Shown here: positions 1-64,000 of the stretch, piece by piece | How positions within the stretch are numbered: the stretch's first letter is position 1 | Layout: each line of letters opens with the position of its first letter | Assembly (NCBI RefSeq): GCF_000150275.1 | Contig: NW_002060951.1 | Coordinates: 2,256,323-2,320,322 of the forward strand | Direction: 5' to 3' | Source of the DNA: Trichoplax adhaerens | Lineage: Eukaryota > Animalia > Placozoa | DNA: 64,000 nucleotides | The notes under the pieces: model-generated | Database searches by the model: none | Told to the model about the DNA's origin: nothing | What the model saw: only the letters and a program-made list of their open reading frames with translations | Translations under genes and position numbers: made by a program

Positions 1-573
1 GTTGTAGGACTAGTATTACTAAATTAATAATGATCGTAACTTAACTACAAACTGCATCTTTCTACGGTATATAAAGAAGTGTAACTATAAAAAAAGTATG
101 AAATTACTATCTAACATCGTATGACTTTTAACAAAAATATGCCATAGAAAATGCGTAAGTTCTAACCTGAATAAAGGAGTCAGATTTACAATATACTACT
201 ATATCAAGTAAAAGCTACAATAGTTAAGCCAAATTAAGCTATTTTTAAGGTTGCAATACTTATTAAAATACAAAAACTTGAAAGAGAATTCTAAAAATTA
301 ACCTTCCTTATATAGTGAAAAAAAATCCTCTGAAATATTAAGGTTCACCAGCCATCGGCCTATACAATTTTTTAACTAAATTAATGTGACTGCATTATAT
401 ACAATATAATATTGTACATGCATGCTACGTAATCTTCTAACTCCATTGAATGCAACAAATCGCAGTAGGCTTATGATGATTAATTATTCAGGTACCATCG
501 AGTCTTTATCGTTTTTATTTTATGAAACCTACACAATAATGAAATTGCAGTTGAAAGTGATACCGGTAGAATA

Positions 574-1688
574 TTAATGAGATTTACAGCTAGCAGTAAT
601 TTCGTCCCAGTCAGGCCAAAATCTCGCTTTCATGCGATCAGAAAACGCAACAAGATTTGAAAATTCTTCCCTAACCATCTTATTTGGCCAACTGTCTTCA
701 CTTAAGCCAGAAAGAATGTTTACGATAAAACCAAAAACACAGGCATCAATTGTTGTAGGATCGTTACCGAGGAAGAATTGCTTATTTCCTAAGGTGATAG
801 AGAGGGCCATAAGATCACCTCTTGCAATATGTCGGATTTCTTCGGGGGAATGTCTTCCCATGCCGTGACCATACATACATTTTTTTACGTAAGGTATTAT
901 CATCAATTTAAAGACGTAGTACTTGAACCATGGTAGGGGCACACACTTGCCGAACCATTCAAAATCTTCGATAAAGCGATTATATACAATTACGGCCCTA
1001 AATGTTGTAGGTAAAAGTTTTGAGTTATCATAACGAATTAATACTGTACACTTGCGCGCATATTTACAAAACAGAAAAGCTATTCGTATTACAATAATCT
1101 GATTTTTACCACTCGTGCAGTGTGGCAATTATATAAATGGAATACTCCTAGATCAAACTGATCAGCTCGTACTTATTACAGTGTTCTAAAAAACTTTATA
1201 TCTTTAGAAATGGTACTAGAAATTGCTTACCATATCGTATTTTCCTCTACAGTCTTTAATATAAAACGAGCCAATGCTTTTTGCTCGGCATCTAGGTGAT
1301 CGTCAATTTGAACATTAAATCGTTCTGTTAAAAATTCCATTATAAACGTAGAATCACAGTAGCTTTTGCCATCCAACTCTATCCATGGCATCTTATTTTC
1401 TCTACCGAAGGGGTGTCTAAGATCATGTACAAATTCAATGTTAGCCATACGAAGAAATGTCTGGAGCTTTAACACAAATGGTGACGGATTAACTATCACA
1501 GGGCAAGGTCCATCACCGTGAAGAACTACTAGACCCGGTTTTGCCAGTGGGCTCATATATTCTTTGCATTTATTCCTTGTAAAGCCATAGTAAGTTGCTA
1601 ATGATGCCATACATGACATAGCTACTACAGTGGTACCTACTGGGTGATTTAGGACGTATTCAACAATTTGGGATACATCAAACGCCAT
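574..1688 (-). CDS. FAXC-like (failed axon connections homologue; metaxin-type GST-N/GST-C fold) paralogue A. Two coding exons: 1231..1688 and 574..997, with a phase-2 intron that splits a Trp codon as TG|G
   Basis: ORF-track frames 1227..1688 and 574..1128 both lie on the minus strand. Exon 1 encodes an N-terminal hydrophobic helix followed by ...KPGLVVLHG...SPFVLKLQTFLRMANIEF...KMPWIELDG...EENTIW. The donor is TG|gtaagc at 1232/1231. The acceptor is cattTAG|GGCC at 998-1000. Exon 2 encodes RAVIVYNRFIED...YGHGMGRHSPEEIRHIARGDL...TIDACVFGF...WPDWDEI. This matches my recollection of the FAXC C-terminal GST-C region (GIGRHSPEEI...TVDATVFGHLAQ...FWPEW). Paralogues B and C have the same two-exon structure and the same intron position. 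Confidence 0.7.
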
Positions 1689-3176
1689 CTATCTATGAGC
1701 TGTATTTAGTTTTAGTTTTAAGTGAAGATCAAATTACGCACACAGTTAAGTATACAGTATTACACTACACAGCAGTGTCCTGTATTTCACAGAGCACAGT
1801 AAATAAATAATAACTTAGATCTGCTCAATCTATTTTGGCTTGAGTATAAACTGCAATATATCGATCTGTTTCTTTCGTCAATACAATGTTCACTTGAGAC
1901 CCTGTCACAGTAATAGTAATTAAAATTATGTAACAGTAAGCATTTAGATCATATTATATAGATTGTAATATGGAAAATTAAATGTGCCTATGGTTCTGTT
2001 AGAGCACAGTGCAGCAGTCAATAAGGCATGATTACAAGGGGGCATGATTAGAGCATGATCAGGGTGTGATTATAAAGCAATAAGAAAGGTGGGTATGATT
2101 ACAAGACAACAAGAAACGTTTGTTCATTGGCCTAATTCCCACTTAACCGAAAAAATTAGGAAAATCATTAGGACCAGATCAATGAGCAAGCGTTTCTTGT
2201 TGGCTTGTTCTGTAATCATGCCCTAATCTAATTTTAGTAAAATTAAATAGTTTTTAATAAGTTATGCAGCAGCAAGCGCTCAGTTAAACTTATTTACAGA
2301 TAAATTACTAGATAAATAAACGTCGAATAACTACGTTGGTTACACATCGCTGCTAGACAGCCAATCAGCACCTGCCTCGTTGGCACTAAACATGACATGT
2401 ATGAAATTTCTCAAATTATTCTGAGCAAATCCAGTCAAGAATGTGCATAAAGTTATTATTATATTAATTTAAAGATATGATCACGTTCGCTATTGCTTAC
2501 TGCAAATGATCTAATACGAAATCATTACTTCATTTGAATGACTCTTGTTTTGTTTACGAATATACGTTAATACGTTATAAAATCATGTATTGTATATGAG
2601 TGCGGTAAACTGTATCTACTGCATTTTATTCGAACAGTTCAAATAGATTGCGTATTGCTACGTATTATCAATATACTGTACATATATCTCATAATTATAC
2701 TTAATACAAGTAGTTATCATAATAATTTTAGACAGGGAAGAACATATATATTACAAGTCATATACATAACGCTATAAAATTGACTAATCAATAAAATTAA
2801 TTAATAAATGGTATAGTACTGTATATTGTACACTACCGTGCAACACTCGTAACTTTACATCATACGCTTACAATACGTACATGTGTGTGCATAGTAGTGA
2901 TAGTACGCATTTTAAGAATGATGCAAAACCGATGATGTCATTATTATATAAACAATATGTATTGGCTTATAGCATAGATATTTATTGAGAGCATTTCAAG
3001 ATACTCCTCATATCCTTTTATTGCTGGTTTTATTCGAGCTCGCATCTTGTTATCTGCATTAACATCAGCAACATCTATAAGTTAAGCTATTAGCTGCATC
3101 CATTTCATGTTCAAACTTTAATATACTCCTATAATAATCTTATTCCATTCCATCTACGAATCTACATCGTATAAAT
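1689..3176. promoter_or_regulatory. Divergent (head-to-head) intergenic region between FAXC-like paralogues A and B. Presumed bidirectional promoter. It contains the MITE-like insertion at 2091-2223
   Basis: The two ATGs, at 1688 (minus) and 3177 (plus), face away from each other across 1.5 kb of AT-rich sequence. No other ORFs are present. Confidence 0.4.
2091..2223. mobile_element. MITE-like non-autonomous element (about 133 bp) with roughly 35-bp terminal inverted repeats. It is preceded by degenerate tandem copies of the TIR head motif GCATGATTA (2026-2105)
   Basis: Left arm gggtatgattacaagacaacaagaaacgtttgttc (2091-2125). Right arm 2185-2223 (gagcaagcgtttcttgttggcttgttctgtaatcatgccc), whose reverse complement gggcatgattacagaacaagccaacaagaaacgcttgctc aligns with the left arm apart from one 5-bp indel. 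Upstream repeats: ggcatgattacaag, ggcatgattagagcatgatcaggg, tgtgattataaag. Confidence 0.5.
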
Positions 3177-4274
3177 ATGACATCAAATATAGATTACATT
3201 ACAGATTTTCTTGGAAAGAACCCTTATCCAGTCATTGCCATTACTATTATTGGCATTGGAAGCTGCTACTTCTATATAACAGGTGGTCGTAACTCCAAAT
3301 CTAAATCATTTCCTAAAAGTCCGTTGGCTAAACCTGGTTTGGTTGTCCTTCACGGTGCTAACCCTGGCAGTTCAATTGTCAATCCATCACCTTATGTGTT
3401 AAAGCTGCAAACATTTCTACGAATGGCAAAGATCGAATATGTATTTGATCGTAATAACCCTATGGGTAGAAAGGGGAAAATGCCTTGGATCGAGCTTGAT
3501 GGAGATGCTTATTGCGATTCTACTTTTATAATTGAACATCTGACAAAAAAATTCAATGTATCTATTGACCGTAGCCTTAGCGAGCAGCAAAAAGCAGTGG
3601 CTCGAGTTATCCAGAAAACGATTGAAGAGAATACAATCTGGTACTACAAATTAAGCTGATTTTTTATGATGTTTACGACCAGGCTCATTTAGAATGCATG
3701 GTAGTTATATTAATTAATTATTTTAATATATCTATGCGTGTAACATGTATGCTTATACATATGACGTAAACGTGTATATACGCATCTAGCTACAACTTTA
3801 CATTTCATTGTATATATATATGTCATATTGTACAGTAATATTTGACTGTTAATTTATAGGGCTACAATAATTTATAATCGCCTTATTGAGGAGGCTGACT
3901 GGTTTCTAAACATGATGAAATTTCCCTGGTTTGTTGGGGTAATATTCAAGTTATTCTTTGTTCCTCCAGTTAAGAAGAACTTGTACGGACATGGTATCGG
4001 CAGACACACACCCCAAGAGATTAGGCACATTGCCAGAGGCGATCTGGCAGCTCTGTCTGCCCTGCTTAAAGATAAATCGTTCTTTCTTGGTGATCAACCC
4101 ACTACAATAGATGCGTGTGTTTTCTCCTTTACTGCTAATATTATATATGGGTTACGCCCTGGAAGCTGGCCAAATGAAATGATCAAAAGCGAATTTCCGA
4201 ATCTTGTAGCATTTACAAATCGTATGAAAGAGAATTATTGGCCTGATTGGGACGAAATTATTAGCAAAGCATAA
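3177..4274 (+). CDS. FAXC-like paralogue B. Exons 3177..3640 and 3860..4274 (879 nt, 292 aa)
   Basis: ATG at 3177. Exon 1 ends ...EENTIW with the donor TG|gtacta at 3640/3641. The acceptor is ttatAG|G at 3859/3860. Exon 2 reads ATIIYNRLIEEADWFLNMMKFPWFVG...YGHGIGRHTPQEIRHIARGDLAALS...TIDACVFSF...WPDWDEIISKA*. The spliced CDS is exactly 879 nt, the same length as paralogue C. B is about 70% identical to A and C across the GST-like core. Confidence 0.7.
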
Positions 4275-4376
4275 CGTTAGCTTGAAAAATTATCGTAAAT
4301 TGCTATCATGAAGAGGACACTGCAGCTCTAAGATCAATTAATTATATGACCTTGAAAAAGCCTCATCCATATTTGT

Positions 4377-4990
4377 GTCACGGACTAGTACGAATGTACG
4401 GTTATACCGGTGCATATAGTAGTCCATGTTTGTGCAATTTTTAGTAATGTAGAAAAGTTGGTTAGTGAAGTGTGATGTAGCTATGGACCACTACATGCTT
4501 TACCATAAAGCATCTACCGAGGTCCATGTTGTAGTAAGTATGCTATGCTACAGCTGTTTCTGATAAAGAAATGTTAATCTATGTATAATGTATGGCCGAC
4601 TTATTTCAGATTACAATTATGTATAATTTGATCACCGGCTCCTTTATAGCTGAGGGCACTAAATTTTGAGAGCCATTTTAAAATTCTTACTGACTGTGAA
4701 TCTATGTTTAAAAATGTAACCAAGTTTAGCCCCATTTTGTATTAGACAAAATAATTTGTAAATTTTCTACTCGTGTATTAAAATAAAATTAATACGGTAG
4801 AGACAAGTTATGATTCTGGTCATGGTTAAATACACCTATCGGTACAACTGCTCATGATACTTGGCATACTCGTACCATATTTAGTATAAAGCTAGAATAA
4901 CGCACATAACCCACAGATCAATAGAAGTAGGTTTTCTTAACGTGGTCCGTGACTAATCACGTAAGCTAGACCATGGACCACTAGAAATAC
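4377..4990. repeat. Cluster of short dispersed direct and inverted repeats. It may be a degraded transposon remnant downstream of FAXC-like B
   Basis: gtcacggac (4378-4386) pairs with gtccgtgac (4947-4955) as an inverted repeat. atggaccacta occurs at 4484 and 4972. tccatgtt occurs at 4424 and 4523. The region has no long ORF. Confidence 0.3.
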
Positions 4991-6037
4991 TGTAGGAAGG
5001 CACTATCTGGCATGAGTTGCGGGTACACAGCCGTAAACTACAGTCTGTACTCTCAGTAGAGCTTAGCAACAGGCAATGCAATGGAACGTAAATTACTATG
5101 TATTAGTAAGTAATATTACTTACTTACTTTTAGAAAAAAATCAGTCAATTCAGAACCGACTGTCTTCATACTGAAGTCATAACGAGGTATATGACTTAAT
5201 TTGTTGACGAAATAAGGCCAAGTGTCCGTCCGCCCGCAGGAGTGTCCATTGTCCATTCCTGTCTGAGCTTACGAAGTCAAAAAGTTTTGGCTGCTGTTAT
5301 ATGTAGTCAAAGGCAATTTGTGAAATTATAGCAATACTATCTGTAAAGAAGAAGCTCAAAATCATTTACCTGTTCGTTAGTCTGCATTTAACTTTAAGGA
5401 TCGAGGATTCAGGTATGAAGTGATTTATACATACTGTACTGTATAGTATAATTTGTTTTTTAATTCCGTACCGTATCATTGGACTATTTTATAGCTCACC
5501 AGTATTCACATTACTCAAATTCTACTAGTATCAGCAATGCAGAGTCCTATTGACACCTGTTAACAACTGCATAAGTGCATTGTTGATCGTGGAGATTACG
5601 ACAGTCTCTAGCTCTTGAGATTGTTGTAAGTAATGTTGGAAATGATTCAGCACTGTTCTAATAATAAAGCAAAAGGATTAACTGCGAAGCTGTGTGCAAT
5701 AAGATCTATAAAACACGCAATGCATGTACTGTACGCATGGTGTAATGAGAGTTCCACTCATTGCATTTTTCGTACGCGTACAAGTTAAATTAAATTTTAT
5801 TTTAATTTTACTTCAATATTCGTATTTATTGTGCTAGGTTAATACGGGCGTTCTAACAGTGTTTGTAACCGGCAGACGGTAACCAGAATACGACTCATCA
5901 TTATTTATTGGCCTACGGAAGTCAGGTGTTGAGTGTCTTCAGTACTATACACCCTTGGGAGATCTTGCATTGGGTATTCTGATATACTGTAATAAGTTAA
6001 CACTAAATATAATAATATTTAAAAGCATAGCCGGCAT

Positions 6038-6080
6038 TACTGTACTGTACAGTGTACACTACCTGAGACACTACAGTACT
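6038..6080. repeat. Short GTAC palindromic array 20-60 bp upstream of the FAXC-like C ATG
   Basis: The sequence reads attactgtactgtacagtgtacactacctgagacactacagtactc. Confidence 0.6.
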
Positions 6081-6100
6081 CAACAATAAAGTTAAACAAG

Positions 6101-7587
6101 ATGAACTTTGACCTGTCGTCGCCCATAAATTTCGCCAGCAGCAATCCGATTGCAGTGGGATCTTTAATAGTTTTATGTGTCGGAGGTTATTTATACATGA
6201 GCAAAAAAAAGCCAAAATCATTCCCTAAAAGTGCCTTAGCTAAGCCAGGGTTAGTCGTCCTTCATGGCGCTGGAGCTGGGAGTACTGTAGTCAATCCATC
6301 ACCGTTCGTCTTGAAGTTACAAACCTTTTTACGAATGGCTAACATCGAATTTGTCCACGATTTGAAAAATCCGTGTGGTAGAAAAAATAAGATGCCATGG
6401 ATTGAGCTTGATGGAGAAGACTACTGTGATTCTACATTTATCATTGAGTTTTTAACGGAAAGATTTAACGTTCAAATTGATAGCCATCTAAGCGACGAAC
6501 AAAAGGCCGTAGCTCGAGTTATTCAGAAGACCGTTGAAGAGAATACAGTATGGTAAGTTAATTTTTTTATTATACAGTTGACTTCAACCGCGATCGCTTG
6601 CTATAATTATATAATCCGTGTAAGTATATACAGTATTTTATGTAATGTAAAGCGTACTATCTGCAAGCCTTTAGTCTGTGTATTGGAGATACGCAAGCTA
6701 CGAATTCTAGATTGAATTCAAACAGAGTGACTTGTTGTACCTTAGGACAACATCATTAGAGGCTTTACATCTATACATCTAATTAACTTCAGGCTTATTC
6801 TAAAATTAAACAAGCTTGTAACGAATCGGCATAGTTTACTTTACTACAGCTTGTATTATTTCCAACCATATTAACTAACGATGCTGCACGCGTTAAATAT
6901 TACCTGTAAATGAACCTAATGTAGCGGCTATAACGATAGTGATACGAAAAACAGGTTTCAATCGAATTAAGATAAAATTGTATTGGCAATAAAGTAGGCA
7001 AATTTTTAATATGTTATAATGTAATGCAATTATTTTTGAGTCTACGACAGTCCCTATCTTAAAATGGCGATCTATTGTATGTCTATTTGGTCTTAAATTT
7101 CTAATAGCCAACTGTAGTAGTGGATCCGTAATAATTTTATCATTGATTATATAACTATAGGGCTGCAATCATCTATAATCGTTGGATTCAAGATACCGAT
7201 TATTTCCGTCAGATGATGAAGCTCTCCTGGTTTGTTGGCCGGATATTAAAGATGGCTGTTGTACCTGCAATTAAGAAAAGCATGTACGGCCATGGAATTG
7301 GTAGGCATTCCGCAGAAGAGATTCAGCACATAGCTAGAGGTGACATTAAAGCGCTCTCGGATCTGCTTAAGGACAAGCAGTTTTTTTTTGGTGATAAACC
7401 GACTACAATCGATGCTTGTGTGTTTGCTTTTCTTGCCAATGTTCTTCATGGTTTGCGTAAAGATAGTTGGCCGGCTGAAATGGTAAGGAACGAATTTCCT
7501 AATCTTGCAACTTACTTTGAACGCATAAAAGAGAATGTTTGGCCAGACTGGGATGAAATCGTTAGTAAAGCTGGCTCGAAAAAATAA
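6101..7587 (+). CDS. FAXC-like paralogue C. Exons 6101..6552 and 7161..7587 (879 nt)
   Basis: ATG at 6101. Exon 1 ends ...EENTVW with donor TG|gtaagt at 6552/6553. The acceptor is ctatAG|G at 7159-7160. Exon 2 reads AAIIYNRWIQDTDYFRQMMKLSWFVG...YGHGIGRHSAEEIQHIARGDIKALS...WPDWDEIVSKAGSKK*. The intron phase and position are identical to paralogues A and B. Confidence 0.7.
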
Positions 7588-7801
7588 GATCAAGTATTAT
7601 ATAGTAACAACTTTATACTTTGTAGTTTTAGTGATTCATAAGATTATAACTTTGCTTTTATAAAGGCAGCGATAAAAGATATAGATATATTTAATGAATC
7701 TGTTACTCATTTAAAAAATTGGATTAGACTAGTAAACTACCATATTCTATTTTTACGAAATTGCTGACGCGTATAAAAAGCAGGAATTCAACTGCGACAC
7801 T

Positions 7802-8050
7802 ATTCGATAATAGGCAAGTTCTTATGGGATTTATCGGACTGTTTTATATGGTAGAGCAACTATAAGGGACTAACCATCCTTTTTTGCTATTACTTACGTA
7901 ATGCTCTACACTTAATTCGTTGCTTATACAATATTCGATAGTAGACAAATTTTTATGAAATTTATCGAACCGTTTTATGTGGTAGAGCAACTAGAAGGGC
8001 TAAACATCCTTTGCTTTTACTTACGTAATATTGTATACTTAATTCGTTGC
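7802..8050. repeat. Tandem duplication. Two copies of about 120 bp with a period of about 131 bp and about 85% identity
   Basis: Copy 1 (7802-7923) reads attcgataataggcaagttcttatgggatttatcggactgttttatatggtagagcaactataagggactaaccatcc...cttaattcgttgct. Copy 2 (7933-8050) reads attcgatagtagacaaatttttatgaaatttatcgaaccgttttatgtggtagagcaactagaagggctaaacatcc...cttaattcgttgct. Confidence 0.7.
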
Positions 8051-9036
8051 TAAGAAATACTGATGTACCTCGATATATTATTATTTACGGTCCAGTATTT
8101 GACGTCTCCCAAGCTAAGCGTCTGATACAAGCCGCAGCTTATATGGCTCTTTAAGAAAATAACACAATAAAGTCAATATAATTTTAATATTTAGCTTCCA
8201 AAATAACTATTCAATGATGCTTAGACATATCTTAGTGGAAGCGTTGCTATTTCCAATTGTTTTACTCCATTGATCTGCAGAACGAAGGTTTGCATGAGTT
8301 TTATCTTTCGTACTGGATTCGCGAATACATAATTATTAAATCACCTTAACATAACCATTACCGCAACTCTTGCAAATAACGCTATGAAAATGTCTTGGAA
8401 TTTTTTTTCATGATGGCTTGAGCTGCCGCCTGCATAATTTATAATCGTATTACTCTTATACTCGTACATGTATGTCAGCAATTCAAGTTAAAGCTTGACG
8501 AATTATAAATACTATTTCATTCTCCTTTCATTTAAATATAAATGTTGTTAATATGAGAGAATGATCTTTGATATTATTATAGTTTTGTTTCTCAAAGAGT
8601 ATTTATCATTACTATTAGCTACCGTTATTGCAGAGCCGAGAGGATTTGACCGGTCTAAATTTGCAGTGATAGTGTAACATCCAAGATCCCGTGATCTTTA
8701 CAAGTAATTAATTATTCACTGAAGACTACATGGAAAATTCAAGAAAAACAACAACATAGATTTGCAATTTGAGAACTGTGCACAAGAGGGGGAAGACTAA
8801 GAGTTAAAGAATCACCAAGAGTTCATATTATTCACGCAATCCCTTAAAATTTAGACGTACTAAGAATAACTATACTCATTTAGTAGTAGCAAGCATTTCT
8901 CCTACGCAAGTTAGTTTAATCTCTTTGCTAAGTTCTAATTGGAGTACTGTATAGTCTCTTAAAAATTATTCAGCTTTACATTCTTATAATTCTTATTACA
9001 CTTTGATTCACACTCGTGATTTTAGGATACCTTAAA

Positions 9037-9140
9037 GTACAGTACTCTGATTCGAACTGGTTCACACTCAGTACGATACAGTACAGTACTGTACAGTAAT
9101 TCATGGATGTACACTTGTACAGTACGTACTGTACTGTACT
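9037..9140. repeat. GTACT/GTACA palindromic pentamer array, about 420 bp upstream of the GLT1D1-like ATG
   Basis: The sequence reads ...agtacagtactctg...cagtacgatacagtacagtactgtacagtaa...gtacagtacgtactgtactgtactg. The units are GTACA/GTACT. Each run is its own reverse complement (TACTGTACAGTA). Confidence 0.75.
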
Positions 9141-9190
9141 GAAAGAGAAGACAAGCTGCTACGCAAGCGTAGCAGCTTGTCTTCTCTTTC
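9141..9190. repeat. Perfect 24-bp inverted repeat with a 2-nt spacer (hairpin or cruciform). It is followed by a partial third copy of one arm at 9191-9211
   Basis: gaaagagaagacaagctgctacgc | aa | gcgtagcagcttgtcttctctttc. The right arm is the exact reverse complement of the left arm. It lies immediately 3' of the GTAC array. Confidence 0.8.
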
Positions 9191-9562
9191 AGTACAAGCG
9201 TAGCAGCTTTGATTGATTGAATTTGAGGGTGTTGTCGATTGTGTTACCTAGATTCATTCGGTTCATCAAAGATTGCATATGAATTAGGCACTGTGCAAAG
9301 TTAGTTGTCACCCCATGAACCGTTTCTTCTTTAATAGCTTAGTAAAAGACAAAGTAAAGATGAAAATAACATGACAATTCATTTTGCACACTACTGGAGA
9401 TTACCAAACTTGCGGCCTGGTTAGATTAGACACTCAGTTAATTTGCAGCTGTTACCCGTCGGCGCTGTTATTAACAATACTGCTGTAGGCAGCAGATGAG
9501 TTAATAACTATCTATAACTATATAATTTCTGGTAAAAAGTAATTTCATTTTTCTTATTGACG

Positions 9563-12500
9563 ATGCCTTCTGTCTTGCTGTTATACAGCTCGAAGGGAAA
9601 GGAGTGCGGAAATTCATCAACTTCTGAAAGGTTGAGGTAATAAGGAAATTAAGATATTTACAATGAATATCTTACACGTACGTTAACGTTAAACTACCTC
9701 AGTATTACTAATGATAATTGTGTGTGTATTTACTATTACTTTCACAAGCGTTTATCTACTAATAATATATGGATATTTATCATTGACAGTTGATTGAATG
9801 TAAAGCATTAGGATCTGTCGTAAATTTCTTGATATTCTACGTACAGTACTATACGTAGAGCTAAGAAAGGTTCGGTTATAACTAATTAGATTATTCAGTT
9901 TTAGTTGTCTTAGGTATTTCGTTTATAAATTCAATGTAGGGGTTATGAATGATCATACTAAGATAGTGCATACTGTACAGAACAGTGTATAGTATCTTAG
10001 TATGATCATGCACTGAAATAGAATCTAATCTAATAGCACCTCAAAATTATTTCACGAAAACTCTTGAAATCTTAACAATAATATTATCATTCAATGAGGC
10101 TGATCATCACTTTGTGATTCTGTGCTATATTGTTGTAATTGCTGATAGATTATAATTATAGAACAGACTTAAAAATCACTAGACCATTAATGTAGTAAAA
10201 ATAGGTAGAACATTAGTCTGTATTCCAGGGTCATTCTGAGTAACATGTCTTCTTGTATTGGAGAAATTTACCTAGCCAATAAATCGTCGAGTCTCTAGAA
10301 ATTGACTTGTTGTGTATTCTCTAAATCCGTATTTTAGATATACTGTACTTTACTGTACATTGATGAATTATAATGGCTCATTTAGAAAATTTGTTTGTAT
10401 TCACTTTCGCCTATGTTTTAACTAGGAAATTCTAGTAGACCGTGGTTTTAGACACGCATTGATGAATTATAATATCTGCTTATTTAGGAAACTTTTAAAC
10501 CATGCAGGAATCGGATGCACATGTAAACAAATCGCTGACTTTACTGGTGCACCATCACTAAACAATTACCTCCAAGGAAATCATTTTAATTGTGTTATTG
10601 GCATTCATGCTTATCGAACTGGCAATTTGTTGATTAGTAAGCCAAACTACGAAAGAATCCTTATTGTAACTATCGTATTATACTGTAAAGGAATAAATAA
10701 TGAACTGTTCGCCGTGTCTGAGAGTAGACGTATTAAAAGCCAGAAAGATAATAAGCTTATATATAATTTGTTGTTGTGACTATAAAATACTACAGTTCCA
10801 TTTCGAATCCAAATAATATCGATTAACTCTATTGAAATTTTAATGTAATCCTACTTACAATAATTGATTGATCACTCTAAGTAATGATACAGGTAAAGAT
10901 TCTGAGTTAACTAATAGCGCTAGTAGCTTGCCAATGTATTCCTAATATTTTTGACAAGCACGCACAATTACGTCTACTTTCTTCTAGGCTGCTGCCTACC
11001 ATATGCCATAGTTTTTGCAGGTACTGACCTGAACACGCACATTCACGATGCTAAGAAAATGCCTATTATCACTGAAGCCGTTCTTGGGGCTAGGTACTAA
11101 TAAATTGTAATTAATTTGTGATATAACTGATGTTAGTATGAAATCTAACCTCGAGAAATTAACTAAACTTTCAGAATCATTCCTTTTCATATTGCATGCA
11201 CTTTTTTTGATATATTTTTTACAAGGTATTTAGTTAGTACATATATTTAGTCAGAATTGTACAGCTATTCGTATATCAATAAAATTGAGCTACTTTCGGT
11301 TTGTATTCTTGTGGATTACTGTTAGTGCAGTATAAATATATTAAAAAACAGATTATTGATTGATAGGATATTATTTCCGATATTACATAAGAGAATTACT
11401 CAGTTTATTTTTGTCTACTACAGATACTTAATTGCGTTTACCCGCTCTCATTTTAATCTAGCTATGGCTCAATGGGTGAGAGGATAAAATAAGTTTTCTT
11501 ATATAACCTTAAAAATATTGCAATCTAAACAAATGTTATATATATTTGTACCATGATATATTTTCTGATCCCGGAATATGTAGCCAACACAAATAAATAA
11601 CATTATTAAACAACCACAAAGTAAGACATAGCCTAGTAATACTAACGTAATGTAGATGATTAAAATTTAAATATTCATTTCTTATAACTGTGTAAAGACT
11701 ACAGTCTTAATTGATTCCCTACTCCCAGTAATATTTCCATAAACCCTTTTTTACATCTACCTTCAAGGTGTTGTTACAAACCCACAAAATACGTTTTCTT
11801 TTAAAGCCCATTTACAAGAGAAATTGGGTAAGTAACCTTTAAGACAATGGATCTTAATAGAACATTTAATCATGTTTCTATAAATATTACAATATTATAT
11901 TTGCTTCCTGCTATAATTTTTTGCTCGGTTCTGATAATGTACCAAACTCATCCTTTAGCTGGAATTTTTTAAGTTTGATAACAATAAATCAGTTATCAAT
12001 GGAATGTTACTCGCTTATAAACAGTCCGTCACCACCGCATTAATTTTGAATTTTCTTCCTAGGCATGCAAGAACAAAATCTACAAAACATCGTAAGATTA
12101 ATCGAGTACTAAGTCACATTGTAATAGTCTCTCAGTGTTATGAATACTATAATTAGTGGTGAATATTTAATAACAAAAATACCGATAAAGTTTCTGTTGC
12201 AACCTGAATGAGAGATATAGACTTATAAAACAACGGACTATCATCAACTACCATGCCCAATATGCAATTTTGCATGATTTTAACCAAGTTGAAAATTTTC
12301 AATCCTGTATAGACTATCTTTCTATTAGTTGCTGGCATACGACCAATAAAAGATCCTCTATTCTTAGCTGATGCTGTTTCAGGTTATTTAAATAGTAACT
12401 TGTTGCACGATTGTTAGAAGCTAATTTTAGAATATCCTATCTCGACACTTTACAGAATGGCATCGGAAAGATCCGTCAATTTATCTCGTTATAATAGGAC

Positions 12501-13306
12501 CTGAGGTAATAAACTTGTTATTTTGTGCTGCTATTTTTGAGTATAACATTTATTACCAGTACAACAGCTAAATAGATGTACTTCGAGTCTAGATCGATAC
12601 GGAATTCTCTTATAAGATGAAAGAAAATCTTTTACGGTATAGATAGAAATATAGTGCTAACGAAAACATCGATTTATATTTTTATATGCATTTTAATTTT
12701 GTTGCTTCTGTTCTGAACCTATGTAAATTTTTAGATATACTGGAGTTTATTATGTAGACTCAATTCCTCAACCAAAATTACATATGGCCTTGAGACAGTG
12801 TACAGCGTTAGTTAATTCTTCAATAAATGAAGGAATGTGTGGAGTGATCTTAGAGGTACTTCATAGTTTTTCAGGGTACAATTAAAATATCCCAGGAATT
12901 ATTAGGATCTACTTTGCCTTAAAATTATAATGAAATACTTAACATTAATTTAACCAAATAATTTCATAGGCTATGAATCTCGGTACCCCAGTAATTGCTC
13001 GAAGAAATGCGGGAAATTGCGAAATTGTTGATCATCTTAAAACAGGGTTATTATTTAATACACCAGAGGTAATATTCCCAATCTAACAAGTATAATTTGT
13101 ATAACATTAAACATATGATGTAATCTTCTCTCTTTATGAAATTGTAGGAATTTATAGGTTTAGCAAAATATCTATTGTCTTCACATCAACTAAGAGATGC
13201 TTTAGTCAGACACGCTGTTAATTATGTTGAAGCAGAGCATTCTTTATCCGAAGAGATGGAGACTTACTGTAATATCGTTCATACTATATCCGGTAAAGGC
13301 TTATAG
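9563..13306 (+). CDS. GLT1D1: Glycosyltransferase 1 domain-containing protein 1 (GLT1D1)-like gene. 13 coding exons: 9563..9636, 10488..10636, 10988..11093, 11424..11475, 11584..11620, 11768..11827, 12063..12091, 12313..12382, 12456..12505, 12593..12636, 12735..12855, 12970..13068, 13148..13306. The CDS is 1050 nt (349 aa)
   Basis: All junctions are GT-AG and phase-consistent, and the exon lengths sum to 1050. The translation follows my recollection of human GLT1D1 throughout: MPSVLLLYSSKGKECGNSSTSERLR / KLLNHAGIGCTCKQIADF...NCVIGIHAYRTGNLL / CLPYAIVFAGTDLNTHIHDAKKMPIITEAVLGAR / YLIAFTRSHFNLAMAQW / ...TNPQNTFSFKAHLQEKL / GMQEQNLQNI / TIFLLVAGIRPIKDPLFLADAVS / EWHRKDPSIYLVIIGPE / IDTEFSYKMKENLL / RYTGVYYVDSIPQPKLHMALRQCTALVNSSINEGMCGVILE / AMNLGTPVIARRNAGNCEIVDHLKTGLLFNTPE / EFIGLAKYLL...TISGKGL*. 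The matching human segments are FGVIFGGTDVN, NVHLVILGPE and [29 protein letters not shown]. Confidence 0.8.
9949..10009. repeat. Inverted repeat with 17-bp arms around a 27-bp loop that itself contains a GTAC palindrome. It is located in GLT1D1-like intron 1
   Basis: The arms are atgatcatactaagata ... tatcttagtatgatcat. The loop is gtgcatactgtacagaacagtgtatag. Confidence 0.7.
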
Positions 13307-13828
13307 TTACAGATTTACACTGCCTATAACGAATGAATAACCTGCTACATTATTTAGCTTTATAGCAATGACATGACTCGGGCATGTAAGTTAGTATCTT
13401 TGTATACATACAGTAATATATTTTGGTCAGTAATATCTTATCAAGAATGTGGTTACTATCCAATATTTATATTGTACTTCATTCATGTTTTTATCTATAA
13501 AATTTAAGCAACTTATAGCTCCTTATGCTTTATTACGATAACACACTGTATTGAGACAGTGTACGTATAAGAGCAACCCAGAGTTTTACAGAGCAAATAT
13601 ATATATATTTTTATTGATACACTGCATTCATTGGTATTTAAACATTTATTATGATACAATGTTATATGGAGTAAAATAGGTAACGGAACTAACATAAAAA
13701 TACACATTATGTGCTTCTCTTAATTTAAACGCTGTACACTATCAGAATGTGTTATCTTCTCCATCTGAAAAAATGAAATAAAATATTTCTTCAATGATAT
13801 AACGTAAATTTACAACTAAGTAGCTATA

Positions 13829-16800
13829 TCACAAAAATCTATAAGCATACAATTTCAGAACTCTATCTTTTCCTCCACTTGCAACTTTTTCTCCATCAGG
13901 GCTCCAATCAATAGCATAAACCTGTTAAAATGGAATTAGAACGTTGCAATTGGATGACTTATAAAACCTTTCACATACATAAAAGATATTGCAACTAACC
14001 TCATCAGCATGACCCGGTAAATCCATGTGTAACTTCTTACTCTTCACATCCCATACCTGTCATAAGTATTACACATTACTGAAAAGTATACTGACGGTAT
14101 TATCATGAGATAAATAACATGACACCTACTTTTAATGTGCTGTCTGCACTGCTACTCAAAAACAGCCGACTGTCAGCTGACCAAGACACCTAAAACAATT
14201 TATAAGTTGTTATCTTTAAAAGCCTATGAATGCATGTTTAATTAAGTAATCTGTAATTAGGGGAACCTGATACACTGACTTTACATGGCCACGTAAAGAT
14301 GTAATGAATCTAAGTATGGCAGAAGAGTATGTATAAGTCTCTAGCTATCGTGATAGCAATAATCTAAAGCTTTAATTGGTAAGTGAATCAAGTCATCCAA
14401 CTATCAACATTCGGTCATACCTTCCAGTGATGCCATCCCATAGTTTAACCGATTTATCAAAGGAAGCGCTGGCAATTAACCGCGTGTCCGGCGAAAAGCA
14501 TACCATATTTACAAGTTGTTGATGACCTACGATTAAGCAGTAATACACAACAAACGACGGATTGATTTAGTAGCGAGTCAGTTTCTAAAATAAAATATTA
14601 TACCCATAAACGGATCATTCCGTACCCGTCATGCGAGCTATCGGCGTTTTTTCTTTAGCAGGATGCCATAAAAACAAAGTGTAATCGTCAGATCCAGAAA
14701 CCATAAGTTCTTTCCCCGTTAGTTTCTGTTATATGAGTGAATCAATTGTTAGTAAAGTTATATGATTATTTTCAGCTACTCTAAAATAATCTTCCAAAAC
14801 TGTAATGCCCAATTGCGGTAAAATAAATTGTACAGACATACGAGAGCTAAGTTATATTTTTGAAGGGATTTTTCTTGACGATTTTTCTCTGTTGTGAAAA
14901 GTAACAATATTATCAGTTAGGCACCCGAATATCAAAAGTAAATTTCATATAGGAACACATTAAGACTCATATCTTACTTCCTCCTACTAATAATTTCTCT
15001 CCCTTAGCCGGATCATATGCACCAATACGCATGGCGTAGTCCGTATTTAAAGCCATAGTGTTAACCTATAAAATTAAAATATCGAAGGTATAAATAATAA
15101 TAAACATAAATAAAATCAGGGATTACTGTTCCAATATCGTTTACGCGTATAAATGATATTAAATACTATTAAAGTAGGATTACACACCCAATGTCCATGA
15201 CCTTGAAGGGTTCTGCATAAAATTCCCTAATTTAATTACAGTTATGTAACATTTATTTTTAATAAAATATTTTAATAGTCGATATAATTAGTTTACAAGT
15301 TTAAAAATACTAAAGTCAACTTTAATGCATCACTAACATCGCTCGCCCTCCAAACTTTTATAGTTCTGTCTTGGGAAGAAGTATATATTAAACCTTCACC
15401 GCCCCATTTCACACAAGTGACACATTGTAGATGTCCAGAAAGTACATATTTCGTTATACCAGTTACGGTATCCCATACTCGTACAGAAGCATCCTATCGT
15501 ACATACAGTAAGCTACGTTTATAAGTGCGCGAATAACTGATTTAAACTCTATAATGCCATATGAATAACTAGCCTTCGAAGAACTTGCTAAAAAGCGGCA
15601 GTCGGAATCTCTATTAAAACATCGTAATTGAGAAAAAATTATGTATGGTAGAACAAACATAATTTACTTATGATTGCGGATTAAAAGAGTACTTAGTCTA
15701 GCGTACTATTCTACTGTGTAACGAACTTGTGCATAGGTTCCCAGCTTAAGTAAGTAATCCACTGTTTGTGTCCTACTAAAACGTGCCCAATCTGTTTTCC
15801 GGTTTTGGGATCCCATAGGCAAATCTATACATAAATTTTATTTCCATTAAAAAGCTCCAATTGATCAGGTATCGCTAAACAGTGATATTAGCAGATATAC
15901 ACAACACTACAGTAAAATTTATAACATACCTCTCCTTTCTTACATCCTGAAGCTAACTTTTCTCCATCTGGTGACCAAGCAATAGATAGTATCCAATGTT
16001 TATGACCTGTAGAGTCATAACATGCAAGTTAGCATACGAATTTAAATCATTCCAGAAATTTCATTACAGGTACATGAGATAAACCTTTGCAAGTATAATC
16101 TGGAGTTTCGGTATTGATGTCCCAAAATCTAACCGTAGTATCACCAGATCCACTTGCAAGGTAGCTAAAAGACAAAAGAATTTTCAAATTCGACTTTATC
16201 CACGGTTCTTCTTATCAGATAACTATTTACAGTAGTTACCTGCCATCAGGACTGTAGGCAACAGATATTACAGCTTCGGTATGACCTGGTACGAAACGGC
16301 AATCATCAATAATTTATAACACGCGTACATTAAATGGCCTGAAATAGATTTACATGACACTACAACAATTAAAGGTCAAATATTAAGCATTCTATTTGCT
16401 TGTACTATACCTGGTAAAGTACTACTACATCGTGTAACTGACTTAACCCGAAATACGGCCTGAGGTTGGTAAACTATCTCTATAATACTTTCTGTATCAA
16501 CATTTTTTGCAGTGATAGTAGTTTGCAGGTCATCCAATATTTCTTCATTATTGAGATAAAAAGCGTAAGGTGTTGAATCATCCTACATTACAGGGATTAC
16601 AAGTGAGTATAGCTTATTTAGACAAATCGACGATAATACATACTTAATTATAAATTCTATTTTTCAAAGTCGAAAAACTCAGCTGAATAGATAACCATAA
16701 TACAATCTTACCTCATTTATAACAGCATTACAAATCAATTGAAGGCGTTTGACATCTACTTCGATCGGGACGTCTAGGGGAGAACCGACTAATTCGCCAG

Positions 16801-16899
16801 TTTCGCTCTTGAATTGCACTAAAATACGTTTATCTGTATTCGAGCTTGGATCACTAGTGGAATACAGTACGTTAGTAAAGTGAAACCATTTCAGATGTA
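13829..16899 (-). CDS. NLE1: Notchless homologue (NLE1), a WD40-repeat ribosome-biogenesis factor. Minus-strand exons listed 3' to 5': 13829..13921, 14000..14056, 14130..14189, 14267..14309, 14421..14526, 14626..14725, 14842..14888, 14978..15065, 15188..15226, 15338..15493, 15574..15610, 15727..15824, 15930..16006, 16085..16164, 16240..16285, 16411..16582, 16712..16899. The 5' end and start codon are not resolved
   Basis: The spliced translation is collinear with my recollection of human NLE1 from the NLE domain to the C-terminus. Matching stretches: ...GSPLDVPIEVDVKRLQLICNAVINE / DDSTPYAFYLNNEEILDDLQTTITAKNVDTESIIEIVYQPQAVFRVKSVTRCSSTLPGHTEAVISVAYSPDGSYLASGSGDTTVRFWDINTETPDYTCKGHKHWILSIAWSPDGEKLASGCKKGEICLWDPKTGKQIGHVLVGHKQWITYLSWEPMHK / DSDCRFLASSSK / DASVRVWDTVTGITKYVLSGHLQCVTCVKWGGEGLIYTSSQDRTIKVWRASDGILCRTLQGHGHWVNTMALNTDYAMRIGAYDPAKG...KNRQEKSLQKYNLALKLTGKELMVSGSDDYTLFLWHPAKEKTPIARMTGHQQLVNMVCFSPDTRLIASASFDKSVKLWDGITGRFITSLRGHVKSVYQVSWSADSRLFLSSSADSTLKVWDVKSKKLHMDLPGHADEVYAIDWSPDGEKVASGGKDRVLKL...*. 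All intron phases are consistent. One intron (15494..15573) appears to use a GC donor. The first listed exon has no in-frame ATG, because there is an in-frame stop at 16900-16902. The initiator must therefore lie in an unresolved upstream exon. Confidence 0.88.
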
Positions 16900-18167
16900 T
16901 CGCACAAATTTAACGTTTAGCGGAAGTATGATTAATAATATGAAAACATACTGTACATTGCAGCACAGTAATATAATATAAGAACTGTTAAATTATCATT
17001 GCAAATAAAATTGACTTGTTTGATAAGCATTTATACGTAGTAGCATCTATCATTGGTCAAAAGTATAATAAATGTCCTTGTATATGGTAGTACGTATACC
17101 AATAACTGGTTTCTACTGTTATTAACGGAATAAAAATAATGTAAGAATTGCAAATCTTAGTATATCAAAGCATCGTACCGTACCTACAGTATGATCAGAA
17201 ATTTATTTCTATACGAAGACACCTTAAACATGAATGTTCTACAGGTACAGTAATGAATAGAGATGCAACTAGTGACAACCTGACAACATGTCCTCGTGAT
17301 TGATGATAAAATTAGGTTATCTCATTGAGATATTATAATGATATATATACTAATTAATGCATCATTGACATCGAGATTTACAGTAAATATATCATCGGTG
17401 AACTGATCTGAGCTTGTTGCAGTTGCATCTTACAATGCATACACTATTCTACTGTATAAGATCCTTAAAAGGTGTGAGCTCATTATTGCAACTCGTTTTA
17501 TATTCATATTTCGCAACACAATGTCCTAAAAGTAAGTCATTATAATACATCCAAATGCAGTACAGTACGCAGTAAATATTGAAGACTCATTGACAAGGTA
17601 AGCTTTTAAGACTGCAATCAATGCGCCTAACAGTCACTCATTAATAACTGATAAAATCAATAAATCAGTACTTGCAAACTACAGTATGTGTACAAATGGA
17701 AGTACAATGTAATCGGATTATAATTACGGTATTTATCAGTCGTATTACAGAACTACCTATCTTCCAATTCAATATGTTACAGTGTTACTGGACAAGTACA
17801 CATGCTCTACAATTCCGTTAGCCATATAAATTGGTGTAATTAATCATGGCATCAAACATGTTTCCCTGTTCTAAGGCATGTTTCTAGCTTTCAGAGTTTT
17901 GAAGTCTACAAGCATTTGCATAAGCGTTTTTGCATTGCTGGGTGGTGAGTTGTGCTGCACCAAACTCAAACGGATACAGTACTACACGAAAGATTGAAAA
18001 ACATTCTACAGCTATCCCAAGCAAGGCAAATCAACAGCTAACCTCATAATGTCATGGAAATTTATCGTTAATCGTTCAGCTTTAAAAAATATTACCAAAT
18101 TTACACATCTAATCTACCATGTACAGCAGTGTCTGCAACTTAGCAACTTCTTTATTTCACTTCGAAG

Positions 18168-18560
18168 TAGAGTACTGTACGTACTGTACACTGTACAGTA
18201 CAGTACAGTCACCTCACTTGACTGTACGCTTGCACAGTAGCCAAAAAATTTTAAATTTCATAGTGTTCACTGTACTGTACAGTGTACAGTACTGTAAGTT
18301 GGAGTACTTTGTACTGTACTGTACTGTACTGTACGTTCAAGACTAAACTGCACGTGCCAACAAATCGATATTGTGATGTGACGTGGCGACTAAAAGCGTA
18401 CAGTATTCCAGTACTGTATTGTACTGTACTGTACTGTAGTGCTGTGCAATGAGTGTCCATACAGTACAGTACACTGTACAGAACAGTACAACTTCTCGTT
18501 AACGAATGATCTCGATAAATTTCTTTTTCTTTCTCATACTGTACTGTACACTGTACGTAG
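18168..18560. repeat. Large GTACT/GTACA palindromic array cluster in the NLE1/TMED2 divergent intergenic region
   Basis: Runs include gtactgtacgtactgtacactgtacagtacagtacag, actgtactgtacagtgtacagtactgt, gtactgtactgtactgtactgtacg and gtactgtactgtactgtag...acagtacagtacactgtacagaacagtaca. Spurious Y/S/T/V-rich ORFs (18049-18595) are translations of this repeat. Confidence 0.8.
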
Positions 18561-18715
18561 CGAAATGGATCAGCGCGATTATTTGATGTATACAATATTT
18601 TATCTTGCCAAACTATAAACTACTGCACTTTAAGCAGATATACAGTTTTATGGGTTTTATTCGAAAATAAATCATAAAAATATTCACTGACTTATCTAGA
18701 AAGAAATTCTACACC

Positions 18716-18886
18716 ATGTACTGTACAGTAAATGAAAGGGAAGATCTACTGTACTGTACACTGTACTGTACGTACTGTATAGTACTGTACTGTAATGGAT
18801 GAGTTGATATTCGTATTACTGTACTGTACTGTACAGTACAGTACAGTACAGTATAATACTGTACCGTACAGTACAGCTGTAGTAAC
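18716..18886. repeat. GTACT/GTACA palindromic array with clear (CTGTA)n(CAGTA)n dyad symmetry. It ends about 110 bp upstream of the TMED2 ATG
   Basis: The sequence reads tactgtactgtacactgtactgtacgtactgtatagtactgtactgtaa ... ttactgtactgtactgtacagtacagtacagtacagtataatactgtaccgtacagtacagctg. Confidence 0.8.
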
Positions 18887-18993
18887 CCATCGAAGGCTTT
18901 TTACTGTAGCCTTATTATGATATTTTTTATCATATGAGATTGATAAAGAAGGCTAGAAGTAGCTGTAATTTAGAATAAGAGTAGCTAAGCAAG

Positions 18994-21067
18994 ATGAAAT
19001 CCTGTAAAATATTGGTTGCTATCTTACTACTCTTCGTCAGTAACTGCCATGGATACATGGTTCGCATTGATGCTGATTCAGAAGAATGTTTTACGGAGAA
19101 AGTTAGCGGCGGTTCTAAAATGGAACTAACTTTCGAAGTTTCGGAGGGTGGTTTCCTGGACATTGATATCAAGGTAAAGCTTTTTAATTCATTATATTGT
19201 ATATTATCCTACAATACGTAGCAGTAACCGAGAATTATGAATTTAATTTTCGCTTCTTTCTCATTTTACTCTTTACTATTAAGTCTGTAACGAATACCAT
19301 AGTTAAAAAAAGGATATTTACAGCTTCTCATGGTACTTAGTTACAGCACTGTACAGTGTACACTATACTTTACTCTACTGTACTGTAATTCACGTACGTC
19401 TAAAAACGGAGACGCTTTAATAAAGGACAAGAAAGGGCAATTTATAACTCAATGGATTGGATACATCTAGAATGTACAATTTATACTGTAACATTGGAAA
19501 CTGTTATTCATACATCCGTAATGTTTTAAATTTGGGAGTAAAGCATTTGGAAACTTCAACCGTATGTACAGTACAGTACAATACAGTTACGATTCCAGCT
19601 AAAGATGCCATCATTACTTTGTTCTCTGTCAGTTGCATACAATAAATACATTAATCGAAGATTTAAGATTAAAATGGATAAAAAATGTTGAATTTTTGGC
19701 TGTAGCATAACTCTGCAAATACAGCTTTTTTCGATTACAGAAGCTCATAGTCGGATTTACGCAGAATTATCATCAGATTTACGATAAAGAAATTATTATA
19801 AAAATGTTGTAGCCTGCTATATTATATTGTCCTCACATAATCCAAGATATGCCGAAGTAGAGATACTAATGACTTTTGTAGCGGTGAATATAGCGCAATA
19901 TCAGTAAAATATACAGTAACTTAAAGCCATTTGACTCTAGGATACTTGATCATATCTGCATCCATGATATATTATACTCTATGACGCAGTATACAGTAAC
20001 TAATTGTAAGAATGTTATAATTTGGCTAAAAGATACATGTGAGACAGTGGTTGCTCTTTTGAACTAGTATCTCCACTAATATGCGGACGTAGTGGAAACA
20101 CTATACTGTACAGTAATGTATTTTGCAGGAATCCTAACCGTACCGTATCTAGCACCATATTATCTGCGTTGCGAAAGTGATGTCGCATTGCATGAAATTT
20201 TAAGTCACTAATGTCTACTTTTAAACCTTCAAAAGGTGACAGCACCAGATGGTAGTGATATCTATCGTGGAGAACGTGAATCAAGTGGCAAATATGTCTT
20301 CGCGGCGCCTGTGGATGGTGTCTACACTTACTGTTTTGGTAACAAAATGTCAACTCTTACTCCAAAAACGGTAGTGTTTTCGTTAGAGGTTGAAGTAAGA
20401 AAAGATCCTGCTGCTGTCAAAGACGACGAAAAAGATAAAGACGGTATCAACCAATAGGAAATAGCTTTACTAAATTACGTTCTGTTTTATGCTTTACTGC
20501 CTAATCTCTATTGTACAGTATATATGAAGCTGTAGTTCTTATACTATTACTGTAAGATTGCGGGACAATCAGGCACGACAATGCTCGTACTACATTAAAC
20601 TCTTATGGAACGACCTTCATTTAATGATCTCATGTTTTACTATTATACCATAGCCAACCACAGCCAGCTCGATAGTATGCTTACTCAGCTATCGGTTTCA
20701 CTCAGCAGTGTTAAACATGAACAAGAATACATGCAAATTCGAGAAAGAATACATCGGGAGAGTAAGTTATCAAAAACCAGTATGATTACGTATGCTTAAC
20801 ATTGCAAATGCGATATTCGCACTGTGTGTGGTATGTTACCGTTTCAAATGTTGACTATTTCCATACAAAATGATATGTGGATTGGTACGTACAGTATTTA
20901 ATGTTACTAATGAAGTAAATTTATCTTTTAAATTTTATTTAGTCAACGATAATACGAACTCAAGAGTTGTGTGGTGGTCGTTCTTTGAAAGTCTTATTTT
21001 GGTATTTATGACCCTTGGCCAAGTATATTATCTGAAAAGATTCTTCGAAGTCAGAAGGGTTATCTAA
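18994..21067 (+). CDS. TMED2: Transmembrane emp24 domain protein 2 (TMED2/p24-beta1)-like cargo receptor. Exons 18994..19173, 20236..20443, 20653..20760, 20943..21067 (621 nt, 206 aa)
   Basis: A signal peptide is followed by the GOLD domain: [60 protein letters not shown] / [57 protein letters not shown]... / [36 protein letters not shown] / [41 protein letters not shown]. The C-terminal 60 residues are nearly identical to the recalled human TMED2 sequence ([59 protein letters not shown]). Junctions are phase-consistent GT-AG. Confidence 0.85.
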
Positions 21068-21768
21068 TCATTTGATGTGATATTACCTGATTAATGCGAA
21101 ATACAACTAATATAAAGATTTTTAATAGCTTTGTTTACCAATGTATAAAGCTATTCAAGATATATTTTTGGTTATTGCTAAAAATTTACCTGGCTTATTA
21201 TCTATCATAATAATCCAGGATAGTTGGTATGACTTTGTATTTATGTATTGGACCGTTTAGCATTTAAGGTAGATTTCATGTGAAAGGTTCCTAAACTTGA
21301 ATGTAGGAAACTGCATTTGAAAGGATGAGACACATTAAATATGAAAAGCACGCTTAATCAATTCATAGTTCCCATCATTTAGTGTTTAAACAGTTCGTGC
21401 GTGGCCACTGAAAAATTCTTGGAATTGTTCCATGAATCAGGGTTTGTCCAGTTGACCCATCTTTTCTTTTCTAGATGTTTATTAGTCATTTTAGCTGCAA
21501 TTAACATCTGTTAATAAAGCACCACCTTGATCCAATTAGACTAATTTATATCATTTTAATCATAACCAACTCATAATCCGCCACAACGGTTGATCAAATC
21601 TATTCTAAAAGTATTTAGACCGCAGCTTTCACCTTATATTTACATGTGTGCCTTAGCTGAAGAACTAATAAGCATAGAATTGCGGCGAAACAAAAAACAA
21701 CGTGCCGTATCTTCAAGTACAAAAGCTAAAAATAATTCAGTGATATTATGTTATTACAAAAGATTTCA

Positions 21769-23295
21769 TTATTGGATAATCTTATAGTTCTGCCGAGGTT
21801 CATTAAGAAGAATCCCATTTCTCCGGAAAGCTCTGATAAATGCAACAGTCTACGAAGAAGGAAATTAAAACATTGTGAATGATATAAGCAACTATATCAA
21901 AGAATCACAGTTGCAAAATTTGCATAGTTTACAAAGCGAACAGAAATTTACGTTAATATTACTAGTTAAGAGTACACTATGCACTGAGAAGCAGTAAATT
22001 GATGATTACCTTTTTACTTCGTTGTTTTGTCAAGATACGGTCAACAATTAATCGTTCGATACCTGCCGCATGACATCGTTGTGCAAGCACACGACCAATA
22101 TTTTCTGCTGCAGCTACGTCGCTAGTTTTATATAAATGCCTTGCTATTGGAAATTCTTTCGTAGAAGCACTAGCAACCCGATGTCCATCTCGATGGCATA
22201 CATAAGCACTGATGTGCCAGTTGGAAATTTCCAAATGTGCTCTGAAAGGGATTATATTTCGCAGATCAGTATTACGTAGCATACACTATCCTGTCGAATA
22301 AGTTCATATAGTAAACGGGGTGCAATGAACATAGATCGCTGAAGTACAGTTTTATAGCCTTTTAAGGACACGTATTGCGTATTTTTTCTCGGTATAGAGC
22401 TGCAGCCCCTAATTCAATTTCTCATCTACAGTAGATGGTTATAACACTGCACCGAGGGTTATTTCTTTAATTCACCGTTATAAGCACACGCTTTAACGTT
22501 AAAAGGCAACAAGGGATCCACTTGCACTCCGAAATATTGAGCCAACATTTAGTTAAAGTGCAGAGCTGTGCTTATTACAGTGTACGAGATAAATTACGCA
22601 CACTGCATGTTGCACTATATTTACAGTGCGTTTATCATCAGTCCGTTAAGTTCAAACTTCGAAGTACGCGTTTGTATAATTTAGGATTAAGCTACTAGCC
22701 AATAAAATCAGTATACGCGTAAAAGTCATTTATCTTGATGAGATAAGTACTGTACTGTAACATAATACTACATGGTGTTTGTAAGATCTCACTACCTTGT
22801 TATGTTGATAGCAAATAGTTCAAATAGTAGGTTTAACTAATTATAGTACAGCATAGTATTACAGTATCCTCTTTCCATGTGTCAGCAGAACCCCATAATC
22901 ACATTGCACGGTGAATTAATACTGAATCTTTCATTAGACTCTACATTTGCATCAAAGTGTAAAAAATTAGGATCAGATTCTTACTTGTGGTAATAGTCCT
23001 GCCTTATCGGATTTGTTCCATAACCTCTTGCCTTCGGTGCTAAGGCCATCAATTCTAAATTACGCGGATTACGATTATTAAAAACGGTAGCATATTTTAA
23101 TTGTTTCGTCCCATCTTCTTTATCCATCATATCATCACTTGAGGAATACTTTGCAGCTGGTTTCAATGTGTTTGCTATAGTGCTTGTCGAAAGTGCCCGA
23201 TAACCAAAGAACATCGTATTTGAAATGTTCATGAGCAATCGATGACCTATGCAAGTCGGTAGCGAAGACATTTCTATACCATTAGTACTAGACAC
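21769..23295 (-). CDS. MRPL18: Mitochondrial ribosomal protein L18 (MRPL18; uL18m)-like. Exons 22985..23295, 22010..22241, 21769..21849 (624 nt, 207 aa)
   Basis: Exon 1 reads M...FNNRNPRNLELMALAPKARGYGTNPIRQDYYH, which has the conserved NRNPRNLE motif. Exon 2 reads [68 protein letters not shown]...KK. This is the uL18 core, matching human ...[39 protein letters not shown]. Exon 3 reads TVAFIRAFRRNGILLNEPRQNYKIIQ*, matching human EGGVVLREPQRIYE. The donors are caa|gtaaga and aag|gtaatc, and both acceptors are pyrimidine-rich. Confidence 0.75.
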
Positions 23296-23827
23296 AGTTG
23301 ATAAAATTGGATAAAGCAGAACACAAATTCACAACAGCGGAAGCAGCAATCTACACGACTTTGCTCCTTGCAATGAAATAAAGCTAGACCCACCCGGACT
23401 ACGCTAAACCAGCTTTTAACAGTACAGTTGCAGTTGTGCCGTAACCGTAGCCAGCAGACTGGCTGGCAGGTTGCGGTGCTGTGGTAGTGCGGACGGATGG
23501 ACAGTGAGTACTGTACAGCGTGTATGGGTGCTTACATTAAATTTGGATCATTCAACAATAACTAAATGAGCACCAACAAAAATGGTCGATTCGCAATAGT
23601 TACAGGGAAATTAATCCTACAATACTAAAGTTATAGGCTGCAGAAGTTTTGATAAGTGTACAGTTCAATGTACAACGTGAAGAATTTCAATCCAGATTTT
23701 TCAAAATGAAATAAAGTGGCCGAAAATTGATCGACTTTATTTAAATTTTATATAAATCATACATATAAAGTTTGTTTTACAGGTTTTATTTCGAAAATAA
23801 ACCATAAAAATATGCACTGATTACTCT

Positions 23828-23995
23828 ACTGTACAGTAGAAAAGAAATCCTACACAATGTAGAGTTTACAGTGTACAGTACAGTACAGGCTAAAAAATGA
23901 TCGAAGAGGATCTCCCGCTTGGCAAGGAGTTTTTACTGGCATTATACGCCAGCATATTGTACAGTGTACACTCGGTGTAGGGTACAGTGTATAAG
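23828..23995. repeat. GTAC palindromic array upstream of MRPL18 (a minus-strand gene whose ATG is at 23295)
   Basis: The sequence reads tactgtacagtag...cagtgtacagtacagtacagg...tgtacagtgtacac...gggtacagtgtat. Confidence 0.6.
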
Positions 23996-25142
23996 AATAT
24001 TTAAACACAAGGCAATATATAGTACTGCCACAGTAATACGAGTATGTCACTTTAGCTTACCAATGTCAATTTCTATCATGAAATAAATAGCTTCTATATT
24101 ACTATAGTATATCACGGTTAGTTTAAACTAGCCCATTCGTATATGGAACATAGCTGTTGTACGTATGTCGGTTACTGCCAGTAATAATTTTTTTTGATGA
24201 GTGAATTCATTAAAAATCGTACTTTAGCAGTATAAGAATCAAAGCATTATTACTGATAATTAATCTACAAAAAAAAGATTTTATTCCCTGTCCATTCTGT
24301 GCATTTAATAGCTTTAATAGTTTTAATCAATGGTGAGATATTAAAGGTATTACAGAGCAGTTTCGGGAACTTCAGATTTCTTTTCAGAAATCCTTGGAAT
24401 CACTTTGAACCTTTTAATTTCCTCCATAACTGGCATACCAATTTTGATTGATGGGTACTTTAAACGCTACTTGCAATTGCGATCAATGTCCTCTAGAAAG
24501 CAGCATAACATGAGCTTCACTAAGAACCAAATATTCTACAATAGTTAAATAACGTAGGAAAATAGTTATTTTTATGTCGACACAAACATTTTCGATCACT
24601 AAATCTTGAAAATTTAAAATATAATTAAATAAAAGTAAGCGTAACTAAAAGAGTAGCGGCATTAGTTCATGAGTTAAATGAATATTTTAATTCAAGTTGT
24701 AAGTGGATTGTAGTGATTCATTCTTCAAAATGTATGACGTTCTCCTGAACACATTTACCTTAGCACGCCAATACCATCTTGCGGTTCGATTTTTACCACT
24801 ATGATTGGTCGATTGCGTTGTCATGATAATGTGTTCATTGATTAACATAAATATTTAGAAAATGAATAATATATTATATCGCCCACCGTCTTTAGTTTTG
24901 GCATGCTATTGTCTTCTCGTGAGACAGCCCAAATATTTTGCATGGATACAGTATATAGTACTGTAGTCATAATAATATTAAACAGTAATATTCCTTTCTT
25001 TTTTATAATCTTAAGCAATATCCAGTATTTAGTGATCAGTCACTGTCAATTTTATCGATTAGTTATCGGTACACGCTTGATGATATAGTGTAATTTTTTA
25101 ATTTCGTCTTTTCTCTCAGTAATTGCGAAGTAAATTACTATT

Positions 25143-28100
25143 ATGCCGAATACCGACATGGAAGAGCCGATGCAAGAACCAGATGAAACAAAGCCTAGCC
25201 TCACTCGAGCCTTAAGTATATCAGACGTATACCAAGTTGCTGCTGATATCGGCCGTGACTTTGAGACTATAGCCCAAAAATATGGCCAGGACATAATTTT
25301 TGATTTAATGCCTAAAGTCATAGGAACGTTGGAAAATATGGAAAAACTTGTGAATCAACAAAGTTCCGAACATAAACTCATTGAGCAATTAAATGTAGAA
25401 AATGATAGATTAAAATTTGAACATAAAAAGGAATTATCTAATAGAAAGAAAGTTGAAGATGTAAGTACCATTTCACTATTAATTTGCCATTTTAATATCA
25501 ATCTAAGCGTAAGACGAGAGAACACAGCAGCCTTATGTAGCAAATACACAGTATTGTCAACAAATGGTATTATGATACCAAACATCGGATCAATAAAGTA
25601 GACCAAGCCCATTCCAAAAATGCAGGGTACTTTGAGGTTAAAGATAGGAATTAAAGCCAACGCACGTCTTTTACTTGAAATATGATAATACCTATACGAT
25701 TATCCTAGTTTGAGACATTGTAAACTAGCACCAGATGTAGATATTAGTGTAATCAAAACATTAATAAGGCCGTTGGTTCATGCCTAAGGCCAAATATTAA
25801 ACCATATTTGATGACGAAACGGATAAAACTCTAATTAAACATTCGTATGACTGTATCCATCGAGCTTAAGCTTCATTCAAACTGTTATTAATTAGTTGCA
25901 CCATACATATATTAGATATGCCACCGTTTTCATTTATAGTTTGCATCAACAGTACTTTTATCTGTTACAGTAGTCGTAATCTTTCATTTCTGATTCCTCG
26001 TAATTACCATCCGGATTAGTTCTAGATCATGATTTTTTAAAATATAACTGATAGCCAGCCATCACGGAAATATGCTATTTAGCCAGTATAACGCAGACAT
26101 CAGTGAAGCGATAATGTATTTGCAGATAATACACATGCACCAGCGACAGTAATACTGACTGAATTAAAGAATACGTTTACTATATTTTTATTGCTATGGT
26201 ATAATAACGTTATGAGTACATTAGTTTGATATAAGTAGCGTTATGATCGTGTTCAATTGTAATTATTATTAGTTCATATAAAATAGACACTTGCATTAAA
26301 ATGTAATGTAGGATATCAAAGTTATTATCCTAGATTTGTTTCATACTACAGAATATAGAGAGTAATATATAATTGGAATGAGAAGAGATAGATATTAGAA
26401 TCTTATCATACCGTTAAAAAGAACCCTCAGTTAGATAATTAAATATTCAATATTATTTGTGAATCTTAATCTAAATAAGATCCTTTTAGCTTAACATGAA
26501 TATCTTTCATTAATGCAATAACTTAGCAAGCACTTTGCAATTGAACAACGTAGTGATGAAAAATTATGATTTTTAAGAACATCAATAATTTAAAGCATTC
26601 CAAAATAATGTAAATTAAATTAATCTGCCTATCGCTGCAATATTTCATTTTCGAATTTCTGTTACATGATATTATAGAATTAGATAGACAAAAATATCAC
26701 TAATGGCGCCTTTAATTAAACGTGTATGCCTTACAATACTTTATTTAGCACTGCAATGAAATCGAAATTTTAAGTATTAATCTAGAATAATAATTAACGC
26801 TATAGATCTCTTTTATTTTACTTGATGTAAAAATGTATATAATAATCCCAATCTTTTATTAAGGAGAGTGTACCGTAATTAGTAACATACGCTTCATTCT
26901 CAACAAAGCAAGCGGTATTGAATGATTATTCGAAATAAAAGATTTACCGGTACGGAAGTACCTAGTAAGTTCATATATTATATTTTATAACCAGTTTTAG
27001 CTTTGTAATTAATTTTATTTTGCACATCTATGAGATATTTCGGACTTCTGCATATAATTCAGGATGTGAAAGGACATTAAGATTTACAACCGCGTAAAAT
27101 CACATGATAAAATGTTTTCTGTTCAAAAAAATTTATCGGAGACTTACTCTATGTTATTTAATGTAACACAAATAAAATTGTTGGTAATGAATGGCCATAT
27201 TTTACAATACGACATAATGACCAAGTGTCATACATGAGTTACGTAACTACGCTATAATAATATTTTCAATGCCCTATTTCACCACCGTACGGTACTTGCA
27301 CAAGCGGTAGTTCAATGGTTTCAAAATTGCTTACTAATTAATGTATAGTATTGGCATAAAAATGGCTCACTAGCTTCTATAAATTAATTAATCATTATTT
27401 ACGAATAACTTCTTAAATGATAATTTACAATTAGTCAAGACTATTGCAGTAATGCATTTGTCTTTATCTTTAATATTTAAAACTTTATATTTTTCTTCCG
27501 AAATGAATTTATTTGGTACCTTAAAAGATTTTAAGATGAATTGATGCAGTAAATTTTATGAGAATTCATAGGGCGTCAGTAGTTTATCAATTTTCTTCAA
27601 ATGTAGAATATTATCATCTACCGTATAACTCCAAAAGTATACACGTAGGTCTTATACCTTATTTAATGTCCGGTGTAGGTTAAAAACATATGTCGGCAAT
27701 AGAGATTGGATACTGGCTTAGTCAAGATTCTATGAAGTCTATATTGTTGTCTGATAGTAATCATAACTTAGGTTTATACAGCAACAATTGAGATTTAATA
27801 AAATTCTAAATTAAGGGCAATCGTAAGAAATGACCAAATGACATCTTATGCAACTTATCCTCCCAGTTTTGTTATGGAATATCTACCATACAAAATTTAT
27901 TTACTCTAATATCGTCGTGTATCCGTGTCATTTTCTAAAGGGCTTGCTTAAAATTTTTAAGAAATTGGATGACAGTTATATAAATCCTAAATCTTAAGAT
28001 CGCATAAGGATTATGGAAACTAATGAATTCTACCACAATTCTCGCGGATTTCTAAGCAGATAATTAAACGAGCAAAGGATGTTTGGGTTTTAACATCTAT

Positions 28101-29649
28101 TAGAAACTTTTGTTTTATTATAATTTCTCAATATAAATATTTTACTCTATGGTTCCAAGATAGTAACATATCGTTGCATTGTTTTATTATGAAAGAAATT
28201 TACCGATTGATTGCGTTGTGATTTGGAAATTGTGGTTATTTATGACTATCTTAAGAAGAAATAGAGTATAGCGATCACCGTAAATAACGAATTACCATAT
28301 TGTTACACTTATTGAATATCATTAAGAGAAAAAATCGCTACTATGTGTACATAAGAGGGCTTTAAACTTATACTATTTCCAACGTTTATGATTCAGGAAC
28401 TTCTCCAGCAACAGCAACTTAGGTTAAAAGACGCTGAGGTCTTACGTGATAAAATTGCAAGTCTGATTAGCGATAATAAGCGTCTTAATGAGAAACTTGT
28501 AGACATGAAGAAAGAAGGATACCAAGCTGAGGCTAGCAGAGGTAAATCTAGTCTAGTGACATTATCCCATGATATCTAGCCAACAGAATACGCAAACAAA
28601 TACACCTGAATTCATCCACTTTATCTGTCATAGGCTAAATTTCGTAAGAATGACAACTCTTTAACATGTTACTATATGGAATAACAAACTAGACGACTGA
28701 AAAATGCAGACTAAATAATACATTATCATAGTCTAATTGATTATTGGATAAATTAAAGGGATATTACCTTATGTTTATTTCTCATTCTTTTATAATAGCT
28801 GCAGTGGATGAAGTTACTCTTCAGAGATTAAAAAGTGTCATTGAAAAACAAAAAGATATTATTAGAACAAAAGAGAAAGAACTGACTCGTTTAAAGGAGG
28901 AATTGGAAGTTGTGAGTTCTTCACTATTCGTATATCCAAATTATATTACGGTAGAGTATAAGTATTAGATGAAGACCCTAGTTTTTCGACAGCATCCTAA
29001 ATCTACAAGGAATATTAAGTATGCAAATATCAATAAATTACTTTATCAAATCCATATTCATATTCTTTGCAGACTCAATCACAAGGAGACCAAGTATTGC
29101 AACTCAATCAAGAGCTTCGTAAACGGTGCGATGAGCTACAGGAGCGTGTGGAAACACTAAAAGTTAAAAAACATAGTATGAAAGAGCAAGTAGCTGAGAT
29201 CACACAAAAAATGTCTGCTGCAATATTATCACACGAAAAATGGGAGAATGAACAAGAAAATGAAAAAATTATTAGCACAAGGAAAGAGAGTGAAGGTTCA
29301 TCTCCTGAATGTGAAAAGGTAAAACACATTTCTATCGCTTGTTACTTAACTTTGATAAGCTGCGAACAGAAAGTTTAAAAAATATCTATCCCATGGTATG
29401 AATGACCAATTTTTTTACATAATCGTTAAGCTCTAGCAATATTTAGGTTACTTTAGCTTCAATTCCAGCTAAATACTTCTTGTTCATTACTCGTTATAGT
29501 ATTCGTGGTCAGGGTCTGATATTGACACACCAAGCAACGATATTAACCACATTATCAAGCAACGTGATCACTATAAATCTATGGTCGCAGATATAAGCAT
29601 TGAACTAGAAGATTTAAGGCAAAAATTAATTCGATCAGAATCAGAGTAA
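25143..29649 (+). CDS. RILPL1: RILP-like protein (RILPL1-like; RH1 and RH2 domains with coiled coil). Exons 25143..25460, 28397..28541, 28799..28911, 29073..29318, 29500..29649 (972 nt, 323 aa). Intron 1 is 2.9 kb
   Basis: The exon 1 RH1 domain reads ...ISDVYQVAADIGRDFETIAQKYGQDIIFDLMPKVIGTLENMEKLVN...RLKFEHKKEL, matching human RILPL1 VMDVYDIASLVGHEFERVIDQHGCEAIARLMPKVVRVLEILE...LRLERMDRIEKERK. The coiled-coil exons read LQRLKSVIEKQKDIIRTKEKELTRLKEELEV, matching human KKLKEVVDKQRDEIRAKDRELGLKNEDVE. The C-terminal RH2-like exon reads DIDTPSNDINHIIKQRDHYKSMVADISIELEDLRQKLIRSESE*, matching human FTLQELRDVLHERNELKSKVFLLQEELAYYKS. All junctions are GT-AG and phase-consistent. The final acceptor at 29498-29499 was chosen because it is the only one compatible with the phase. 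Confidence 0.7.
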
Positions 29650-30493
29650 GCAATTATCTAATCATGGTCTTATTCATTAAATACAATAAATTATACTGAA
29701 TATCAGCCTTGTATTCGTATACTAAAGGATGTATATTAATCTATAACATTTAGTTGAAGGCTGACATTTTATTGGATCTATCATAAATCAGTAGGCAAGA
29801 TATCAACTATTTTTTACGTATAATTTAGGTTAAATTTACTGAAACTCCGATTTTCAACACCTTCCAATCGCAAATCTACTGAATATATCAAGGCTAATCA
29901 GAGCGGAGGAATTCGAGGATTGTACGTAGTAATAATTGCTGATTTTACTACTACTGATAATCGTGTACGTAGTTTATTTCTACTTCTGCAGCAGTGCTCA
30001 GACTAATCTTAAAAAGTCTTAGGCATACGAGTATATTGATAGATCTGTGAGGTGCTACAGTATATGAGCTACTATAGCAATAGTCTCGTGTGCTTGTTAT
30101 GCTTTTAAATGTGTTAATATATATATACACTTACTGATCAGTGTTCTTTAGTAAATGCATCATAATAATCAAGTGATAAATATAAAGGTATAAATTAACA
30201 TTTATGCTATAGCAAGATACGTTTAAATTATATATAGATAGTATGAATAGTTATAAAGCTATCTAGAATTAGTAAATGGAGCAAGATGCAGTATAATTGC
30301 AAAGTTAATGGGCATGGTTAATTATTATACCGTGAAGTTTTTGAGTTTAACTACACCTTTGGCTAAAAATTTGATATTTGAATATAATTATAACTATAGC
30401 TGTAAAGATACATGTTAAGCTAAGTTAATAATCTTAAATTGATAGCTATAACTAGCTTCTTGGTATCAAGTTTTTAGTACGCAAATTTAACTA

Positions 30494-31159
30494 ATGATAT
30501 CGCACTTTAGTTTTAAGATGTTTAATGCTAAACATCAAACGGAAATCTCAGAAGGCAACAAAAGCTCAGAAGTTATTAGCCACAGCAATCAAAACAGTCA
30601 AAAATCTTCTCCTATCATTATGAAACGTCACTTTGCCTCGCCAGCTACCAGACAATCTACACCGAACCTAGCGTCTGAGTCTAAACCTCGCCGATTTAGT
30701 TTTGACCGAAGTGTATTTTCATTACGTTCTTCTCCAAGAGCAACGAAAAAACAGTCTGACGAAGCAGTGATAATTGGTGATGGTAATCCTAATAGCAACA
30801 AAAACGGCAGTAAGCCATCAAGCAAAAAGTCTATAAAGAGCTTAAGTACAGTTAGTGTAAATCAACCTTCTACTAGTAAACCGAAGATGACAAGATCAAC
30901 TTCAATAGAACATTATATGTCGAAATTTGGGCATCGAAAATTAACTCGTCAAGATGCGTCTGATTTAATGAACCCTAATGCAGATTTCGAAGATAATACC
31001 CAATCAAGTCGTCAGATGCGATACGAATCGATGCAACTTATTGCACAATCTTTTGATAACGATTCTATTGTTATATCGCACTTCGATAGTAATTCAAACA
31101 GCAGCAATGAAAATCAAGACATTCAAGATAAGAGCGGTTGCAGTCCATCAAGTCTGTGA
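30494..31159 (+). CDS. Open reading frame for a Ser/Asn/Lys-rich, apparently disordered protein (221 aa). It may be an exon of a larger gene. Identity unknown
   Basis: A 666-nt ORF with no stop, in a genome where random ORFs of this length are rare at about 67% AT. The predicted protein is low-complexity (SSPIIMKRHFASPATRQSTPNLASESKPRRFSFDRS...SNSNSSNENQDIQDKS). I do not recognise a conserved domain. Confidence 0.3.
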   Translation: MISHFSFKMFNAKHQTEISEGNKSSEVISHSNQNSQKSSPIIMKRHFASPATRQSTPNLASESKPRRFSFDRSVFSLRSSPRATKKQSDEAVIIGDGNPNSNKNGSKPSSKKSIKSLSTVSVNQPSTSKPKMTRSTSIEHYMSKFGHRKLTRQDASDLMNPNADFEDNTQSSRQMRYESMQLIAQSFDNDSIVISHFDSNSNSSNENQDIQDKSGCSPSSL

Positions 31160-33590
31160 ATTATGGCTTTAGTGAGCGAAACTAAAATCAAATTAGGCCG
31201 CATGTTTTATATATCATTAATTTTGTATACGGTACTCAGTAAAAATGGCTACTGAATTTCTTCGGTGGTCTGTACTTGTAATCATATCAGCGAGGACACT
31301 TGCAATTCAAATTACCGTATTATAGTGTTTGCAGAGCGTTCATGTATTGTTTGTAATATGCACATAGCGAAAACGCTTTCGATGCCTTCAGTGCAATTCT
31401 ATTATTACATTAGTAGATTAACATTGGCTATTATAACCAGAACGAATGATCACGTAATAGGTAATCATCGCCTAATCTGAAAAATCTTATGCTAAGACTA
31501 GCCAAGACTATGAAATTTGTCACATTAATTAATATGGCAAATTAGATTTGAACAGTAATTAAATATTCATGGATGAAATATCAAAAGCTGGAATAATACT
31601 TTTATAAAATGTAAAATCTATACGATTTTTAGTTCTAGAGTTTAAAATTTATGGCTGGCGTAACAATAATGCAGCTTATAGTTGAATGTATTTATCAATT
31701 CGTGTATCTCAGCTTTTATAAAAATAAGAATGCCGATACATCTTCATCTTTTCACGGCAGTCGTCCTGTTGATAAAACGAGATTTTGCGCATTCATATAT
31801 GCCTGTTATTATAAAAGCACTTTTCTAAATGTTTATAAATTGGAAATATAATTTATGTATCGGCTAGAGTTTGCTGAGCAAACCTAGTGTAAAGTTATAC
31901 TCTACGGAATTAGTGATATCTATTCTTTACTTTGGGTGTTTGTGTAACGAAGTCGATGTACCGTCTTTAAAATGTTACGAATGTCTAGTGCTATTTATTT
32001 AATATCGTTTTCTTAGGAAATGTTTGTTTATTATTTGTATAAAATAGCTATCACAGCTTAATAAATTATCACTTTAATAGCACTTTAGTTAGAAAAGATT
32101 TATAATAATTACGTATTTAGTAAAATGTAAACGTATACCACAATTTCACTATCTTGGAGAAGATTTGACAGTGCAATAGTTCAGTGAAATATTCACAATA
32201 ACAACTGCAAATAGGCTTTCCTTTTTCAAATTGTTGCCAATATCAATTTGATAATTAGTGACGCTGTCGTTACAACGATTACAGCGCATGATTACACTGC
32301 TTTCGGTAAGATGATTATTTGGAAAGTTGGGATTGTATTGATATTTTATCTGCTCTCAGCACATATTTGTATTATATTCGAAAGTTTCTTTTGTAGATTA
32401 GGCCAGAGACAGTTTTAGAATGCAATTTTGATATGTTCTCCATATGACTTACGGCAGCTTTAGCTTTGTAGTCCATCTGTGAGACCTACCGCTAAATCAT
32501 TTGTAATAGTTAACTTGGGTCAATCAAATTTTTGTACTATGTAGCAATATTTTCCACCTGATCGCCTAGTATTATTAATTTGAGTTCAAAAGGTATTAAA
32601 GCAGATATCCAATACTTTAAATAATCAATATAAGAAATATTTAAATGTGTCGAATAACCTATCTTTAGAATACCTTCATTGGTAAGGTATTAGTTCGACA
32701 TACGATTTAGCAAGGCGATGATGATGGTCCTGGCACTATAGTCTGGCACAATAGTTAATTAATCAAAGAATAATCACTGGATTTCTTAAGATGAACTTCG
32801 CTCTAATTGGATTGCTATTTGGCTCATTTGTTTCGCTACATTATGTTATTGCTTAGTCAAGGATATTGCTACTTTAGCTCCTACAGCAACGAAGCAGTAG
32901 TTAGCAGTTAGTGAGGATCTCAGGATGAATTTCATTTACATGGGTATTCGATAAATCCTGTTTTGCTATAATGTAATACTATTTAGTACCCTAGCTACTT
33001 TAAGAATTTCAATTCTATATAAAGTGATGCAGAAGATGGAGTTAATCAATTAAATCATTAAAATATTTGATTTTTATCCATTCCAAATAAGATTTAATAG
33101 AACATTAAAAGATTTTCTGGTAATTTATGTAACCATTTCGCTAGACATGGATATAATGGATATACACTTTATGTTGTACAAAATAGTGTTATCACCATCT
33201 ACACAGTAAATATAAAACGTGCTAATTAGAACAAAATTCAAATACTATTTATAAAATATATGGATACTTGTATAACCACATATACAGTCTGACTAGTCAT
33301 GGTTCAATCTATACGCGTATTTCTGTCATGCTACTCTGGATCATTTTCTGCACACGAATGTTATAAGCGATGTTTTGTTGAAATTTTAACATATCTGTAT
33401 AACTAAAGTGATATGTATATTGTACAGGATCAATTCTGATTCAATTTCGGCGTATGCTAGTCAGTATACTTGTCAAAATTTAGGGAAGAGATATATGACT
33501 CAAATTGTAAATGTCATATAAAAATTTTTTAATCGTTTTGTATCTAAGAAGCGGCAATACAACACAATTAGGTCAATTTCTAGTTGATCA

Positions 33591-33690
33591 TCATTTAGCA
33601 TTTATCTTTTTCCATTGCTCTTCAGTATAAGTCTTTTGCGAGAAGGCATGTATAGATTTTAATTCTTCTTCCAAGCAAGCATTAACCAAT
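33591..33690 (-). CDS. Possible terminal coding exon of an unidentified minus-strand gene. It encodes ...LVNACLEEELKSIHAFSQKTYTEEQWKKINAK*
   Basis: The acceptor ctcttacAG|ATTGG lies at 33691-33692. A 33-codon open frame ends at the TGA at 33591-33593. I found no upstream exons. Confidence 0.2.
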
Positions 33691-34461
33691 CTGTAAGAGT
33701 CAGAAAATATAGTCTTGGAGCTAGAAATCGATGCTATTTAAGAAATTAAGTTGTATTTTGCTAACAAAATTAGCATTCCGATCGATTAAGTTCATTAATA
33801 GTACATACTGAACTGTACACTGTACAGCATACGTATACAAAAAATGATAAATTAACCAACTACGATCTTTACTAGCAATTGCTTCCTCCTTAATTATCGT
33901 AAAATGCGAGGATTAAACTATAGTATAAGGTTGTGTTGATTTCTAGTTGAAAGGATTTTCAGCTAGACGGTGAATGTTACAATGTATCATTATGTGAATA
34001 ACTTAATATGCTGAATTATCGTCAAAGTAGTTTCTACTATACTTATATTACTTAACATTTATAAGGTACTGTACCTATGTCGTTGCAATAGCGGTTTTCC
34101 TTCAAATTTTTCCGAAACAATAATCACAGAGTAACTCGATCCACAGCCTCCAGAAATATCTTCTACTTTCTAAACACATTTTTATAATCAATGCTTAGTC
34201 AGCGGTTACAAATTACTTCCAATACCACACAATTACTAGTAGCACAGGATACACGATGCACATGAACACTTTAACGTTTAAATATGTTCATGTGTAAATA
34301 TTATAACAGATATAGTAAGTTATCTTACCACAAAAGAAGCATTTAATTCGTTTTTCAACTTATTTTCTATAGTATCTGCTGAAACTGACATAATTTCTTA
34401 AATAAGAATAATTTATCAATCTTCAAAAGTTATCTACTGTACCAGATGATGGACTACTAGA

Positions 34462-34730
34462 TACTGTACAGTACATCTGAACTCTGTACCTGGCTGTACA
34501 GTATGTACAGTACACTGTACTGTACACCTGTCGATGGTTAGAGCTCTTTGCAGTACTGTACTGTACTGTAATACAGTACAGTATACTGGAGCAGACCAGA
34601 CCATGAAGACCTCTAACAGTACAGTACAGTACAGTGTAGGGTTACAATACACTACTGTACAGTACAGTCAAGCGATCCCTTGTTAGTTTTGTACCGTGTA
34701 CAGTGTACAGTGTACAGTACTGTACTGTGC
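34462..34730. repeat. GTACT/GTACA palindromic array that abuts ORF 34746
   Basis: Runs include atactgtacagtacatctg, ggctgtacagtatgtacagtacactgtactgtacac, gcagtactgtactgtactgtaatacagtacagtatactg, acagtacagtacagtacagtgtag, actgtacagtacagtc and gtgtacagtgtacagtgtacagtactgtactgtg. Confidence 0.8.
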
Positions 34731-34745
34731 TCCATCTAAAGTAAT

Positions 34746-35662
34746 TTGCACCGTGAGTGGCATGGCATAGGCCTAAAGGAAAAAATCATTTGCTTTACCC
34801 CTGCTAAGTCTACAGATCCAACAGGAATAGATGAAATGATGGCTTTCTCTTATGGGTGCAAAGTAGCTGCAAGAAACTGGCCATCTTGCGTCTACTGTAG
34901 TTATCGAAGCCTGACTAATAGCAGCCCTATGCATAGAATTTTTGGTAGGAGTAAAGAAATTGCTACCGAAGAGAATACTGGCTCGCAAAGACATATTGGA
35001 GTCCCTATGCAAGACGCTGTAGACATCAATGATTTTAATAATTCATCATCTCGACAAGATCGTAAAATTAAACCTTTGTTAGTTTTTAATTATAATATAT
35101 AACTAGTTAAAATAGCAATAATATAACTATCTAAAGGTTATGGCATACTTTATTGTGTATTCTTTCATGTCATTAAGCTATCTTATGGTAATAACGGATT
35201 ATGGGAATACGGATGCTTTTTCATTAATAGAGTTCTAAAGGAAGGATATATACCCCCACCGGACGTTGTTGCGCGCTTGAGAAAAATTGTGGAGAATACG
35301 TGTACAGTAGAATCTAGCCAATCTGATAACTGGAAAGAAATTAACTTAGATGATTTAGACATTAAGTTTCAAGTTTGTACTATTTTAATTAATTAATTCA
35401 TCCTAATCTTTCAGTATTATTTTCCACCTTATCGATATAACCTTTACTGCTACACTAACATTCTACTTCGCTCGACTTTTAACAGATTCTAACAAAATGC
35501 CAGGAAGAATTTCAGTTAATTGTACCCAATTTTAAGTTATCATCAATGAAAAGTGTTCGTGACGTATTAAAATTTTATAGAAAGCCTATCAAAGAAAGAA
35601 GAATATTTAACAACATCGACATGGATCGATTGCCTTCAAACTTAATTATTCAGGCTCGTTAA
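34746..35662 (+). CDS. Unassigned coding fragments. These are ORF 34746..35102, an open frame 35133..35372 ending ...GYIPPPDVVARLRKIVENTCTVESSQSDNWKEINLDDLDIKFQ|gtttgt, and a candidate terminal exon 35516..35662 reading LIVPNFKLSSMKSVRDVLKFYRKPIKERRIFNNIDMDRLPSNLIIQAR*
   Basis: All three are open frames on the plus strand, with a plausible donor at 35373 and an acceptor tttcAG at 35514-35515. No orthologue is recognised. A GTAC palindromic array (34462-34730) sits immediately upstream, as it does for other genes in the window. Confidence 0.25.
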
Positions 35663-38434
35663 GAAATTGAACATCCGCTAGTGTATTGTGCTCATGGTAA
35701 TATTGCAAGTAACTGAGCTATGGTGAATTTAAAGCATAGCTATCATGCATGGCATGTCTGTACAAAAAGAATGATTTACAATTTGCTGTAATACAAACCT
35801 GTGTAATCGATTAAACTTTCATTACCTTATGCATGGAGCTAGGTAAAATTGAAGGGAATATATAGTATGTAACGTTAGTTACTATATAAATTAAATTTTA
35901 AGTATTACGACACTGTATTATTTGTCTTTATATTCTTCATAATGATTTGCTAATAAATCAGCCTTTGCTATCTACTTTGAAATATCGATATGTTGGTGGT
36001 TGTTGTTAGTATTTGATCTCTTAGAGAGTGACATTATTTCTTTACTAATAAAGAAAGCAATAGTGATACTAGTGCTGACGTTTCTGAGGATTAATTACTT
36101 AGCTAAGATCCTTATGCAATCAATACCTGAACCTGAAATGTGACGTTATCGCTATACTCTTTTGGAATCTGACTGTGTATTATATCATTTCTAATTAATC
36201 TACATAACAAAATAATAACGTAATTGCTTTATCATTCCACGATAGTGATTATACCGTACTTGCAAAACTAACAATTATACATGTGTGAAACAAATCTTTA
36301 CGAACGATAGCTTGAATACAAAATTGCTACCTTCAAAATTATAGTTGATATTTAACACCCAATTTGATATAAAAGTATTAGTAAGTTGCATATGTTAATA
36401 ATTAGAAAATAAATATCACGAAAGTAAAGTTGACAATTTTCACTTATCTTCCGACTTTAATTTGCATTATACAGAGTATGATTGATATATGTCATCTTTC
36501 CTAATATATCTGTTAACATGAATTCCGTAATGGTTATGATATAATCACTTCAAGCGAAGACATCGCGTACAGTATTATTTACATGGTAATACGATTTAAA
36601 ATTATTGTAAATGCGAAAGAAAACCTATCGTTTAAATTAAATTAATGAAGTTATCATTCCTGCCAACAAAAAAATTAATAACTTTTTTCAGTTATGGAAA
36701 TCTATCAGTGGCCAAACCAGAGGAAAACACCGATCAGTGAATGACAACTTAAATACAGATTGCAAATCAGTAGTACAAGCTTAGAATGTTATTAATTTAT
36801 AACCTGTATATAACGAGTTACCAATGAACGGAAGCGATATTAAATTTTGGTTAGTAAAATTAGTGATTTTACTGATTGTACCAATAACTACTGTATCATA
36901 CACGTTCACAGTGATGTATCATCTTCAAGCAACGAATATCGAAATTTATTATTTCCTAATACTTTTCCTATTAAGAGATGAAGCATCACGTAATTGATCA
37001 TTTTAATAAACACAAAAAATTTGTTCTTAAAAATACGTATCCGTATACAATTGCAAAATAATAGCTATAAAACGTAAATTTGCAATAACAAAACAGTATT
37101 ATGAAAACAAAGTCATAACTCCGTCTCATTTTAACAAGCTATTTCATACATAATTCATGTATGATAACAGAATTCCGCAATTGTACAGTTTGAAAATTTG
37201 TTTTTGTCTTGTTTTCGGTATAGACGTATCTCACTGTCCGCTACTTGCAACTTTATTCGATCTATGACTATAAGTATTATCACCATGTCTTTTAGACAGT
37301 CCCCCTAAACAAGATAAAAGTAAAAACATTGTTGTGCAACTGGAGCTATCCAAGATCGACAATTCGCATCATGTTAGCTATGTAGCTGTTACTAGTTCTG
37401 ACTTCAGAAATAACAATTAGTAAATATACTGAAAAGGTAAATAAAAATACCCGAAAATGATGATCCATATTTACCTCTATGATACTCCTTCCGCCCTTTA
37501 CTTAATTTATTGTCAGCATCTGCAAAAGAAAATTATCATTACAAGAAGTTAAATGTGAGTTCATAACTGTGAGTATGTAACCGCAGTCTACCTCCATTTT
37601 CGGCATTATATTCATGATGATTTTCCTTCAAACTGTTTTTCCATCCTAAATTTAATATCAAATTATAGCAGGATTGTGAAAATACCATATTAATAAATAA
37701 AGGAACGACTAAATTGCTATCGTAAAACTCGTAGGAATATGCATAAATATTGAATATAAGTTAAAATGTCTTTGCTGTAGAAATAGCAAAGATGCACGGA
37801 TGATAATTAAATAACACAACAGAAAGAACAGCTGAGGGAAGTAATATATGAATGTTGAAATTTTATACCTGCGAATAAGCTCTCACAGTACTTTTTATAT
37901 CGAAAGAAATTAGATAATTCGTATTTTAATTTATCATGGATTAAGGTACTAAGGGTTATCAGAATAATGGTACTAATACTAAGTCTCTCTGTAATTATAG
38001 CAGTATCTATAATAGTAAATTATATAATCGTTACGATGTATCATAGCTAGATCTTTTTATTATTTGTTTACCTTGAAATAAATAATCGGCAGCTTCTTTA
38101 TGCATAAATGAATTCGGTATAGATTTATTTTGATACGTTGTTTTTCCTTCACTGGAAAAATGGTTGTTGGAAAGTTGACTTGCTTTATTTTTGGCTAAAA
38201 AAATTTTATACAGCATGAGTTTAAACAAAATTCAAGTCTACGAATTATGCAAGCTTTTTAGGGACGACAAACCCATTCTGCTAGATAAGAAATTGTTAGC
38301 TGCAAGAAAGGTAGTAAAATTTATTTATTGAATTTCAAGACCATCAAAGCCTATGCTTCTACTACATATAAAAAAGCGGTAGCATTGATATACGTATAGC
38401 TGTTTGCGCTATGAGTATAATCTCGATTATAACT

Positions 38435-41430
38435 TTATTTACCGTGAATCATTGCGTTGTCTTTTGCTGTTGTTTTGAGCTGCTTAACAGAATCATGAGT
38501 AGCTTCAAGGTTGCGATCTTCGCCACGGTTTTCGGCGACTTCTACTGATACTTTCGATAGCAGATCGGTACTAGCCTGCAGTAACTGGGATTCTGACGGT
38601 GGAAAGCCAAAGGGCGGTTCGTTGGTAATAGTCTGATGCCCTTCATCAGAACCTCGCGAGGTATTATCATCTAAATTCTTCAATTCCTGATCTGTAATAA
38701 TCTTAGGTGAAGAATCAACATTAGAAGATTTTCGTCCATCAATAATATTGCCTTCAAGGGTCATCTCTGAAGAATTACTAGGTTCGACTTTAGGTAATCG
38801 TGAAGGAGATGGTGATGATGTACGGTGACTACCGTCGATACTGTTTTCTCTATGACCTCGATTTCCTCTTCCACTCTTGCCACGTATCAAGTAATCATTC
38901 TTTCTTGTCTTATTTCTAGATTGTGAACGCTTATCAGGGGAGAATTTATGTTCATTACTCCCGCTACCATATGATCTTCGATGACCTCTTTCGTCACGCT
39001 GTCTATCGCTGCTCTTACCAAATGGCTGACCGCTACTCGTAGTATGTTCAGTTGATCTAAGCCTCCAGTTATTTGGATCGCGCCAATTCTCGTTATTGCT
39101 TCTACTATTTTTACTACCACTGCTATTGACATTACCACTGTTACTGCTACTATTTGGATTAATTCTACTCTTACTAGTAGAAAAACTGTTACCACTATCA
39201 GTACTATGATTATTTTTATTAGGATTACTATTAGAGTTACTACTACGTCGCTGGCTTTGATAGCTTTCTTCATCCATTTCTGACAATATGCGAGCTTGCT
39301 CTTTAATGCGCTCTATCTAGAAAATAACAACAATACGCCACTTTACAAGATTCTCTAGTAGCGTTAACAAGTCACAGGAACGTAAAGCATTCAATATAAA
39401 TAAATGCAAATGCAAACTGCAATATGCACCTCGATTTTAGTGTTTCTACATATAAGGATAACTTCATTTAGCCGCACTAACACATATGCACATTGCTAAC
39501 TACCGCAAAACTATCACCAAATCTAGAAAATCTTTTCTAATGAGAAATATGTTAAGATTGCTCCATGTCACTCCTGTACCACTGTTAGACAAAATGGATA
39601 CTAACGCATATTTTTAAGTAAGGCCAAACACTCACTATTGTTGAAACCTCAAATGATTGATTGACTAAGTTCTAAATACTTTCGCAGTTCATAAGCCCAA
39701 CATTTCATGAGATATTATTTTGTACCCGCGGATTAATTACAATGGGATATAAAAATTAACTTCTGAAATCTCTAACTTAATATTTATCATATCATTTTCA
39801 AATCGTTTTCATGCGTAGAAAGTGGACAAAATTTCGCTATTTTTACTATCAGCTGCTTTCAATAATTACTATTCTTATGATCCCTAAACGCCAGGCGCAA
39901 TACACTTACTCTAACAGTTAGATAATTATAATAGCCGTTAAATTAACTATACAGTCTCGTTTCTTAAATTTCTGTACTAGTTTTCATGATAAGTAGTTGC
40001 TACCATAATAACCAGCTTACCGGTAGCACAGTACATTCATCATAATCTGGTCGTACTATAGTAATCCTGTAACTGTGAACGGTACCTTAGTAATTTTTAA
40101 GTTTAGCTAATCATATTAGCGAATCACTTAAATGTGACAATATCCATAAAATAATCAGATAAAATTAAAAATCGTATTTTCTTAAAAACGTTAATTTATA
40201 CATCGTATAAACACTGGACTAATCTAATTTTAATGAAACTATACTTACATATACGCTGGTTAAGACTAATTATAATTATTAGTATCTTATTCTATTAGCA
40301 AGATAGAGCCCGTGAGATGTTGAAAGTATGAAAGCTGTACACTGTGAAAGTATTCTAAACAGACCTAATGTAGTAAGATTGTACAGAATTTGGAAGCAAT
40401 TCAAATACATATACTGCAATAGGATATAGTTTCTACCAAACTGCAATACAAGTTGAAAAATAATAAATTACGTATATCCTTGAGTACTGTACTACTTAGT
40501 CAGTACTTACTTTCCTTAAGGTTCAGTATACGAATCCTACTATAAATTTTATTCTACGTTGACTGTATTTTATAGCATTTACGCTATATAACATACTTCA
40601 GCTCGTTAGTCTACTGTAAATTTATATAGTGCAGCACACACAAAAATCGAGTAAGTATTTACAGAAACGAAAACTGTATAGTATATATCTACATGACTTC
40701 CTAAATAGTTTGGTAGAAGTGTGACGAAAAAGATAGGCGTAGCTAAGACAATCCAACTTTAGTTAATTAGAATATACAGTAGGTGCTACTTGACGCTATT
40801 GCAATATAATTATGAAGATCAATCCCCCCAAATTTTCATCGTACCAGTTATCTAGATATTATATGTGCAATTTAAACACAAGGTGAAAGTAACTTAAGAA
40901 CTATATTTGTTTCTTCTTTTAGTTTTTAACTCTTCATCATAACTTGCTTATCGGTGCAGCAAACTCTAATATAACAATAGCTAAAATCACATAAGCAGCG
41001 TGTTATGCAAGCTTTAGAGAGTCAAGTGTAAAATAATTATAGCTAAGATTTGCTCTAAAACTCTAAATATATTAAAGTCGAATCTCTGTTCTGTACAATA
41101 TGGTGTTGATCAGAGACATTGAAGAAAATCTCTCACGCTAATTTCGTGCTTGCATACAGTACTGTACAATATCAGCGGTGCAAGTTACTGTGCGACAGGA
41201 AAGTTAGCAATATTTGGGTGCCGTACAGTATTATATGTTTCATAGAAAAAAATGACAAATTAGTCAGATATCAATTTATATTAACTCACCTGTTTAAAAT
41301 CAGTTTCTTTTGGTAATAAATCGTCGTAAATTTTCAAGAATTGGTCCACGTTATCGCCTCTTAATGCGTCTGCTAATGAGAATGATATGCCAATCCAATT
41401 CTGATTTTTGCTATGGTAATCATCCGCCAT
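38435..41430 (-). CDS. Two-exon gene encoding a 340-aa protein. It has a short conserved-looking N-terminus and a long Ser/Asn/Arg-rich tail that resembles an SR-related protein. Exons 41290..41430 and 38435..39316. Identity unknown
   Basis: Exon 1 reads MADDYHSKNQNWIGISFSLADALRGDNVDQFLKIYDDLLPKETDFKQ and ends at the donor CAG|gtgagt at 41289. Exon 2 begins at the acceptor ttattttctAG|ATAGAG at 39317-39318. It reads IERIKEQARILSEMDEESYQSQRRSSNSNSNPNK...RDERGHRRSYGSGSNEHKFSPDKRSQSRNKTRKNDYLIRGKSGRGNRGHRENS...AMIHGK*, an 882-nt uninterrupted ORF. Both exons are phase 0. A GTAC palindromic array lies immediately upstream of the ATG (41509-42035). Confidence 0.5.
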
Positions 41431-41508
41431 TGACTAAATGACGAACTACGCAAGCGCAAAGGGTTGAAGCGGTAATGTATCAGGTCTGTTATGGCCTGTA
41501 ATGACTCT

Positions 41509-42035
41509 ACTGTACTGTACACTGTACACTGTACTGTAGTGTACTGTACAGTACAATCTGATTATTTTCGATGTTTCCCCTCCGTTAAAAAATCAAAGTT
41601 GTACAGTACTGTATTCCGTTGAAATTCCTGTATAGTATTTATATAGACCTGTAGAATATAGAACTTATCTAGTTTGGGCCTGATTTAGCTTATACAATTA
41701 TGTGTTTTCAGGGTGCCATCGAAAATAATCACACTCAGTACTGTACTGTACGTTGGGAGAAGAAACCTCTCTTTCCATACTGTATTCCATACCCTACCAC
41801 TGATAGTACTGTATTGTACTGTACTGGATGTTCTATACGGTACTGTATTATTCTCTTTTTCTTCATGTAAGGATCATAATGACTCTAAAAAAATTAGAAT
41901 TACAGTACATTAGACTCTAATCGAAAACGACTGATACTGTACTGTACAGTACTGTACTGTACGGTACAAAACCGTACAGTATATTTGTACAGTACATCGT
42001 ACTGTACAATATGACTGTACAGTATTGTCCAGTCA
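41509..42035. repeat. Extended GTACT/GTACA palindromic array cluster immediately upstream (about 80 bp) of the minus-strand ATG at 41430
   Basis: Runs include ctactgtactgtacactgtacactgtactgtagtgtactgtacagtacaatctg, gtacagtactgtattcc, cagtactgtactgtacgttggg, agtactgtattgtactgtactgg, tgatactgtactgtacagtactgtactgtacggtac...ccgtacagtatatttgtacagtacatcgtactgtacaatatgactgtacagtattg. Confidence 0.8.
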
Positions 42036-44261
42036 GTTGCACGTAAATTTGGTCAAACACAAGTCAAATCATGGTTCAAATACGGTTTTCGTAGATCAAC
42101 TCCCAACCGTGTGGTATACTGAATAGATGGGGAACTGCGTAAAGTGGTTAATCAAACTATTAATTAATTAAATACTGTACTAATGATTGCCTGCTGTGTT
42201 AATAAATATGCGTATATAGTAGACGGAGATACTACCCCTTCGTTGGTTTTCTTATCCGTATTACGAAGCTGGTGCATTAAGTAAATTGATAAGTCCATCT
42301 AGGGAACACTAAAATATGACAAAAGCTGAGATACTTGCAGTATTACAGTGACGCAGGTCCATAAACTATAACCGATACTTATCTGGACATTGATAAAGTA
42401 CCTTTCAAAATCCTAATTACTCTTTAACCGTACTATAAAAAATAAAATTAAATTAGGAATCAATATTTTTACGCATGAAATAGAGTGCTATAGTACCGGA
42501 AGTACGGTACGGAAGTACATGACGTAGTCAGTAAACAGTACTGTACCTGGTAAACCAAGATACAGTTTGGGTACCTGTCTCAGACACTGTAATCCATAAT
42601 GCCAACTACAAATGACAAGTTCTCAGTATAGGGTAATAAGTTAACAAACAGGCTTGGCAAGTCAGCCTAGTCTAATCATGGACTAGCTCAGTACAGTACA
42701 GTACAGTACTGCGCCATGATCACATTTGCAGCATGTCAGTATGACTGACAAGAAATATTGTTCGAGCACAAAAATTTTTCGGCATGGCATGGGGCAATTC
42801 ATGAATTTGATTCATTTTTTAATGACTAAAAATCGAAATTTTACAGTTAATAATCGTAATATTGATCTTGGAGATGAAAGTTACCTCATTCAATGCACTA
42901 TTTTTCACTGCCTTATACACAACATGTACATTGTACAGTGTCTGCGCGAATAAGTAGAGAACTGTACATAAGAAATCTCGCTTTACAACCGCAAGTGCTC
43001 AATGATATTACAGTAATGAATCAATTAATAATGCAATTAATGAGAGTAATAGGAGTGGTATTCCGCAACTAAATTTTAATAAATTGGTTATTGGTATTTT
43101 TATTAATTTTTACCGCAGTATTGAGCTATTTTATTTCTTTCAAATTTCTAATACAAACCAACAGTCACTAGTGCATATACGGTCGGTTCAACCAGTATAC
43201 ATAGCTCACGCAGTAATCGTGGTCATAACTACAAAGTTACTATTTTTTTATTCTTGAGGCCTACAGTTGTTTAATTACTGTACCCCACCTCAATGTTAAT
43301 TATACTGTATGTTATTTATTATCATGATAACTTTTGTCACATAAACTGTAAATTAAAAATGAATTTGCATAAGCATTTATGAACAGACGTTCATGGGAAA
43401 TCACAGCGATTGTTTCTGTTAGCATTTTTTGGATGTAAGAATTTGTTGGTGTACTTCTACCAACGGCTATACGAAGTATAATATAGTGAATTGATTATTG
43501 CTGTCGAGCACTATTAAAAGCATTATTAAATGAAGGGTTAACGTTTACGTAAGGCAATAAGCACGCAGTTTAATGCAATGCTTAAGATCACGTACTGCAA
43601 TAAAGGCGTTTTGCGATATTTTGCAACGCTGCTAGTTGATAGCAAGACATACAATACAGTGTTACGCGTAAACTTCCACTGAAGAGCTTTGCCTAGTTGT
43701 TCAAGCTATTGCTAAATTACGTATTTAATTTATTCTTGTATGTGGCAATCTTATCCGCCGTCTATGTTCGTCTTATCTAACTCAAGAAGGTACAGTAGAC
43801 TCATTTAAACCTTGCTCTCTACTCAATAATTTTGGCAATAAATAGAATACATACGAGGCTGCAAAATTGAATAAAGGCACAATATTGCACTCAAAGAACA
43901 AACCCTCTTATACTGGTCCTGCATTACTGCCAAGATCAATAGATGATTATTCTACTTTTATTGTTTATTGTTCTTTCATTTACCAATAACGTCTACCCGC
44001 ATTGACACCTTGCCTGTTATGTAATACACTATAAATAATGCATTAACTATACTACCCTTGGTGCTTATTTGTTATCTTTTCTTCCTAAATTATAATACAC
44101 ATTAATACAAGTTCTACTTTTATCTTAAAACGCCTGTTCTAGCATAATTGTTCATAAATAATTTAGCAGCCATTGATTAAAATCCATCCAATTACAGTTG
44201 ATCAACAACTCAACCCCTACGGTACAGTGCATTAGACCGTGCCATCCAGGCAAACAACAAG

Positions 44262-47200
44262 ATGGCGGAAGGGGTAAGATTCGATTCTATTTCATCGCTT
44301 ATTCAGCATTATTACCTTGATATATTGATCATTCATCGTTCATCAAGTGATTTTTGATATCGATTTAGAACATGTTCGTGTGGATAAGTAACACTTTGTA
44401 ATTCTTAGAAAGATAATTCCATCTCAAAAGATAGATTAAAATTGCTTGTGAAAATTTGATAACTTACTGTACTGTATACTGTGTAACACATACTGTACAG
44501 TACAGTACTGTATTATTACATTACACAGTACTGTACAGTATCACAAGACGGCGTTGATAGTTTACATAGTCCTTGTGAGTACTTTTTACCTGTTGAAGAT
44601 TTTAACATTGTGTTCTTTCCTTTCCCTACGTATTCAAATGTTCACTCAAGGTATTAAAAAAATATCAATATTAAAATATCAGTGTAAGAAATTAGTCTCA
44701 TTAGTTGTCGTAAATCGTACGTATAAGATTAAATCCTTTCATGTTTTAAGTCCTGTCGACAGAAGATTGGAAATCTTTATCGTATCGAAACCATATTTCA
44801 AGATGTATTGATTGCATACCGTGTACTGTATAATAAGCATGAAAATAATCGTAAGGCCAATGTGTACAAATTCGTCTACACCTGATGTTTCTTAGCTTGG
44901 CTTTATTATAAACGCTAATGCTAAGTTTAGAAGGTATTTTTTCAACTTGCGTTCTTCTGCAGCAGACAAAACCATATTACATTATACAGTACAAATATAG
45001 AAACGAATACCAGCTTTATCCATTCACCATTAAATGCAATATCGTAAATAGCCTTAATATTGTTTCGATAGTGTCCTCATATCTCTTTCTTCGTTCTTTT
45101 AAGAAATTATTAAATAATTGGGCGTACTTAATGTTTATAAATAAATTTACTTTACTAGGCTATTGACGATTTTGTAGCAAAGAACTTTAAGCTCTATCAG
45201 AAACCTCCGTCTAAAGAAAATAAGTAAGTTATTTACGGGAATAACTAGTTATCCACTTCGATACTCGTACTCGAAAATGATAACAATCCATTAAGATTTT
45301 TTCTTCTTGATTTTCTTCTAAAATCTAGTAAAAACTAGTACAACGTTTTTAAATCTAATCTATTAATTATGAATAATCATATGTTATGTTTAATTAAACT
45401 TAAGATAATCAATCTTGTATAGATATATCTCACTTTTATCTATTACTATAGTATTACAGATGCTTACGGAGAAATTGAATTCAATTACGCCGGATATGAA
45501 GCATCAAAGGCGAAGGTTTGTCAGTATTTACTATTTATTAACAATTAATATGTTAAGGTCGTTTTGCGAGTTTATTTTTACTTTGCACTCTCATCTGCTT
45601 TATTAGTTTAGTACTTTCGTAACTACAGAGATATACCCTGATTAATCTTTTGTAGTATTTGTAGTTGTAATCTAACTTATATAGCGCTTAAAAATAAAAT
45701 AGTTTAAGATGATGCTCACTCCTATGTTGAACTAAGAATGGTAAAATAAATCAACGTACTGTTCTAATTATTTAATTCTATGCTTGCTTAAATCCATCTT
45801 CAATAGAGCGCACAGTGTTTATTGTTTGTTTCTAAAGGTGTCGTTCTTGATAATGTATTATGTATCAAATTTGAGATTTTAAGATTAGCTTCGAATTTCC
45901 TTGCTTGAACAGTAACAGTTATTACCTGTTGAATATTTTCTGTATAACGCAATGACCTGCCTATGGAAGAAATAATTTTGTAGACCTACGCGGTGCTAAT
46001 GTACAGTATGCCTTGCAATGGGAATCAAAACATCCCATTATCCCATGTGTATTTTCTTTATAAATACTAGTAACATCCAATGCGTTGTATAATCAGAATA
46101 GATATAAGTTCCATTAAGAATTAATCAAACATAAACGGCCTTAAGCATGTAGTGATGGTATACGAGCCTTACCTCACATCAGTTAATATCCATGATTCAT
46201 AGCAATGCTTATTATTTTCTTTCTACAACCGTGAAAGAGATTCTTGTTTATTTCGAAGTGAAGTAATTATGCAATAATTTACTAAATAGTATCTTAAGAC
46301 CTCCATTAACGCTGAAATAGCTAAAATTGGTGAGCTATTTCTTAATTACTGGAACATCCGTGAACCAGATTTGGTCATGTCGATGGTTGGTGGTTTCGAA
46401 AATTTACCAAGGAAACCTTCAATACTTCGATTAAATCAAAATCTTGCTGCAATAATGAAAAGAATATGCAGTTATCATTCAACAGCTATCATAACAAGTG
46501 GATACTGTGAAGGTTTCATTCGCAGTACTGCCAAAGCAGTAAATAAACAAGGTACTATCATTGGTATACCTTCCTGGAATTCCGTTTTTAAGAAGGAGTT
46601 ACTCACGAGTAAAAAGGTAACTTGTCAATATTAGAAGTAGCGATTTAAATTTCTATATTATTATGATTAGCGTATGCCCACAAACAATGTTTGTGCGTTG
46701 AGGTTCGTCAAGCAATACTGTGCTGTATCGCTAGCTTAATACATTATAACCGTTCACACTGCATCTAGCAAATCAGAATCAGACAGCACGCACACGCACT
46801 GAATAAATCCAAAGCGGACACTGTTTTTTTTGTTATAGTATTCAAATAGATATAGATATTGGGCTGCATAGTCAATGCATACAATATATCAAGAACGTTA
46901 GTAATTTATGCAGGTTGGTTAATCGTAAAAATATTGACAATATAAATTTATTGATAGTAAATATTTACGTCGTTAATGCGTATCTAAGTAATAAGTAAGT
47001 GCCGTCTGTGCCGATGAAACCATACAGCACAAAATGAACTAAGCTGCATGTTAGCAGCTAATTTGGATGTCCATCGTGAACAGTATGGTATACAGCTGTA
47101 GACATGCGATACAGTTGAAATGGCTGGTAAAATACAGTAATTATTAAATTTGTGACAACCGCCTCCTGTCCCTGTCTTTTCCTTTTAGTAGTCTCTGGTG

Positions 47201-50200
47201 CGTATTCTATTGTACCTTAATTCTACGTAAGCAGGTTTTCTGCTAGTAGTAGATGAGTAACAGGTCAAATTACATACTGGATACTGGTACATTAGTATGC
47301 GGTAGCTTGCTTTGCTAGCTCCAAATATTACAGTAATAATAATTTTTTTACGTCTATGTTGCATACTATCAGTACAGTAGCCAATCAGAATGGGTATACA
47401 TACAATTACCGTGCCCGTCTGACCGGCATGACAGAAAACGGATATAACATTTTTATATTGTATATATTGATAGATAGATTTTAAAACGTTAGTGTACAGA
47501 AATTTTGCTTGTGAATGATTGACTTTTTCGCCTCAGTTTATGATGACATAAATATGATTAGGTTTTTGAATACGTAAGTCATCAATCTTGTAGGGTAAAG
47601 GGCGCTTTCCGGCTAAGTATGTCGTAAACAAACGGGAATCGACTGTTGGAGTATCCGCCCTACCGCTAGATCCGTGCCACAGTCATTTTTTGCTACCTGA
47701 TGATGATAGCAACGGTTCTGAAGGAGAGGAAATTCCATTTCGCATCAAAATTGAAGAATTTCTCTCGAAGAAGCTTGTTCGCAGTAAGTTAAAAGTAGAC
47801 GAATACTATTGATTAAACCATCCTAAATAACAAGATCATTAGAAAATTTACAATGAAAATACGGCTAATATTGATAAAGGTCATAAGAGAACTCGGGTAT
47901 TTAGCAAAGTCCCTATTGTCTGCATTGTGATTGGTGGAGATGAAAACACGTTCCGTTATGTTGATGAGGCTTTGCAAAAAAATCATCAAATCGTAATCGT
48001 TCCAGGAGGCGAAGGAGCTGCTGATATTATATGTAGTCATCTTAGCAATAAAAGGTTACAAACCCCTGTGTGTTGCATTAATGATACAAATTTTATCACT
48101 AGTCTTTAACTGCTTAGTTCTTTATTTTGCACAGCATAACAAAATTGAACGATGCAGCAAAGAAAAGTATACAAGAAGCTTTATGCAAAACTTTTAAATG
48201 GAGCGTTTCTAAAGATAATGATAAAATTGATCGATGCATCAAAGGGATAAAAGCGATACTATCTCATAGAAGCAAAGTAAGGTTCTGCGCTACAGCATTT
48301 AACAGCTATTTTAATTGTGCGATCTTGTAACACATAGCATTACTCTTGTTTATTGTATTATTGTTAATTATCAGTTACTAGAATCTCTTATATATATTTA
48401 GTAAATTATATTTATGTATAGAAAGCATTATCATTGGAGTTTCCCTAAAGTTTAGTTGCTTCAGTCTAATAGTGAGTTAGAACGCTATTCCCGCAAAATA
48501 CTTCAATATTTTTAAATGTCAGGGATTATTTATAATTTTATGTATCAAGTCAATGTACAATATTCCCGATATAATGTTACTTATCAGTGAATAGCTACGC
48601 ATAGTATTAGGGTAATTTAGAAGTTATTACAATCATTTTCGTTTTATAGGTTACTATAGTTAAGGAGACTGCAACCGCTGAAGTTCTGGAAAATGCCATC
48701 TTCAAATGTTTATATGGTAGATATCAACTATGCTATTTGTTTATAATATGCATGTTTTAGTGAAATATATAAGTTTTGACAATAAGTTAACCTAACATCG
48801 TTAATTGTTAAAACTGTATTAAGATGCTTTATTATGAATGATGTATTATTGTGTAAAGGAGAATATTGTGTTGCTATTATTAAGTCATTTTAACGTAGTT
48901 ATATTGCATTACAACTAATTAGCTTTGGCTCAAAATAAGGAGGAGAAAAGAAGTTTAGAAGTTGTTTGGAATAAAGTCGACTTGGGCAAATTAATCAGTA
49001 ATAATCTTGAAGTAAGTTAAATATATACAAGGATTGATGTAATAACATGAACTAATATTGTACATTGAAAGTCTTTCCATCATGCTTCGAATATCAACAC
49101 AAGATTTGTAATCCACGTTCTGATATTTCTATTTAGGCAGAAGGGTCCGATGACGAAGAAGGTGAAAGTCAACTTGCCATCTTTAAATTTCCTGCGAAGA
49201 ATATGTTATCATCTACTAATGCGCTTGCAAATAAAGACGGCAATGAAATCAATCGCTCATGGACCGATGCAGAAAAATATCGAGTGCAGAAAGATGCTGC
49301 TAAAGCGATAACGGCAAATAATGACACTGGAAAACCTTCCAAGAAATCTTCTAAGCCCAAAGATATTGCTATAACAACTAATAAGGCCAGCAAAATTAAT
49401 CAACGCAGTGTATCATCCCAAGATCTTAGTGGTCCTATTCCTAGTAAAAGATCACCTTTACCAAAGACGCCAGAGCATGAAGTTATTACTCAACCATCAG
49501 TGTCTCCGCGATCAAGAAAATCAAGCGGTGAAAGAAGCCAACATATTTCACGTTATAATGCGCTAACTGTATTAGATGCAACGATTAGAGATGGGTTAAA
49601 AGAAAATTTACGAGCTTTAATCACTACTAAACAAGTGCAAGCAGAGCAGGCTTTGGAAGTCGCGTTAACACGCGATCATTTGACTGGAAATCATATTGCA
49701 ATCGTTGATTTTTTGATCAAAAATGAGTTTATCGACATGTCGACTTTTGTAACGGCAGAAACATTAGAGAGAATATATGATAAAGTAAGATTGTGCTGGA
49801 CGCTATATGAAAATATCTTGACTTGCTATTCGGAAGATAACCGTATTTTGCAATATCAAATTACTTTATACTTATTAGTATTTTTCTTACTTGCGTAGTT
49901 GAGTAGTAATAGCCAGTTACTAAACGATTCCTATTTATAAGACATATTGTCGTTCATTATTGAAGTAATTAAATAGATTTTTGTAATACTTTAAAATTTG
50001 ATACTTGTATTTCTGGAAAGCATTGCTACATTGTTTCAGGTAGAACTTATTGGTTATTTTTAAAATCTAATTAGACTTGGAATATACCTTCCTCTGTGAT
50101 GTACTGGGCGCGGAAGATCAAAATAATCAAGGAGGTAAGCCTTTAGTCAAGTCAGAGTGATCATTTCATGGATATAAGTTACGTACCATTTGCAATGGTC

Positions 50201-53200
50201 GGAGTAAATATTTTTACTGATTTTAGGAGAGAAATACCATTATATAGCCTAGTAAGTTTATATTTGATATTTTTAGGAAAAAAAGGAAAGAAAAAGTTTA
50301 TTATTTGAAGCTGGCAAAATTTTATCTGTACTGATAAGTGATCACTGTACTAATGTCTACTCACAATTTGGTGAAGATATCGAAACGGCAATCATTGATG
50401 TTGACGATGGCAACTCTGGTGATCCATTTACTCATCTTTTCTTATGGTCTATTATGACCGGACGCTATAAGCTATCTTATGTTCTATGGAAAAGAGTCGA
50501 TCATCCCATTACCGCTGCTATTGCAGCCAACCGCATTTTATGGAGATTGTCAACTAATTCTGTATTCAAAGAAAAGTCTAGAGAGGAATTTATACAGCTT
50601 AAGGATGAATTTCAAACAAATTCAGAGTTAGTAGTAATTAGAATCTAAGTTAATCTATTTTCTGGTAACATAAATACTGTACAGAGTTACTAGAAAAGTT
50701 TTTGGATCAGTTCGGGGTGTTTAATTGTATTAAAATTACTTAATTTAGTTAACTAATACAACTTAGATTAAATTCATTACAGTACATCTTTGCAAACAGT
50801 CGAAATGAGAAAATAGATTCGTTTTACATAAATTTAGAAATAATGTGTTAAAGTGCTAACCAACTTTATGCTGTGATATCTAGAAGCTTTCAGATAAGTA
50901 TTATAAGTTAATTATCTGAAAGGGATAATTGCGGCACTGTTTATTGCTCAGAAATACATGAAATCTTACAATTATCTTACTCTCTTTATTTCAGTAAGTT
51001 TATGCGCTTAGCTGTCAAGATTATGGATGAACAATATAAACATCATCCAATTAACACCGTTATCATGCTATTACAAGAATTACCGGAGTGGGGATTCAAA
51101 TCTTCCTTTTCAATGGCTTTCTCTTCCTCATCTTTAGTGCCATTCAATACTCACAATGCATACGTTGATTGCTTACGGTATTTGTGGACAGGAGATTTCG
51201 CAGTTTTTACGCCGCTGTGGAAGGTTATAATTAATTAATTAATATTATTTTGATAAACTTATTCAATATCTTTAGAACAAAATGATTTAAATTCAGTTAA
51301 TTTATTAATACTAGAGATTCTTTTAATTGCATACTAGATTAAAGCGTTATAGCAGTTTGCCTCTTTTCTGTATGTACTAATTGTAAACATGTAACGTAGT
51401 CGCTGTACAGCCAATAATTAATTGGACTTAACTCAATCATCCTTAATTGTGTAATTATTACTTCTCCTACTAGCAGTAATCTAGTCTAATCACTCATCTA
51501 CTCTACAGTTATAGACAACCCATCAATAGTAACTTACAATATGTTATGTATAACTAGGTTAATGGGATTTTATTAATCATTTATCTGCAATATCCATCTA
51601 TAATAGGTTATTTTAGCTTTTATTCTACCGATACCATGCCTATTGTTTCCATCCTTTATTAAATCGAAAGCATTGCGAATTGGATGCTATAGTAAAACCA
51701 ATGTTAGCTTTAATAATGATGATGAAGATAGTGTCTCAACTACACGATCCTCTAACTTATGCAAGGATTTTATCTTACGAGTTTATCACTTTTATACTGC
51801 TCCTCGCATCAAGTTTACTACCAACTTTGTAAGTTTCATTAATAATGCTATATATGCAATAAATAGATCAATTGATTAGTTCTTATATGCTAGTAGCTAT
51901 CCAAAAGTGCACGGGAATACTATTATGATAAGTTGATATTTACTTATCTGATGTAAATTATACTATTCTAACTAAAATCGATAATTGTTACTGCATTGAT
52001 ATATTGCTGCACTTTTATTTTAACTGTATTGTTAACTACTTTGGAATTAACATGAATTCGTCCTTCAATTTGGTTGACGACGCGATTCTTGTTAACGATA
52101 AATTTACTGTTTGTATGTATTATTCTACCATTTTCTAGCTCGCATATGTGGCCTTCTTAATATATTTCGCCATATTTCTACTATTTCTGTACGAAGATAA
52201 GTCAATGAATATTTATGAAGTAATTCTCACGGTATGGTGTCTCGCATTAGTATTCGAAGAAATACATCAGGTAAGTGGCTATTCCATAATTAATTTTAGT
52301 TATAACAGATGAAACTGAATTTTGGTTGATCACTTCCATCTCTCTTTACACTTAATTTGGAATAATGTCAGATTATGGAAACCCCTCGCAAGACGTTTTA
52401 TAAGAAAGTTCGTCTTTGGAATTCGGAATACTGGAATAGAATTGACGCGGGCGCTTTAATCACCTTTTTCATAATAGTCGTCCTGCGAAATTTTTTTCCT
52501 ATAGTTTATTTTGGTCGCATATTCTATGCTATTGATTTCATCATATTTTGTTCGAGAAGTCTGCAAATTCTCTCTATTTGGAGTAACCATGGTCCAAAAC
52601 TTGTTATGATTAGGAAATTGGTAAGATAGGATTGGATTACTTGACTACAGAAAATCTTTTACTTTTAATTATCTTCACTTGTCTTTCGATTGATGTCACT
52701 TTTTTCCATTCTTTGAACCGCTATTGTAAAAGCTAGCGTTACGTTTGCAATAAATGTTGACTAATTAAGGATATGATATTTGCTTCAGTTGCTCATCTAA
52801 GTGAAAATGTTTCTATTTTTATACCTTTAAAGTACAAAGTAAATCAAATATATTAAGATGTGCAAATCACGATTCGCGTTTCTAGTAATATGATACTAGC
52901 GTACTTTTGGATGTATTATTTATAGGTAAAATTCTTACAGATGATTAATTATACTCTTCTTTCTCAATTTATTTAAAAATCGTTATAGCTGAACGACCTG
53001 ATGTCGTTTGTGGTGATATTATCAATCTTCTTGATTTCATTTGGTGTAGCCACTGAAGTTGTGTTACGATCTGGTCCTGAATATAAAAATTATCAGTTTA
53101 CAGCTAGAAATATTTTCGCTCTGCCGTATTACAGGATTTATGGCGAACTTTACCTTGATGATGCAAATCTTGATTGCAAGAATGAGACTCTCGGTACTAG

Positions 53201-54923
53201 CCTTTATAATAACTGTATGGCGAGAAATGTAATTGTCAATATCCTGATCGTTATTTACCTCCTGATTACAACAATTTTACTACTCAATCTACTGATTGCT
53301 ATATTCAAGTAAGTCAGCTGTCTAGTCTTTAAAAAAATTAATGCATTCAATAAGATAAGTAGATTTTTAATATGTTATTCAATTTTGTTGACTGGCATAT
53401 AGGCTTGCAGTTGCGCTTATTCTTAATTATGTTTTATTTATATAACTTAACATAGTATCTCATAACTTTCGTAATATTTGGCTTGAATATATTAAATTTA
53501 TTAGTTTTGTTAATCAATTACAAAACTCAAATTAATCAGTTTATCATGTTGTAATTGTAAAGTGTATTGTTTCCAAGCATTGCATCGTGGTTAGTGGATT
53601 GCGGGTATTGCATGCTCGTATTTCAATTTGTTTCTAAAAGTAATTTATTAAATTTATTAAAAAATTTTTATGATATGGGATTAATTTTACGACACTATTT
53701 TAGTAATTATTATATTAATAATCTTTATCGGAATATTTTAAATAGTTAAAGGGTTAAGAAAACTACCTTGAAAAAATTAGAAATTTTAGACTCTATTGGG
53801 TTATAGTTATTTGATGATTAATATATCGTACTATGATTACTAATCAAATCTATATTTCTATTTCCATTAGCAAAACATACGATAGGATAGAAGTGGAAAG
53901 TATCAAAGTTTGGCGAATTCAATATAGAGAACTCGTTCGAGAATATTTGTATCGATTGCCACTTGTACCGCCATTCAACTTAATTCTTGCCGTACCTTTT
54001 TTGATTAGTAAAATTATGTATGGATTGTTTTCTATCGAATGCCTACAACAATTTCAAAGTCGAGCGCTTCACTTAAGTATGATTATCAAGATACCATAAT
54101 ATATTACGCTATTGTCTTAAATAATAACACAGACAAGACACTGAAGTATATAATATTATTTCATATTTTTACATTTTGGTACTTGCATTTACAGAAATAT
54201 TGAAACAACACTTGATGACTGTCAATTACGATCTATGGTATAAAATTCAGAATGAAGAAAGAGAAGCGTTATGTCGTGTTACTAGTCAGACTTTCAAAAA
54301 TGAAGATGGTAAAGCTGTTGAGTAAGTCGTACTTGAAGTCTAATCGTTTCCTGATTATAGATATTCAGATTATTTATCAATATAAAAAGTAGTAGTTAGC
54401 ACTCTAAATGTTACAGTTGTTCAATTATACTGTATGTTATTGATAACTATTTTTTAAATTACAATATTAATCGTGATCATAGTCGTTCTATTACATTTTG
54501 AACTAAATAGTAATATTTCTTTCATATCAGGAAAAATTACGTTTTTCCTAACAAAATTCAGATCGGTACTATTTCTGATATCGATATTTATGCGGGTCTT
54601 GAAAGAGATTCTTTCGCTTCCATGAATGATATTCTGCATGATTTGCTGGAAAGGTAAATTAATTTTCTTTTCTAGTAGAAAATTATCCGTTAGAGTCCAT
54701 TTGTGATATTAGAAATAGAAAAGCAACTACTGATTTAATGTTGGGTAGCATATTTAATCCTAAATTGAGATAAGATCAATAGTTGCAGTCTGTGTAATGA
54801 TACATTGATCTGTTTCTACAATTAATGGAATATTTTAGGCAAGCAAATATGGAAAGGTACTTATACAAAACGCAATCTAACAGCAAATCTACATCGAAAT
54901 CAAAGACTTCGATGTTGCGTTAG
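44262..54923 (+). CDS. TRPM-family cation channel gene (MHR domains, six transmembrane segments, pore and TRP box). Modelled exons: 45159..45223, 45452..45515, 46290..46616, 47594..47794, 47843..48054, 48135..48276, 48650..48716, 49141..49784, 50074..50133, 50277..50626, 50995..51223, 51607..51828, 52139..52270, 52372..52620, 52989..53308, 53871..54076, 54195..54321, 54531..54653, 54839..54923. A tentative first micro-exon 44262..44273 (MAEG) is also included
   Basis: The exons are collinear with my recollection of vertebrate TRPM3/6/7. N-terminal MHR region: ITDAYGEIEFNYAGYEASKAK / YLKTSINAEIAKIGELFLNYWNIREPDLVMSMVGGFENLPRKPSILRLNQNLAAIMKRI...ITSGYCEGFIRSTAKAVN (TRPM3 has PTDAFGTIEFQGG...[20 protein letters not shown]...GAWIFTGGVNTGV), then ...CHSHFLLPDDD... 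/ ...KVPIVCIVIGGDENTFRYVDEALQKNHQIVIVPGGEGAADII. Transmembrane and pore region: LAYVAFLIYFAIFLLFLYEDKS... / IMETPRKTFYKKVRLWNSEYWNRIDAGALITFF... / LNDLMSFVVILSIFLISFGVATEVVLRS...ARNIFALPYYRIYGELYLDD...NCMARNVIVNILIVIYLLITTILLLNLLIAIF / TRP box KVWRIQYRELVREYLYRLPLVPPFNLI (TRPM3 has [25 protein letters not shown]). All exon phases are mutually consistent and sum to about 1279 codons. At 47784 the strong donor GTAAGT is out of phase, so I used the in-frame donor AAA|gtagac at 47795. The extreme 5' end is uncertain. Confidence 0.85.
44465..44550. repeat. GTAC palindromic array about 200 bp downstream of the tentative TRPM start exon
   Basis: The sequence reads tactgtactgtatactgtgtaacacatactgtacagtacagtactgtattattacattacacagtactgtacagtatcac. 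Confidence 0.7.
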
Positions 54924-55510
54924 GCACATTAAAGTAATCTAGGGCTTACGTTGGCAAGAACAGCACAAGAAACACTTTTTACTCTATTACCAAGTGCTGC
55001 CATAGCAATGGTTCAAAGTTACAATACGTACACTTAAAGTTTTTAACTGGTAATAGTATTTAGGATAAACATAGACATAAATCCTATATCTTCTATTATT
55101 ATCGGAGTAAGAGGTACGATTGATTTTTTAATGCAATTTTAATAGTGATACAAATGATTTATATCATATTTGTGCTTGTTATATAATTTTATGTCATTGC
55201 TCACCTGTTAATAGTTTATCAGTTTTGATAATTCTAATTTCTGAACTGGGTACGTTAATTATGGACTATTAGAACAGGATTAATTTTAGTATAGTGGGTA
55301 AGAAAATACTTAACTTTATTGCTGAGAACTGTTGTTTGGTATAATATGTTCGAGAGTTGTTTGGCTGCATATATGAAGGGAGAAAGTCGCGAGATTGGCA
55401 ATCTTCATTTAGGTACATGATGTCTTTCGTAATAATTGTTTGATATGGGTTTATGTACTGTACAGTACAAGTGTAAGTTCTGTATCAGAGTACAGCTTTT
55501 AGCTTACAGT

Positions 55511-55548
55511 TAAGAGTAACCAGCATTATTAAGAGTAACCAGCATTAT
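55511..55548. repeat. Direct tandem duplication of a 19-mer (taagagtaaccagcattat) about 600 bp downstream of the TRPM stop. It is followed by a (tataa)n microsatellite
   Basis: The sequence reads ttaagagtaaccagcattattaagagtaaccagcattatataatataatataatgc. Confidence 0.6.
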
Positions 55549-56466
55549 ATAATATAATATAATGCTATACTGTTTAATTTGTTTAGCTTTTATTAATTAT
55601 TGATGATGTCACAGGAGATATACTTTGAGATTCTTGTAGTGTTCATAATTAATAGCCAACGGTATAATAAAAAGTTGCTATCTTATTTTGTTGATGCTAA
55701 CATTATCTATTAATTCATTATGATTATTATAAACACAATTGATTATACCTTCATTCCGTGATGGGCAAAAGTATAATGTACAGTGATGACCCAGACCCTG
55801 TCACTCTTGAGGATTAGGTACTACCAAGAGGGTAATATACGAGTATCTTAACAGCTAACAATACATTTTATAACAAGTATTGCCGCATCTCCCTTGATAG
55901 CTGAGCTTTTACGTACAGTAACTGTCTACTTTGGAACTGATCAATACCGAATTGACCTAGTGACTTTTTCTAGAAGGTTTTCTAATGCAACTAGTAACAT
56001 GAAAAAAACATCTTACAATTTAGTAAATGATAAGGTGTACAGATATCAACAAGGAGTATAAGATATACTGTATACTCGTATGTCTACATTAACTTTATAT
56101 CATACAGCCGTGCCAGAAGGAAATTTTATAGTAAAGAGATGATTTATGTACAATGTACATACACTACACTGCTGTAGATTCTACAGCCAGTACGATACAG
56201 TACTGTTATAAAAATACACAAATATAACAACCGTATTGATGGTCGTGAACATAAAGTTTTTCTTATACAAGGTGTAGCAAAGGTCTTTTCCGGCGTTTGA
56301 ACATATGTCAAAAGTTTTAATACGTAACTTTTTAAGTTTTTTGACACAAATTTGGTATCAATCGATACAGTATCTCTATGGCAGAGCTCTGCAAACCATG
56401 ACTGAAAACAAGCTCACACTAACTCTACCTGCTCATGCAAATGATATACTGTACTTGCCACTGCCC

Positions 56467-56496
56467 AAGCCTGACTACGCCTGACTACGCCTGACT
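56467..56496. repeat. Three tandem copies of the 10-mer gcctgactac
   Basis: The sequence reads gcctgactacgcctgactacgcctgactaa. Confidence 0.7.
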
Positions 56497-56971
56497 AACA
56501 TACTGTATTACTTGTCGGATCAAGTGCATTAACGGACTCAAAGATATTTTTTATACTATATCATATAGACATATACAAATAGGCAAAACACTAATCTAAA
56601 CCTGTGCATCATGAATTTTGCAGCTAGCCTAAACTAGACCCACCAACGGTTCTGTAAATAGCTAGTTGACACATCCAAAGCCCATCGTAGTTACATGACT
56701 TACACCCGCAACTTACATGGTTTAGTATTTACAAAGTCTTGCTTTAATGCACAGAAGTCCTGGTATTATACTGTAAATTGAAGATCCGCTATCTAGAGTT
56801 AATACTAAGGATAACAGAGTGTTTACATTTGCTTCAGAATACTGTATAAGAATTCTATTTAAATGCTATTATCAATATTAAAACTGTATAGATTTTAGAT
56901 TTTATACCAGCATGTAGCTAATGACCTGAAGATTCTTTGTATACTGTAGTTTTTACTATATTGTCTGTATT

Positions 56972-57125
56972 ACTGTACTGTACAGTGTACAGTGTACAGT
57001 ACCGTAATCTCAATCTCACAACTTGCCAACTTTACGGCCGTCAATCTGGATTAGTACAGTACTGTATATTGTAGTGCTGTACAGTACTGTACTGTAGTGT
57101 ACAGTACTGTAGCTACAGTACTTAG
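56972..57125. repeat. GTACT/GTACA palindromic array about 380 bp upstream of the delta-tubulin ATG
   Basis: The sequence reads tactgtactgtacagtgtacagtgtacagtaccg ... ttagtacagtactgtatattgtagtgctgtacagtactgtactgtagtgtacagtactgtagctacagtac. Confidence 0.8.
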
Positions 57126-57506
57126 TTACCGCCCAACTTGCTCTCAAACCTTCGTGTGAATGTCGTAATCACAGAGTAAAATAAAATAAAATCTAAATCT
57201 ATTTTCGTTTTCAGTCAATACTACTATTCTCTATAATTGAGAGATTGATTCCTTGATGTAATCTTCCATTAGTGAATAACACTACATGAATAAATAGCAT
57301 GAAGGACTTTACACGTATTATATATATAATTATAAGTCATTCGGCTGACTGATGTCAAGTGTCTTAACTGAATTATTACATGTATACTGTAGTTAGTTTT
57401 TTTACCTGTGAGTAAAGACAGGTACTGAAGACGATTAGTAAACACCGGTGTTGTGCTTCGGTGTGATAATTACAGTATATAATTTAGCTTTGGTATCAGC
57501 CCGGTT

Positions 57507-59550
57507 ATGTCCATAGTTACGTTACAACTAGGCCAATTTGGCAACCAGCTTGGCTATGAGTTCTTTAATACTGTTCTTGACGATATTTATTGTTTTCACG
57601 GAAAGAATACTCTCAGAAAGAAACTTGCCGCGACTAATAAGTATAATTACGAAGATGCCGCTTTCGAGAGCTTTTTCTATGCTACATCTGACTTACCATT
57701 AGCTCGTGCTGTTATGATTGATACAGAAGCGAAAGTAGTCGATGATGTTTTTACCAAGGTGGGTGATAATAGTGTACTACCAACTTGGGATCTATTTAGT
57801 GAATTGAGGCGATTAATTTTGATCTGTAAAAATTGAACACCCATTTGTTATCCAGTTTATTGAGAAATGCAGTATACCTGCTCGTGATAATATTCTCATG
57901 TCATCATAATTGATTGAAGGCTGCTTACTAACGATACTACTTTTATTTGATCGCCAGGCGAAAATGAGTAAATTGTGGTCGTATGATCCAAAATGTTGTA
58001 TACGCAAAAAACGAGGCTCTGGAAACAATTGGGCTCTTGGATATTGCATGGATGGCGATCAAGTTTTACTAGAAGAAATTATGGACAGCGTGCAAAGGCA
58101 AGTTGAGTACTGCGATCGATTTAGTGGATTTTTGCTATTAATGAGTTTAGCTGGTGGAACTGGATCTGGTCTAGGTACGCGATGTACCGAAGAGTTACGA
58201 GATCGTTATCCTAATAGTCAGATTATCAATGAAGTTGTTTGGCCTTACAGTAATGGAGAAGTTATTGTTCAAGATTACAATACAATTTTAACTCTTTCTC
58301 ATTTATATAAGGCATCAACTGGACTCATTATTCTAGAAAATGATAAATTACATGAAATATGTACAAGACTGCTCAAAATAAAAAATGTGGGCTTTCATCA
58401 CATTAATAGAGTCATTGCTCATAAATTAGCTGGAGTTTTGTTACCTTCTACTTGCTTGCAAAATCAACACTCAAAACGAAATGACTATGCAGGTAATATC
58501 TATCGCACAGGTTGCACTAATTACAGTATACGTACGGTATTATTGATTGTTCACTTCTTTGCATTCTTATCTTCAGGGATAAATATCTTCGGTGAGATCG
58601 GGGAGCATCTATGTAGTCATACCGATTACAAGTTGTTGAATATTATAGATATCCCTCAGATTCCTGATCACTCTTTCGATTACACCAATTATAATTGGCA
58701 CGGACTGTTAAAACATCTCCATCAAATGCTAATTGCAAATGCATTTATGGAGGAAAGTAAGTATACTCATATTGAGGTGAATTTTATATTTTCCGTTATT
58801 ACAGTCTACAGGGATATCCGCTCGAGAAATTACGTAGATCTGAAAAAGTGTAACATAATTGCTTTCTTTTTACTTACTAATTCGGCTTTAAAATTTTTAG
58901 ACATCAAATGGGAAGTTAAGTTACCATCCCCTAAAGCACTATCTCAAAATAAAAAGCTGGCGAAGTTATCATCTGGATTGCCTGTTCATAGCGACGTTAT
59001 GGTTAATAAATCAATCGCAAATATGTTGGTAATTCGAGGGACTGAAATCGATAAAGGTAGATTGTATACTGTGTATTTATTCACTTTACGTATTAGCCAC
59101 GGTGTAAGATAGGATGATTGCTAGATTAGGCCAAGATTTTTGCTGTGATAGGCCATTGGTATCGTTGCAGCTTAGCAGTAAAATAACGTAATAGCATCAT
59201 AAGTAATCGTGGACGGTGTCACCTTGCTAATATTAAATACAATTCTCTATTAAGCTGATATAGGCGCGTTTCGAGATTCTCGCCTCTATGTAAATTGGAT
59301 GCCAAATTCTTCTGGATTAGCTACTAGAGTAAATAGTCGTCCTTATAATAAGTACGAAAAATCTGCTTTTCTGCTGAGCAATAGCCAATTTTGTATACCA
59401 ACTATAAATAATGTAACGGAAAAAGCATGGAATATGTTTGCAAACCGTGCTTACATTCATCAGTACATTAGCAACGGTATATCGGAAGATGATTTCATTG
59501 ACAGTTTTGCTACTGCGGAACAAATTATTACTAATTATAATAAGCTATAA
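57507..59550 (+). CDS. TUBD1: Delta-tubulin (TUBD1). Exons 57507..57758, 57958..58492, 58577..58756, 58901..59056, 59276..59550 (1398 nt, 465 aa)
   Basis: The N-terminus reads MSIVTLQLGQFGNQLGYEFF..., matching human MSIVTVQLGQCGNQIGFEVF. The core reads GSGNNWALGY...[69 protein letters not shown], matching human GSGNNWAYGY...[33 protein letters not shown]...[28 protein letters not shown]. The middle reads ...YNWHGLLKHLHQMLIANAFMEE / ...NKSIANMLVIRGTEIDK. The C-terminus reads ...NKYEKSAFLLSNSQF...EKAWNMFANRAYIHQYISNGISEDDFIDSFATAEQIITNYNKL*, matching human FSKYEKSAVLVSNSQF...[40 protein letters not shown]. Junctions are GT-AG. Intron 1 has a TACTAAC branch-point motif. Confidence 0.9.
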
Positions 59551-60299
59551 AATACATGAGTATATTTATGGCCAAAACTGGGATAGTTTTGCTTGTCCAA
59601 AAAAGACAAAATGTTGCATGCTAACTAGTAAATTATGTTAATAATACTTTGCATCTACAGGTAGCTGTAGGAATTTTAACGTCACATGTCTGTGATTGAC
59701 GAGAGCGTAGCTTTGTAATTGATTTCCAAACTAGGAGAGTAAAATAAAAGTACGCCCTATTTTCTTTCTGTAGCACTAAAGACTAGCATTGTTAATGGAT
59801 GCACGGCATCTCCAATCTGTATATTTTACAACAGCTTTTGCTTTAAAGCATTCAAGACTATTCAGCGAGTATGGATAATTGCTAAATTTATTAATTTACA
59901 AGTAGACCACTTTCACTATTCAGCACACAGATACACTCATTATAAGCAATAAGCATAGTCAGCAAAGATTGAAGCGAAACAATAATTAACGTTTGGTAAT
60001 GTGATCCTACCGAATGATATCACATAATATATAATCGTGTAATTGAAAAAGAATAGTACATTTCGCTTAAATATATACAGTGCAATTTGAAAGTATTTCA
60101 GTGAGACCTATGATTAATTGGATAGACACGAATATAAACAGATCGATGTATTCAATTGCTCCAGTCATGATTTCACTTTTTATGTATCTTATAGAAATAT
60201 CATTTACATAGAAATTGTTTTAAGCTTCGTAATCTTATAGCATAACAAGTTTATGCAAACAGTGATAATGCTATAGTCAAGTGCAATATACGAGTAAAA

Positions 60300-62752
60300 T
60301 CAATTAGCAACCTTCATCTCTTCAATTTTGGAGTTATTGAGCTTTTTGTAACACTCAAAACTGCATAATGGTAAATTTAATTTAGAATCAGCATACCGGC
60401 GAAAATTCTTACAACCGTCTACTGTACATAATTCTCGTTCTTTCGGGCTGTAAATATAATTGTTGAATGATGAGTATCACCTTACTCGAATAGTAACCAT
60501 GGAAAATGTTATTAACAGATTTAATCATCAAAAGTCACCGCGTTCATGGCAGAAGCAAAAGTAGAATAACAAGAACTCACATTTTTATGGTCTGAGCGAT
60601 CATAGGGAATTCTATGTTTTCAGGAAAGGATAAGCTAAAAAAATTTACACGATTTGTATAACGGATTCTTGGAATATCTTTACTTCCCATAGACTTCTAA
60701 AAGTGATAATATAGGAATTTTATAAGGGATTAGGATGAAAATAGTGTATCATCTAATCCTACTTTTAAGTGTATATGCGCTATTTGAGTTAAAGTTGCAC
60801 ATATCATAATGCTTACCTTAGCTGCATCTTTTCGAGAACGACTAGCTTGTTTGTACAATAATTTATCAATAGTTTGGGCCTATCATAAGTAAATAATTTT
60901 AAGCTGATTCTTATCTCAGACAAACATCAATTAATTACTTATGGCTTTACTGTTAGCCAATATAAACGTAAGTAAAGTGCCCTAACTTTATTCTGTTCAA
61001 TTTTTTTTGCAATTTGTAACTTTCTCTTTGTCGCTCGCTGTTGCTTCCGTTGTAACATTTCTTCCGTTACCTCTTTGCTTTGCTTGCGTCCTAGTTAAGA
61101 AAGTGGGATGTTAACTTAGAATAGATCTTTCCAATTTTCTTAGCCGTTTTTATCAAGTGTAGTAATGCATATTACTATTAACTAATTGATTACCCATAGG
61201 TAGTTCTAGTAAAGGTTCTACATATTCTACTTCTCCCATCATCGCTCGCTAAACGTAACGATTGAATAAAGTCCAGATAATTTCAATAGTACAATAGTCC
61301 ATCTTTATAATTTTTAAACAAGCACATAGTCTCACTTGTCTTGCAGTCATCATGGATTTCTTCCTTGCAGTTCTGACTCTTCCATTTTCATCTAAGTCTC
61401 CGCTTTCCAGAGCAGCAAGCCATTCGTCCTCACTTATACAAATATGCAATGAACGAATGATACACGTTGACAATGGTGTAAAGCAGAAGACAAAATTAGA
61501 TTTCTATAAATAAATATAGCAGTTGTTCTTGGACTATAAAGGGCTGCTCTTCTACCTGTCTCCATTTTCTACATTGACTTCTTGGGATTTTTCATCTGCA
61601 GATGCTGTTCATATAGATTATTTCATTAAGCCATAGCTATACATTTTTGGCAATACTGGCCTTATAAAATTGTATTAATTATGCTATGTACAGTATACTA
61701 AAAGATAGAAAATAATGCATTTTATGATTTTACCATAATGTTCATCTTCGTGTCTTTCGCTATTAGCACTGTAGACCTCTATATCTTCCTCTTCTTCAGA
61801 TACCATAAACTCTCTAACCCTGTGATACAAGATAGGAGTCTATCTTAATTTATTCATAAAACGCTAGTATTTTAGGAGCCCGATTTACAGTATACGGGCG
61901 TAAAACTCTAGTTTATGAATGATTGTACGTTGTTATGCAGTTTATTCAATTTCGCGAGATTTTAGTGCAAGGGGCTAGTGTACCTCTCATGATAGTCGTT
62001 TATGACAGTAAATGCACTATAAAAGAATTGAAATAATTTAAATCCTGCAATTTTTTAATGGGACAAACTTACTGTGCGTGGGTCGTAGCTAATGTTTGGC
62101 CACCAAGTTTAATCTTTAATTTGACTTCTCTACCTTTACTTTCAGACGACTCTTCCATTGAGCCATGTTCTTTCTTTCTTTTATGTTTCTTATGCTTATG
62201 TTTATGCTTCTTTTTATGAGTTGGTCCTGAATAAGATAAAGCTAAGCTGTAGTCTGATCTACCTATTTATACCTTTACTAAATCATACGGTGTAAATGAT
62301 CGTATGGTAGATACTACTAGATACTATTGTGGTCAATTATAATAATTAGTTTCACGATCACTGCATCGGCATCAGGATGAGCAAGTAAAGAAATGATATG
62401 TAGTTATGCCCCAACTGCTATTGATATACCTAATTGTTTAATACAGTAAATGAAAGTATTGAAAATCTAATCTCCAACAATAGTAGAATTAAATATTACG
62501 TAGATTTGTAAATTTATCTACCAAAAATAAAAATTGACCTATCTAATGCGCTGCAATCAGAAGAGAAATACACACCGTTGATTACTGAATATCTACAGTA
62601 TACGTACAATATACTGTACATACTGTACTCTATACTGTATAATAGTTTCGTCAGTCTCATGATAAGGTGAAATGGTTAAAATACTACATCGTGAACTTAC
62701 TTGAATTATTTACTTCCTCTTCCAATTCTTTATTCGATTTCTGTTTCCCCAT
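60300..62752 (-). CDS. INO80B: INO80 complex subunit B (INO80B/PAPA-1; C-terminal zf-HIT). Exons 62701..62752, 62073..62226, 61734..61819, 61556..61604, 61336..61432, 60987..61070, 60818..60880, 60581..60696, 60300..60447 (849 nt, 282 aa)
   Basis: The spliced protein reads MGKQKSNKELEEEVNNS / RPTHKKKHKHKHKKHKRKKEHGS...VKLKIKLGGQTLATTHAQ / VREFMVSEEEEDIEVYSANSERHEDEHY / ASADEKSQEVNVENGD / SEDEWLAALESGDLDENGRVRTARKKSMMTARQ / VTEEMLQRKQQRATKRKLQIAKKIEQNK / AQTIDKLLYKQASRSRKDAAK / ...IRYTNRVNFFSLSFPENIEFPMIAQTIK / IPKERELCTVDGCKNFRRYADSKLNLPLCSFECYKKL...*. It matches my recollection of human INO80B at five separate signatures: the HKKKHKKHKKK run, KLKIKLGGQVLG, EEQRWLDALEKGELDDNG...LLTARQ, TEEMLLKREERARKRRLQAARRAEEHKNQTIERL, and the zf-HIT CSVPGCPHPRRYACSRTGQALCSLQCYRINL. 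All nine exons are phase-consistent. Confidence 0.8.
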
Positions 62753-63352
62753 TACAGTTCTTAATGCCGCGCCAATCTATTGATGAAAATTAGTTTCAGC
62801 AACAACTGAAAATAATATTCCAATCTCTCTCTTCTCTCTTCAGTAGTCCACTAGTCCCCCTATACTGCACATTGCTCCATACAATCCGTTGATCTGCATC
62901 AATTCTTATGAGTTGTCAATTTCTAGAGCTTCTTCTAGCCGATATGGTGTGCCGATACCAGTACGGTACGGTAAGTCAATGTACTGTACACTGAGTGTAC
63001 AGTACTGTATAGTATTGTACCGTAAATACTATTCAGGTGCTTGAGTACCGTACAGTACAGTACTGTGTATGGTAGTCACAAATACGGTACAGTGCAATGT
63101 ACTGTACACTAGTGCGGTACTGTACTGTATGACACGGCCAGTCTGACTGTACCCTGCACTCTCCTGGTACGCGCACAGTTGGATTGAAATCTAGCAAGAT
63201 TCGAAAATGGCGTACGGCTATCTATCGCCACCAACTGGAGACTAACATTGAAACGATTTACTGTAAAATTGATACACTATAAATAAGATTGCTGTTGTCA
63301 CGATCGTTTACTTTAAATTGTGGCTTGAAAATTGAATTCATCCGGCTTGATT
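62753..63352. promoter_or_regulatory. Divergent intergenic region between the INO80B ATG (62752, minus) and the candidate plus-strand ATG at 63353. It contains a GTAC palindromic array
   Basis: The array at 62958-63130 is centred between the two start codons. Confidence 0.35.
62958..63130. repeat. GTAC palindromic array in the INO80B divergent promoter region
   Basis: The sequence reads ccagtacggtacggtaagtcaatgtactgtacactgagtgtacagtactgtatagtattgtaccg...gagtaccgtacagtacagtactgtgtatgg...acggtacagtgcaatgtactgtacactagtgcggtactgtactgtatgac. Confidence 0.75.
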
Positions 63353-63389
63353 ATGGAGTCAACATTCGAAGCTAATGATAATCCAGACG
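63353..63389 (+). CDS. Candidate first coding exon (MESTFEANDNPD, donor G|gtaggt) of a gene that extends beyond the window end. It is oriented divergently from INO80B
   Basis: ATG at 63353 is followed by 12 codons and a consensus donor at 63390. A GTAC palindromic array lies 220-400 bp upstream (62958-63130), shared with INO80B. There is no downstream sequence in the window to confirm this. Confidence 0.2.
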
Positions 63390-64000
63390 GTAGGTAGTAT
63401 CCATATTTTGAACTTGGTGTTACAGACGGTCAAAAACTAATTTCCAAACTACACATTTATGCAATGGTTTTTATGATAGCGGGTATAAACGCATATTAAC
63501 GACTTAAATTATCTTAGCCAACTGTAAAATTATGTCTTTAAACCTACTGTTAAGATACTGAATAACACTCAATACAAGAGCGTTGCTAGCTGATACTGGT
63601 TGACGTTATCAAATTAGTCAAAAATTAATCTGTAGTCTCAATTAATTACAGAATTATAGTACAGTAGTGTTTGAATGTACTGTTTCCATTTGCATATTCT
63701 CGCTGACAAAATATGGACAATGCCATTCTACGTGATGATTACAATTTCGAATGACTTATCACACTGTAAGGTAGATCATCTTTTCGTAGCAAAGATGATC
63801 ACATTAGTGCGTAATACAGTATGTAATCGCTCAATAATGCAGTACTAATTCAGAATTACATACTGTATGATATTTCAGACTTCAAACGTGAAACATATTC
63901 GTTATTACTATACTTCTTAATCACAGGCCACGGCTACAAAGATGTTGAATAGAGATCCGTTAAAAAGTGTCTACCTATTTACTTCGCTTCATGTTCTAGT

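What the first reader, a model, noticed from the sequence alone, without database searches (positions are those of the whole stretch)
574..7587. Tandem triplication of FAXC-like genes with one inversion, giving a head-to-head pair
Three paralogues share an identical two-exon structure, and the same phase-2 intron interrupts a conserved Trp codon in all three. They sit within 7 kb. A is inverted relative to B and C, so A and B share a 1.5-kb divergent promoter region that also carries a MITE-like insertion. Paralogues B and C have spliced CDS of exactly the same length (879 nt). Most animals are thought to carry a single FAXC gene, so this looks like a lineage-specific expansion of a poorly understood GST-fold family.
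Basis: partly seen in the sequence, partly recalled or inferred. Interest (0 to 1): 0.5.

Follow-up and report, generated by a model that had tools for sequence, protein, structure and literature searches.

The report
Placozoan FAXC-like GST gene cluster
The region holds three intact, anciently duplicated FAXC-like (glutathione-transferase-fold) genes of the placozoan Trichoplax adhaerens; they belong to a four-gene cluster and a family of at least 11 genes whose multiplicity in this animal has already been reported, so the finding is real but ordinary.

Summary
Window 574-7587 carries three two-exon paralogues (A on the minus strand, 293 aa; B and C on the plus strand, 292 aa each). Each has a GT..AG phase-2 intron that splits the Trp codon of EENTxW. 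All three have the Pfam domains GST_N_4 and GST_C_6. The window is Trichoplax adhaerens DNA.

The interpretation needs four corrections.
- **Cluster size:** the array has four genes. A fourth copy, D, lies about 1.9 kb left of the window start, convergent with A, as seen in Trichoplax sp. H2.
- **Age:** the duplications are old. Synonymous sites are saturated, amino-acid identity is 58-65%, no intron or flank similarity remains, and the array is the same in H2.
- **Intron:** it is ancestral. Tandem Exaiptasia FAXC genes have it at the same position.
- **Copy number:** invertebrates often have many FAXC genes. A 2023 preprint already reports at least 12 in T. adhaerens, six of them in one genomic segment.

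New details from this work:
- The reference model TRIADDRAFT_28700 is a chimera of B exon 1 and C exon 2.
- The A-D clade is placozoan-specific, with 100% bootstrap support.
- The closest solved structure is the bacterial epoxide-conjugating GST StyI, and the glutathione-site motifs are conserved.

From the last point I infer that these are membrane-tethered, glutathione-binding proteins. Interest is low.

The parts
574..997 (-). Gene A, exon 2 (includes the stop codon); encodes aa 153-293
   Evidence: 100% identical to TRIADDRAFT_28855 (P0003) over that model's 249 aa. GST_C_6 hit, 3.6e-19.
998..1230 (-). Gene A intron: 233 nt, GTAAGC..TTTAG, phase 2, inside the Trp codon
1231..1688 (-). Gene A, exon 1 (ATG at 1688); weakly hydrophobic N-terminal segment (KD19 1.19, below the usual 1.6 threshold) plus the thioredoxin-like half
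   Evidence: (GST_N_4, 9.3e-25)
1689..3176 (.). 1,488-bp head-to-head spacer between the A and B start codons; presumed divergent promoter region (31.5% GC)
   Evidence: Promoter function is inferred, not tested.
2022..2225 (.). Inverted-repeat hairpin element (core 2091-2223), preceded by 3 direct copies of its terminal motif GGCATGATTA; MITE-like but single-copy in the window
   Evidence: arms; z = -8.7; no other copy in the window; conserved in H2
3177..3640 (+). Gene B, exon 1
   Evidence: GST_N_4, 5.1e-28. The H2 orthologue P0002 differs at 2 aa.
3641..3859 (+). Gene B intron: 219 nt, GTACTA..TATAG, phase 2, inside the Trp codon
3860..4274 (+). Gene B, exon 2 (includes the stop codon)
   Evidence: GST_C_6, 4.7e-21
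6101..6552 (+). Gene C, exon 1
   Evidence: GST_N_4, 2.7e-28
6553..7160 (+). Gene C intron: 608 nt, GTAAGT..CTATAG, phase 2, inside the Trp codon
7161..7587 (+). Gene C, exon 2 (includes the stop codon)
   Evidence: GST_C_6, 6.4e-22. Identical to the C-terminal 142 aa of the chimeric model TRIADDRAFT_28700.

Best explanation
**What it is (shown).** The window is Trichoplax adhaerens (Placozoa) DNA. Positions 574-7587 hold three of the four members of a compact FAXC-like gene cluster, arranged D> <A B> C>. D lies just outside the left edge of the window.

**How it arose.**
- The four genes descend from one two-exon ancestor whose phase-2 intron in the EENTxW Trp codon predates the placozoan-cnidarian split (shown).
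- They arose by old tandem duplications, plus either an inversion or an inverted duplication of A (inferred).
- They sit inside a wider placozoan radiation of this family: at least 11 distinct genes in at least 3 clusters (shown).
- All copies are intact and under purifying selection (shown).

**What the proteins do (inferred, about 0.35-0.4).** Each protein has a short N-terminal hydrophobic helix followed by a cytosolic-type GST fold. The helix is clear in B and C and marginal in A and D. The glutathione-site motifs are invariant: Ser-Pro-Phe/Tyr at the start of helix alpha1, the cis-Pro loop K-M-P-W, and Asp-Ser before alpha3. The closest solved structure is the bacterial epoxide-conjugating GST StyI. 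I infer membrane-tethered, glutathione-binding proteins, probably thiol transferases or conjugating enzymes. Paralogues would differ in substrate or partner surface (beta1-alpha1 loop, alpha4-alpha5 hairpin) and in expression. The alternative is a purely structural role like the metaxins.

The confidence value of 0.8 applies to the genomic and evolutionary identity; the functional inference carries its own lower probability stated above.
For: **Organism**
- A, and the B and C parts of the existing models, are 100% identical to T. adhaerens proteins.
- The window is 98.7% identical to Trichoplax sp. H2 contig NOWV01000083.1.

**Fourth copy**
- H2 annotates four GST_N_4/GST_C_6 genes of 289, 293, 292 and 292 aa.
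- D has the same TG|GT..AG|G intron.

**Age and selection**
- pS 0.73-0.87 and dN 0.25-0.35 between paralogues. H1 versus H2: A has 4 synonymous and 0 non-synonymous differences, B 0 and 2, C 2 and 1.
- DNA similarity is limited to the exons.
- A B-type orthologue occurs in a divergent placozoan-like metagenome contig.

**Intron ancestry**
- Four tandem Exaiptasia genes share the intron.
- Many cnidarian-grade metagenome hits stop at query residue 155, the same exon boundary.

**Phylogeny**
- The A-D clade has 100% bootstrap support. All Trichoplax paralogues except TRIADDRAFT_28248 form one clade at 76.5%.
- Other clusters exist in H2.

**Literature**
- At least 12 FAXC genes in T. adhaerens, six of them in one genomic segment.

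**Protein**
- Pfam hits.
- AF2 model of H2 B: pLDDT 90.1, helix at residues 17-35, then a GST fold.
- PDB sequence search: StyI (9qd3) at E = 3.5e-29, with aligned SPF, P and DS motifs.
- Foldseek best hit is StyI, target-normalised TM-score 0.87, rmsd 2.1 A.
- StyI and IsoI are active glutathione-epoxide conjugating enzymes (PMC8552685).
- G-site residues are invariant in A-D and nearly invariant across 60 family members, bacteria included.
- Mean pairwise identity by region: 95% and 79% for the G-site core, against 40% (beta1-alpha1 loop), 46% (alpha4-alpha5) and 30% (N-terminus).
Against: - No expression, localisation or enzyme data exist for any of these genes (one search found no paper naming them).
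- FAXC is generally treated as an outlying metaxin with unknown function, possibly a non-catalytic partner of MTX2 (PMC10452860). Sam35 is the next-best sequence match in the PDB.
- The N-terminal hydrophobic segment is below the usual threshold in A and D (KD19 1.19 and 0.99).
- The trees are NJ on simple distances, and the order of duplication is unresolved (34-70% support).
- D was seen only in H2 DNA and as the partial H1 protein TRIADDRAFT_5603, not in the window itself.
- Deep conservation within placozoans rests on a single 894-bp metagenome contig of unknown organism.
Confidence: 0.8

Rival explanations
1. Recent lineage-specific triplication of an otherwise single-copy FAXC gene.
For: The three copies are adjacent and share exon structure and almost the same CDS length. 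They form an exclusive clade.
Against: - Synonymous sites are saturated and amino-acid identity is 58-65%.
- No intron or flank homology remains.
- A fourth copy exists, and the same array is present in H2.
- A B-type orthologue occurs in a more distant placozoan-like contig.
- The family has at least 11 members in Trichoplax, and at least 12 according to Adolph 2023.
Confidence: 0.03
2. The proteins are non-catalytic metaxin-like scaffolds: partners of metaxin-2 or the SAM complex, or signalling adaptors as proposed for Drosophila Fax. On this view the GST fold is used only for protein-protein contacts.
For: - Weak Tom37 Pfam hits.
- Sam35 is the second-best PDB sequence match, and SAM-complex chains are among the top fold hits.
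- The literature places FAXC as an outlying metaxin predicted to heterodimerise with MTX2.
- Human FAXC is reported in mitochondria (PMC11145136, title and abstract).
Against: - The match to the active enzyme StyI is far stronger than to Sam35 (E 3.5e-29 against 4e-9; target-normalised TM-score 0.87 against 0.57-0.59).
- The Ser-Pro-Phe, cis-Pro and Asp-Ser motifs are conserved from bacteria to placozoans. A pure scaffold would not be expected to keep them.
Confidence: 0.35
3. One or more of the three copies is a decaying pseudogene or an assembly or annotation artefact.
For: The reference annotation has odd models here: a chimera (TRIADDRAFT_28700), an N-truncated model (28855) and a partial one (5603). 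B shows 0 synonymous and 2 non-synonymous differences between H1 and H2, though the counts are tiny.
Against: - All three have complete ORFs, canonical splice sites and invariant core motifs.
- pN/pS is about 0.3 with saturated pS.
- An independent assembly and annotation (H2) gives the same full-length models.
- The copies are only about 70% identical in DNA, so they are not collapsed or duplicated assembly.
Confidence: 0.05

Closest known systems
Animal FAXC / Drosophila Fax family (metaxin-like GSTs; Pfam GST_N_4 + GST_C_6), including the multi-copy FAXC clusters described in cnidarians, molluscs, amphioxus and Trichoplax (Adolph 2023 and 2026 preprints)
   Same: - Domain pair, length (about 280-295 aa) and N-terminal hydrophobic helix.
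- Same phase-2 Trp intron as the Exaiptasia genes.
- Tandem clustering with mixed orientation.
- 35-42% identity to cnidarian and bilaterian FAXC.
   Different: - A-D are not 1:1 orthologues of fax/FAXC. They form a placozoan-only subclade.
- They lack the long acidic C-terminal tails of the Hydra, arthropod and vertebrate forms.
- Placozoans have no neurons, so the name-giving axon phenotype cannot apply.
StyI / IsoI class bacterial glutathione S-transferases (styrene-oxide and isoprene-epoxide conjugating; PDB 9qd3)
   Same: - Best solved-structure match by sequence (E = 3.5e-29) and by fold (target-normalised TM-score 0.87, rmsd 2.1 A).
- Shared SPF, cis-Pro and D/N-DS G-site motifs.
- Shared alpha4-alpha5 insertion.
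   Different: - About 20% identity.
- The bacterial enzymes are soluble and lack the N-terminal anchor.
- They are encoded in catabolic operons.
- Activity of the animal proteins has never been shown.
C. elegans CDR (cadmium-responsive) proteins
   Same: A lineage-specific multi-copy radiation of FAXC/metaxin-like GST-fold membrane proteins (Adolph 2024 preprint, abstract seen). It offers a precedent for a stress or detoxification role.
   Different: The family is restricted to nematodes. I made no direct comparison here. Its inducibility by metals is known for CDR-1 only from my background knowledge.
Metaxins / Sam35-Sam37 (mitochondrial SAM complex subunits)
   Same: GST fold with an inserted alpha4 hairpin, membrane association, and weak Tom37 Pfam similarity.
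   Different: The match is much weaker (E = 4e-9, and only the C-terminal domain aligns well).

Membership tests
FAXC-like / metaxin-like GST family | N-terminal thioredoxin-like domain of the GST_N_4 (GST_N_Metaxin-like) type | tested here: met
   PF17172 scores 87.6, 98.1 and 99.0 bits against a cut-off of 30, for A, B and C
FAXC-like / metaxin-like GST family | C-terminal helical domain of the GST_C_6 (GST_C_Metaxin-like) type | tested here: met
   PF17171 scores 68.7, 74.7 and 77.5 bits against a cut-off of 28
FAXC-like / metaxin-like GST family | Closest named relatives are FAXC homologues, and the genes group with animal FAXC rather than bacterial GSTs | tested here: met
   Hits to cnidarian, mollusc, hemichordate and arthropod 'failed axon connections' proteins at E = 1e-50 or better. 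In the NJ trees the bacterial sequences fall outside the animal clade.
FAXC-like / metaxin-like GST family | One-to-one orthology with Drosophila fax / vertebrate FAXC | tested here: not met
   A-D form a placozoan-only clade at 100%, inside a Trichoplax radiation at 76.5%. At best they are co-orthologues.
FAXC-like / metaxin-like GST family | N-terminal hydrophobic (membrane-anchor) helix before the GST fold | tested here: inconclusive
   The AF2 model has a helix at residues 17-35 of B. KD19 maxima are 1.68 (B), 1.69 (C), 1.19 (A) and 0.99 (D). No dedicated TM predictor was available.
StyI/IsoI-class glutathione S-transferases | Sequence and fold similarity to a characterised member | tested here: met
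   9qd3_A: E = 3.5e-29 over profile positions 50-277. Foldseek E = 3e-13, target-normalised TM-score 0.87, rmsd 2.1 A.
StyI/IsoI-class glutathione S-transferases | Conserved glutathione-site motifs (Ser-Pro-Phe at the alpha1 N-terminus, cis-Pro loop, Asp/Glu-Ser before alpha3) | tested here: met
   The motifs align with StyI. S71, P72, P103, D114 and S115 are invariant in A-D and invariant or at least 90% conserved across the 60 sequences. That these residues form the G-site is taken from general GST knowledge, not from the 9qd3 paper, which I could not read.
StyI/IsoI-class glutathione S-transferases | Glutathione conjugation to epoxides | not testable with these tools
   Needs an enzyme assay.
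MITE (miniature inverted-repeat transposable element) | Terminal inverted repeats | tested here: met
   Arms at 2091-2129 and 2180-2223, plus outer arms at 2022-2036 and 2211-2225. Hairpin z = -8.7.
MITE (miniature inverted-repeat transposable element) | Multiple dispersed copies in the genome | tested here: inconclusive
   No second copy in the 64-kb window. The rest of the genome was not available.
MITE (miniature inverted-repeat transposable element) | Target-site duplication flanking the element | tested here: inconclusive
   Reading the flanks showed no clear duplication. The element is identical in H2, so no empty site is available for comparison.
Recent tandem duplication | Low synonymous divergence and residual non-coding similarity between copies | tested here: not met
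   pS 0.73-0.87. blastn similarity is confined to the exons.

The most novel reading that the evidence does not exclude
The animal FAXC family, function unknown since 1995, would be the membrane-anchored eukaryotic branch of the StyI/IsoI class of epoxide- and electrophile-conjugating glutathione transferases. The placozoan radiation (at least 11 genes, including this four-gene cluster) would be a detoxification or lipid-epoxide-handling gene family. Its paralogues would have diverged mainly in the putative substrate-site loops, while the glutathione site stayed invariant.
Probability: 0.3. Interest if true: 0.45.

Novelty: already known. Interest (0 to 1): 0.15.

Why it matters
As a genomic feature it matters little. 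Multi-copy, clustered FAXC genes in Trichoplax and other invertebrates are already described, and the four genes are annotated in Trichoplax sp. H2.

There are two practical by-products.
- The T. adhaerens reference model TRIADDRAFT_28700 fuses exon 1 of one paralogue to exon 2 of the next. Neighbouring models are truncated. Expression atlases and orthology tables built on that annotation therefore miscount this family.
- The strong sequence and fold link to the enzymatically characterised StyI gives a concrete, testable biochemical hypothesis for a family whose function is still unknown in animals.

Tried and rejected
- **Locating the genes on T. adhaerens contigs.** Look-ups of TRIADDRAFT_5603, _28855 and _22364 failed because H1 gene positions are not on record. 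I therefore could not read the H1 DNA left of the window and relied on H2.
- **Metagenome scan for other placozoan loci.** It gave 42 loci. None was of placozoan grade; the best were 50% identical and matched only one exon, apparently cnidarian. Deep conservation within placozoans therefore rests on the single contig L002.
- **Literature search for the three gene identifiers.** No paper names them.
- **Search for a paper on the 9qd3 StyI structure.** Not found, so active-site residues were inferred from the alignment and from general GST knowledge.
- **Alpha/beta-hydrolase neighbours.** The hydrolase genes next to the two other Trichoplax FAXC clusters might have marked a duplicated hydrolase+FAXC block. 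tblastx between them gave nothing at E < 1e-5, so I treat the adjacency as coincidence.
- **Brute-force splice reconstruction of the Exaiptasia gene.** It printed nothing. I read the junctions directly from the sequence instead.
- **dN/dS between paralogues.** It is not meaningful because dS is saturated. Only pN and pS are reported.

Full report
**1. The observation**

Reading window 1-9000 and listing ORFs showed three pairs of ORFs with clearly related translations. Joining each pair at GT..AG sites gives three complete coding sequences:

| Gene | Strand | Exon 1 | Exon 2 | CDS | Protein | Intron |
|---|---|---|---|---|---|---|
| A | minus | 1688..1231 | 997..574 | 882 nt | 293 aa | 233 nt |
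| B | plus | 3177..3640 | 3860..4274 | 879 nt | 292 aa | 219 nt |
| C | plus | 6101..6552 | 7161..7587 | 879 nt | 292 aa | 608 nt |

In all three, exon 1 ends with TG and exon 2 begins with G. A phase-2 intron therefore splits the Trp codon of the motif EENT(I/V)W. A is inverted relative to B and C, and the A and B start codons are 1,488 bp apart. tblastn of the three proteins against the whole 64-kb window finds only these three copies.

**2. The 'MITE-like' element in the A-B spacer**

- It is a real inverted repeat. The core hairpin lies at 2091-2223, nested in outer arms at 2022-2036 and 2211-2225, and is preceded by three direct copies of the terminal motif.
- Folded as single-stranded DNA it gives -34.9 kcal/mol against -12.0 +/- 2.6 for shuffles, z = -8.7.
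- It is identical in Trichoplax sp. H2 except for one base in the loop.
- It has no other copy in the window, and I did not identify a target-site duplication by eye.
- Whether it is a transposon could not be tested.

**3. Organism and family**

- All three proteins carry GST_N_4 (PF17172) and GST_C_6 (PF17171) well above the Pfam cut-offs.
- A database search with C returned Trichoplax proteins first, then cnidarian and bilaterian 'failed axon connections' homologues at 35-42% identity. Bacterial 233-aa GST-family proteins followed at 33-40%.
- A is 100% identical to TRIADDRAFT_28855 from that model's Met45 onwards.
- TRIADDRAFT_28700 is 100% identical to B residues 96-156 followed by C residues 151-292. 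This model is a chimera that jumps from exon 1 of B to exon 2 of C.
- The window is therefore T. adhaerens DNA, and the reference annotation in this region is faulty.
- Trichoplax sp. H2 annotates B as a 292-aa 'Failed axon connections-like protein' (P0002, two substitutions).

**4. A fourth copy**

The H2 contig around P0002 (L001) is 98.7% identical to window 1-13894, with window position 1 corresponding to L001 position 6818. It carries four GST_N_4/GST_C_6 genes: 289 aa (+), 293 aa (-, equal to A), 292 aa (+, B) and 292 aa (+, C).

The extra gene, D, lies at L001 3676-4130 and 4487-4901. Its end is about 1.9 kb to the left of the window start, and it is convergent with A. It has the same TG|GTAAGT...TTAG|G intron. 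It is identical over 221 aa to the partial T. adhaerens protein TRIADDRAFT_5603. The array is therefore D> <A B> C>. The 'triplication' is an artefact of the window edge.

**5. Age and selection**

- Pairwise amino-acid identity among A-D is 58-65%.
- By Nei-Gojobori counting, pS is 0.73-0.87, which is saturated. dN is 0.25-0.35.
- Nucleotide similarity between copies is confined to the exons, at about 69-74%.
- Between H1 and H2 the orthologues differ by 4 synonymous and 0 non-synonymous sites (A), 0 and 2 (B), and 2 and 1 (C).
- A metagenomic contig (L002, sample ERZ23498939) encodes an exon 1 that is 73% identical to B but only 56-59% to A, C and D. It ends at the same TG|GT junction. This suggests B was already distinct when that presumably placozoan lineage diverged.
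- These data contradict a recent expansion. They show intact genes under purifying selection.

**6. The intron is ancestral**

In Exaiptasia (L003) four tandem FAXC genes all read ...GAA AAT ACT TA(T/C) TG|GT(A/G)AG. The first resumes ...CAG|G ACA ATG. This is the same phase-2 split of the same Trp codon.

Many cnidarian-grade metagenome matches also stop at query residue 155. Most other Trichoplax paralogues break at the same place. The shared intron reflects family ancestry, not the local duplication.

**7. Family size and phylogeny**

- Profile searches recovered further Trichoplax members: TRIADDRAFT_28248, _22364 and _5728, and the H2 proteins P0191, P0197, P0192 and P0223. With A-D that makes at least 11 distinct genes.
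- Two further H2 clusters were read. L046 has two called genes plus one uncalled FAXC-like stretch. L047 has three genes, one of them partial.
- In NJ trees (about 245 columns, 200 bootstraps) A-D form a clade with 100% support. All Trichoplax paralogues except 28248 form one clade at 76.5%. Bacterial sequences fall outside the animal sequences.
- The branching order within A-D is unresolved.
- 'Lineage-specific expansion' is therefore right at the level of the phylum, but the expansion is old and much larger than three genes.

**8. What is already known**

- Adolph (bioRxiv 10.1101/2023.01.04.522723) states that invertebrates often have many FAXC genes: Exaiptasia at least 13, T. adhaerens at least 12, Branchiostoma at least 10.
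- The same preprint reports that six of the Trichoplax genes lie in one genomic segment, three on each strand. Only vertebrates usually have a single gene.
- A 2026 preprint repeats the point.
- The H1 models of this cluster (+, -, +) and of the L046 cluster (+, -, -) lie on the same 3.21-Mb scaffold. Together they would give three genes per strand, so they may be that six-gene segment. I could not verify this.
- No paper names the three gene identifiers.

**9. How the proteins probably work**

- An AlphaFold2 model of H2 B, built with a 60-sequence alignment, has pLDDT 90.1. It shows a low-confidence helix at residues 17-35 followed by a beta-alpha-beta-alpha-beta-beta-alpha thioredoxin-like half and a helical half.
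- Kyte-Doolittle maxima support a membrane helix in B and C (about 1.7) but are marginal in A and D.
- By sequence, the best solved relative is the glutathione S-transferase StyI of Gordonia rubripertincta (9qd3, E = 3.5e-29). Sam35 follows at 4e-9.
- By fold, StyI is again first (target-normalised TM-score 0.87, rmsd 2.1 A). LigF, SAM-complex chains and many canonical GSTs follow.
- StyI and IsoI conjugate glutathione to styrene oxide and isoprene monoxide, and were described as a new GST class (PMC8552685).
- The alignment with StyI pairs SPF with SPF, the K-x-P loop, and (N/A)-D-S. Ser71, Pro72, Pro103, Asp114 and Ser115 are invariant in A-D and conserved across the 60-sequence alignment, bacteria included.
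- From general GST knowledge these positions are the catalytic or hydrogen-bonding Ser at the alpha1 N-terminus, the cis-Pro loop, and the gamma-glutamyl-binding Asp/Glu-Ser.
- Among A-D the G-site core is 79-95% identical. The beta1-alpha1 loop (40%), the alpha4-alpha5 hairpin (46%) and the N-terminus (30%) have diverged. In canonical GSTs the first two contribute to the second-substrate site.
- I therefore favour membrane-tethered glutathione-binding enzymes with diversified substrate or partner surfaces (probability about 0.35-0.4).
- The main rival is a non-catalytic metaxin-like scaffold, the view taken in the literature on human FAXC. I give it about 0.35.
- Nothing here tests activity.

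**10. Verdict**

The feature is real and was described accurately. It is a segment of an already reported, ancient, placozoan-wide FAXC-like gene family. It is not a recent triplication of a single-copy gene.

Novelty is limited to three items: the corrected gene models and chimera diagnosis, the ancestral intron, and the StyI link as a functional lead. Interest is low.

Noticed in passing
window 3177-7587 (genes B and C): The T. adhaerens reference model TRIADDRAFT_28700 (201 aa) is a chimera. Its residues 1-61 equal B residues 96-156 (B exon 1). Its residues 60-201 equal C residues 151-292 (C exon 2). It skips B exon 2 and C exon 1. TRIADDRAFT_28855 (gene A) starts at an internal Met45, and TRIADDRAFT_5603 (gene D) is partial.
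   Followed up: yes
L001 3676-4901 (Trichoplax sp. H2), about 1.9 kb left of window position 1: A fourth paralogue D (289 aa, plus strand, convergent with A) with the same phase-2 Trp intron.
   Followed up: yes
window 7797-8051: Two tandem copies of a unit of about 128 bp (7797-7924 and 7928-8051, 83.6% identical), about 200 bp downstream of the stop codon of gene C.
   Followed up: no
L046 (H2 NOWV01000061.1) and L047 (H2 NOWV01000008.1): Two further FAXC-like clusters in Trichoplax. L046 has genes at 10001-10909 (+) and 13917-15040 (-), plus an uncalled FAXC-like stretch at 17038-17961 (-). L047 has genes at 7051-8434 (+), 10001-12244 (+) and 13673-14659 (-, partial). Each cluster lies next to an alpha/beta-hydrolase gene, but the two hydrolase genes show no tblastx similarity, so the adjacency is probably coincidental.
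   Followed up: partly
L003 10001-21161 (Exaiptasia diaphana LJWW01000305.1): Four FAXC genes in head-to-tail tandem (279, 283, 284 and 286 aa), all with the same phase-2 intron in the EENTxW Trp codon as the placozoan genes.
   Followed up: yes
proteins A-D and PDB 9qd3: The closest solved structure to the FAXC-like family, by both sequence and fold, is the bacterial styrene-oxide-conjugating GST StyI. The Adolph preprint on fungal and bacterial FAXC (10.1101/2025.01.06.631459) contains none of the terms isoprene, styrene, epoxide or catalytic; I did not check the other FAXC papers for this link.
   Followed up: partly
window about 9,500-14,000 (by collinearity with L001 16749-21098): Downstream of the cluster, the H2 annotation places a GT1-family glycosyltransferase (349 aa, plus strand) and a Notchless-like WD40 gene (minus strand).
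   Followed up: no
window 57910-59112 (+): A long ORF with a Tubulin/FtsZ GTPase domain (PF00091, E = 3e-31; motif AGGTGSGLG). It is probably an exon of a divergent tubulin gene.
   Followed up: partly
window 30494-31159 (+) and 38435-39286 (-): Long Ser/Asn/Lys-rich low-complexity ORFs, probably exons of disordered proteins.
   Followed up: no
L002 (ENA ERZ23498939, 894 bp) and P0188 (ENA, 2016-bp contig): Environmental metagenome contigs encode placozoan-type FAXC-like exons or proteins. One is 73% identical to B and the other 80% to TRIADDRAFT_22364. They look like DNA of another placozoan lineage in those samples.
   Followed up: partly

What the first reader, a model, noticed from the sequence alone, without database searches (positions are those of the whole stretch)
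9141..9211. Perfect 24-bp hairpin abutting a GTAC array upstream of GLT1D1
gaaagagaagacaagctgctacgc-aa-gcgtagcagcttgtcttctctttc is an exact inverted repeat with no mismatches in 24 bp. It is followed by a partial extra copy of the arm (agtacaagcgtagcagcttt). Perfect stems of this length are rare by chance and are not maintained without selection or recent origin. Candidate explanations are a transposon terminal or foldback element, a small-RNA (miRNA or hpRNA) precursor, or a replication- or recombination-generated palindrome.
Basis: seen in the sequence. Interest (0 to 1): 0.55.

Follow-up and report, generated by a model that had tools for sequence, protein, structure and literature searches.

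The report
Template-switch palindrome in Trichoplax promoter region
The perfect hairpin is real, but it is a recent copying accident: DNA synthesis briefly switched strands and wrote an inverted copy of the neighbouring 33 bases. It is present in the Trichoplax adhaerens reference and absent from its closest sequenced relative, so it is an ordinary mutational scar, not a transposon end or an RNA gene.

Summary
The window is Trichoplax adhaerens (H1). The hairpin is real and longer than reported. It has perfect 30-nt arms (9135-9164 / 9167-9196) with a 2-nt spacer, is unique in the 64 kb, and is far beyond chance.

The orthologous locus of Trichoplax sp. H2 is about 99% identical over 17 kb. 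It carries only the left arm, followed by TTGGCCGAT. In H1 those 9 nt are replaced by 45 nt. These 45 nt are exactly two overlapping reverse-complement copies (33 nt and 15 nt) of the sequence just upstream in the H2-like state. Both copies include the complement of TTG, which H1 itself has lost. The junctions share 1-2 nt of microhomology. Rebuilding H1 from H2 with these rules reproduces 158 of 158 bases.

The inverted spacer (TT to AA) marks an inter-strand template switch, the "3-1-2-4" type of the four-point model, followed by a second excursion. This also explains the "partial extra copy of the arm".

The adjoining GTAC array is the known (ACAGT)n microsatellite, which dominates Trichoplax promoter regions. 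It is the only badly rearranged stretch between H1 and H2 here.

A transposon terminus and a conserved small-RNA gene are not supported. Polarity has no outgroup, and the difference may be allelic. Interest is low to moderate.

The parts
9027..9141 (.). (ACAGT)n / (WGTAC)n pentanucleotide microsatellite array (the 'GTAC array'). It is quasi-palindromic because the GTAC core is its own reverse complement. Its last 7 nt (TGTACTG, 9135-9141) form the outer end of the left arm.
   Evidence: There are 12 GTAC in this span, and TRF finds period-5 arrays. This is the motif reported as the dominant Trichoplax microsatellite, 54% of copies lying within 1 kb upstream of genes (PMC2871265). Its length and unit order differ strongly between H1 and H2.
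9135..9164 (+). Left arm of the palindrome. This is the pre-existing (ancestral) sequence and served as template for the inverted copy.
   Evidence: H1 9130-9164 is 100% identical to H2 L002 13409-13443, in the same orientation and the same flanking context.
9165..9166 (+). Spacer AA. It is the reverse complement of the TT that follows ...CTACGC in the H2-like state, i.e. an inverted spacer.
   Evidence: H2 reads ACGC-TTG-GCC where H1 reads ACGC-AAG-CGT. H1 9164-9196 equals the reverse complement of H2 13414-13446 at 33 of 33 positions.
9167..9196 (+). Right arm. This is newly synthesised sequence, a reverse-complement copy of the left arm (first template-switch excursion, 9164/9165-9196). H2 lacks it.
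   Evidence: H2 has no counterpart in the + orientation. The only H2 match is the reverse complement of its own left-arm region.
9195..9209 (+). It is the reverse complement of H2 13432-13446 and overlaps the first copy by the 2-nt microhomology CA (9195-9196).
   Evidence: It is a 15 of 15 match to the reverse complement of the last 15 nt of the ancestral 33-mer, and a direct repeat of 9164-9178 (D7).
9210..9221 (+). Return point. Collinear sequence TGATTGATTGAA resumes here (H2 13453 onward). H1 lacks the 9 nt TTGGCCGAT (H2 13444-13452) that lie between the left arm and this point in H2.
   Evidence: Alignment A2 and the reconstruction. No copy of GGCCGA, TTGGCC or similar exists in H1 8000-10500 on either strand.
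9563..9565 (+). Context only: the start codon of the GLT1D1-like glycosyltransferase gene. The palindrome ends 367 nt upstream of it.
   Evidence: The H2 gene call L002 13806-17567 (+), with PF00534 Glycos_transf_1, maps to window 9563. ATG is read there.

Best explanation
The palindrome is the scar of a short-range template-switch mutation. It is not a functional element.

**Ancestral state (preserved in Trichoplax sp. H2).** [ACAGT array]-TGTACTGAAAGAGAAGACAAGCTGCTACGC-TTGGCCGAT-TGATTGATTGAA.

**Proposed sequence of events, described on the + strand.**
1. DNA synthesis reached ...CTACGC.
2. The growing 3' end left its template and paired by a single base (C with the G of TTG) to the opposite strand.
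3. It copied that strand backwards for 32-33 nt. This wrote AA, then the reverse complement of the preceding 30 nt, and ended 7 nt inside the ACAGT array.
4. It dissociated and re-primed at the same TTG through a 2-nt CA:TG match.
5. It copied 13 more nt, which produced the extra partial arm.
6. It returned to the original template at TGATTG, skipping 8-9 nt.

**Net result.** 9 nt are replaced by 45 nt, giving a flawless 30-bp stem with an inverted 2-nt spacer.

**Shown versus inferred.**
- Shown: the sequence relationships, base for base.
- Inferred: that the H2-like state is ancestral, that the switch was inter-strand at a replication fork (from the inverted spacer), and that the events happened in one step rather than two.
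- Inferred: that the quasi-palindromic ACAGT array promoted the event, from its adjacency and its hypervariability.
- No function is implied. The palindrome could extrude as a cruciform, or be a fragile site, about 370-430 nt upstream of the GLT1D1-like start codon.
For: 1. The window is T. adhaerens: ORF 7213-7587 is 100% identical to TRIADDRAFT_28700.
2. The H2 ortholog locus L002 (GCA_003344405.1) is collinear with window 1-17220 at 98.7-99.0% identity.
3. H2 has the left arm (35 of 35 nt identical) but no right arm. TTGGCCGAT stands in its place.
4. H1 9164-9196 equals the reverse complement of H2 13414-13446 (33 of 33). H1 9195-9209 equals the reverse complement of H2 13432-13446 (15 of 15). 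Both include the complement of TTG, which H1's own left side no longer has.
5. Applying the three-junction rule to the H2-like sequence reproduces H1 9100-9257 exactly, 158 of 158.
6. The H2-specific 9 nt have no possible template in H1 8000-10500, so the reverse direction needs untemplated bases.
7. The H2 sequence does not fold (-4 kcal/mol, z -1.2), whereas H1 gives -36 kcal/mol, z -11.
8. An inverted spacer is the signature of the '3-1-2-4' event type and of inter-strand switching in the four-point model (PMC5453318). Template switches are documented to create perfect hairpins in one step (PMC8794818).
9. Elsewhere in the 17 kb, H1 and H2 differ by 0.67-0.70% substitutions and by indels of 14 nt or less. 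The single unalignable block is 8965-9209, the ACAGT array plus the palindrome.
Against: - No outgroup could be obtained, so polarity rests on parsimony and on about 3 informative bases (AA, plus the A at 9197) beyond the palindrome itself.
- Junction microhomologies are short (1, 2 and 1 nt).
- A strict four-point event allows one excursion. Here two are needed, or two successive events.
- The H1 and H2 assemblies are consensus sequences of two haplotypes, and the lineages share alleles at most loci (PMC6057997). The difference may therefore be allelic rather than lineage-specific, and its age is not fixed.
- No independent H1 reads or contigs could be found to confirm the reference assembly at this site.
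- The sequence alone cannot fully separate a replication-fork switch from break-induced or polymerase-theta-type repair synthesis that uses a trans template.
Confidence: 0.8

Rival explanations
1. Double-strand-break repair rather than fork-associated switching. A break in or next to the fragile ACAGT array was repaired by polymerase-theta-type end joining (SD-MMEJ/TMEJ) or by MMBIR. Iterative microhomology-primed synthesis produced the templated inverted insertion and the 9-nt deletion.
For: - The event is a small deletion plus an insertion templated from within about 35 nt of the junction.
- There are 1-2 nt microhomologies at all three junctions and two rounds of priming at the same site.
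- This is the scar pattern described for SD-MMEJ and TMEJ (PMC2943611; abstracts of PMC7165422 and PMC4912351).
Against: - Simple cis snap-back of the left 3' tail would keep the spacer as TT, giving A X' TT X A'. The observed spacer is the inverted AA, so the template had to be the complementary strand or another molecule (sequence logic; PMC5453318).
- After resection, that complementary strand is not normally available at the same end.
- A POLQ gene in Trichoplax was not examined.
Confidence: 0.25
2. The palindrome is ancestral and H2 lost it. Long perfect palindromes are unstable, so the right arm plus the extra copy was deleted in the H2 allele and replaced by filler.
For: - Palindromes are deletion-prone (general knowledge).
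- No outgroup was available to polarise the change.
- The surrounding array has clearly changed in both lineages.
Against: - H2's TTGGCCGAT has no template anywhere in H1 8000-10500, so this direction needs 6-9 untemplated bases.
- The opposite direction explains all 45 H1 bases by copying.
- H1's CAA motifs are the exact complement of H2's TTG.
- A 60-nt palindrome with zero arm mismatches fits a young origin.
Confidence: 0.07
3. Terminus or whole body of a miniature foldback or MITE transposon that inserted into a GTAC target in the array.
For: The 54-nt core TGAAAG...CTTTCA is flanked by GTAC on both sides, which could be read as a 4-bp target-site duplication.
Against: - H2's site is not an empty site. 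It keeps the entire left arm as unique sequence.
- 15 nt of the 'element' recur in the flank.
- The arm is unique in the 64 kb and absent from the rest of the 21-kb H2 locus.
- GTAC is palindromic and is simply the array unit.
- Trichoplax transposons make up about 0.13% of the genome and appear inactive, with a single MITE family of about 20 copies (PMC2871265).
Confidence: 0.02
4. A small-RNA (miRNA or hpRNA) precursor maintained by selection.
For: - The fold is very stable on both strands.
- There are sub-threshold cmscan hits to unrelated miRNA hairpin models.
- Trichoplax has Dicer, Drosha and Argonaute (PMC2655684), and DGCR8 was later reported on H2 scaffolds (PMC6057997).
- Template switching can seed new miRNA hairpins in other animals (PMC10710096 abstract).
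Against: - The hairpin is absent from the closest relative.
- The best Rfam score is 33 bits against a gathering score of 85, and the hits go to several unrelated families, which means structure-only matches.
- A perfect 30-bp stem with a 2-4 nt loop is unlike animal pre-miRNAs, which are imperfect hairpins of about 80 nt (PMC2655684).
- Small-RNA sequencing and homology searches found no miRNAs in Trichoplax (PMC2655684, PMC3563456).
Confidence: 0.03
5. Assembly or cloning artefact in the T. adhaerens reference, for example a template switch in a clone or a chimeric read.
For: - In-vitro and in-clone polymerases make the same kind of inverted chimeras (general knowledge).
- No independent H1 sequence could be retrieved here.
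Against: - The reference is a multi-fold Sanger shotgun consensus from independent clones (general knowledge of Srivastava et al. 2008; not checked here).
- The event is embedded in otherwise collinear sequence with clean flanks.
Confidence: 0.04

Closest known systems
Short-range template-switch mutations (four-point model of Löytynoja & Goldman 2017, event type 3-1-2-4; classical Ripley quasi-palindrome strand switching)
   Same: [quoted passage not shown]
- The flanks are collinear.
- The event creates a perfect inverted repeat with an inverted spacer in one step.
- Only 1-2 nt of identity are present at the switch points.
- It is accompanied by a small deletion.
   Different: - Two successive excursions onto the same template are needed, whereas the four-point model explicitly covers one.
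- The copied fragment (33 nt) and the resulting 30-bp stem seem large for such events (from memory; no length distribution was read here).
- The event abuts a quasi-palindromic pentanucleotide microsatellite.
Template-switch origin of RNA hairpins and de novo miRNAs (Mönttinen & Löytynoja 2022; Mönttinen et al. 2023)
   Same: The same mutational route yields a perfect stem-loop from non-hairpin ancestral sequence (abstract).
   Different: - There is no evidence here of transcription, processing or retention.
- The loop is 2-4 nt.
- No miRNAs have been detected in this organism.
Polymerase-theta / SD-MMEJ templated insertions ('snap-back' synthesis; Yu & McVey 2010)
   Same: - Deletion plus insertion.
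- The insert is templated from flank within tens of bp.
- The insert forms an inverted repeat.
- Junctional microhomologies and iterative priming are present.
   Different: - The spacer is inverted, which a cis snap-back cannot produce.
- The insertion (45 nt) seems long for SD-MMEJ junctions (from memory; analyses 1-3 bp insertions in detail but also reports longer complex ones).
(ACAGT)n microsatellite of Trichoplax (Wang et al. 2010)
   Same: The 'GTAC array' at 9027-9141 is this motif. It lies within 1 kb upstream of a gene, as most copies do.
   Different: The palindrome itself is not part of the microsatellite. Only its outer 7 nt are.

Membership tests
Short-range template-switch mutation (four-point model) | The novel fragment is a reverse-complement copy of sequence lying close by in the reference (ancestral-like) sequence | tested here: met
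   H1 9164-9196 is the reverse complement of H2 13414-13446 (33 of 33). H1 9195-9209 is the reverse complement of H2 13432-13446 (15 of 15).
Short-range template-switch mutation (four-point model) | Flanking fragments F1 and F3 are collinear with the reference, and the switch solution explains the whole cluster of differences | tested here: met
   Alignment A2. The reconstruction is identical to the observed sequence over 158 nt.
Short-range template-switch mutation (four-point model) | Switch-point order 3-1-2-4, giving an inverted repeat with an inverted spacer (diagnostic of an inter-strand switch) | tested here: met
   Point 3 is at H2 13414, point 1 at 13443, point 2 at 13445/6 and point 4 at 13453. 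The spacer changes from TT to AA. The definition is from PMC5453318.
Short-range template-switch mutation (four-point model) | A single switch-and-return event (one 2->3 fragment) | tested here: not met
   Two reverse-complement fragments overlapping by CA are required. This means either one event with re-priming or two successive events. The model's authors exclude multiple rounds.
Short-range template-switch mutation (four-point model) | The reference state is ancestral (polarity confirmed by an outgroup) | tested here: inconclusive
   No outgroup was retrievable. Other placozoan contigs are 85% or less identical at protein level and do not reach the site. Parsimony favours H2-like as ancestral.
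MITE / foldback transposon terminus | Multiple dispersed copies sharing the same terminal inverted repeat | tested here: not met
   The arm is unique in the 64-kb window at up to 3 mismatches. In the 21-kb H2 locus the arm region of the query matched only the orthologous site (whose printed window list was truncated). There were no hits in metagenome contigs. The whole genome was not searchable.
MITE / foldback transposon terminus | A related genome shows a clean empty site (one target copy and none of the element) | tested here: not met
   H2 retains the complete left arm at the site and lacks only the right arm and the extra copy.
MITE / foldback transposon terminus | Target-site duplication flanking the inverted repeats | tested here: inconclusive
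   GTAC flanks a 54-nt core on both sides, but GTAC is palindromic and is the unit of the adjoining array.
Animal miRNA precursor / Rfam miRNA families | Score at or above the family gathering threshold | tested here: not met
   The best hit is mir-883 at 33 bits against a gathering score of 85. The other hits go to unrelated families at 20-30 bits.
Animal miRNA precursor / Rfam miRNA families | The hairpin is conserved in related lineages | tested here: not met
   The H2 orthologous sequence has no hairpin (-4 kcal/mol, z -1.2).
Animal miRNA precursor / Rfam miRNA families | Small RNAs of about 22 nt map to one or both arms | not testable with these tools
   No read data are accessible. Published small-RNA sequencing reported no miRNAs in Trichoplax (PMC2655684).
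SD-MMEJ / polymerase-theta snap-back templated insertion | Insertion templated from the flank, junctional microhomology, and an accompanying small deletion | tested here: met
   A 45-nt templated insert, microhomologies C, CA and T, and a 9-nt deletion.
SD-MMEJ / polymerase-theta snap-back templated insertion | The product is consistent with cis fold-back of the 3' tail on itself (spacer retained in its original orientation) | tested here: not met
   The spacer is inverted (AA instead of TT), so a complementary-strand or trans template is needed.
SD-MMEJ / polymerase-theta snap-back templated insertion | Dependence on POLQ | not tested

The most novel reading that the evidence does not exclude
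The quasi-palindromic (ACAGT)n arrays in front of most Trichoplax genes may be systematic hot spots of inter-strand template switching. If so, they would keep seeding new perfect hairpins in promoter and 5' regions. Some of these could be transcribed and diced into endogenous siRNAs, in an animal with several Dicers but no detectable miRNAs. The 9135-9196 palindrome would then be a newborn example caught before decay. The conserved but imperfect hairpin at 9946-10012 would be an older one.
Probability: 0.06. Interest if true: 0.55.

Novelty: new member of a known kind. Interest (0 to 1): 0.27.

Why it matters
This is a clean, base-for-base example of how one replication error creates a flawless 30-bp hairpin from non-hairpin DNA. 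Both the 'before' and 'after' states are preserved in two nearly identical genomes.

It warns annotators that a perfect stem is not evidence of function. It also links the event physically to the enigmatic ACAGT microsatellite of placozoan promoters, which is the only strongly rearranged stretch in 17 kb of H1/H2 comparison.

If a genome-wide scan showed such events to be enriched at ACAGT arrays, that would give the arrays a mutational role. On its own, this locus is an ordinary neutral scar.

Tried and rejected
- **Independent copies of the H1 locus.** Exact look-ups of window ORFs 7213-7587, 9189-9311(-) and 9103-9216(+), and of P0001, found nothing on record.
- **Outgroup.** The only other placozoan contig with the neighbouring FAXC-like exon (L001, Logan SRR30660616, 85% amino-acid identity) ends 60 nt after the gene. 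Nothing closer exists in the protein collection.
- **Extending the H1/H2 comparison beyond 17 kb.** Two protein searches with exons at 30.5 kb and 25.1 kb returned only proteins 57-84% identical from other placozoans, not the H1 or H2 models.
- **Metagenome scan for the 24-nt arm.** Zero hits, which is uninformative for a placozoan.
- **Rfam at a permissive E-value.** Only sub-threshold, structure-only hits to unrelated miRNA models.
- **MAFFT global alignment of the array region**. It misaligned the palindrome. It was replaced by BLAST coordinates and a narrower alignment.
- **An earlier idea of mine.** I had proposed that the ancestor already held a 12-bp hairpin X'-AA-X that was merely extended. 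This is now only a possible intermediate, because H2 shows TTGGCCGAT there.
- **MITE with a GTAC target-site duplication.** Rejected because H2 keeps the left arm and because 15 nt of the 'element' recur in the flank.
- **The 22-nt H1-specific insert in the array (about 9112-9133) as part of the same event.** It shares ACACTTGTACA with the reverse complement of H2 12922-12932. I judged this too weak in array sequence.

Full report
**1. The observation**

The sequence at 9141-9211 is as described, but the perfect inverted repeat is longer. The arms are 30 nt (9135-9164 and 9167-9196), 100% complementary, with a 2-nt spacer AA (I1). The outer 7 nt of the left arm (TGTACTG) are the last units of the GTAC array. 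The 15-mer CAAGCGTAGCAGCTT occurs twice, at 9164-9178 and at 9195-9209.

- The arm is unique in the window even with 3 mismatches allowed.
- A centre-out scan of all 64 kb finds only this hairpin and an 18-nt palindrome inside another array (18817-18853). Twenty Markov-1 simulations gave none.
- The composition-based expectation for a perfect 30-nt inverted repeat is about 1.6e-11 per window.
- Folding z-scores are -9.4 and -11.8 for RNA and -11 for DNA.

**2. Where the window comes from**

ORF 7213-7587 is 100% identical to TRIADDRAFT_28700 of Trichoplax adhaerens, so the window is the H1 (Grell) reference. The palindrome lies between two genes. One is the last of three tandem FAXC/GST-like genes, which ends at 7587. 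The other is a GLT1D1-like glycosyltransferase whose ATG maps to 9563 (H2 gene call; sequence). The palindrome therefore ends 367 nt upstream of that start codon.

The 'GTAC array' is the (ACAGT)n pentanucleotide, known as the dominant Trichoplax microsatellite. It makes up 78% of pentanucleotide repeats, and 54% of copies lie within 1 kb upstream of genes (PMC2871265). In this window GTAC occurs 443 times against about 195 expected, and 20 arrays of three or more units were found.

**3. The decisive comparison**

The 90% cluster of TRIADDRAFT_28700 also contains the Trichoplax sp. H2 protein. Its encoding contig gave locus L002, which is 21.5 kb of GCA_003344405.1. L002 is collinear with window 1-17220 at 98.7-99.0% identity. 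Substitutions run at 0.67-0.70%, and no indel exceeds 14 nt outside one block. That block is 8965-9209, the array plus the palindrome.

Within it, H2 reads ...GGATGTACTGTACTGAAAGAGAAGACAAGCTGCTACGC-TTGGCCGAT-TGATTGATTGAATTTGAGGG. H2 therefore has the left arm (H1 9130-9164 equals H2 13409-13443, 35 of 35) but neither the right arm nor the extra copy (alignment A2). The H2 sequence does not fold (-4 kcal/mol, z -1.2).

**4. Anatomy of the H1-specific 45 nt**

- H1 9164-9196 is the exact reverse complement of H2 13414-13446 (33 of 33).
- H1 9195-9209 is the exact reverse complement of H2 13432-13446 (15 of 15).
- Both copies include CAA, the complement of the TTG that follows ACGC in H2. H1 no longer has that TTG on its left side.

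I then rebuilt H1 from four pieces:
1. the left flank up to C9164;
2. the reverse complement of the 33-mer, minus a 1-nt overlap (C);
3. the reverse complement of its last 15 nt, minus a 2-nt overlap (CA);
4. H2 from 13453 onward.

This reproduces H1 9100-9257 exactly, 158 of 158. So 9 nt (TTGGCCGAT) were replaced by 45 nt, every one of them templated by the adjacent sequence. The opposite polarity would need TTGGCCGAT to appear de novo. No GGCCGA, TTGGCC, TGGCCG or GCCGAT exists on either strand in H1 8000-10500.

**5. Mechanism**

The spacer is inverted: TT in the H2-like state, AA in H1.

- A cis fold-back of the nascent or resected + strand would keep TT, giving A-X'-TT-X-A'.

This is the '3-1-2-4' event of the four-point template-switch model. 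That event 'creates an inverted repeat separated by an inverted spacer' and is taken as evidence of inter-strand switching (PMC5453318). Such events are documented to create perfect hairpins in a single step (PMC8794818).

What is unusual here is a second excursion that re-primes at the same TTG through CA:TG and writes the 15-nt partial arm. Alternatively there were two successive events: a 15-nt event first made X'-AA-X, and a hairpin-extension event followed. The first excursion ended 7 nt inside the ACAGT array. The GTAC cores of that array are self-complementary.

The array is the only stretch in 17 kb that is grossly restructured between H1 and H2. It measures 244 nt in H1 against 602 nt in H2, and unit order and orientation differ. 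A role for the array in stalling or strand exchange is an inference from this adjacency.

**6. Rivals**

- **Break repair with templated insertion (SD-MMEJ/TMEJ or MMBIR).** It shares the scar features: a deletion plus a templated insert, microhomology, and iterative priming (PMC2943611). It needs a trans or complementary template to invert the spacer. I keep it as a close mechanistic variant, at about 0.25.
- **H1-like state ancestral.** About 0.07, for the parsimony reasons given above.
- **MITE or foldback terminus.** About 0.02. H2 is not an empty site, the arm is single-copy, part of the 'element' recurs in the flank, and Trichoplax transposons are scarce and inactive.
- **Selected small-RNA gene.** About 0.03. 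It is not conserved, the loop is 2-4 nt, and Rfam gives only sub-threshold hits (33 bits against 85). Literature searches and small-RNA sequencing found no miRNAs (PMC2655684; PMC3563456). I note that the older 'no Pasha' statement is dated, because DGCR8 was later reported on H2 scaffolds (PMC6057997).
- **Assembly artefact.** About 0.04. No independent H1 data could be retrieved.

**7. Caveats**

The H1 and H2 assemblies are consensus sequences of two haplotypes each, and the two lineages share an identical allele at most loci (PMC6057997). 'Present in H1, absent in H2' may therefore mean 'present on one allele lineage'. The event is dated only loosely, by the roughly 0.7% divergence of the compared haplotypes. 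No outgroup was available.

**8. Verdict**

It can now be stated precisely as a short-range inter-strand template-switch mutation with re-priming, next to an ACAGT microsatellite.

It is a new instance of a known kind of mutation, with no evidence of function. Its main value is as a textbook-clean example, and as a pointer to test whether ACAGT arrays are template-switch hot spots.

Noticed in passing
window 18166-18880 (also 34552-34725, 41540-41967, 42690-42709, 44494-44508, 57053-57111, 62981-63063): There are dense, interrupted (ACAGT)n/(ACTGT)n arrays that flip orientation within an array, for example the perfect 18-nt palindrome at 18817-18853. The largest cluster lies between the 5' end of a Notchless-like gene (- strand) and the ATG of a TMED/p24-like gene at 18994, which looks like a shared bidirectional promoter region. 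Another lies about 400 nt upstream of a delta-tubulin-like ATG at 57507. This agrees with the reported promoter association of the motif (PMC2871265).
   Followed up: partly
L002 12850-13173 (H2) versus window 8965/8966: H2 carries about 325 nt that are absent from H1 at this point. Inside that segment, L002 12897-12946 is an imperfect (86%) inverted copy of L002 13259-13305 (GAACTGGTTCACAC plus array). H2 therefore has a larger and older inverted duplication around the same array. Whether H1 lost it or H2 gained it is unknown.
   Followed up: partly
window 9108-9134: H1 has 22 extra nt inside the array (ACTTGTACAGTACGTACTGTAC) relative to H2. The 11-mer ACACTTGTACA matches the reverse complement of H2 12922-12932. 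This may be another templated piece, but the evidence is weak in repetitive array sequence.
   Followed up: partly
window 9946-10012: A second, imperfect hairpin: 31-nt arms, 84% complementary, a 5-nt loop, and ACTGTACAGAACAGT at its centre. It lies just downstream of GLT1D1 exon 1 and is identical across the hairpin itself (9946-10012) in H2 (one substitution in the flank). It may be an older, decayed product of the same process.
   Followed up: partly
window 574-7587; L002 733-11479: A tandem family of FAXC/GST-like genes (GST_N_4 plus GST_C_6), two exons each. Three copies lie in the window (one on the - strand, two on the + strand). H2 shows a fourth copy further upstream.
   Followed up: no
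window 10358-10374 and 10457-10473: An exact 17-nt direct repeat, CATTGATGAATTATAAT, spaced 99 nt apart. The first copy directly follows a short ACTGT array at 10340-10364. A 93% copy lies at 8495-8508.
   Followed up: no
window 6046 (H1 insertion TGTACAG) and 8944 (H1 insertion GTACT): Two of the eight H1/H2 indels of 4 nt or more outside the rearranged block are unit gains or losses in ACAGT motifs. This is consistent with the arrays being the most mutable sequence in the region.
   Followed up: partly

What the first reader, a model, noticed from the sequence alone, without database searches (positions are those of the whole stretch)
18168..18886. Palindromic GTACT/GTACA pentamer arrays recur at gene 5' ends and divergent promoters
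More than a dozen loci carry runs built from GTACT and GTACA, typically arranged as (CTGTA)n(CAGTA)n. The dodecamer TACTGTACAGTA and every longer run is its own reverse complement, so each array is a potential cruciform. Their placement is not random. The strongest and longest arrays lie within 20-450 bp upstream of start codons or inside head-to-head intergenic regions. Array positions and the adjacent genes are:
- 9037-9140, then GLT1D1 ATG at 9563;
- 18168-18886, between NLE1 and TMED2 (ATG at 18994);
- 23828-23995, upstream of MRPL18;
- 34462-34730, then the ORF at 34746;
- 41509-42035, then the minus-strand ATG at 41430;
- 44465-44550, near the TRPM 5' end;
- 56972-57125, then TUBD1 ATG at 57507;
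- 62958-63130, between INO80B and a divergent gene;
- 6038-6080, then FAXC-C ATG at 6101.
Shorter copies also occur in introns, for example at 19320-19400 and 62596-62640. This behaves like a lineage-specific promoter-associated satellite. Possible roles are as a cis-regulatory or nucleosome-excluding element, a TSS-proximal structure, or the footprint of a promoter-targeting mobile element. I do not recognise it as a described core-promoter motif.
Basis: partly seen in the sequence, partly recalled or inferred. Interest (0 to 1): 0.8.

Follow-up and report, generated by a model that had tools for sequence, protein, structure and literature searches.

The report
Known Trichoplax ACAGT promoter microsatellite
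The repeats are real and do sit at gene starts, but they are the (ACAGT)n repeat of the placozoan Trichoplax adhaerens, described in 2010 as the genome's dominant microsatellite lying upstream of genes; its function is still unknown.

Summary
The window is Trichoplax adhaerens: the spliced TMED protein is identical to XP_002114983.1, and non-coding DNA is 98-99% identical to Trichoplax sp. H2. The arrays exist at every listed coordinate. TAC[A/T]GTA occurs 230 times against 18.6 in shuffles. Density is 12.8/kb within 1 kb upstream of start codons, 1.7/kb in gene bodies and 0.85/kb in 3'-only zones (circular-shift p=0.002).

This is already published. Wang et al. 2010 reported (ACAGT)n as the dominant Trichoplax microsatellite, 54% within 1 kb upstream of genes. 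A 2026 neural-network study of Trichoplax Micro-C maps recovered repeating ACAGT.

The claimed (CTGTA)n(CAGTA)n order is not typical: 12 T-to-A against 11 A-to-T junctions.

Additional results from this analysis:
- The unit is a 7-bp palindrome with a near-random central A/T. (GTACW)n arrays in metagenomes are homogeneous instead.
- Arrays gain and lose units about 17 times faster than flanking DNA between H1 and H2.
- Individual units show no site-level constraint.
- A divergent placozoan keeps a cluster at the same promoter.
- The unit equals the canonical excision footprint of Sleeping-Beauty-type Tc1 transposons.

Best reading: fast-evolving clusters of a palindromic protein-binding site in promoter open chromatin. 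Rivals are not excluded.

The parts
6038..6079 (.). Short TACWGTA array 22 bp upstream of the FAXC-like (GST_N_4/GST_C_6) ATG at 6101
9036..9141 (.). Array about 420 bp upstream of the glycosyltransferase (GLT1D1-like) ATG at 9563
9140..9191 (.). 52-bp near-perfect palindrome abutting the array. 36 bp of it are absent in Trichoplax sp. H2 (inverted duplication specific to this lineage)
   Evidence: 29-bp stem, -34.6 kcal/mol, z -13
18172..18334 (.). Focal array block 1 in the NLE1/TMED divergent intergenic region
18335..18397 (.). Unique block between arrays (ATCGATA, TGACGTGG), nearly identical in H2 (one substitution); likely holds conventional promoter elements (inference)
18398..18549 (.). 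Focal array block 2
18613..18716 (.). Segment replaced relative to H2. It is an 88% copy of 23774-23823, which is present in both lineages (ectopic templated patch between arrays)
18717..18876 (.). Focal array block 3, including the longest perfect run, TA(CTGTA)3(CAGTA)4 at 18817-18853, and TACAGCTGTA near its 3' end (about 18865-18875)
19376..19580 (.). Two short copies in TMED intron 1. The second has a 15-bp tandem duplication in H2
23827..23888 (.). Array about 560 bp upstream of the MRPL18 ATG (23271, minus strand)
34435..34728 (.). Array ending 18 bp before the MRPL50-like ORF at 34746; includes (TGTACAG)4 with 7-bp period
41508..42024 (.). Two array blocks (41508-41613, 41738-42024) upstream of an unverified minus-strand ORF (ATG 41430)
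42689..42709 (.). (CAGTA)4 next to an ETS-like/CRE-like promoter block at 42493-42520
44465..44540 (.). Array upstream of the TRPM gene (5' end not mapped)
56971..57121 (.). Array about 390 bp upstream of the TUBD1 ATG at 57507. It is the only rearranged stretch in an otherwise 98% identical H1/H2 alignment
62594..62639 (.). Short copy inside INO80B (downstream of its ATG at 62752, minus strand); 5-bp indel relative to H2
62958..63129 (.). Array in the INO80B/Rabaptin divergent intergenic region (ATGs at 62752 and 63353), with GTACGGTACGG variants; 16-bp indel relative to H2

Best explanation
These are the (ACAGT)n / (GTACW)n repeats characteristic of Trichoplax adhaerens. The unit is the 7-bp palindrome TAC[A/T]GTA. 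Units either overlap through a shared TA (5-bp period) or are packed with a 7-bp period.

I think they most likely act as dense clusters of a palindromic binding site for an unidentified dimeric DNA-binding or architectural protein. They sit in the open chromatin of promoters, especially head-to-head ones, and would help mark or insulate those promoters. This role is inferred, not shown.

What is shown:
- Arrays flank, rather than replace, conserved unique promoter blocks.
- They expand, contract and flip their central base very quickly.
- Individual units evolve at about the neutral rate.

So any selection would act on having a cluster at the promoter, not on each unit.
For: Source organism: exact protein match to T. 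adhaerens XP_002114983.1, and 98-99% non-coding identity to Trichoplax sp. H2.

Published genome-wide 5' bias and a proposed transcription-factor-site role (PMC2871265).

A neural network trained on T. adhaerens Micro-C maps recovered repeating ACAGT among its de novo motifs, which were confirmed by in silico mutagenesis to alter predicted contact maps (PMC12817080).

5' bias in this window: 12.8, 1.67 and 0.85 units/kb for upstream, genic and 3'-only zones, p=0.002.

Motif grammar:
- GTAC is kept and the central base is A/T in 87 of 94 GTACNGTAC sites.
- The 5-bp and 7-bp packings share the heptamer GTACAGT.
- The A/T centre is near-random (39 of 62 adjacent units the same), as expected for the centre of an odd palindrome read by a dimer. 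(GTACW)n arrays from metagenomes are 95.5% homogeneous.

A divergent placozoan (Logan SRR30664517; exons 80-87% identical, non-coding DNA not alignable) has 7 units in the 570 bp upstream of TMED and 3 in the other 4.7 kb.
Against: No binding protein is known and none could be tested.

Non-central positions of aligned units differ between H1 and H2 at 12.7/kb, about the intergenic background of 14.6/kb. That background is somewhat inflated by the replaced 18613-18716 segment. No site-level purifying selection is visible.

Arrays are the least conserved part of these promoters: 15.8 indel events/kb against 0.93/kb elsewhere, while the unique blocks between them are nearly invariant.

The network result may simply use the repeat as a proxy for promoters.

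Cross-species conservation rests on one locus.
Confidence: 0.4

Rival explanations
1. Neutral by-product. A hypermutable quasi-palindromic microsatellite persists where it is tolerated and where open chromatin or replication-transcription stress favours slippage, hairpin-mediated template switching and microhomology-mediated repair. It has no function of its own.
For: - 17-fold excess of indels, in unit multiples of 5, 15, 16, 17, 22 and 28 bp.
- Central-base flips in 7 of 131 aligned units, against an A-T substitution rate of 0.14% per site.
- Unit positions evolve at background rate.
- Repair scars next to arrays: a lineage-specific 52-bp palindrome at 9140-9191 and an ectopic patch at 18613-18716.
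- Hairpin-capable stems of 11-17 bp.
Against: - Introns are abundant and tolerant, yet carry 1.67 units/kb against 12.8/kb upstream.
- The same repeat in other organisms stays homogeneous, so instability alone does not explain the mixing seen in Trichoplax.
- A cluster persists at the TMED promoter in a divergent placozoan despite rapid turnover.
Confidence: 0.25
2. Accumulated excision footprints. A TA-targeting cut-and-paste (Tc1/Sleeping-Beauty-type) element with CAG...CTG ends repeatedly inserts into promoter open chromatin and excises. Each cycle converts TA into TA-C(A/T)G-TA, and reinsertion into the new TAs builds (CWGTA)n with a random central base.
For: - The canonical Sleeping Beauty footprints are exactly TACAGTA and TACTGTA. 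The A/T choice comes from ambiguous repair of a mismatch, and the non-canonical products include TACGTA (PMC6943129; bioRxiv 10.1101/659086).
- This window has a near-random centre.
- Irregular units are enriched and can be read as untrimmed or partly trimmed end-joining products: TACGTA (44 against 22.4 in shuffles), TACACTGTA/TACAGTGTA (20 against 1.1), TACAGCTGTA (2 against 0.1).
- H2 has TA to TACAGTA at window 24870 where H1 has no repeat, and three units at 18588 where H1 has GTA-TA.
Against: - No TA-CAG...CTG-TA element with terminal inverted repeats is present in the window.
- No transposase domain was found in any ORF of 55 aa or more.
- No polymorphic element insertion appears in 38 kb of H1/H2 alignment despite 26 array indels.
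- T. adhaerens is reported to have very few and inactive transposons.
- About 3.6 units/kb here implies a very large number of cycles genome-wide.
- The gain events could equally be microhomology deletions in H1, because polarity is unknown.
- Several indels are plain tandem duplications.
Confidence: 0.15
3. Remnants or terminal inverted repeats of Mutator-type DNA transposons that target promoters, as proposed for the loop-anchor motif at placozoan housekeeping promoters (Kim et al. 2025).
For: Kim et al. report a motif at loop anchors and at their loop-forming, highly expressed housekeeping class of promoters (their group GP1). The motif lies in 'Mutator' terminal inverted repeats and is shared across four placozoans. 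Array pairs here form inverted arms, for example 18166-18205 with 18747-18786 (40 nt, 85% complementary). GTACGGTAC variants co-occur with the arrays.
Against: - Their transposon calls come from EDTA v2.1.0. From my own knowledge, EDTA classifies inverted-repeat elements structurally, so inverted pentamer arrays could be called Mutator without being transposons.
- No 7-11 bp target-site duplication flanks the 40-nt arms.
- Sequences between arrays are unique in the window apart from one 50-bp patch.
- No MuDR-type ORF was found.
- The Chimaera paper assigns the transposon motif to ACGG, not ACAGT.
Confidence: 0.1
4. A DNA-structural element. Arrays extrude cruciforms, or exclude or phase nucleosomes through their 5-bp periodicity, and so keep promoters open without a dedicated binding protein.
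For: Predicted single-strand DNA hairpins have 11-17 bp perfect stems and 3-nt loops, z-scores -2.3 to -7.2. The period of 5 bp is half a helical turn.
Against: Most runs are short and not perfectly palindromic, and stems are AT-rich and weak. Neither junction type is favoured (26 against 20). Between H1 and H2 the best palindrome, at 18817-18853, is simply absent in H2.
Confidence: 0.1

Closest known systems
(ACAGT)n microsatellite of Trichoplax adhaerens (Wang, Zhang, Meyer, Bao 2010, Biol Direct 5:18)
   Same: Same organism, same repeat unit and same bias to the 1 kb upstream of genes. Proposed there as a possible transcription-factor binding site.
   Different: That paper counted perfect repeats only. 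It did not describe the A/T-mixed palindromic unit, the 7-bp packing, the turnover between lineages or the footprint resemblance.
Repeating ACAGT motif recovered from T. adhaerens Micro-C maps by the Chimaera neural network (NAR 2026, PMC12817080)
   Same: Same motif and organism, linked to predicted chromatin contact patterns.
   Different: In silico only. The text does not say which contact pattern, and it attributes the transposon-borne loop-anchor motif to ACGG.
Loop-anchor motif at placozoan GP1 (housekeeping) promoters in 'Mutator' terminal inverted repeats (Kim et al. 2025, Nature 642:1097)
   Same: Repeated motif at promoters of broadly expressed genes, conserved in position across placozoans. 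This window's array-bearing genes (MRPL18, MRPL50, TMED, NLE1, INO80B) are housekeeping-type.
   Different: The logo is only in a figure I could not read, so identity with TACWGTA is untested. No Mutator hallmarks were found here.
Canonical Sleeping Beauty / Tc1-family excision footprint TAC(A/T)GTA
   Same: Identical 7-bp sequence, including the ambiguous centre and the flanking TA.
   Different: Footprints are single scars at former insertion sites. Arrays of them have not been described in the papers searched, and no donor element was found here.
Ordinary pentanucleotide microsatellites
   Same: Tandem 5-bp period, and length differences in unit multiples between close lineages.
   Different: Ordinary (ACAGT)n arrays, as in the metagenome contigs, are homogeneous (95.5% adjacent units identical). 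Here the figure is 63%, runs are at most 7 units, and a 7-bp packing is mixed in.

Membership tests
Trichoplax (ACAGT)n promoter-associated microsatellite (Wang et al. 2010) | Sequence comes from Trichoplax adhaerens | tested here: met
   The spliced TMED protein from the window is identical to XP_002114983.1/EDV22439.1. Identity to Trichoplax sp. H2 contig NOWV01000083.1 is 98.4-99.1% over 38 kb.
Trichoplax (ACAGT)n promoter-associated microsatellite (Wang et al. 2010) | Perfect ACAGT/ACTGT repeats of 12 bp or more | tested here: met
   44 runs TA(CWGTA)n with n of 2 or more; the longest has 7 units. TRF rows with period 5.
Trichoplax (ACAGT)n promoter-associated microsatellite (Wang et al. 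2010) | Preferential location within about 1 kb upstream of genes | tested here: met
   12.8/kb upstream, 1.67/kb genic, 0.85/kb 3'-only; p=0.002.
Ordinary slippage microsatellite | Units within an array identical by descent (homogeneous) | tested here: not met
   39 of 62 adjacent units share the central base here, against 1430 of 1497 in 120 metagenome contigs found with a pattern neutral at that base.
Ordinary slippage microsatellite | Length changes are tandem gain or loss of adjacent identical copies | tested here: inconclusive
   Of the cleanly aligned array indels between H1 and H2, about 4 of 13 are exact tandem duplications. The rest are bounded by only 2-5 bp of direct repeat.
Tc1/Sleeping-Beauty-type excision footprint | Sequence TA + C(A/T)G + TA, with both central variants | tested here: met
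   125 TACTGTA and 105 TACAGTA. Footprint sequences taken from PMC6943129 and bioRxiv 10.1101/659086.
Tc1/Sleeping-Beauty-type excision footprint | A donor element with TA duplication and CAG...CTG inverted termini, or a Tc1-type transposase, in the same genome | tested here: not met
   None in the window. No transposase domain in ORFs of 55 aa or more. The rest of the genome could not be searched.
Tc1/Sleeping-Beauty-type excision footprint | Gain of a unit at a plain TA site, polarised by an outgroup | tested here: inconclusive
   TA in H1 against TACAGTA in H2 at window 24870; GTA-TA against three units at 18588. No alignable outgroup was available.
Mutator (MULE) terminal inverted repeats | 9-11 bp target-site duplication flanking paired inverted arms | tested here: not met
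   No 7-11 bp direct repeat (at most 1 mismatch, positions allowed to shift by 6 bp) around arms 18166-18205 and 18747-18786.
Mutator (MULE) terminal inverted repeats | Multi-copy internal sequence or a MuDR transposase | tested here: not met
   Self-BLAST with the arrays masked finds only one shared 50-bp patch between array regions. No transposase Pfam hit. Tested within the window only.
Kim et al. 2025 placozoan loop-anchor motif | Match to the published motif logo and overlap with loop anchors | not testable with these tools
   [quoted passage not shown] 8, which are not held. The supplements hold no matrix.
Fixed-position core-promoter element (TATA, Inr or Motif-1 type) | Single copy at a fixed distance from the transcription start | tested here: not met
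   1 to more than 20 units per promoter, spread 20 to about 800 bp upstream of ATGs. Transcription start sites are not available.
Cruciform-forming inverted repeat | Perfect arms of about 10 bp or more with a short spacer | tested here: met
   17-bp stem at 18817-18853; 11-16 bp stems in five other arrays. Most runs are imperfect.
Cruciform-forming inverted repeat | Extrusion under supercoiling | not testable with these tools
   Needs S1 or T7 endonuclease I assays on cloned arrays.

The most novel reading that the evidence does not exclude
The Trichoplax ACAGT arrays are piles of Tc1/Sleeping-Beauty-type excision footprints. Repeated insertion and excision of a TA-targeting element (or the action of a domesticated transposase) in promoter open chromatin adds C(A/T)GTA units one at a time. 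This would explain the random central base, the 4-, 7- and 8-bp variant units, and gains of units at plain TA sites. The genome's most abundant simple repeat, and possibly its loop-anchor motif, would then be a transposition scar that was later co-opted.
Probability: 0.15. Interest if true: 0.7.

Novelty: already known. Interest (0 to 1): 0.3.

Why it matters
The repeat is a published curiosity whose function has been open since 2010. It has gained weight because placozoan promoters form motif-dependent 3D hubs. If these arrays are the binding platform for the still-unknown placozoan architectural protein, they give a direct handle for finding it, for example by pulldown or DAP-seq with (GTACW)n probes. 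If they are instead transposon scars or a hypermutable by-product, part of the 'sequence-determined' reading of placozoan loop anchors would need re-examination. The contrast with homogeneous (ACAGT)n arrays elsewhere, and the 17-fold indel excess between H1 and H2, are concrete features that any model must explain.

Tried and rejected
- Literal sequence terms in the paper library gave only miRNA and PLZF hits. The PLZF-site resemblance (TACTGTAC) was not pursued, for lack of any test.
- The T. adhaerens locus could not be fetched through its own protein. It was reached through the H2 cluster members instead.
- Two of the three homologue searches returned only fragments from a divergent placozoan. 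The RH1-gene contigs (L005-L007) did not reach the array region.
- The scan for TA-CAG...CTG-TA elements found only the arrays pairing with themselves.
- Rfam on 17800-19200 gave only miRNA-precursor hits far below gathering scores (best 42.8 bits against a gathering score of 110). These are generic hairpin matches.
- An RNA gene, a MITE with conserved internal sequence and a preferred palindromic junction (CTGTACAG against CAGTACTG) were each considered and rejected.
- Central-base flips between H1 and H2 may be partly alignment artefacts of unit indels, so that rate is an upper bound.

Full report
**What is there.** The region 18168-18886 and the other listed loci carry dense runs built from GTACT and GTACA. 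The most frequent 7-mer of the whole window is TACAGTA/TACTGTA, with 230 copies against 18.6 (max 31) in 100 dinucleotide-preserving shuffles. Bases covered by (ACAGT)n 8-mers number 1397 against a mean of 74. Successive GTAC sites are 5 bp apart 94 times, 7 bp apart 21 times and 10 bp apart 11 times; no other 4-bp palindrome behaves this way. The base between GTACs is A 40 times, T 47, C 3 and G 4. The unit is best written as the odd palindrome TAC[A/T]GTA. Units either share a TA (5-bp period) or are packed with a 7-bp period, as in (TGTACAG)4 at 34690-34718.

**Where the window comes from.** A delta-tubulin ORF pointed to placozoans. The Trichoplax sp. H2 orthologue gave a syntenic locus in the order TRPM, TUBD1, INO80B, Rabaptin. 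Its non-coding DNA is 98-99% identical to the window. The TMED protein spliced from window exons 18994-19173, 20236-20443, 20654-20761 and 20943-21067 is identical to T. adhaerens XP_002114983.1. The window is therefore T. adhaerens, haplotype H1.

**Gene map and placement.** Pfam on ORF translations, together with H2 gene calls projected through the alignment, gives the following map.

| Gene | Strand | Window coordinates |
|---|---|---|
| Three FAXC-like genes | mixed | 577-7587 |
| Glycosyltransferase (GLT1D1-like) | + | 9563-13306 |
| NLE1 | - | 13829-18047 |
| TMED | + | 18994-21067 |
| MRPL18 | - | 21769-23271 |
| 87-aa gene | - | 24350-24848 |
| RH1-domain gene | + | 25143 onwards |
| MRPL50-like | + | 34746 onwards |
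| TRPM | + | ends 54923 |
| TUBD1 | + | 57507-59550 |
| INO80B | - | 60300-62752 |
| Rabaptin | + | 63353 onwards |

The focal arrays fill the 947-bp head-to-head NLE1/TMED intergenic region. Unit density is 12.8/kb within 1 kb upstream of ATGs, 1.67/kb in gene bodies including introns, and 0.85/kb in 3'-only zones. The circular-shift p-value is 0.002. On this gene map, none of the major clusters listed falls in a convergent 3'-3' gap.

**What does not hold.** The '(CTGTA)n(CAGTA)n' order is not typical. Within perfect runs there are 12 T-to-A and 11 A-to-T junctions. CTGTACAG occurs 26 times and CAGTACTG 20 times. Runs are short (at most 7 units), and only symmetric ones are palindromes. Hairpin potential exists, with 11-17 bp stems and z-scores of -2.3 to -7, but it is modest.

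**It is already described.** Wang et al. 2010 (PMC2871265) found that pentanucleotides make up 61.8% of T. adhaerens microsatellites, and that 78% of these are ACAGT. They found 54% of ACAGT repeats within 1 kb and 85% within 5 kb upstream of genes, and proposed a transcription-factor-site role. The Chimaera study (PMC12817080) recovered repeating ACGG and ACAGT motifs from T. adhaerens Micro-C maps. It attributes ACGG to the transposon-borne motif of Kim et al. 2025. Kim et al. (PMC12221973) report a loop-anchor motif at housekeeping promoters, lying in 'Mutator' terminal inverted repeats and shared by four placozoans. Their logo is only in figures that I could not read. Their transposon annotation is EDTA v2.1.0, which from my own knowledge classifies such elements structurally. 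Inverted pentamer arrays such as 18166-18205 with 18747-18786 could therefore be called Mutator. That link is inference. No target-site duplication flanks those arms.

**New comparative evidence: turnover between H1 and H2.** I aligned 38 kb of H1 to H2.

| Measure | Motif columns (1644) | Other columns (36688) |
|---|---|---|
| Substitutions per kb | 38 | 6.7 |
| Indel events per kb | 15.8 | 0.93 |

Array indels are 5, 9, 15, 16, 17, 22 and 28 bp long. About 4 of 13 clean events are exact tandem duplications. The rest are bounded by only 2-5 bp of direct repeat. The unique blocks between arrays are nearly invariant. The central base differs in 7 of 131 aligned units, against an A-T substitution rate of 0.14% per site overall. 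The other six positions differ at 12.7/kb, about the intergenic background of 14.6/kb. Individual units are thus not visibly constrained.

**Repair scars beside the arrays.** Two scars lie next to arrays. One is a 52-bp palindrome at 9140-9191, partly absent in H2. The other is the H1 segment 18613-18716, an 88% copy of 23774-23823.

**Persistence in a divergent placozoan.** A divergent placozoan contig (L002; exons 80-87% identical) has 7 units in the 570 bp upstream of TMED and 3 in the other 4.7 kb. A cluster therefore persists at this promoter despite the turnover.

**Contrast with the same repeat elsewhere.** Their arrays are homogeneous, with 1430 of 1497 adjacent units identical. In this window the figure is 39 of 62. 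The Trichoplax arrays are not ordinary slippage products.

**The footprint resemblance.** TACAGTA and TACTGTA are the canonical excision footprints of Sleeping Beauty. The A/T comes from ambiguous repair of a mismatch, and TACGTA is among the non-canonical products. Here TACGTA, TACACTGTA/TACAGTGTA and TACAGCTGTA are all enriched. H2 has TACAGTA where H1 has a plain TA at 24870, and three units where H1 has GTA-TA at 18588. Against this reading:
- No donor element or transposase is in the window.
- No polymorphic insertion appears in 38 kb of alignment.
- Polarity of the gain events is unknown.
- The genome is reported to be poor in transposons.
- I found no paper proposing this origin.

**Verdict.** The feature is the known Trichoplax ACAGT promoter microsatellite, so novelty is low. 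I favour homotypic clusters of a palindromic protein-binding site in promoter open chromatin, with selection on cluster presence only (confidence 0.4). A neutral hypermutable by-product (0.25), Tc1-type footprints (0.15), Mutator remnants (0.1) and a purely structural role (0.1) are not excluded.

Noticed in passing
window 9140-9191: A 52-bp near-perfect palindrome (29-bp stem, z -13) directly abuts the array at 9036-9141. 36 bp of it are missing in Trichoplax sp. H2, so it is a lineage-specific inverted duplication, the kind of scar left by fold-back repair of a break.
   Followed up: partly
window 18613-18716 and 23774-23850: The H1 segment between two focal array blocks is replaced relative to H2. 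It is an 88% copy of sequence upstream of MRPL18 that both lineages share. The MRPL18 copy carries an extra CTGTACAGTA inserted at a TA.
   Followed up: partly
window 577-7587: Three tandem FAXC-like paralogues (GST_N_4 + GST_C_6) lie at 577-1688 (-), 3177-4274 (+) and 6101-7587 (+), 71-83% identical at DNA level. Only the third has an array at its start.
   Followed up: no
window 7797-8051: A 131-bp unit repeated twice in tandem (83% identical), downstream of the third FAXC-like gene.
   Followed up: no
window 42493-42520 and 63190-63205: Conventional promoter motifs sit beside arrays. Two ETS-like CGGAAGT sites (one as full CCGGAAGT) plus a CRE-like TGACGTAG lie at about 42.5 kb. A YY1-like AAAATGGCG lies at about 63.2 kb in the INO80B/Rabaptin intergenic region. 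Identified by eye only.
   Followed up: no
window 55510-55548 and 56469-56497: A perfect 19-bp x2.1 tandem repeat with a 24-bp indel relative to H2, and (GCCTGACTAC)2.9, lie in the TRPM-TUBD1 intergenic region.
   Followed up: no
L002 (Logan SRR30664517 contig 3819), L005-L007: Public read sets and an ENA metagenome (ERZ23499115) contain a placozoan about 80-87% identical in exons to T. adhaerens. Its protein fragments, not Trichoplax's own proteins, were the only hits in two homologue searches. The TMED contig ends inside the upstream repeat cluster.
   Followed up: partly
L009-L128 (JGI metagenome contigs): Long homogeneous (ACAGT)n arrays (up to 19 or more units) are common in some metagenome sample series. 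The source organisms were not identified.
   Followed up: no
window 24350-24848 (-): An 87-residue gene called in Trichoplax sp. H2, with no Pfam domain, lies head-to-head with the RH1-domain gene. Only two isolated TACWGTA units lie in their 295-bp shared upstream region.
   Followed up: no
window 17800-19200: The arrays draw sub-threshold Rfam hits to many miRNA precursor models, including mir-101 and mir-144, whose mature sequences from my own knowledge begin UACAGUA. These are artefacts of the hairpin-like repeat, not RNA genes.
   Followed up: yes
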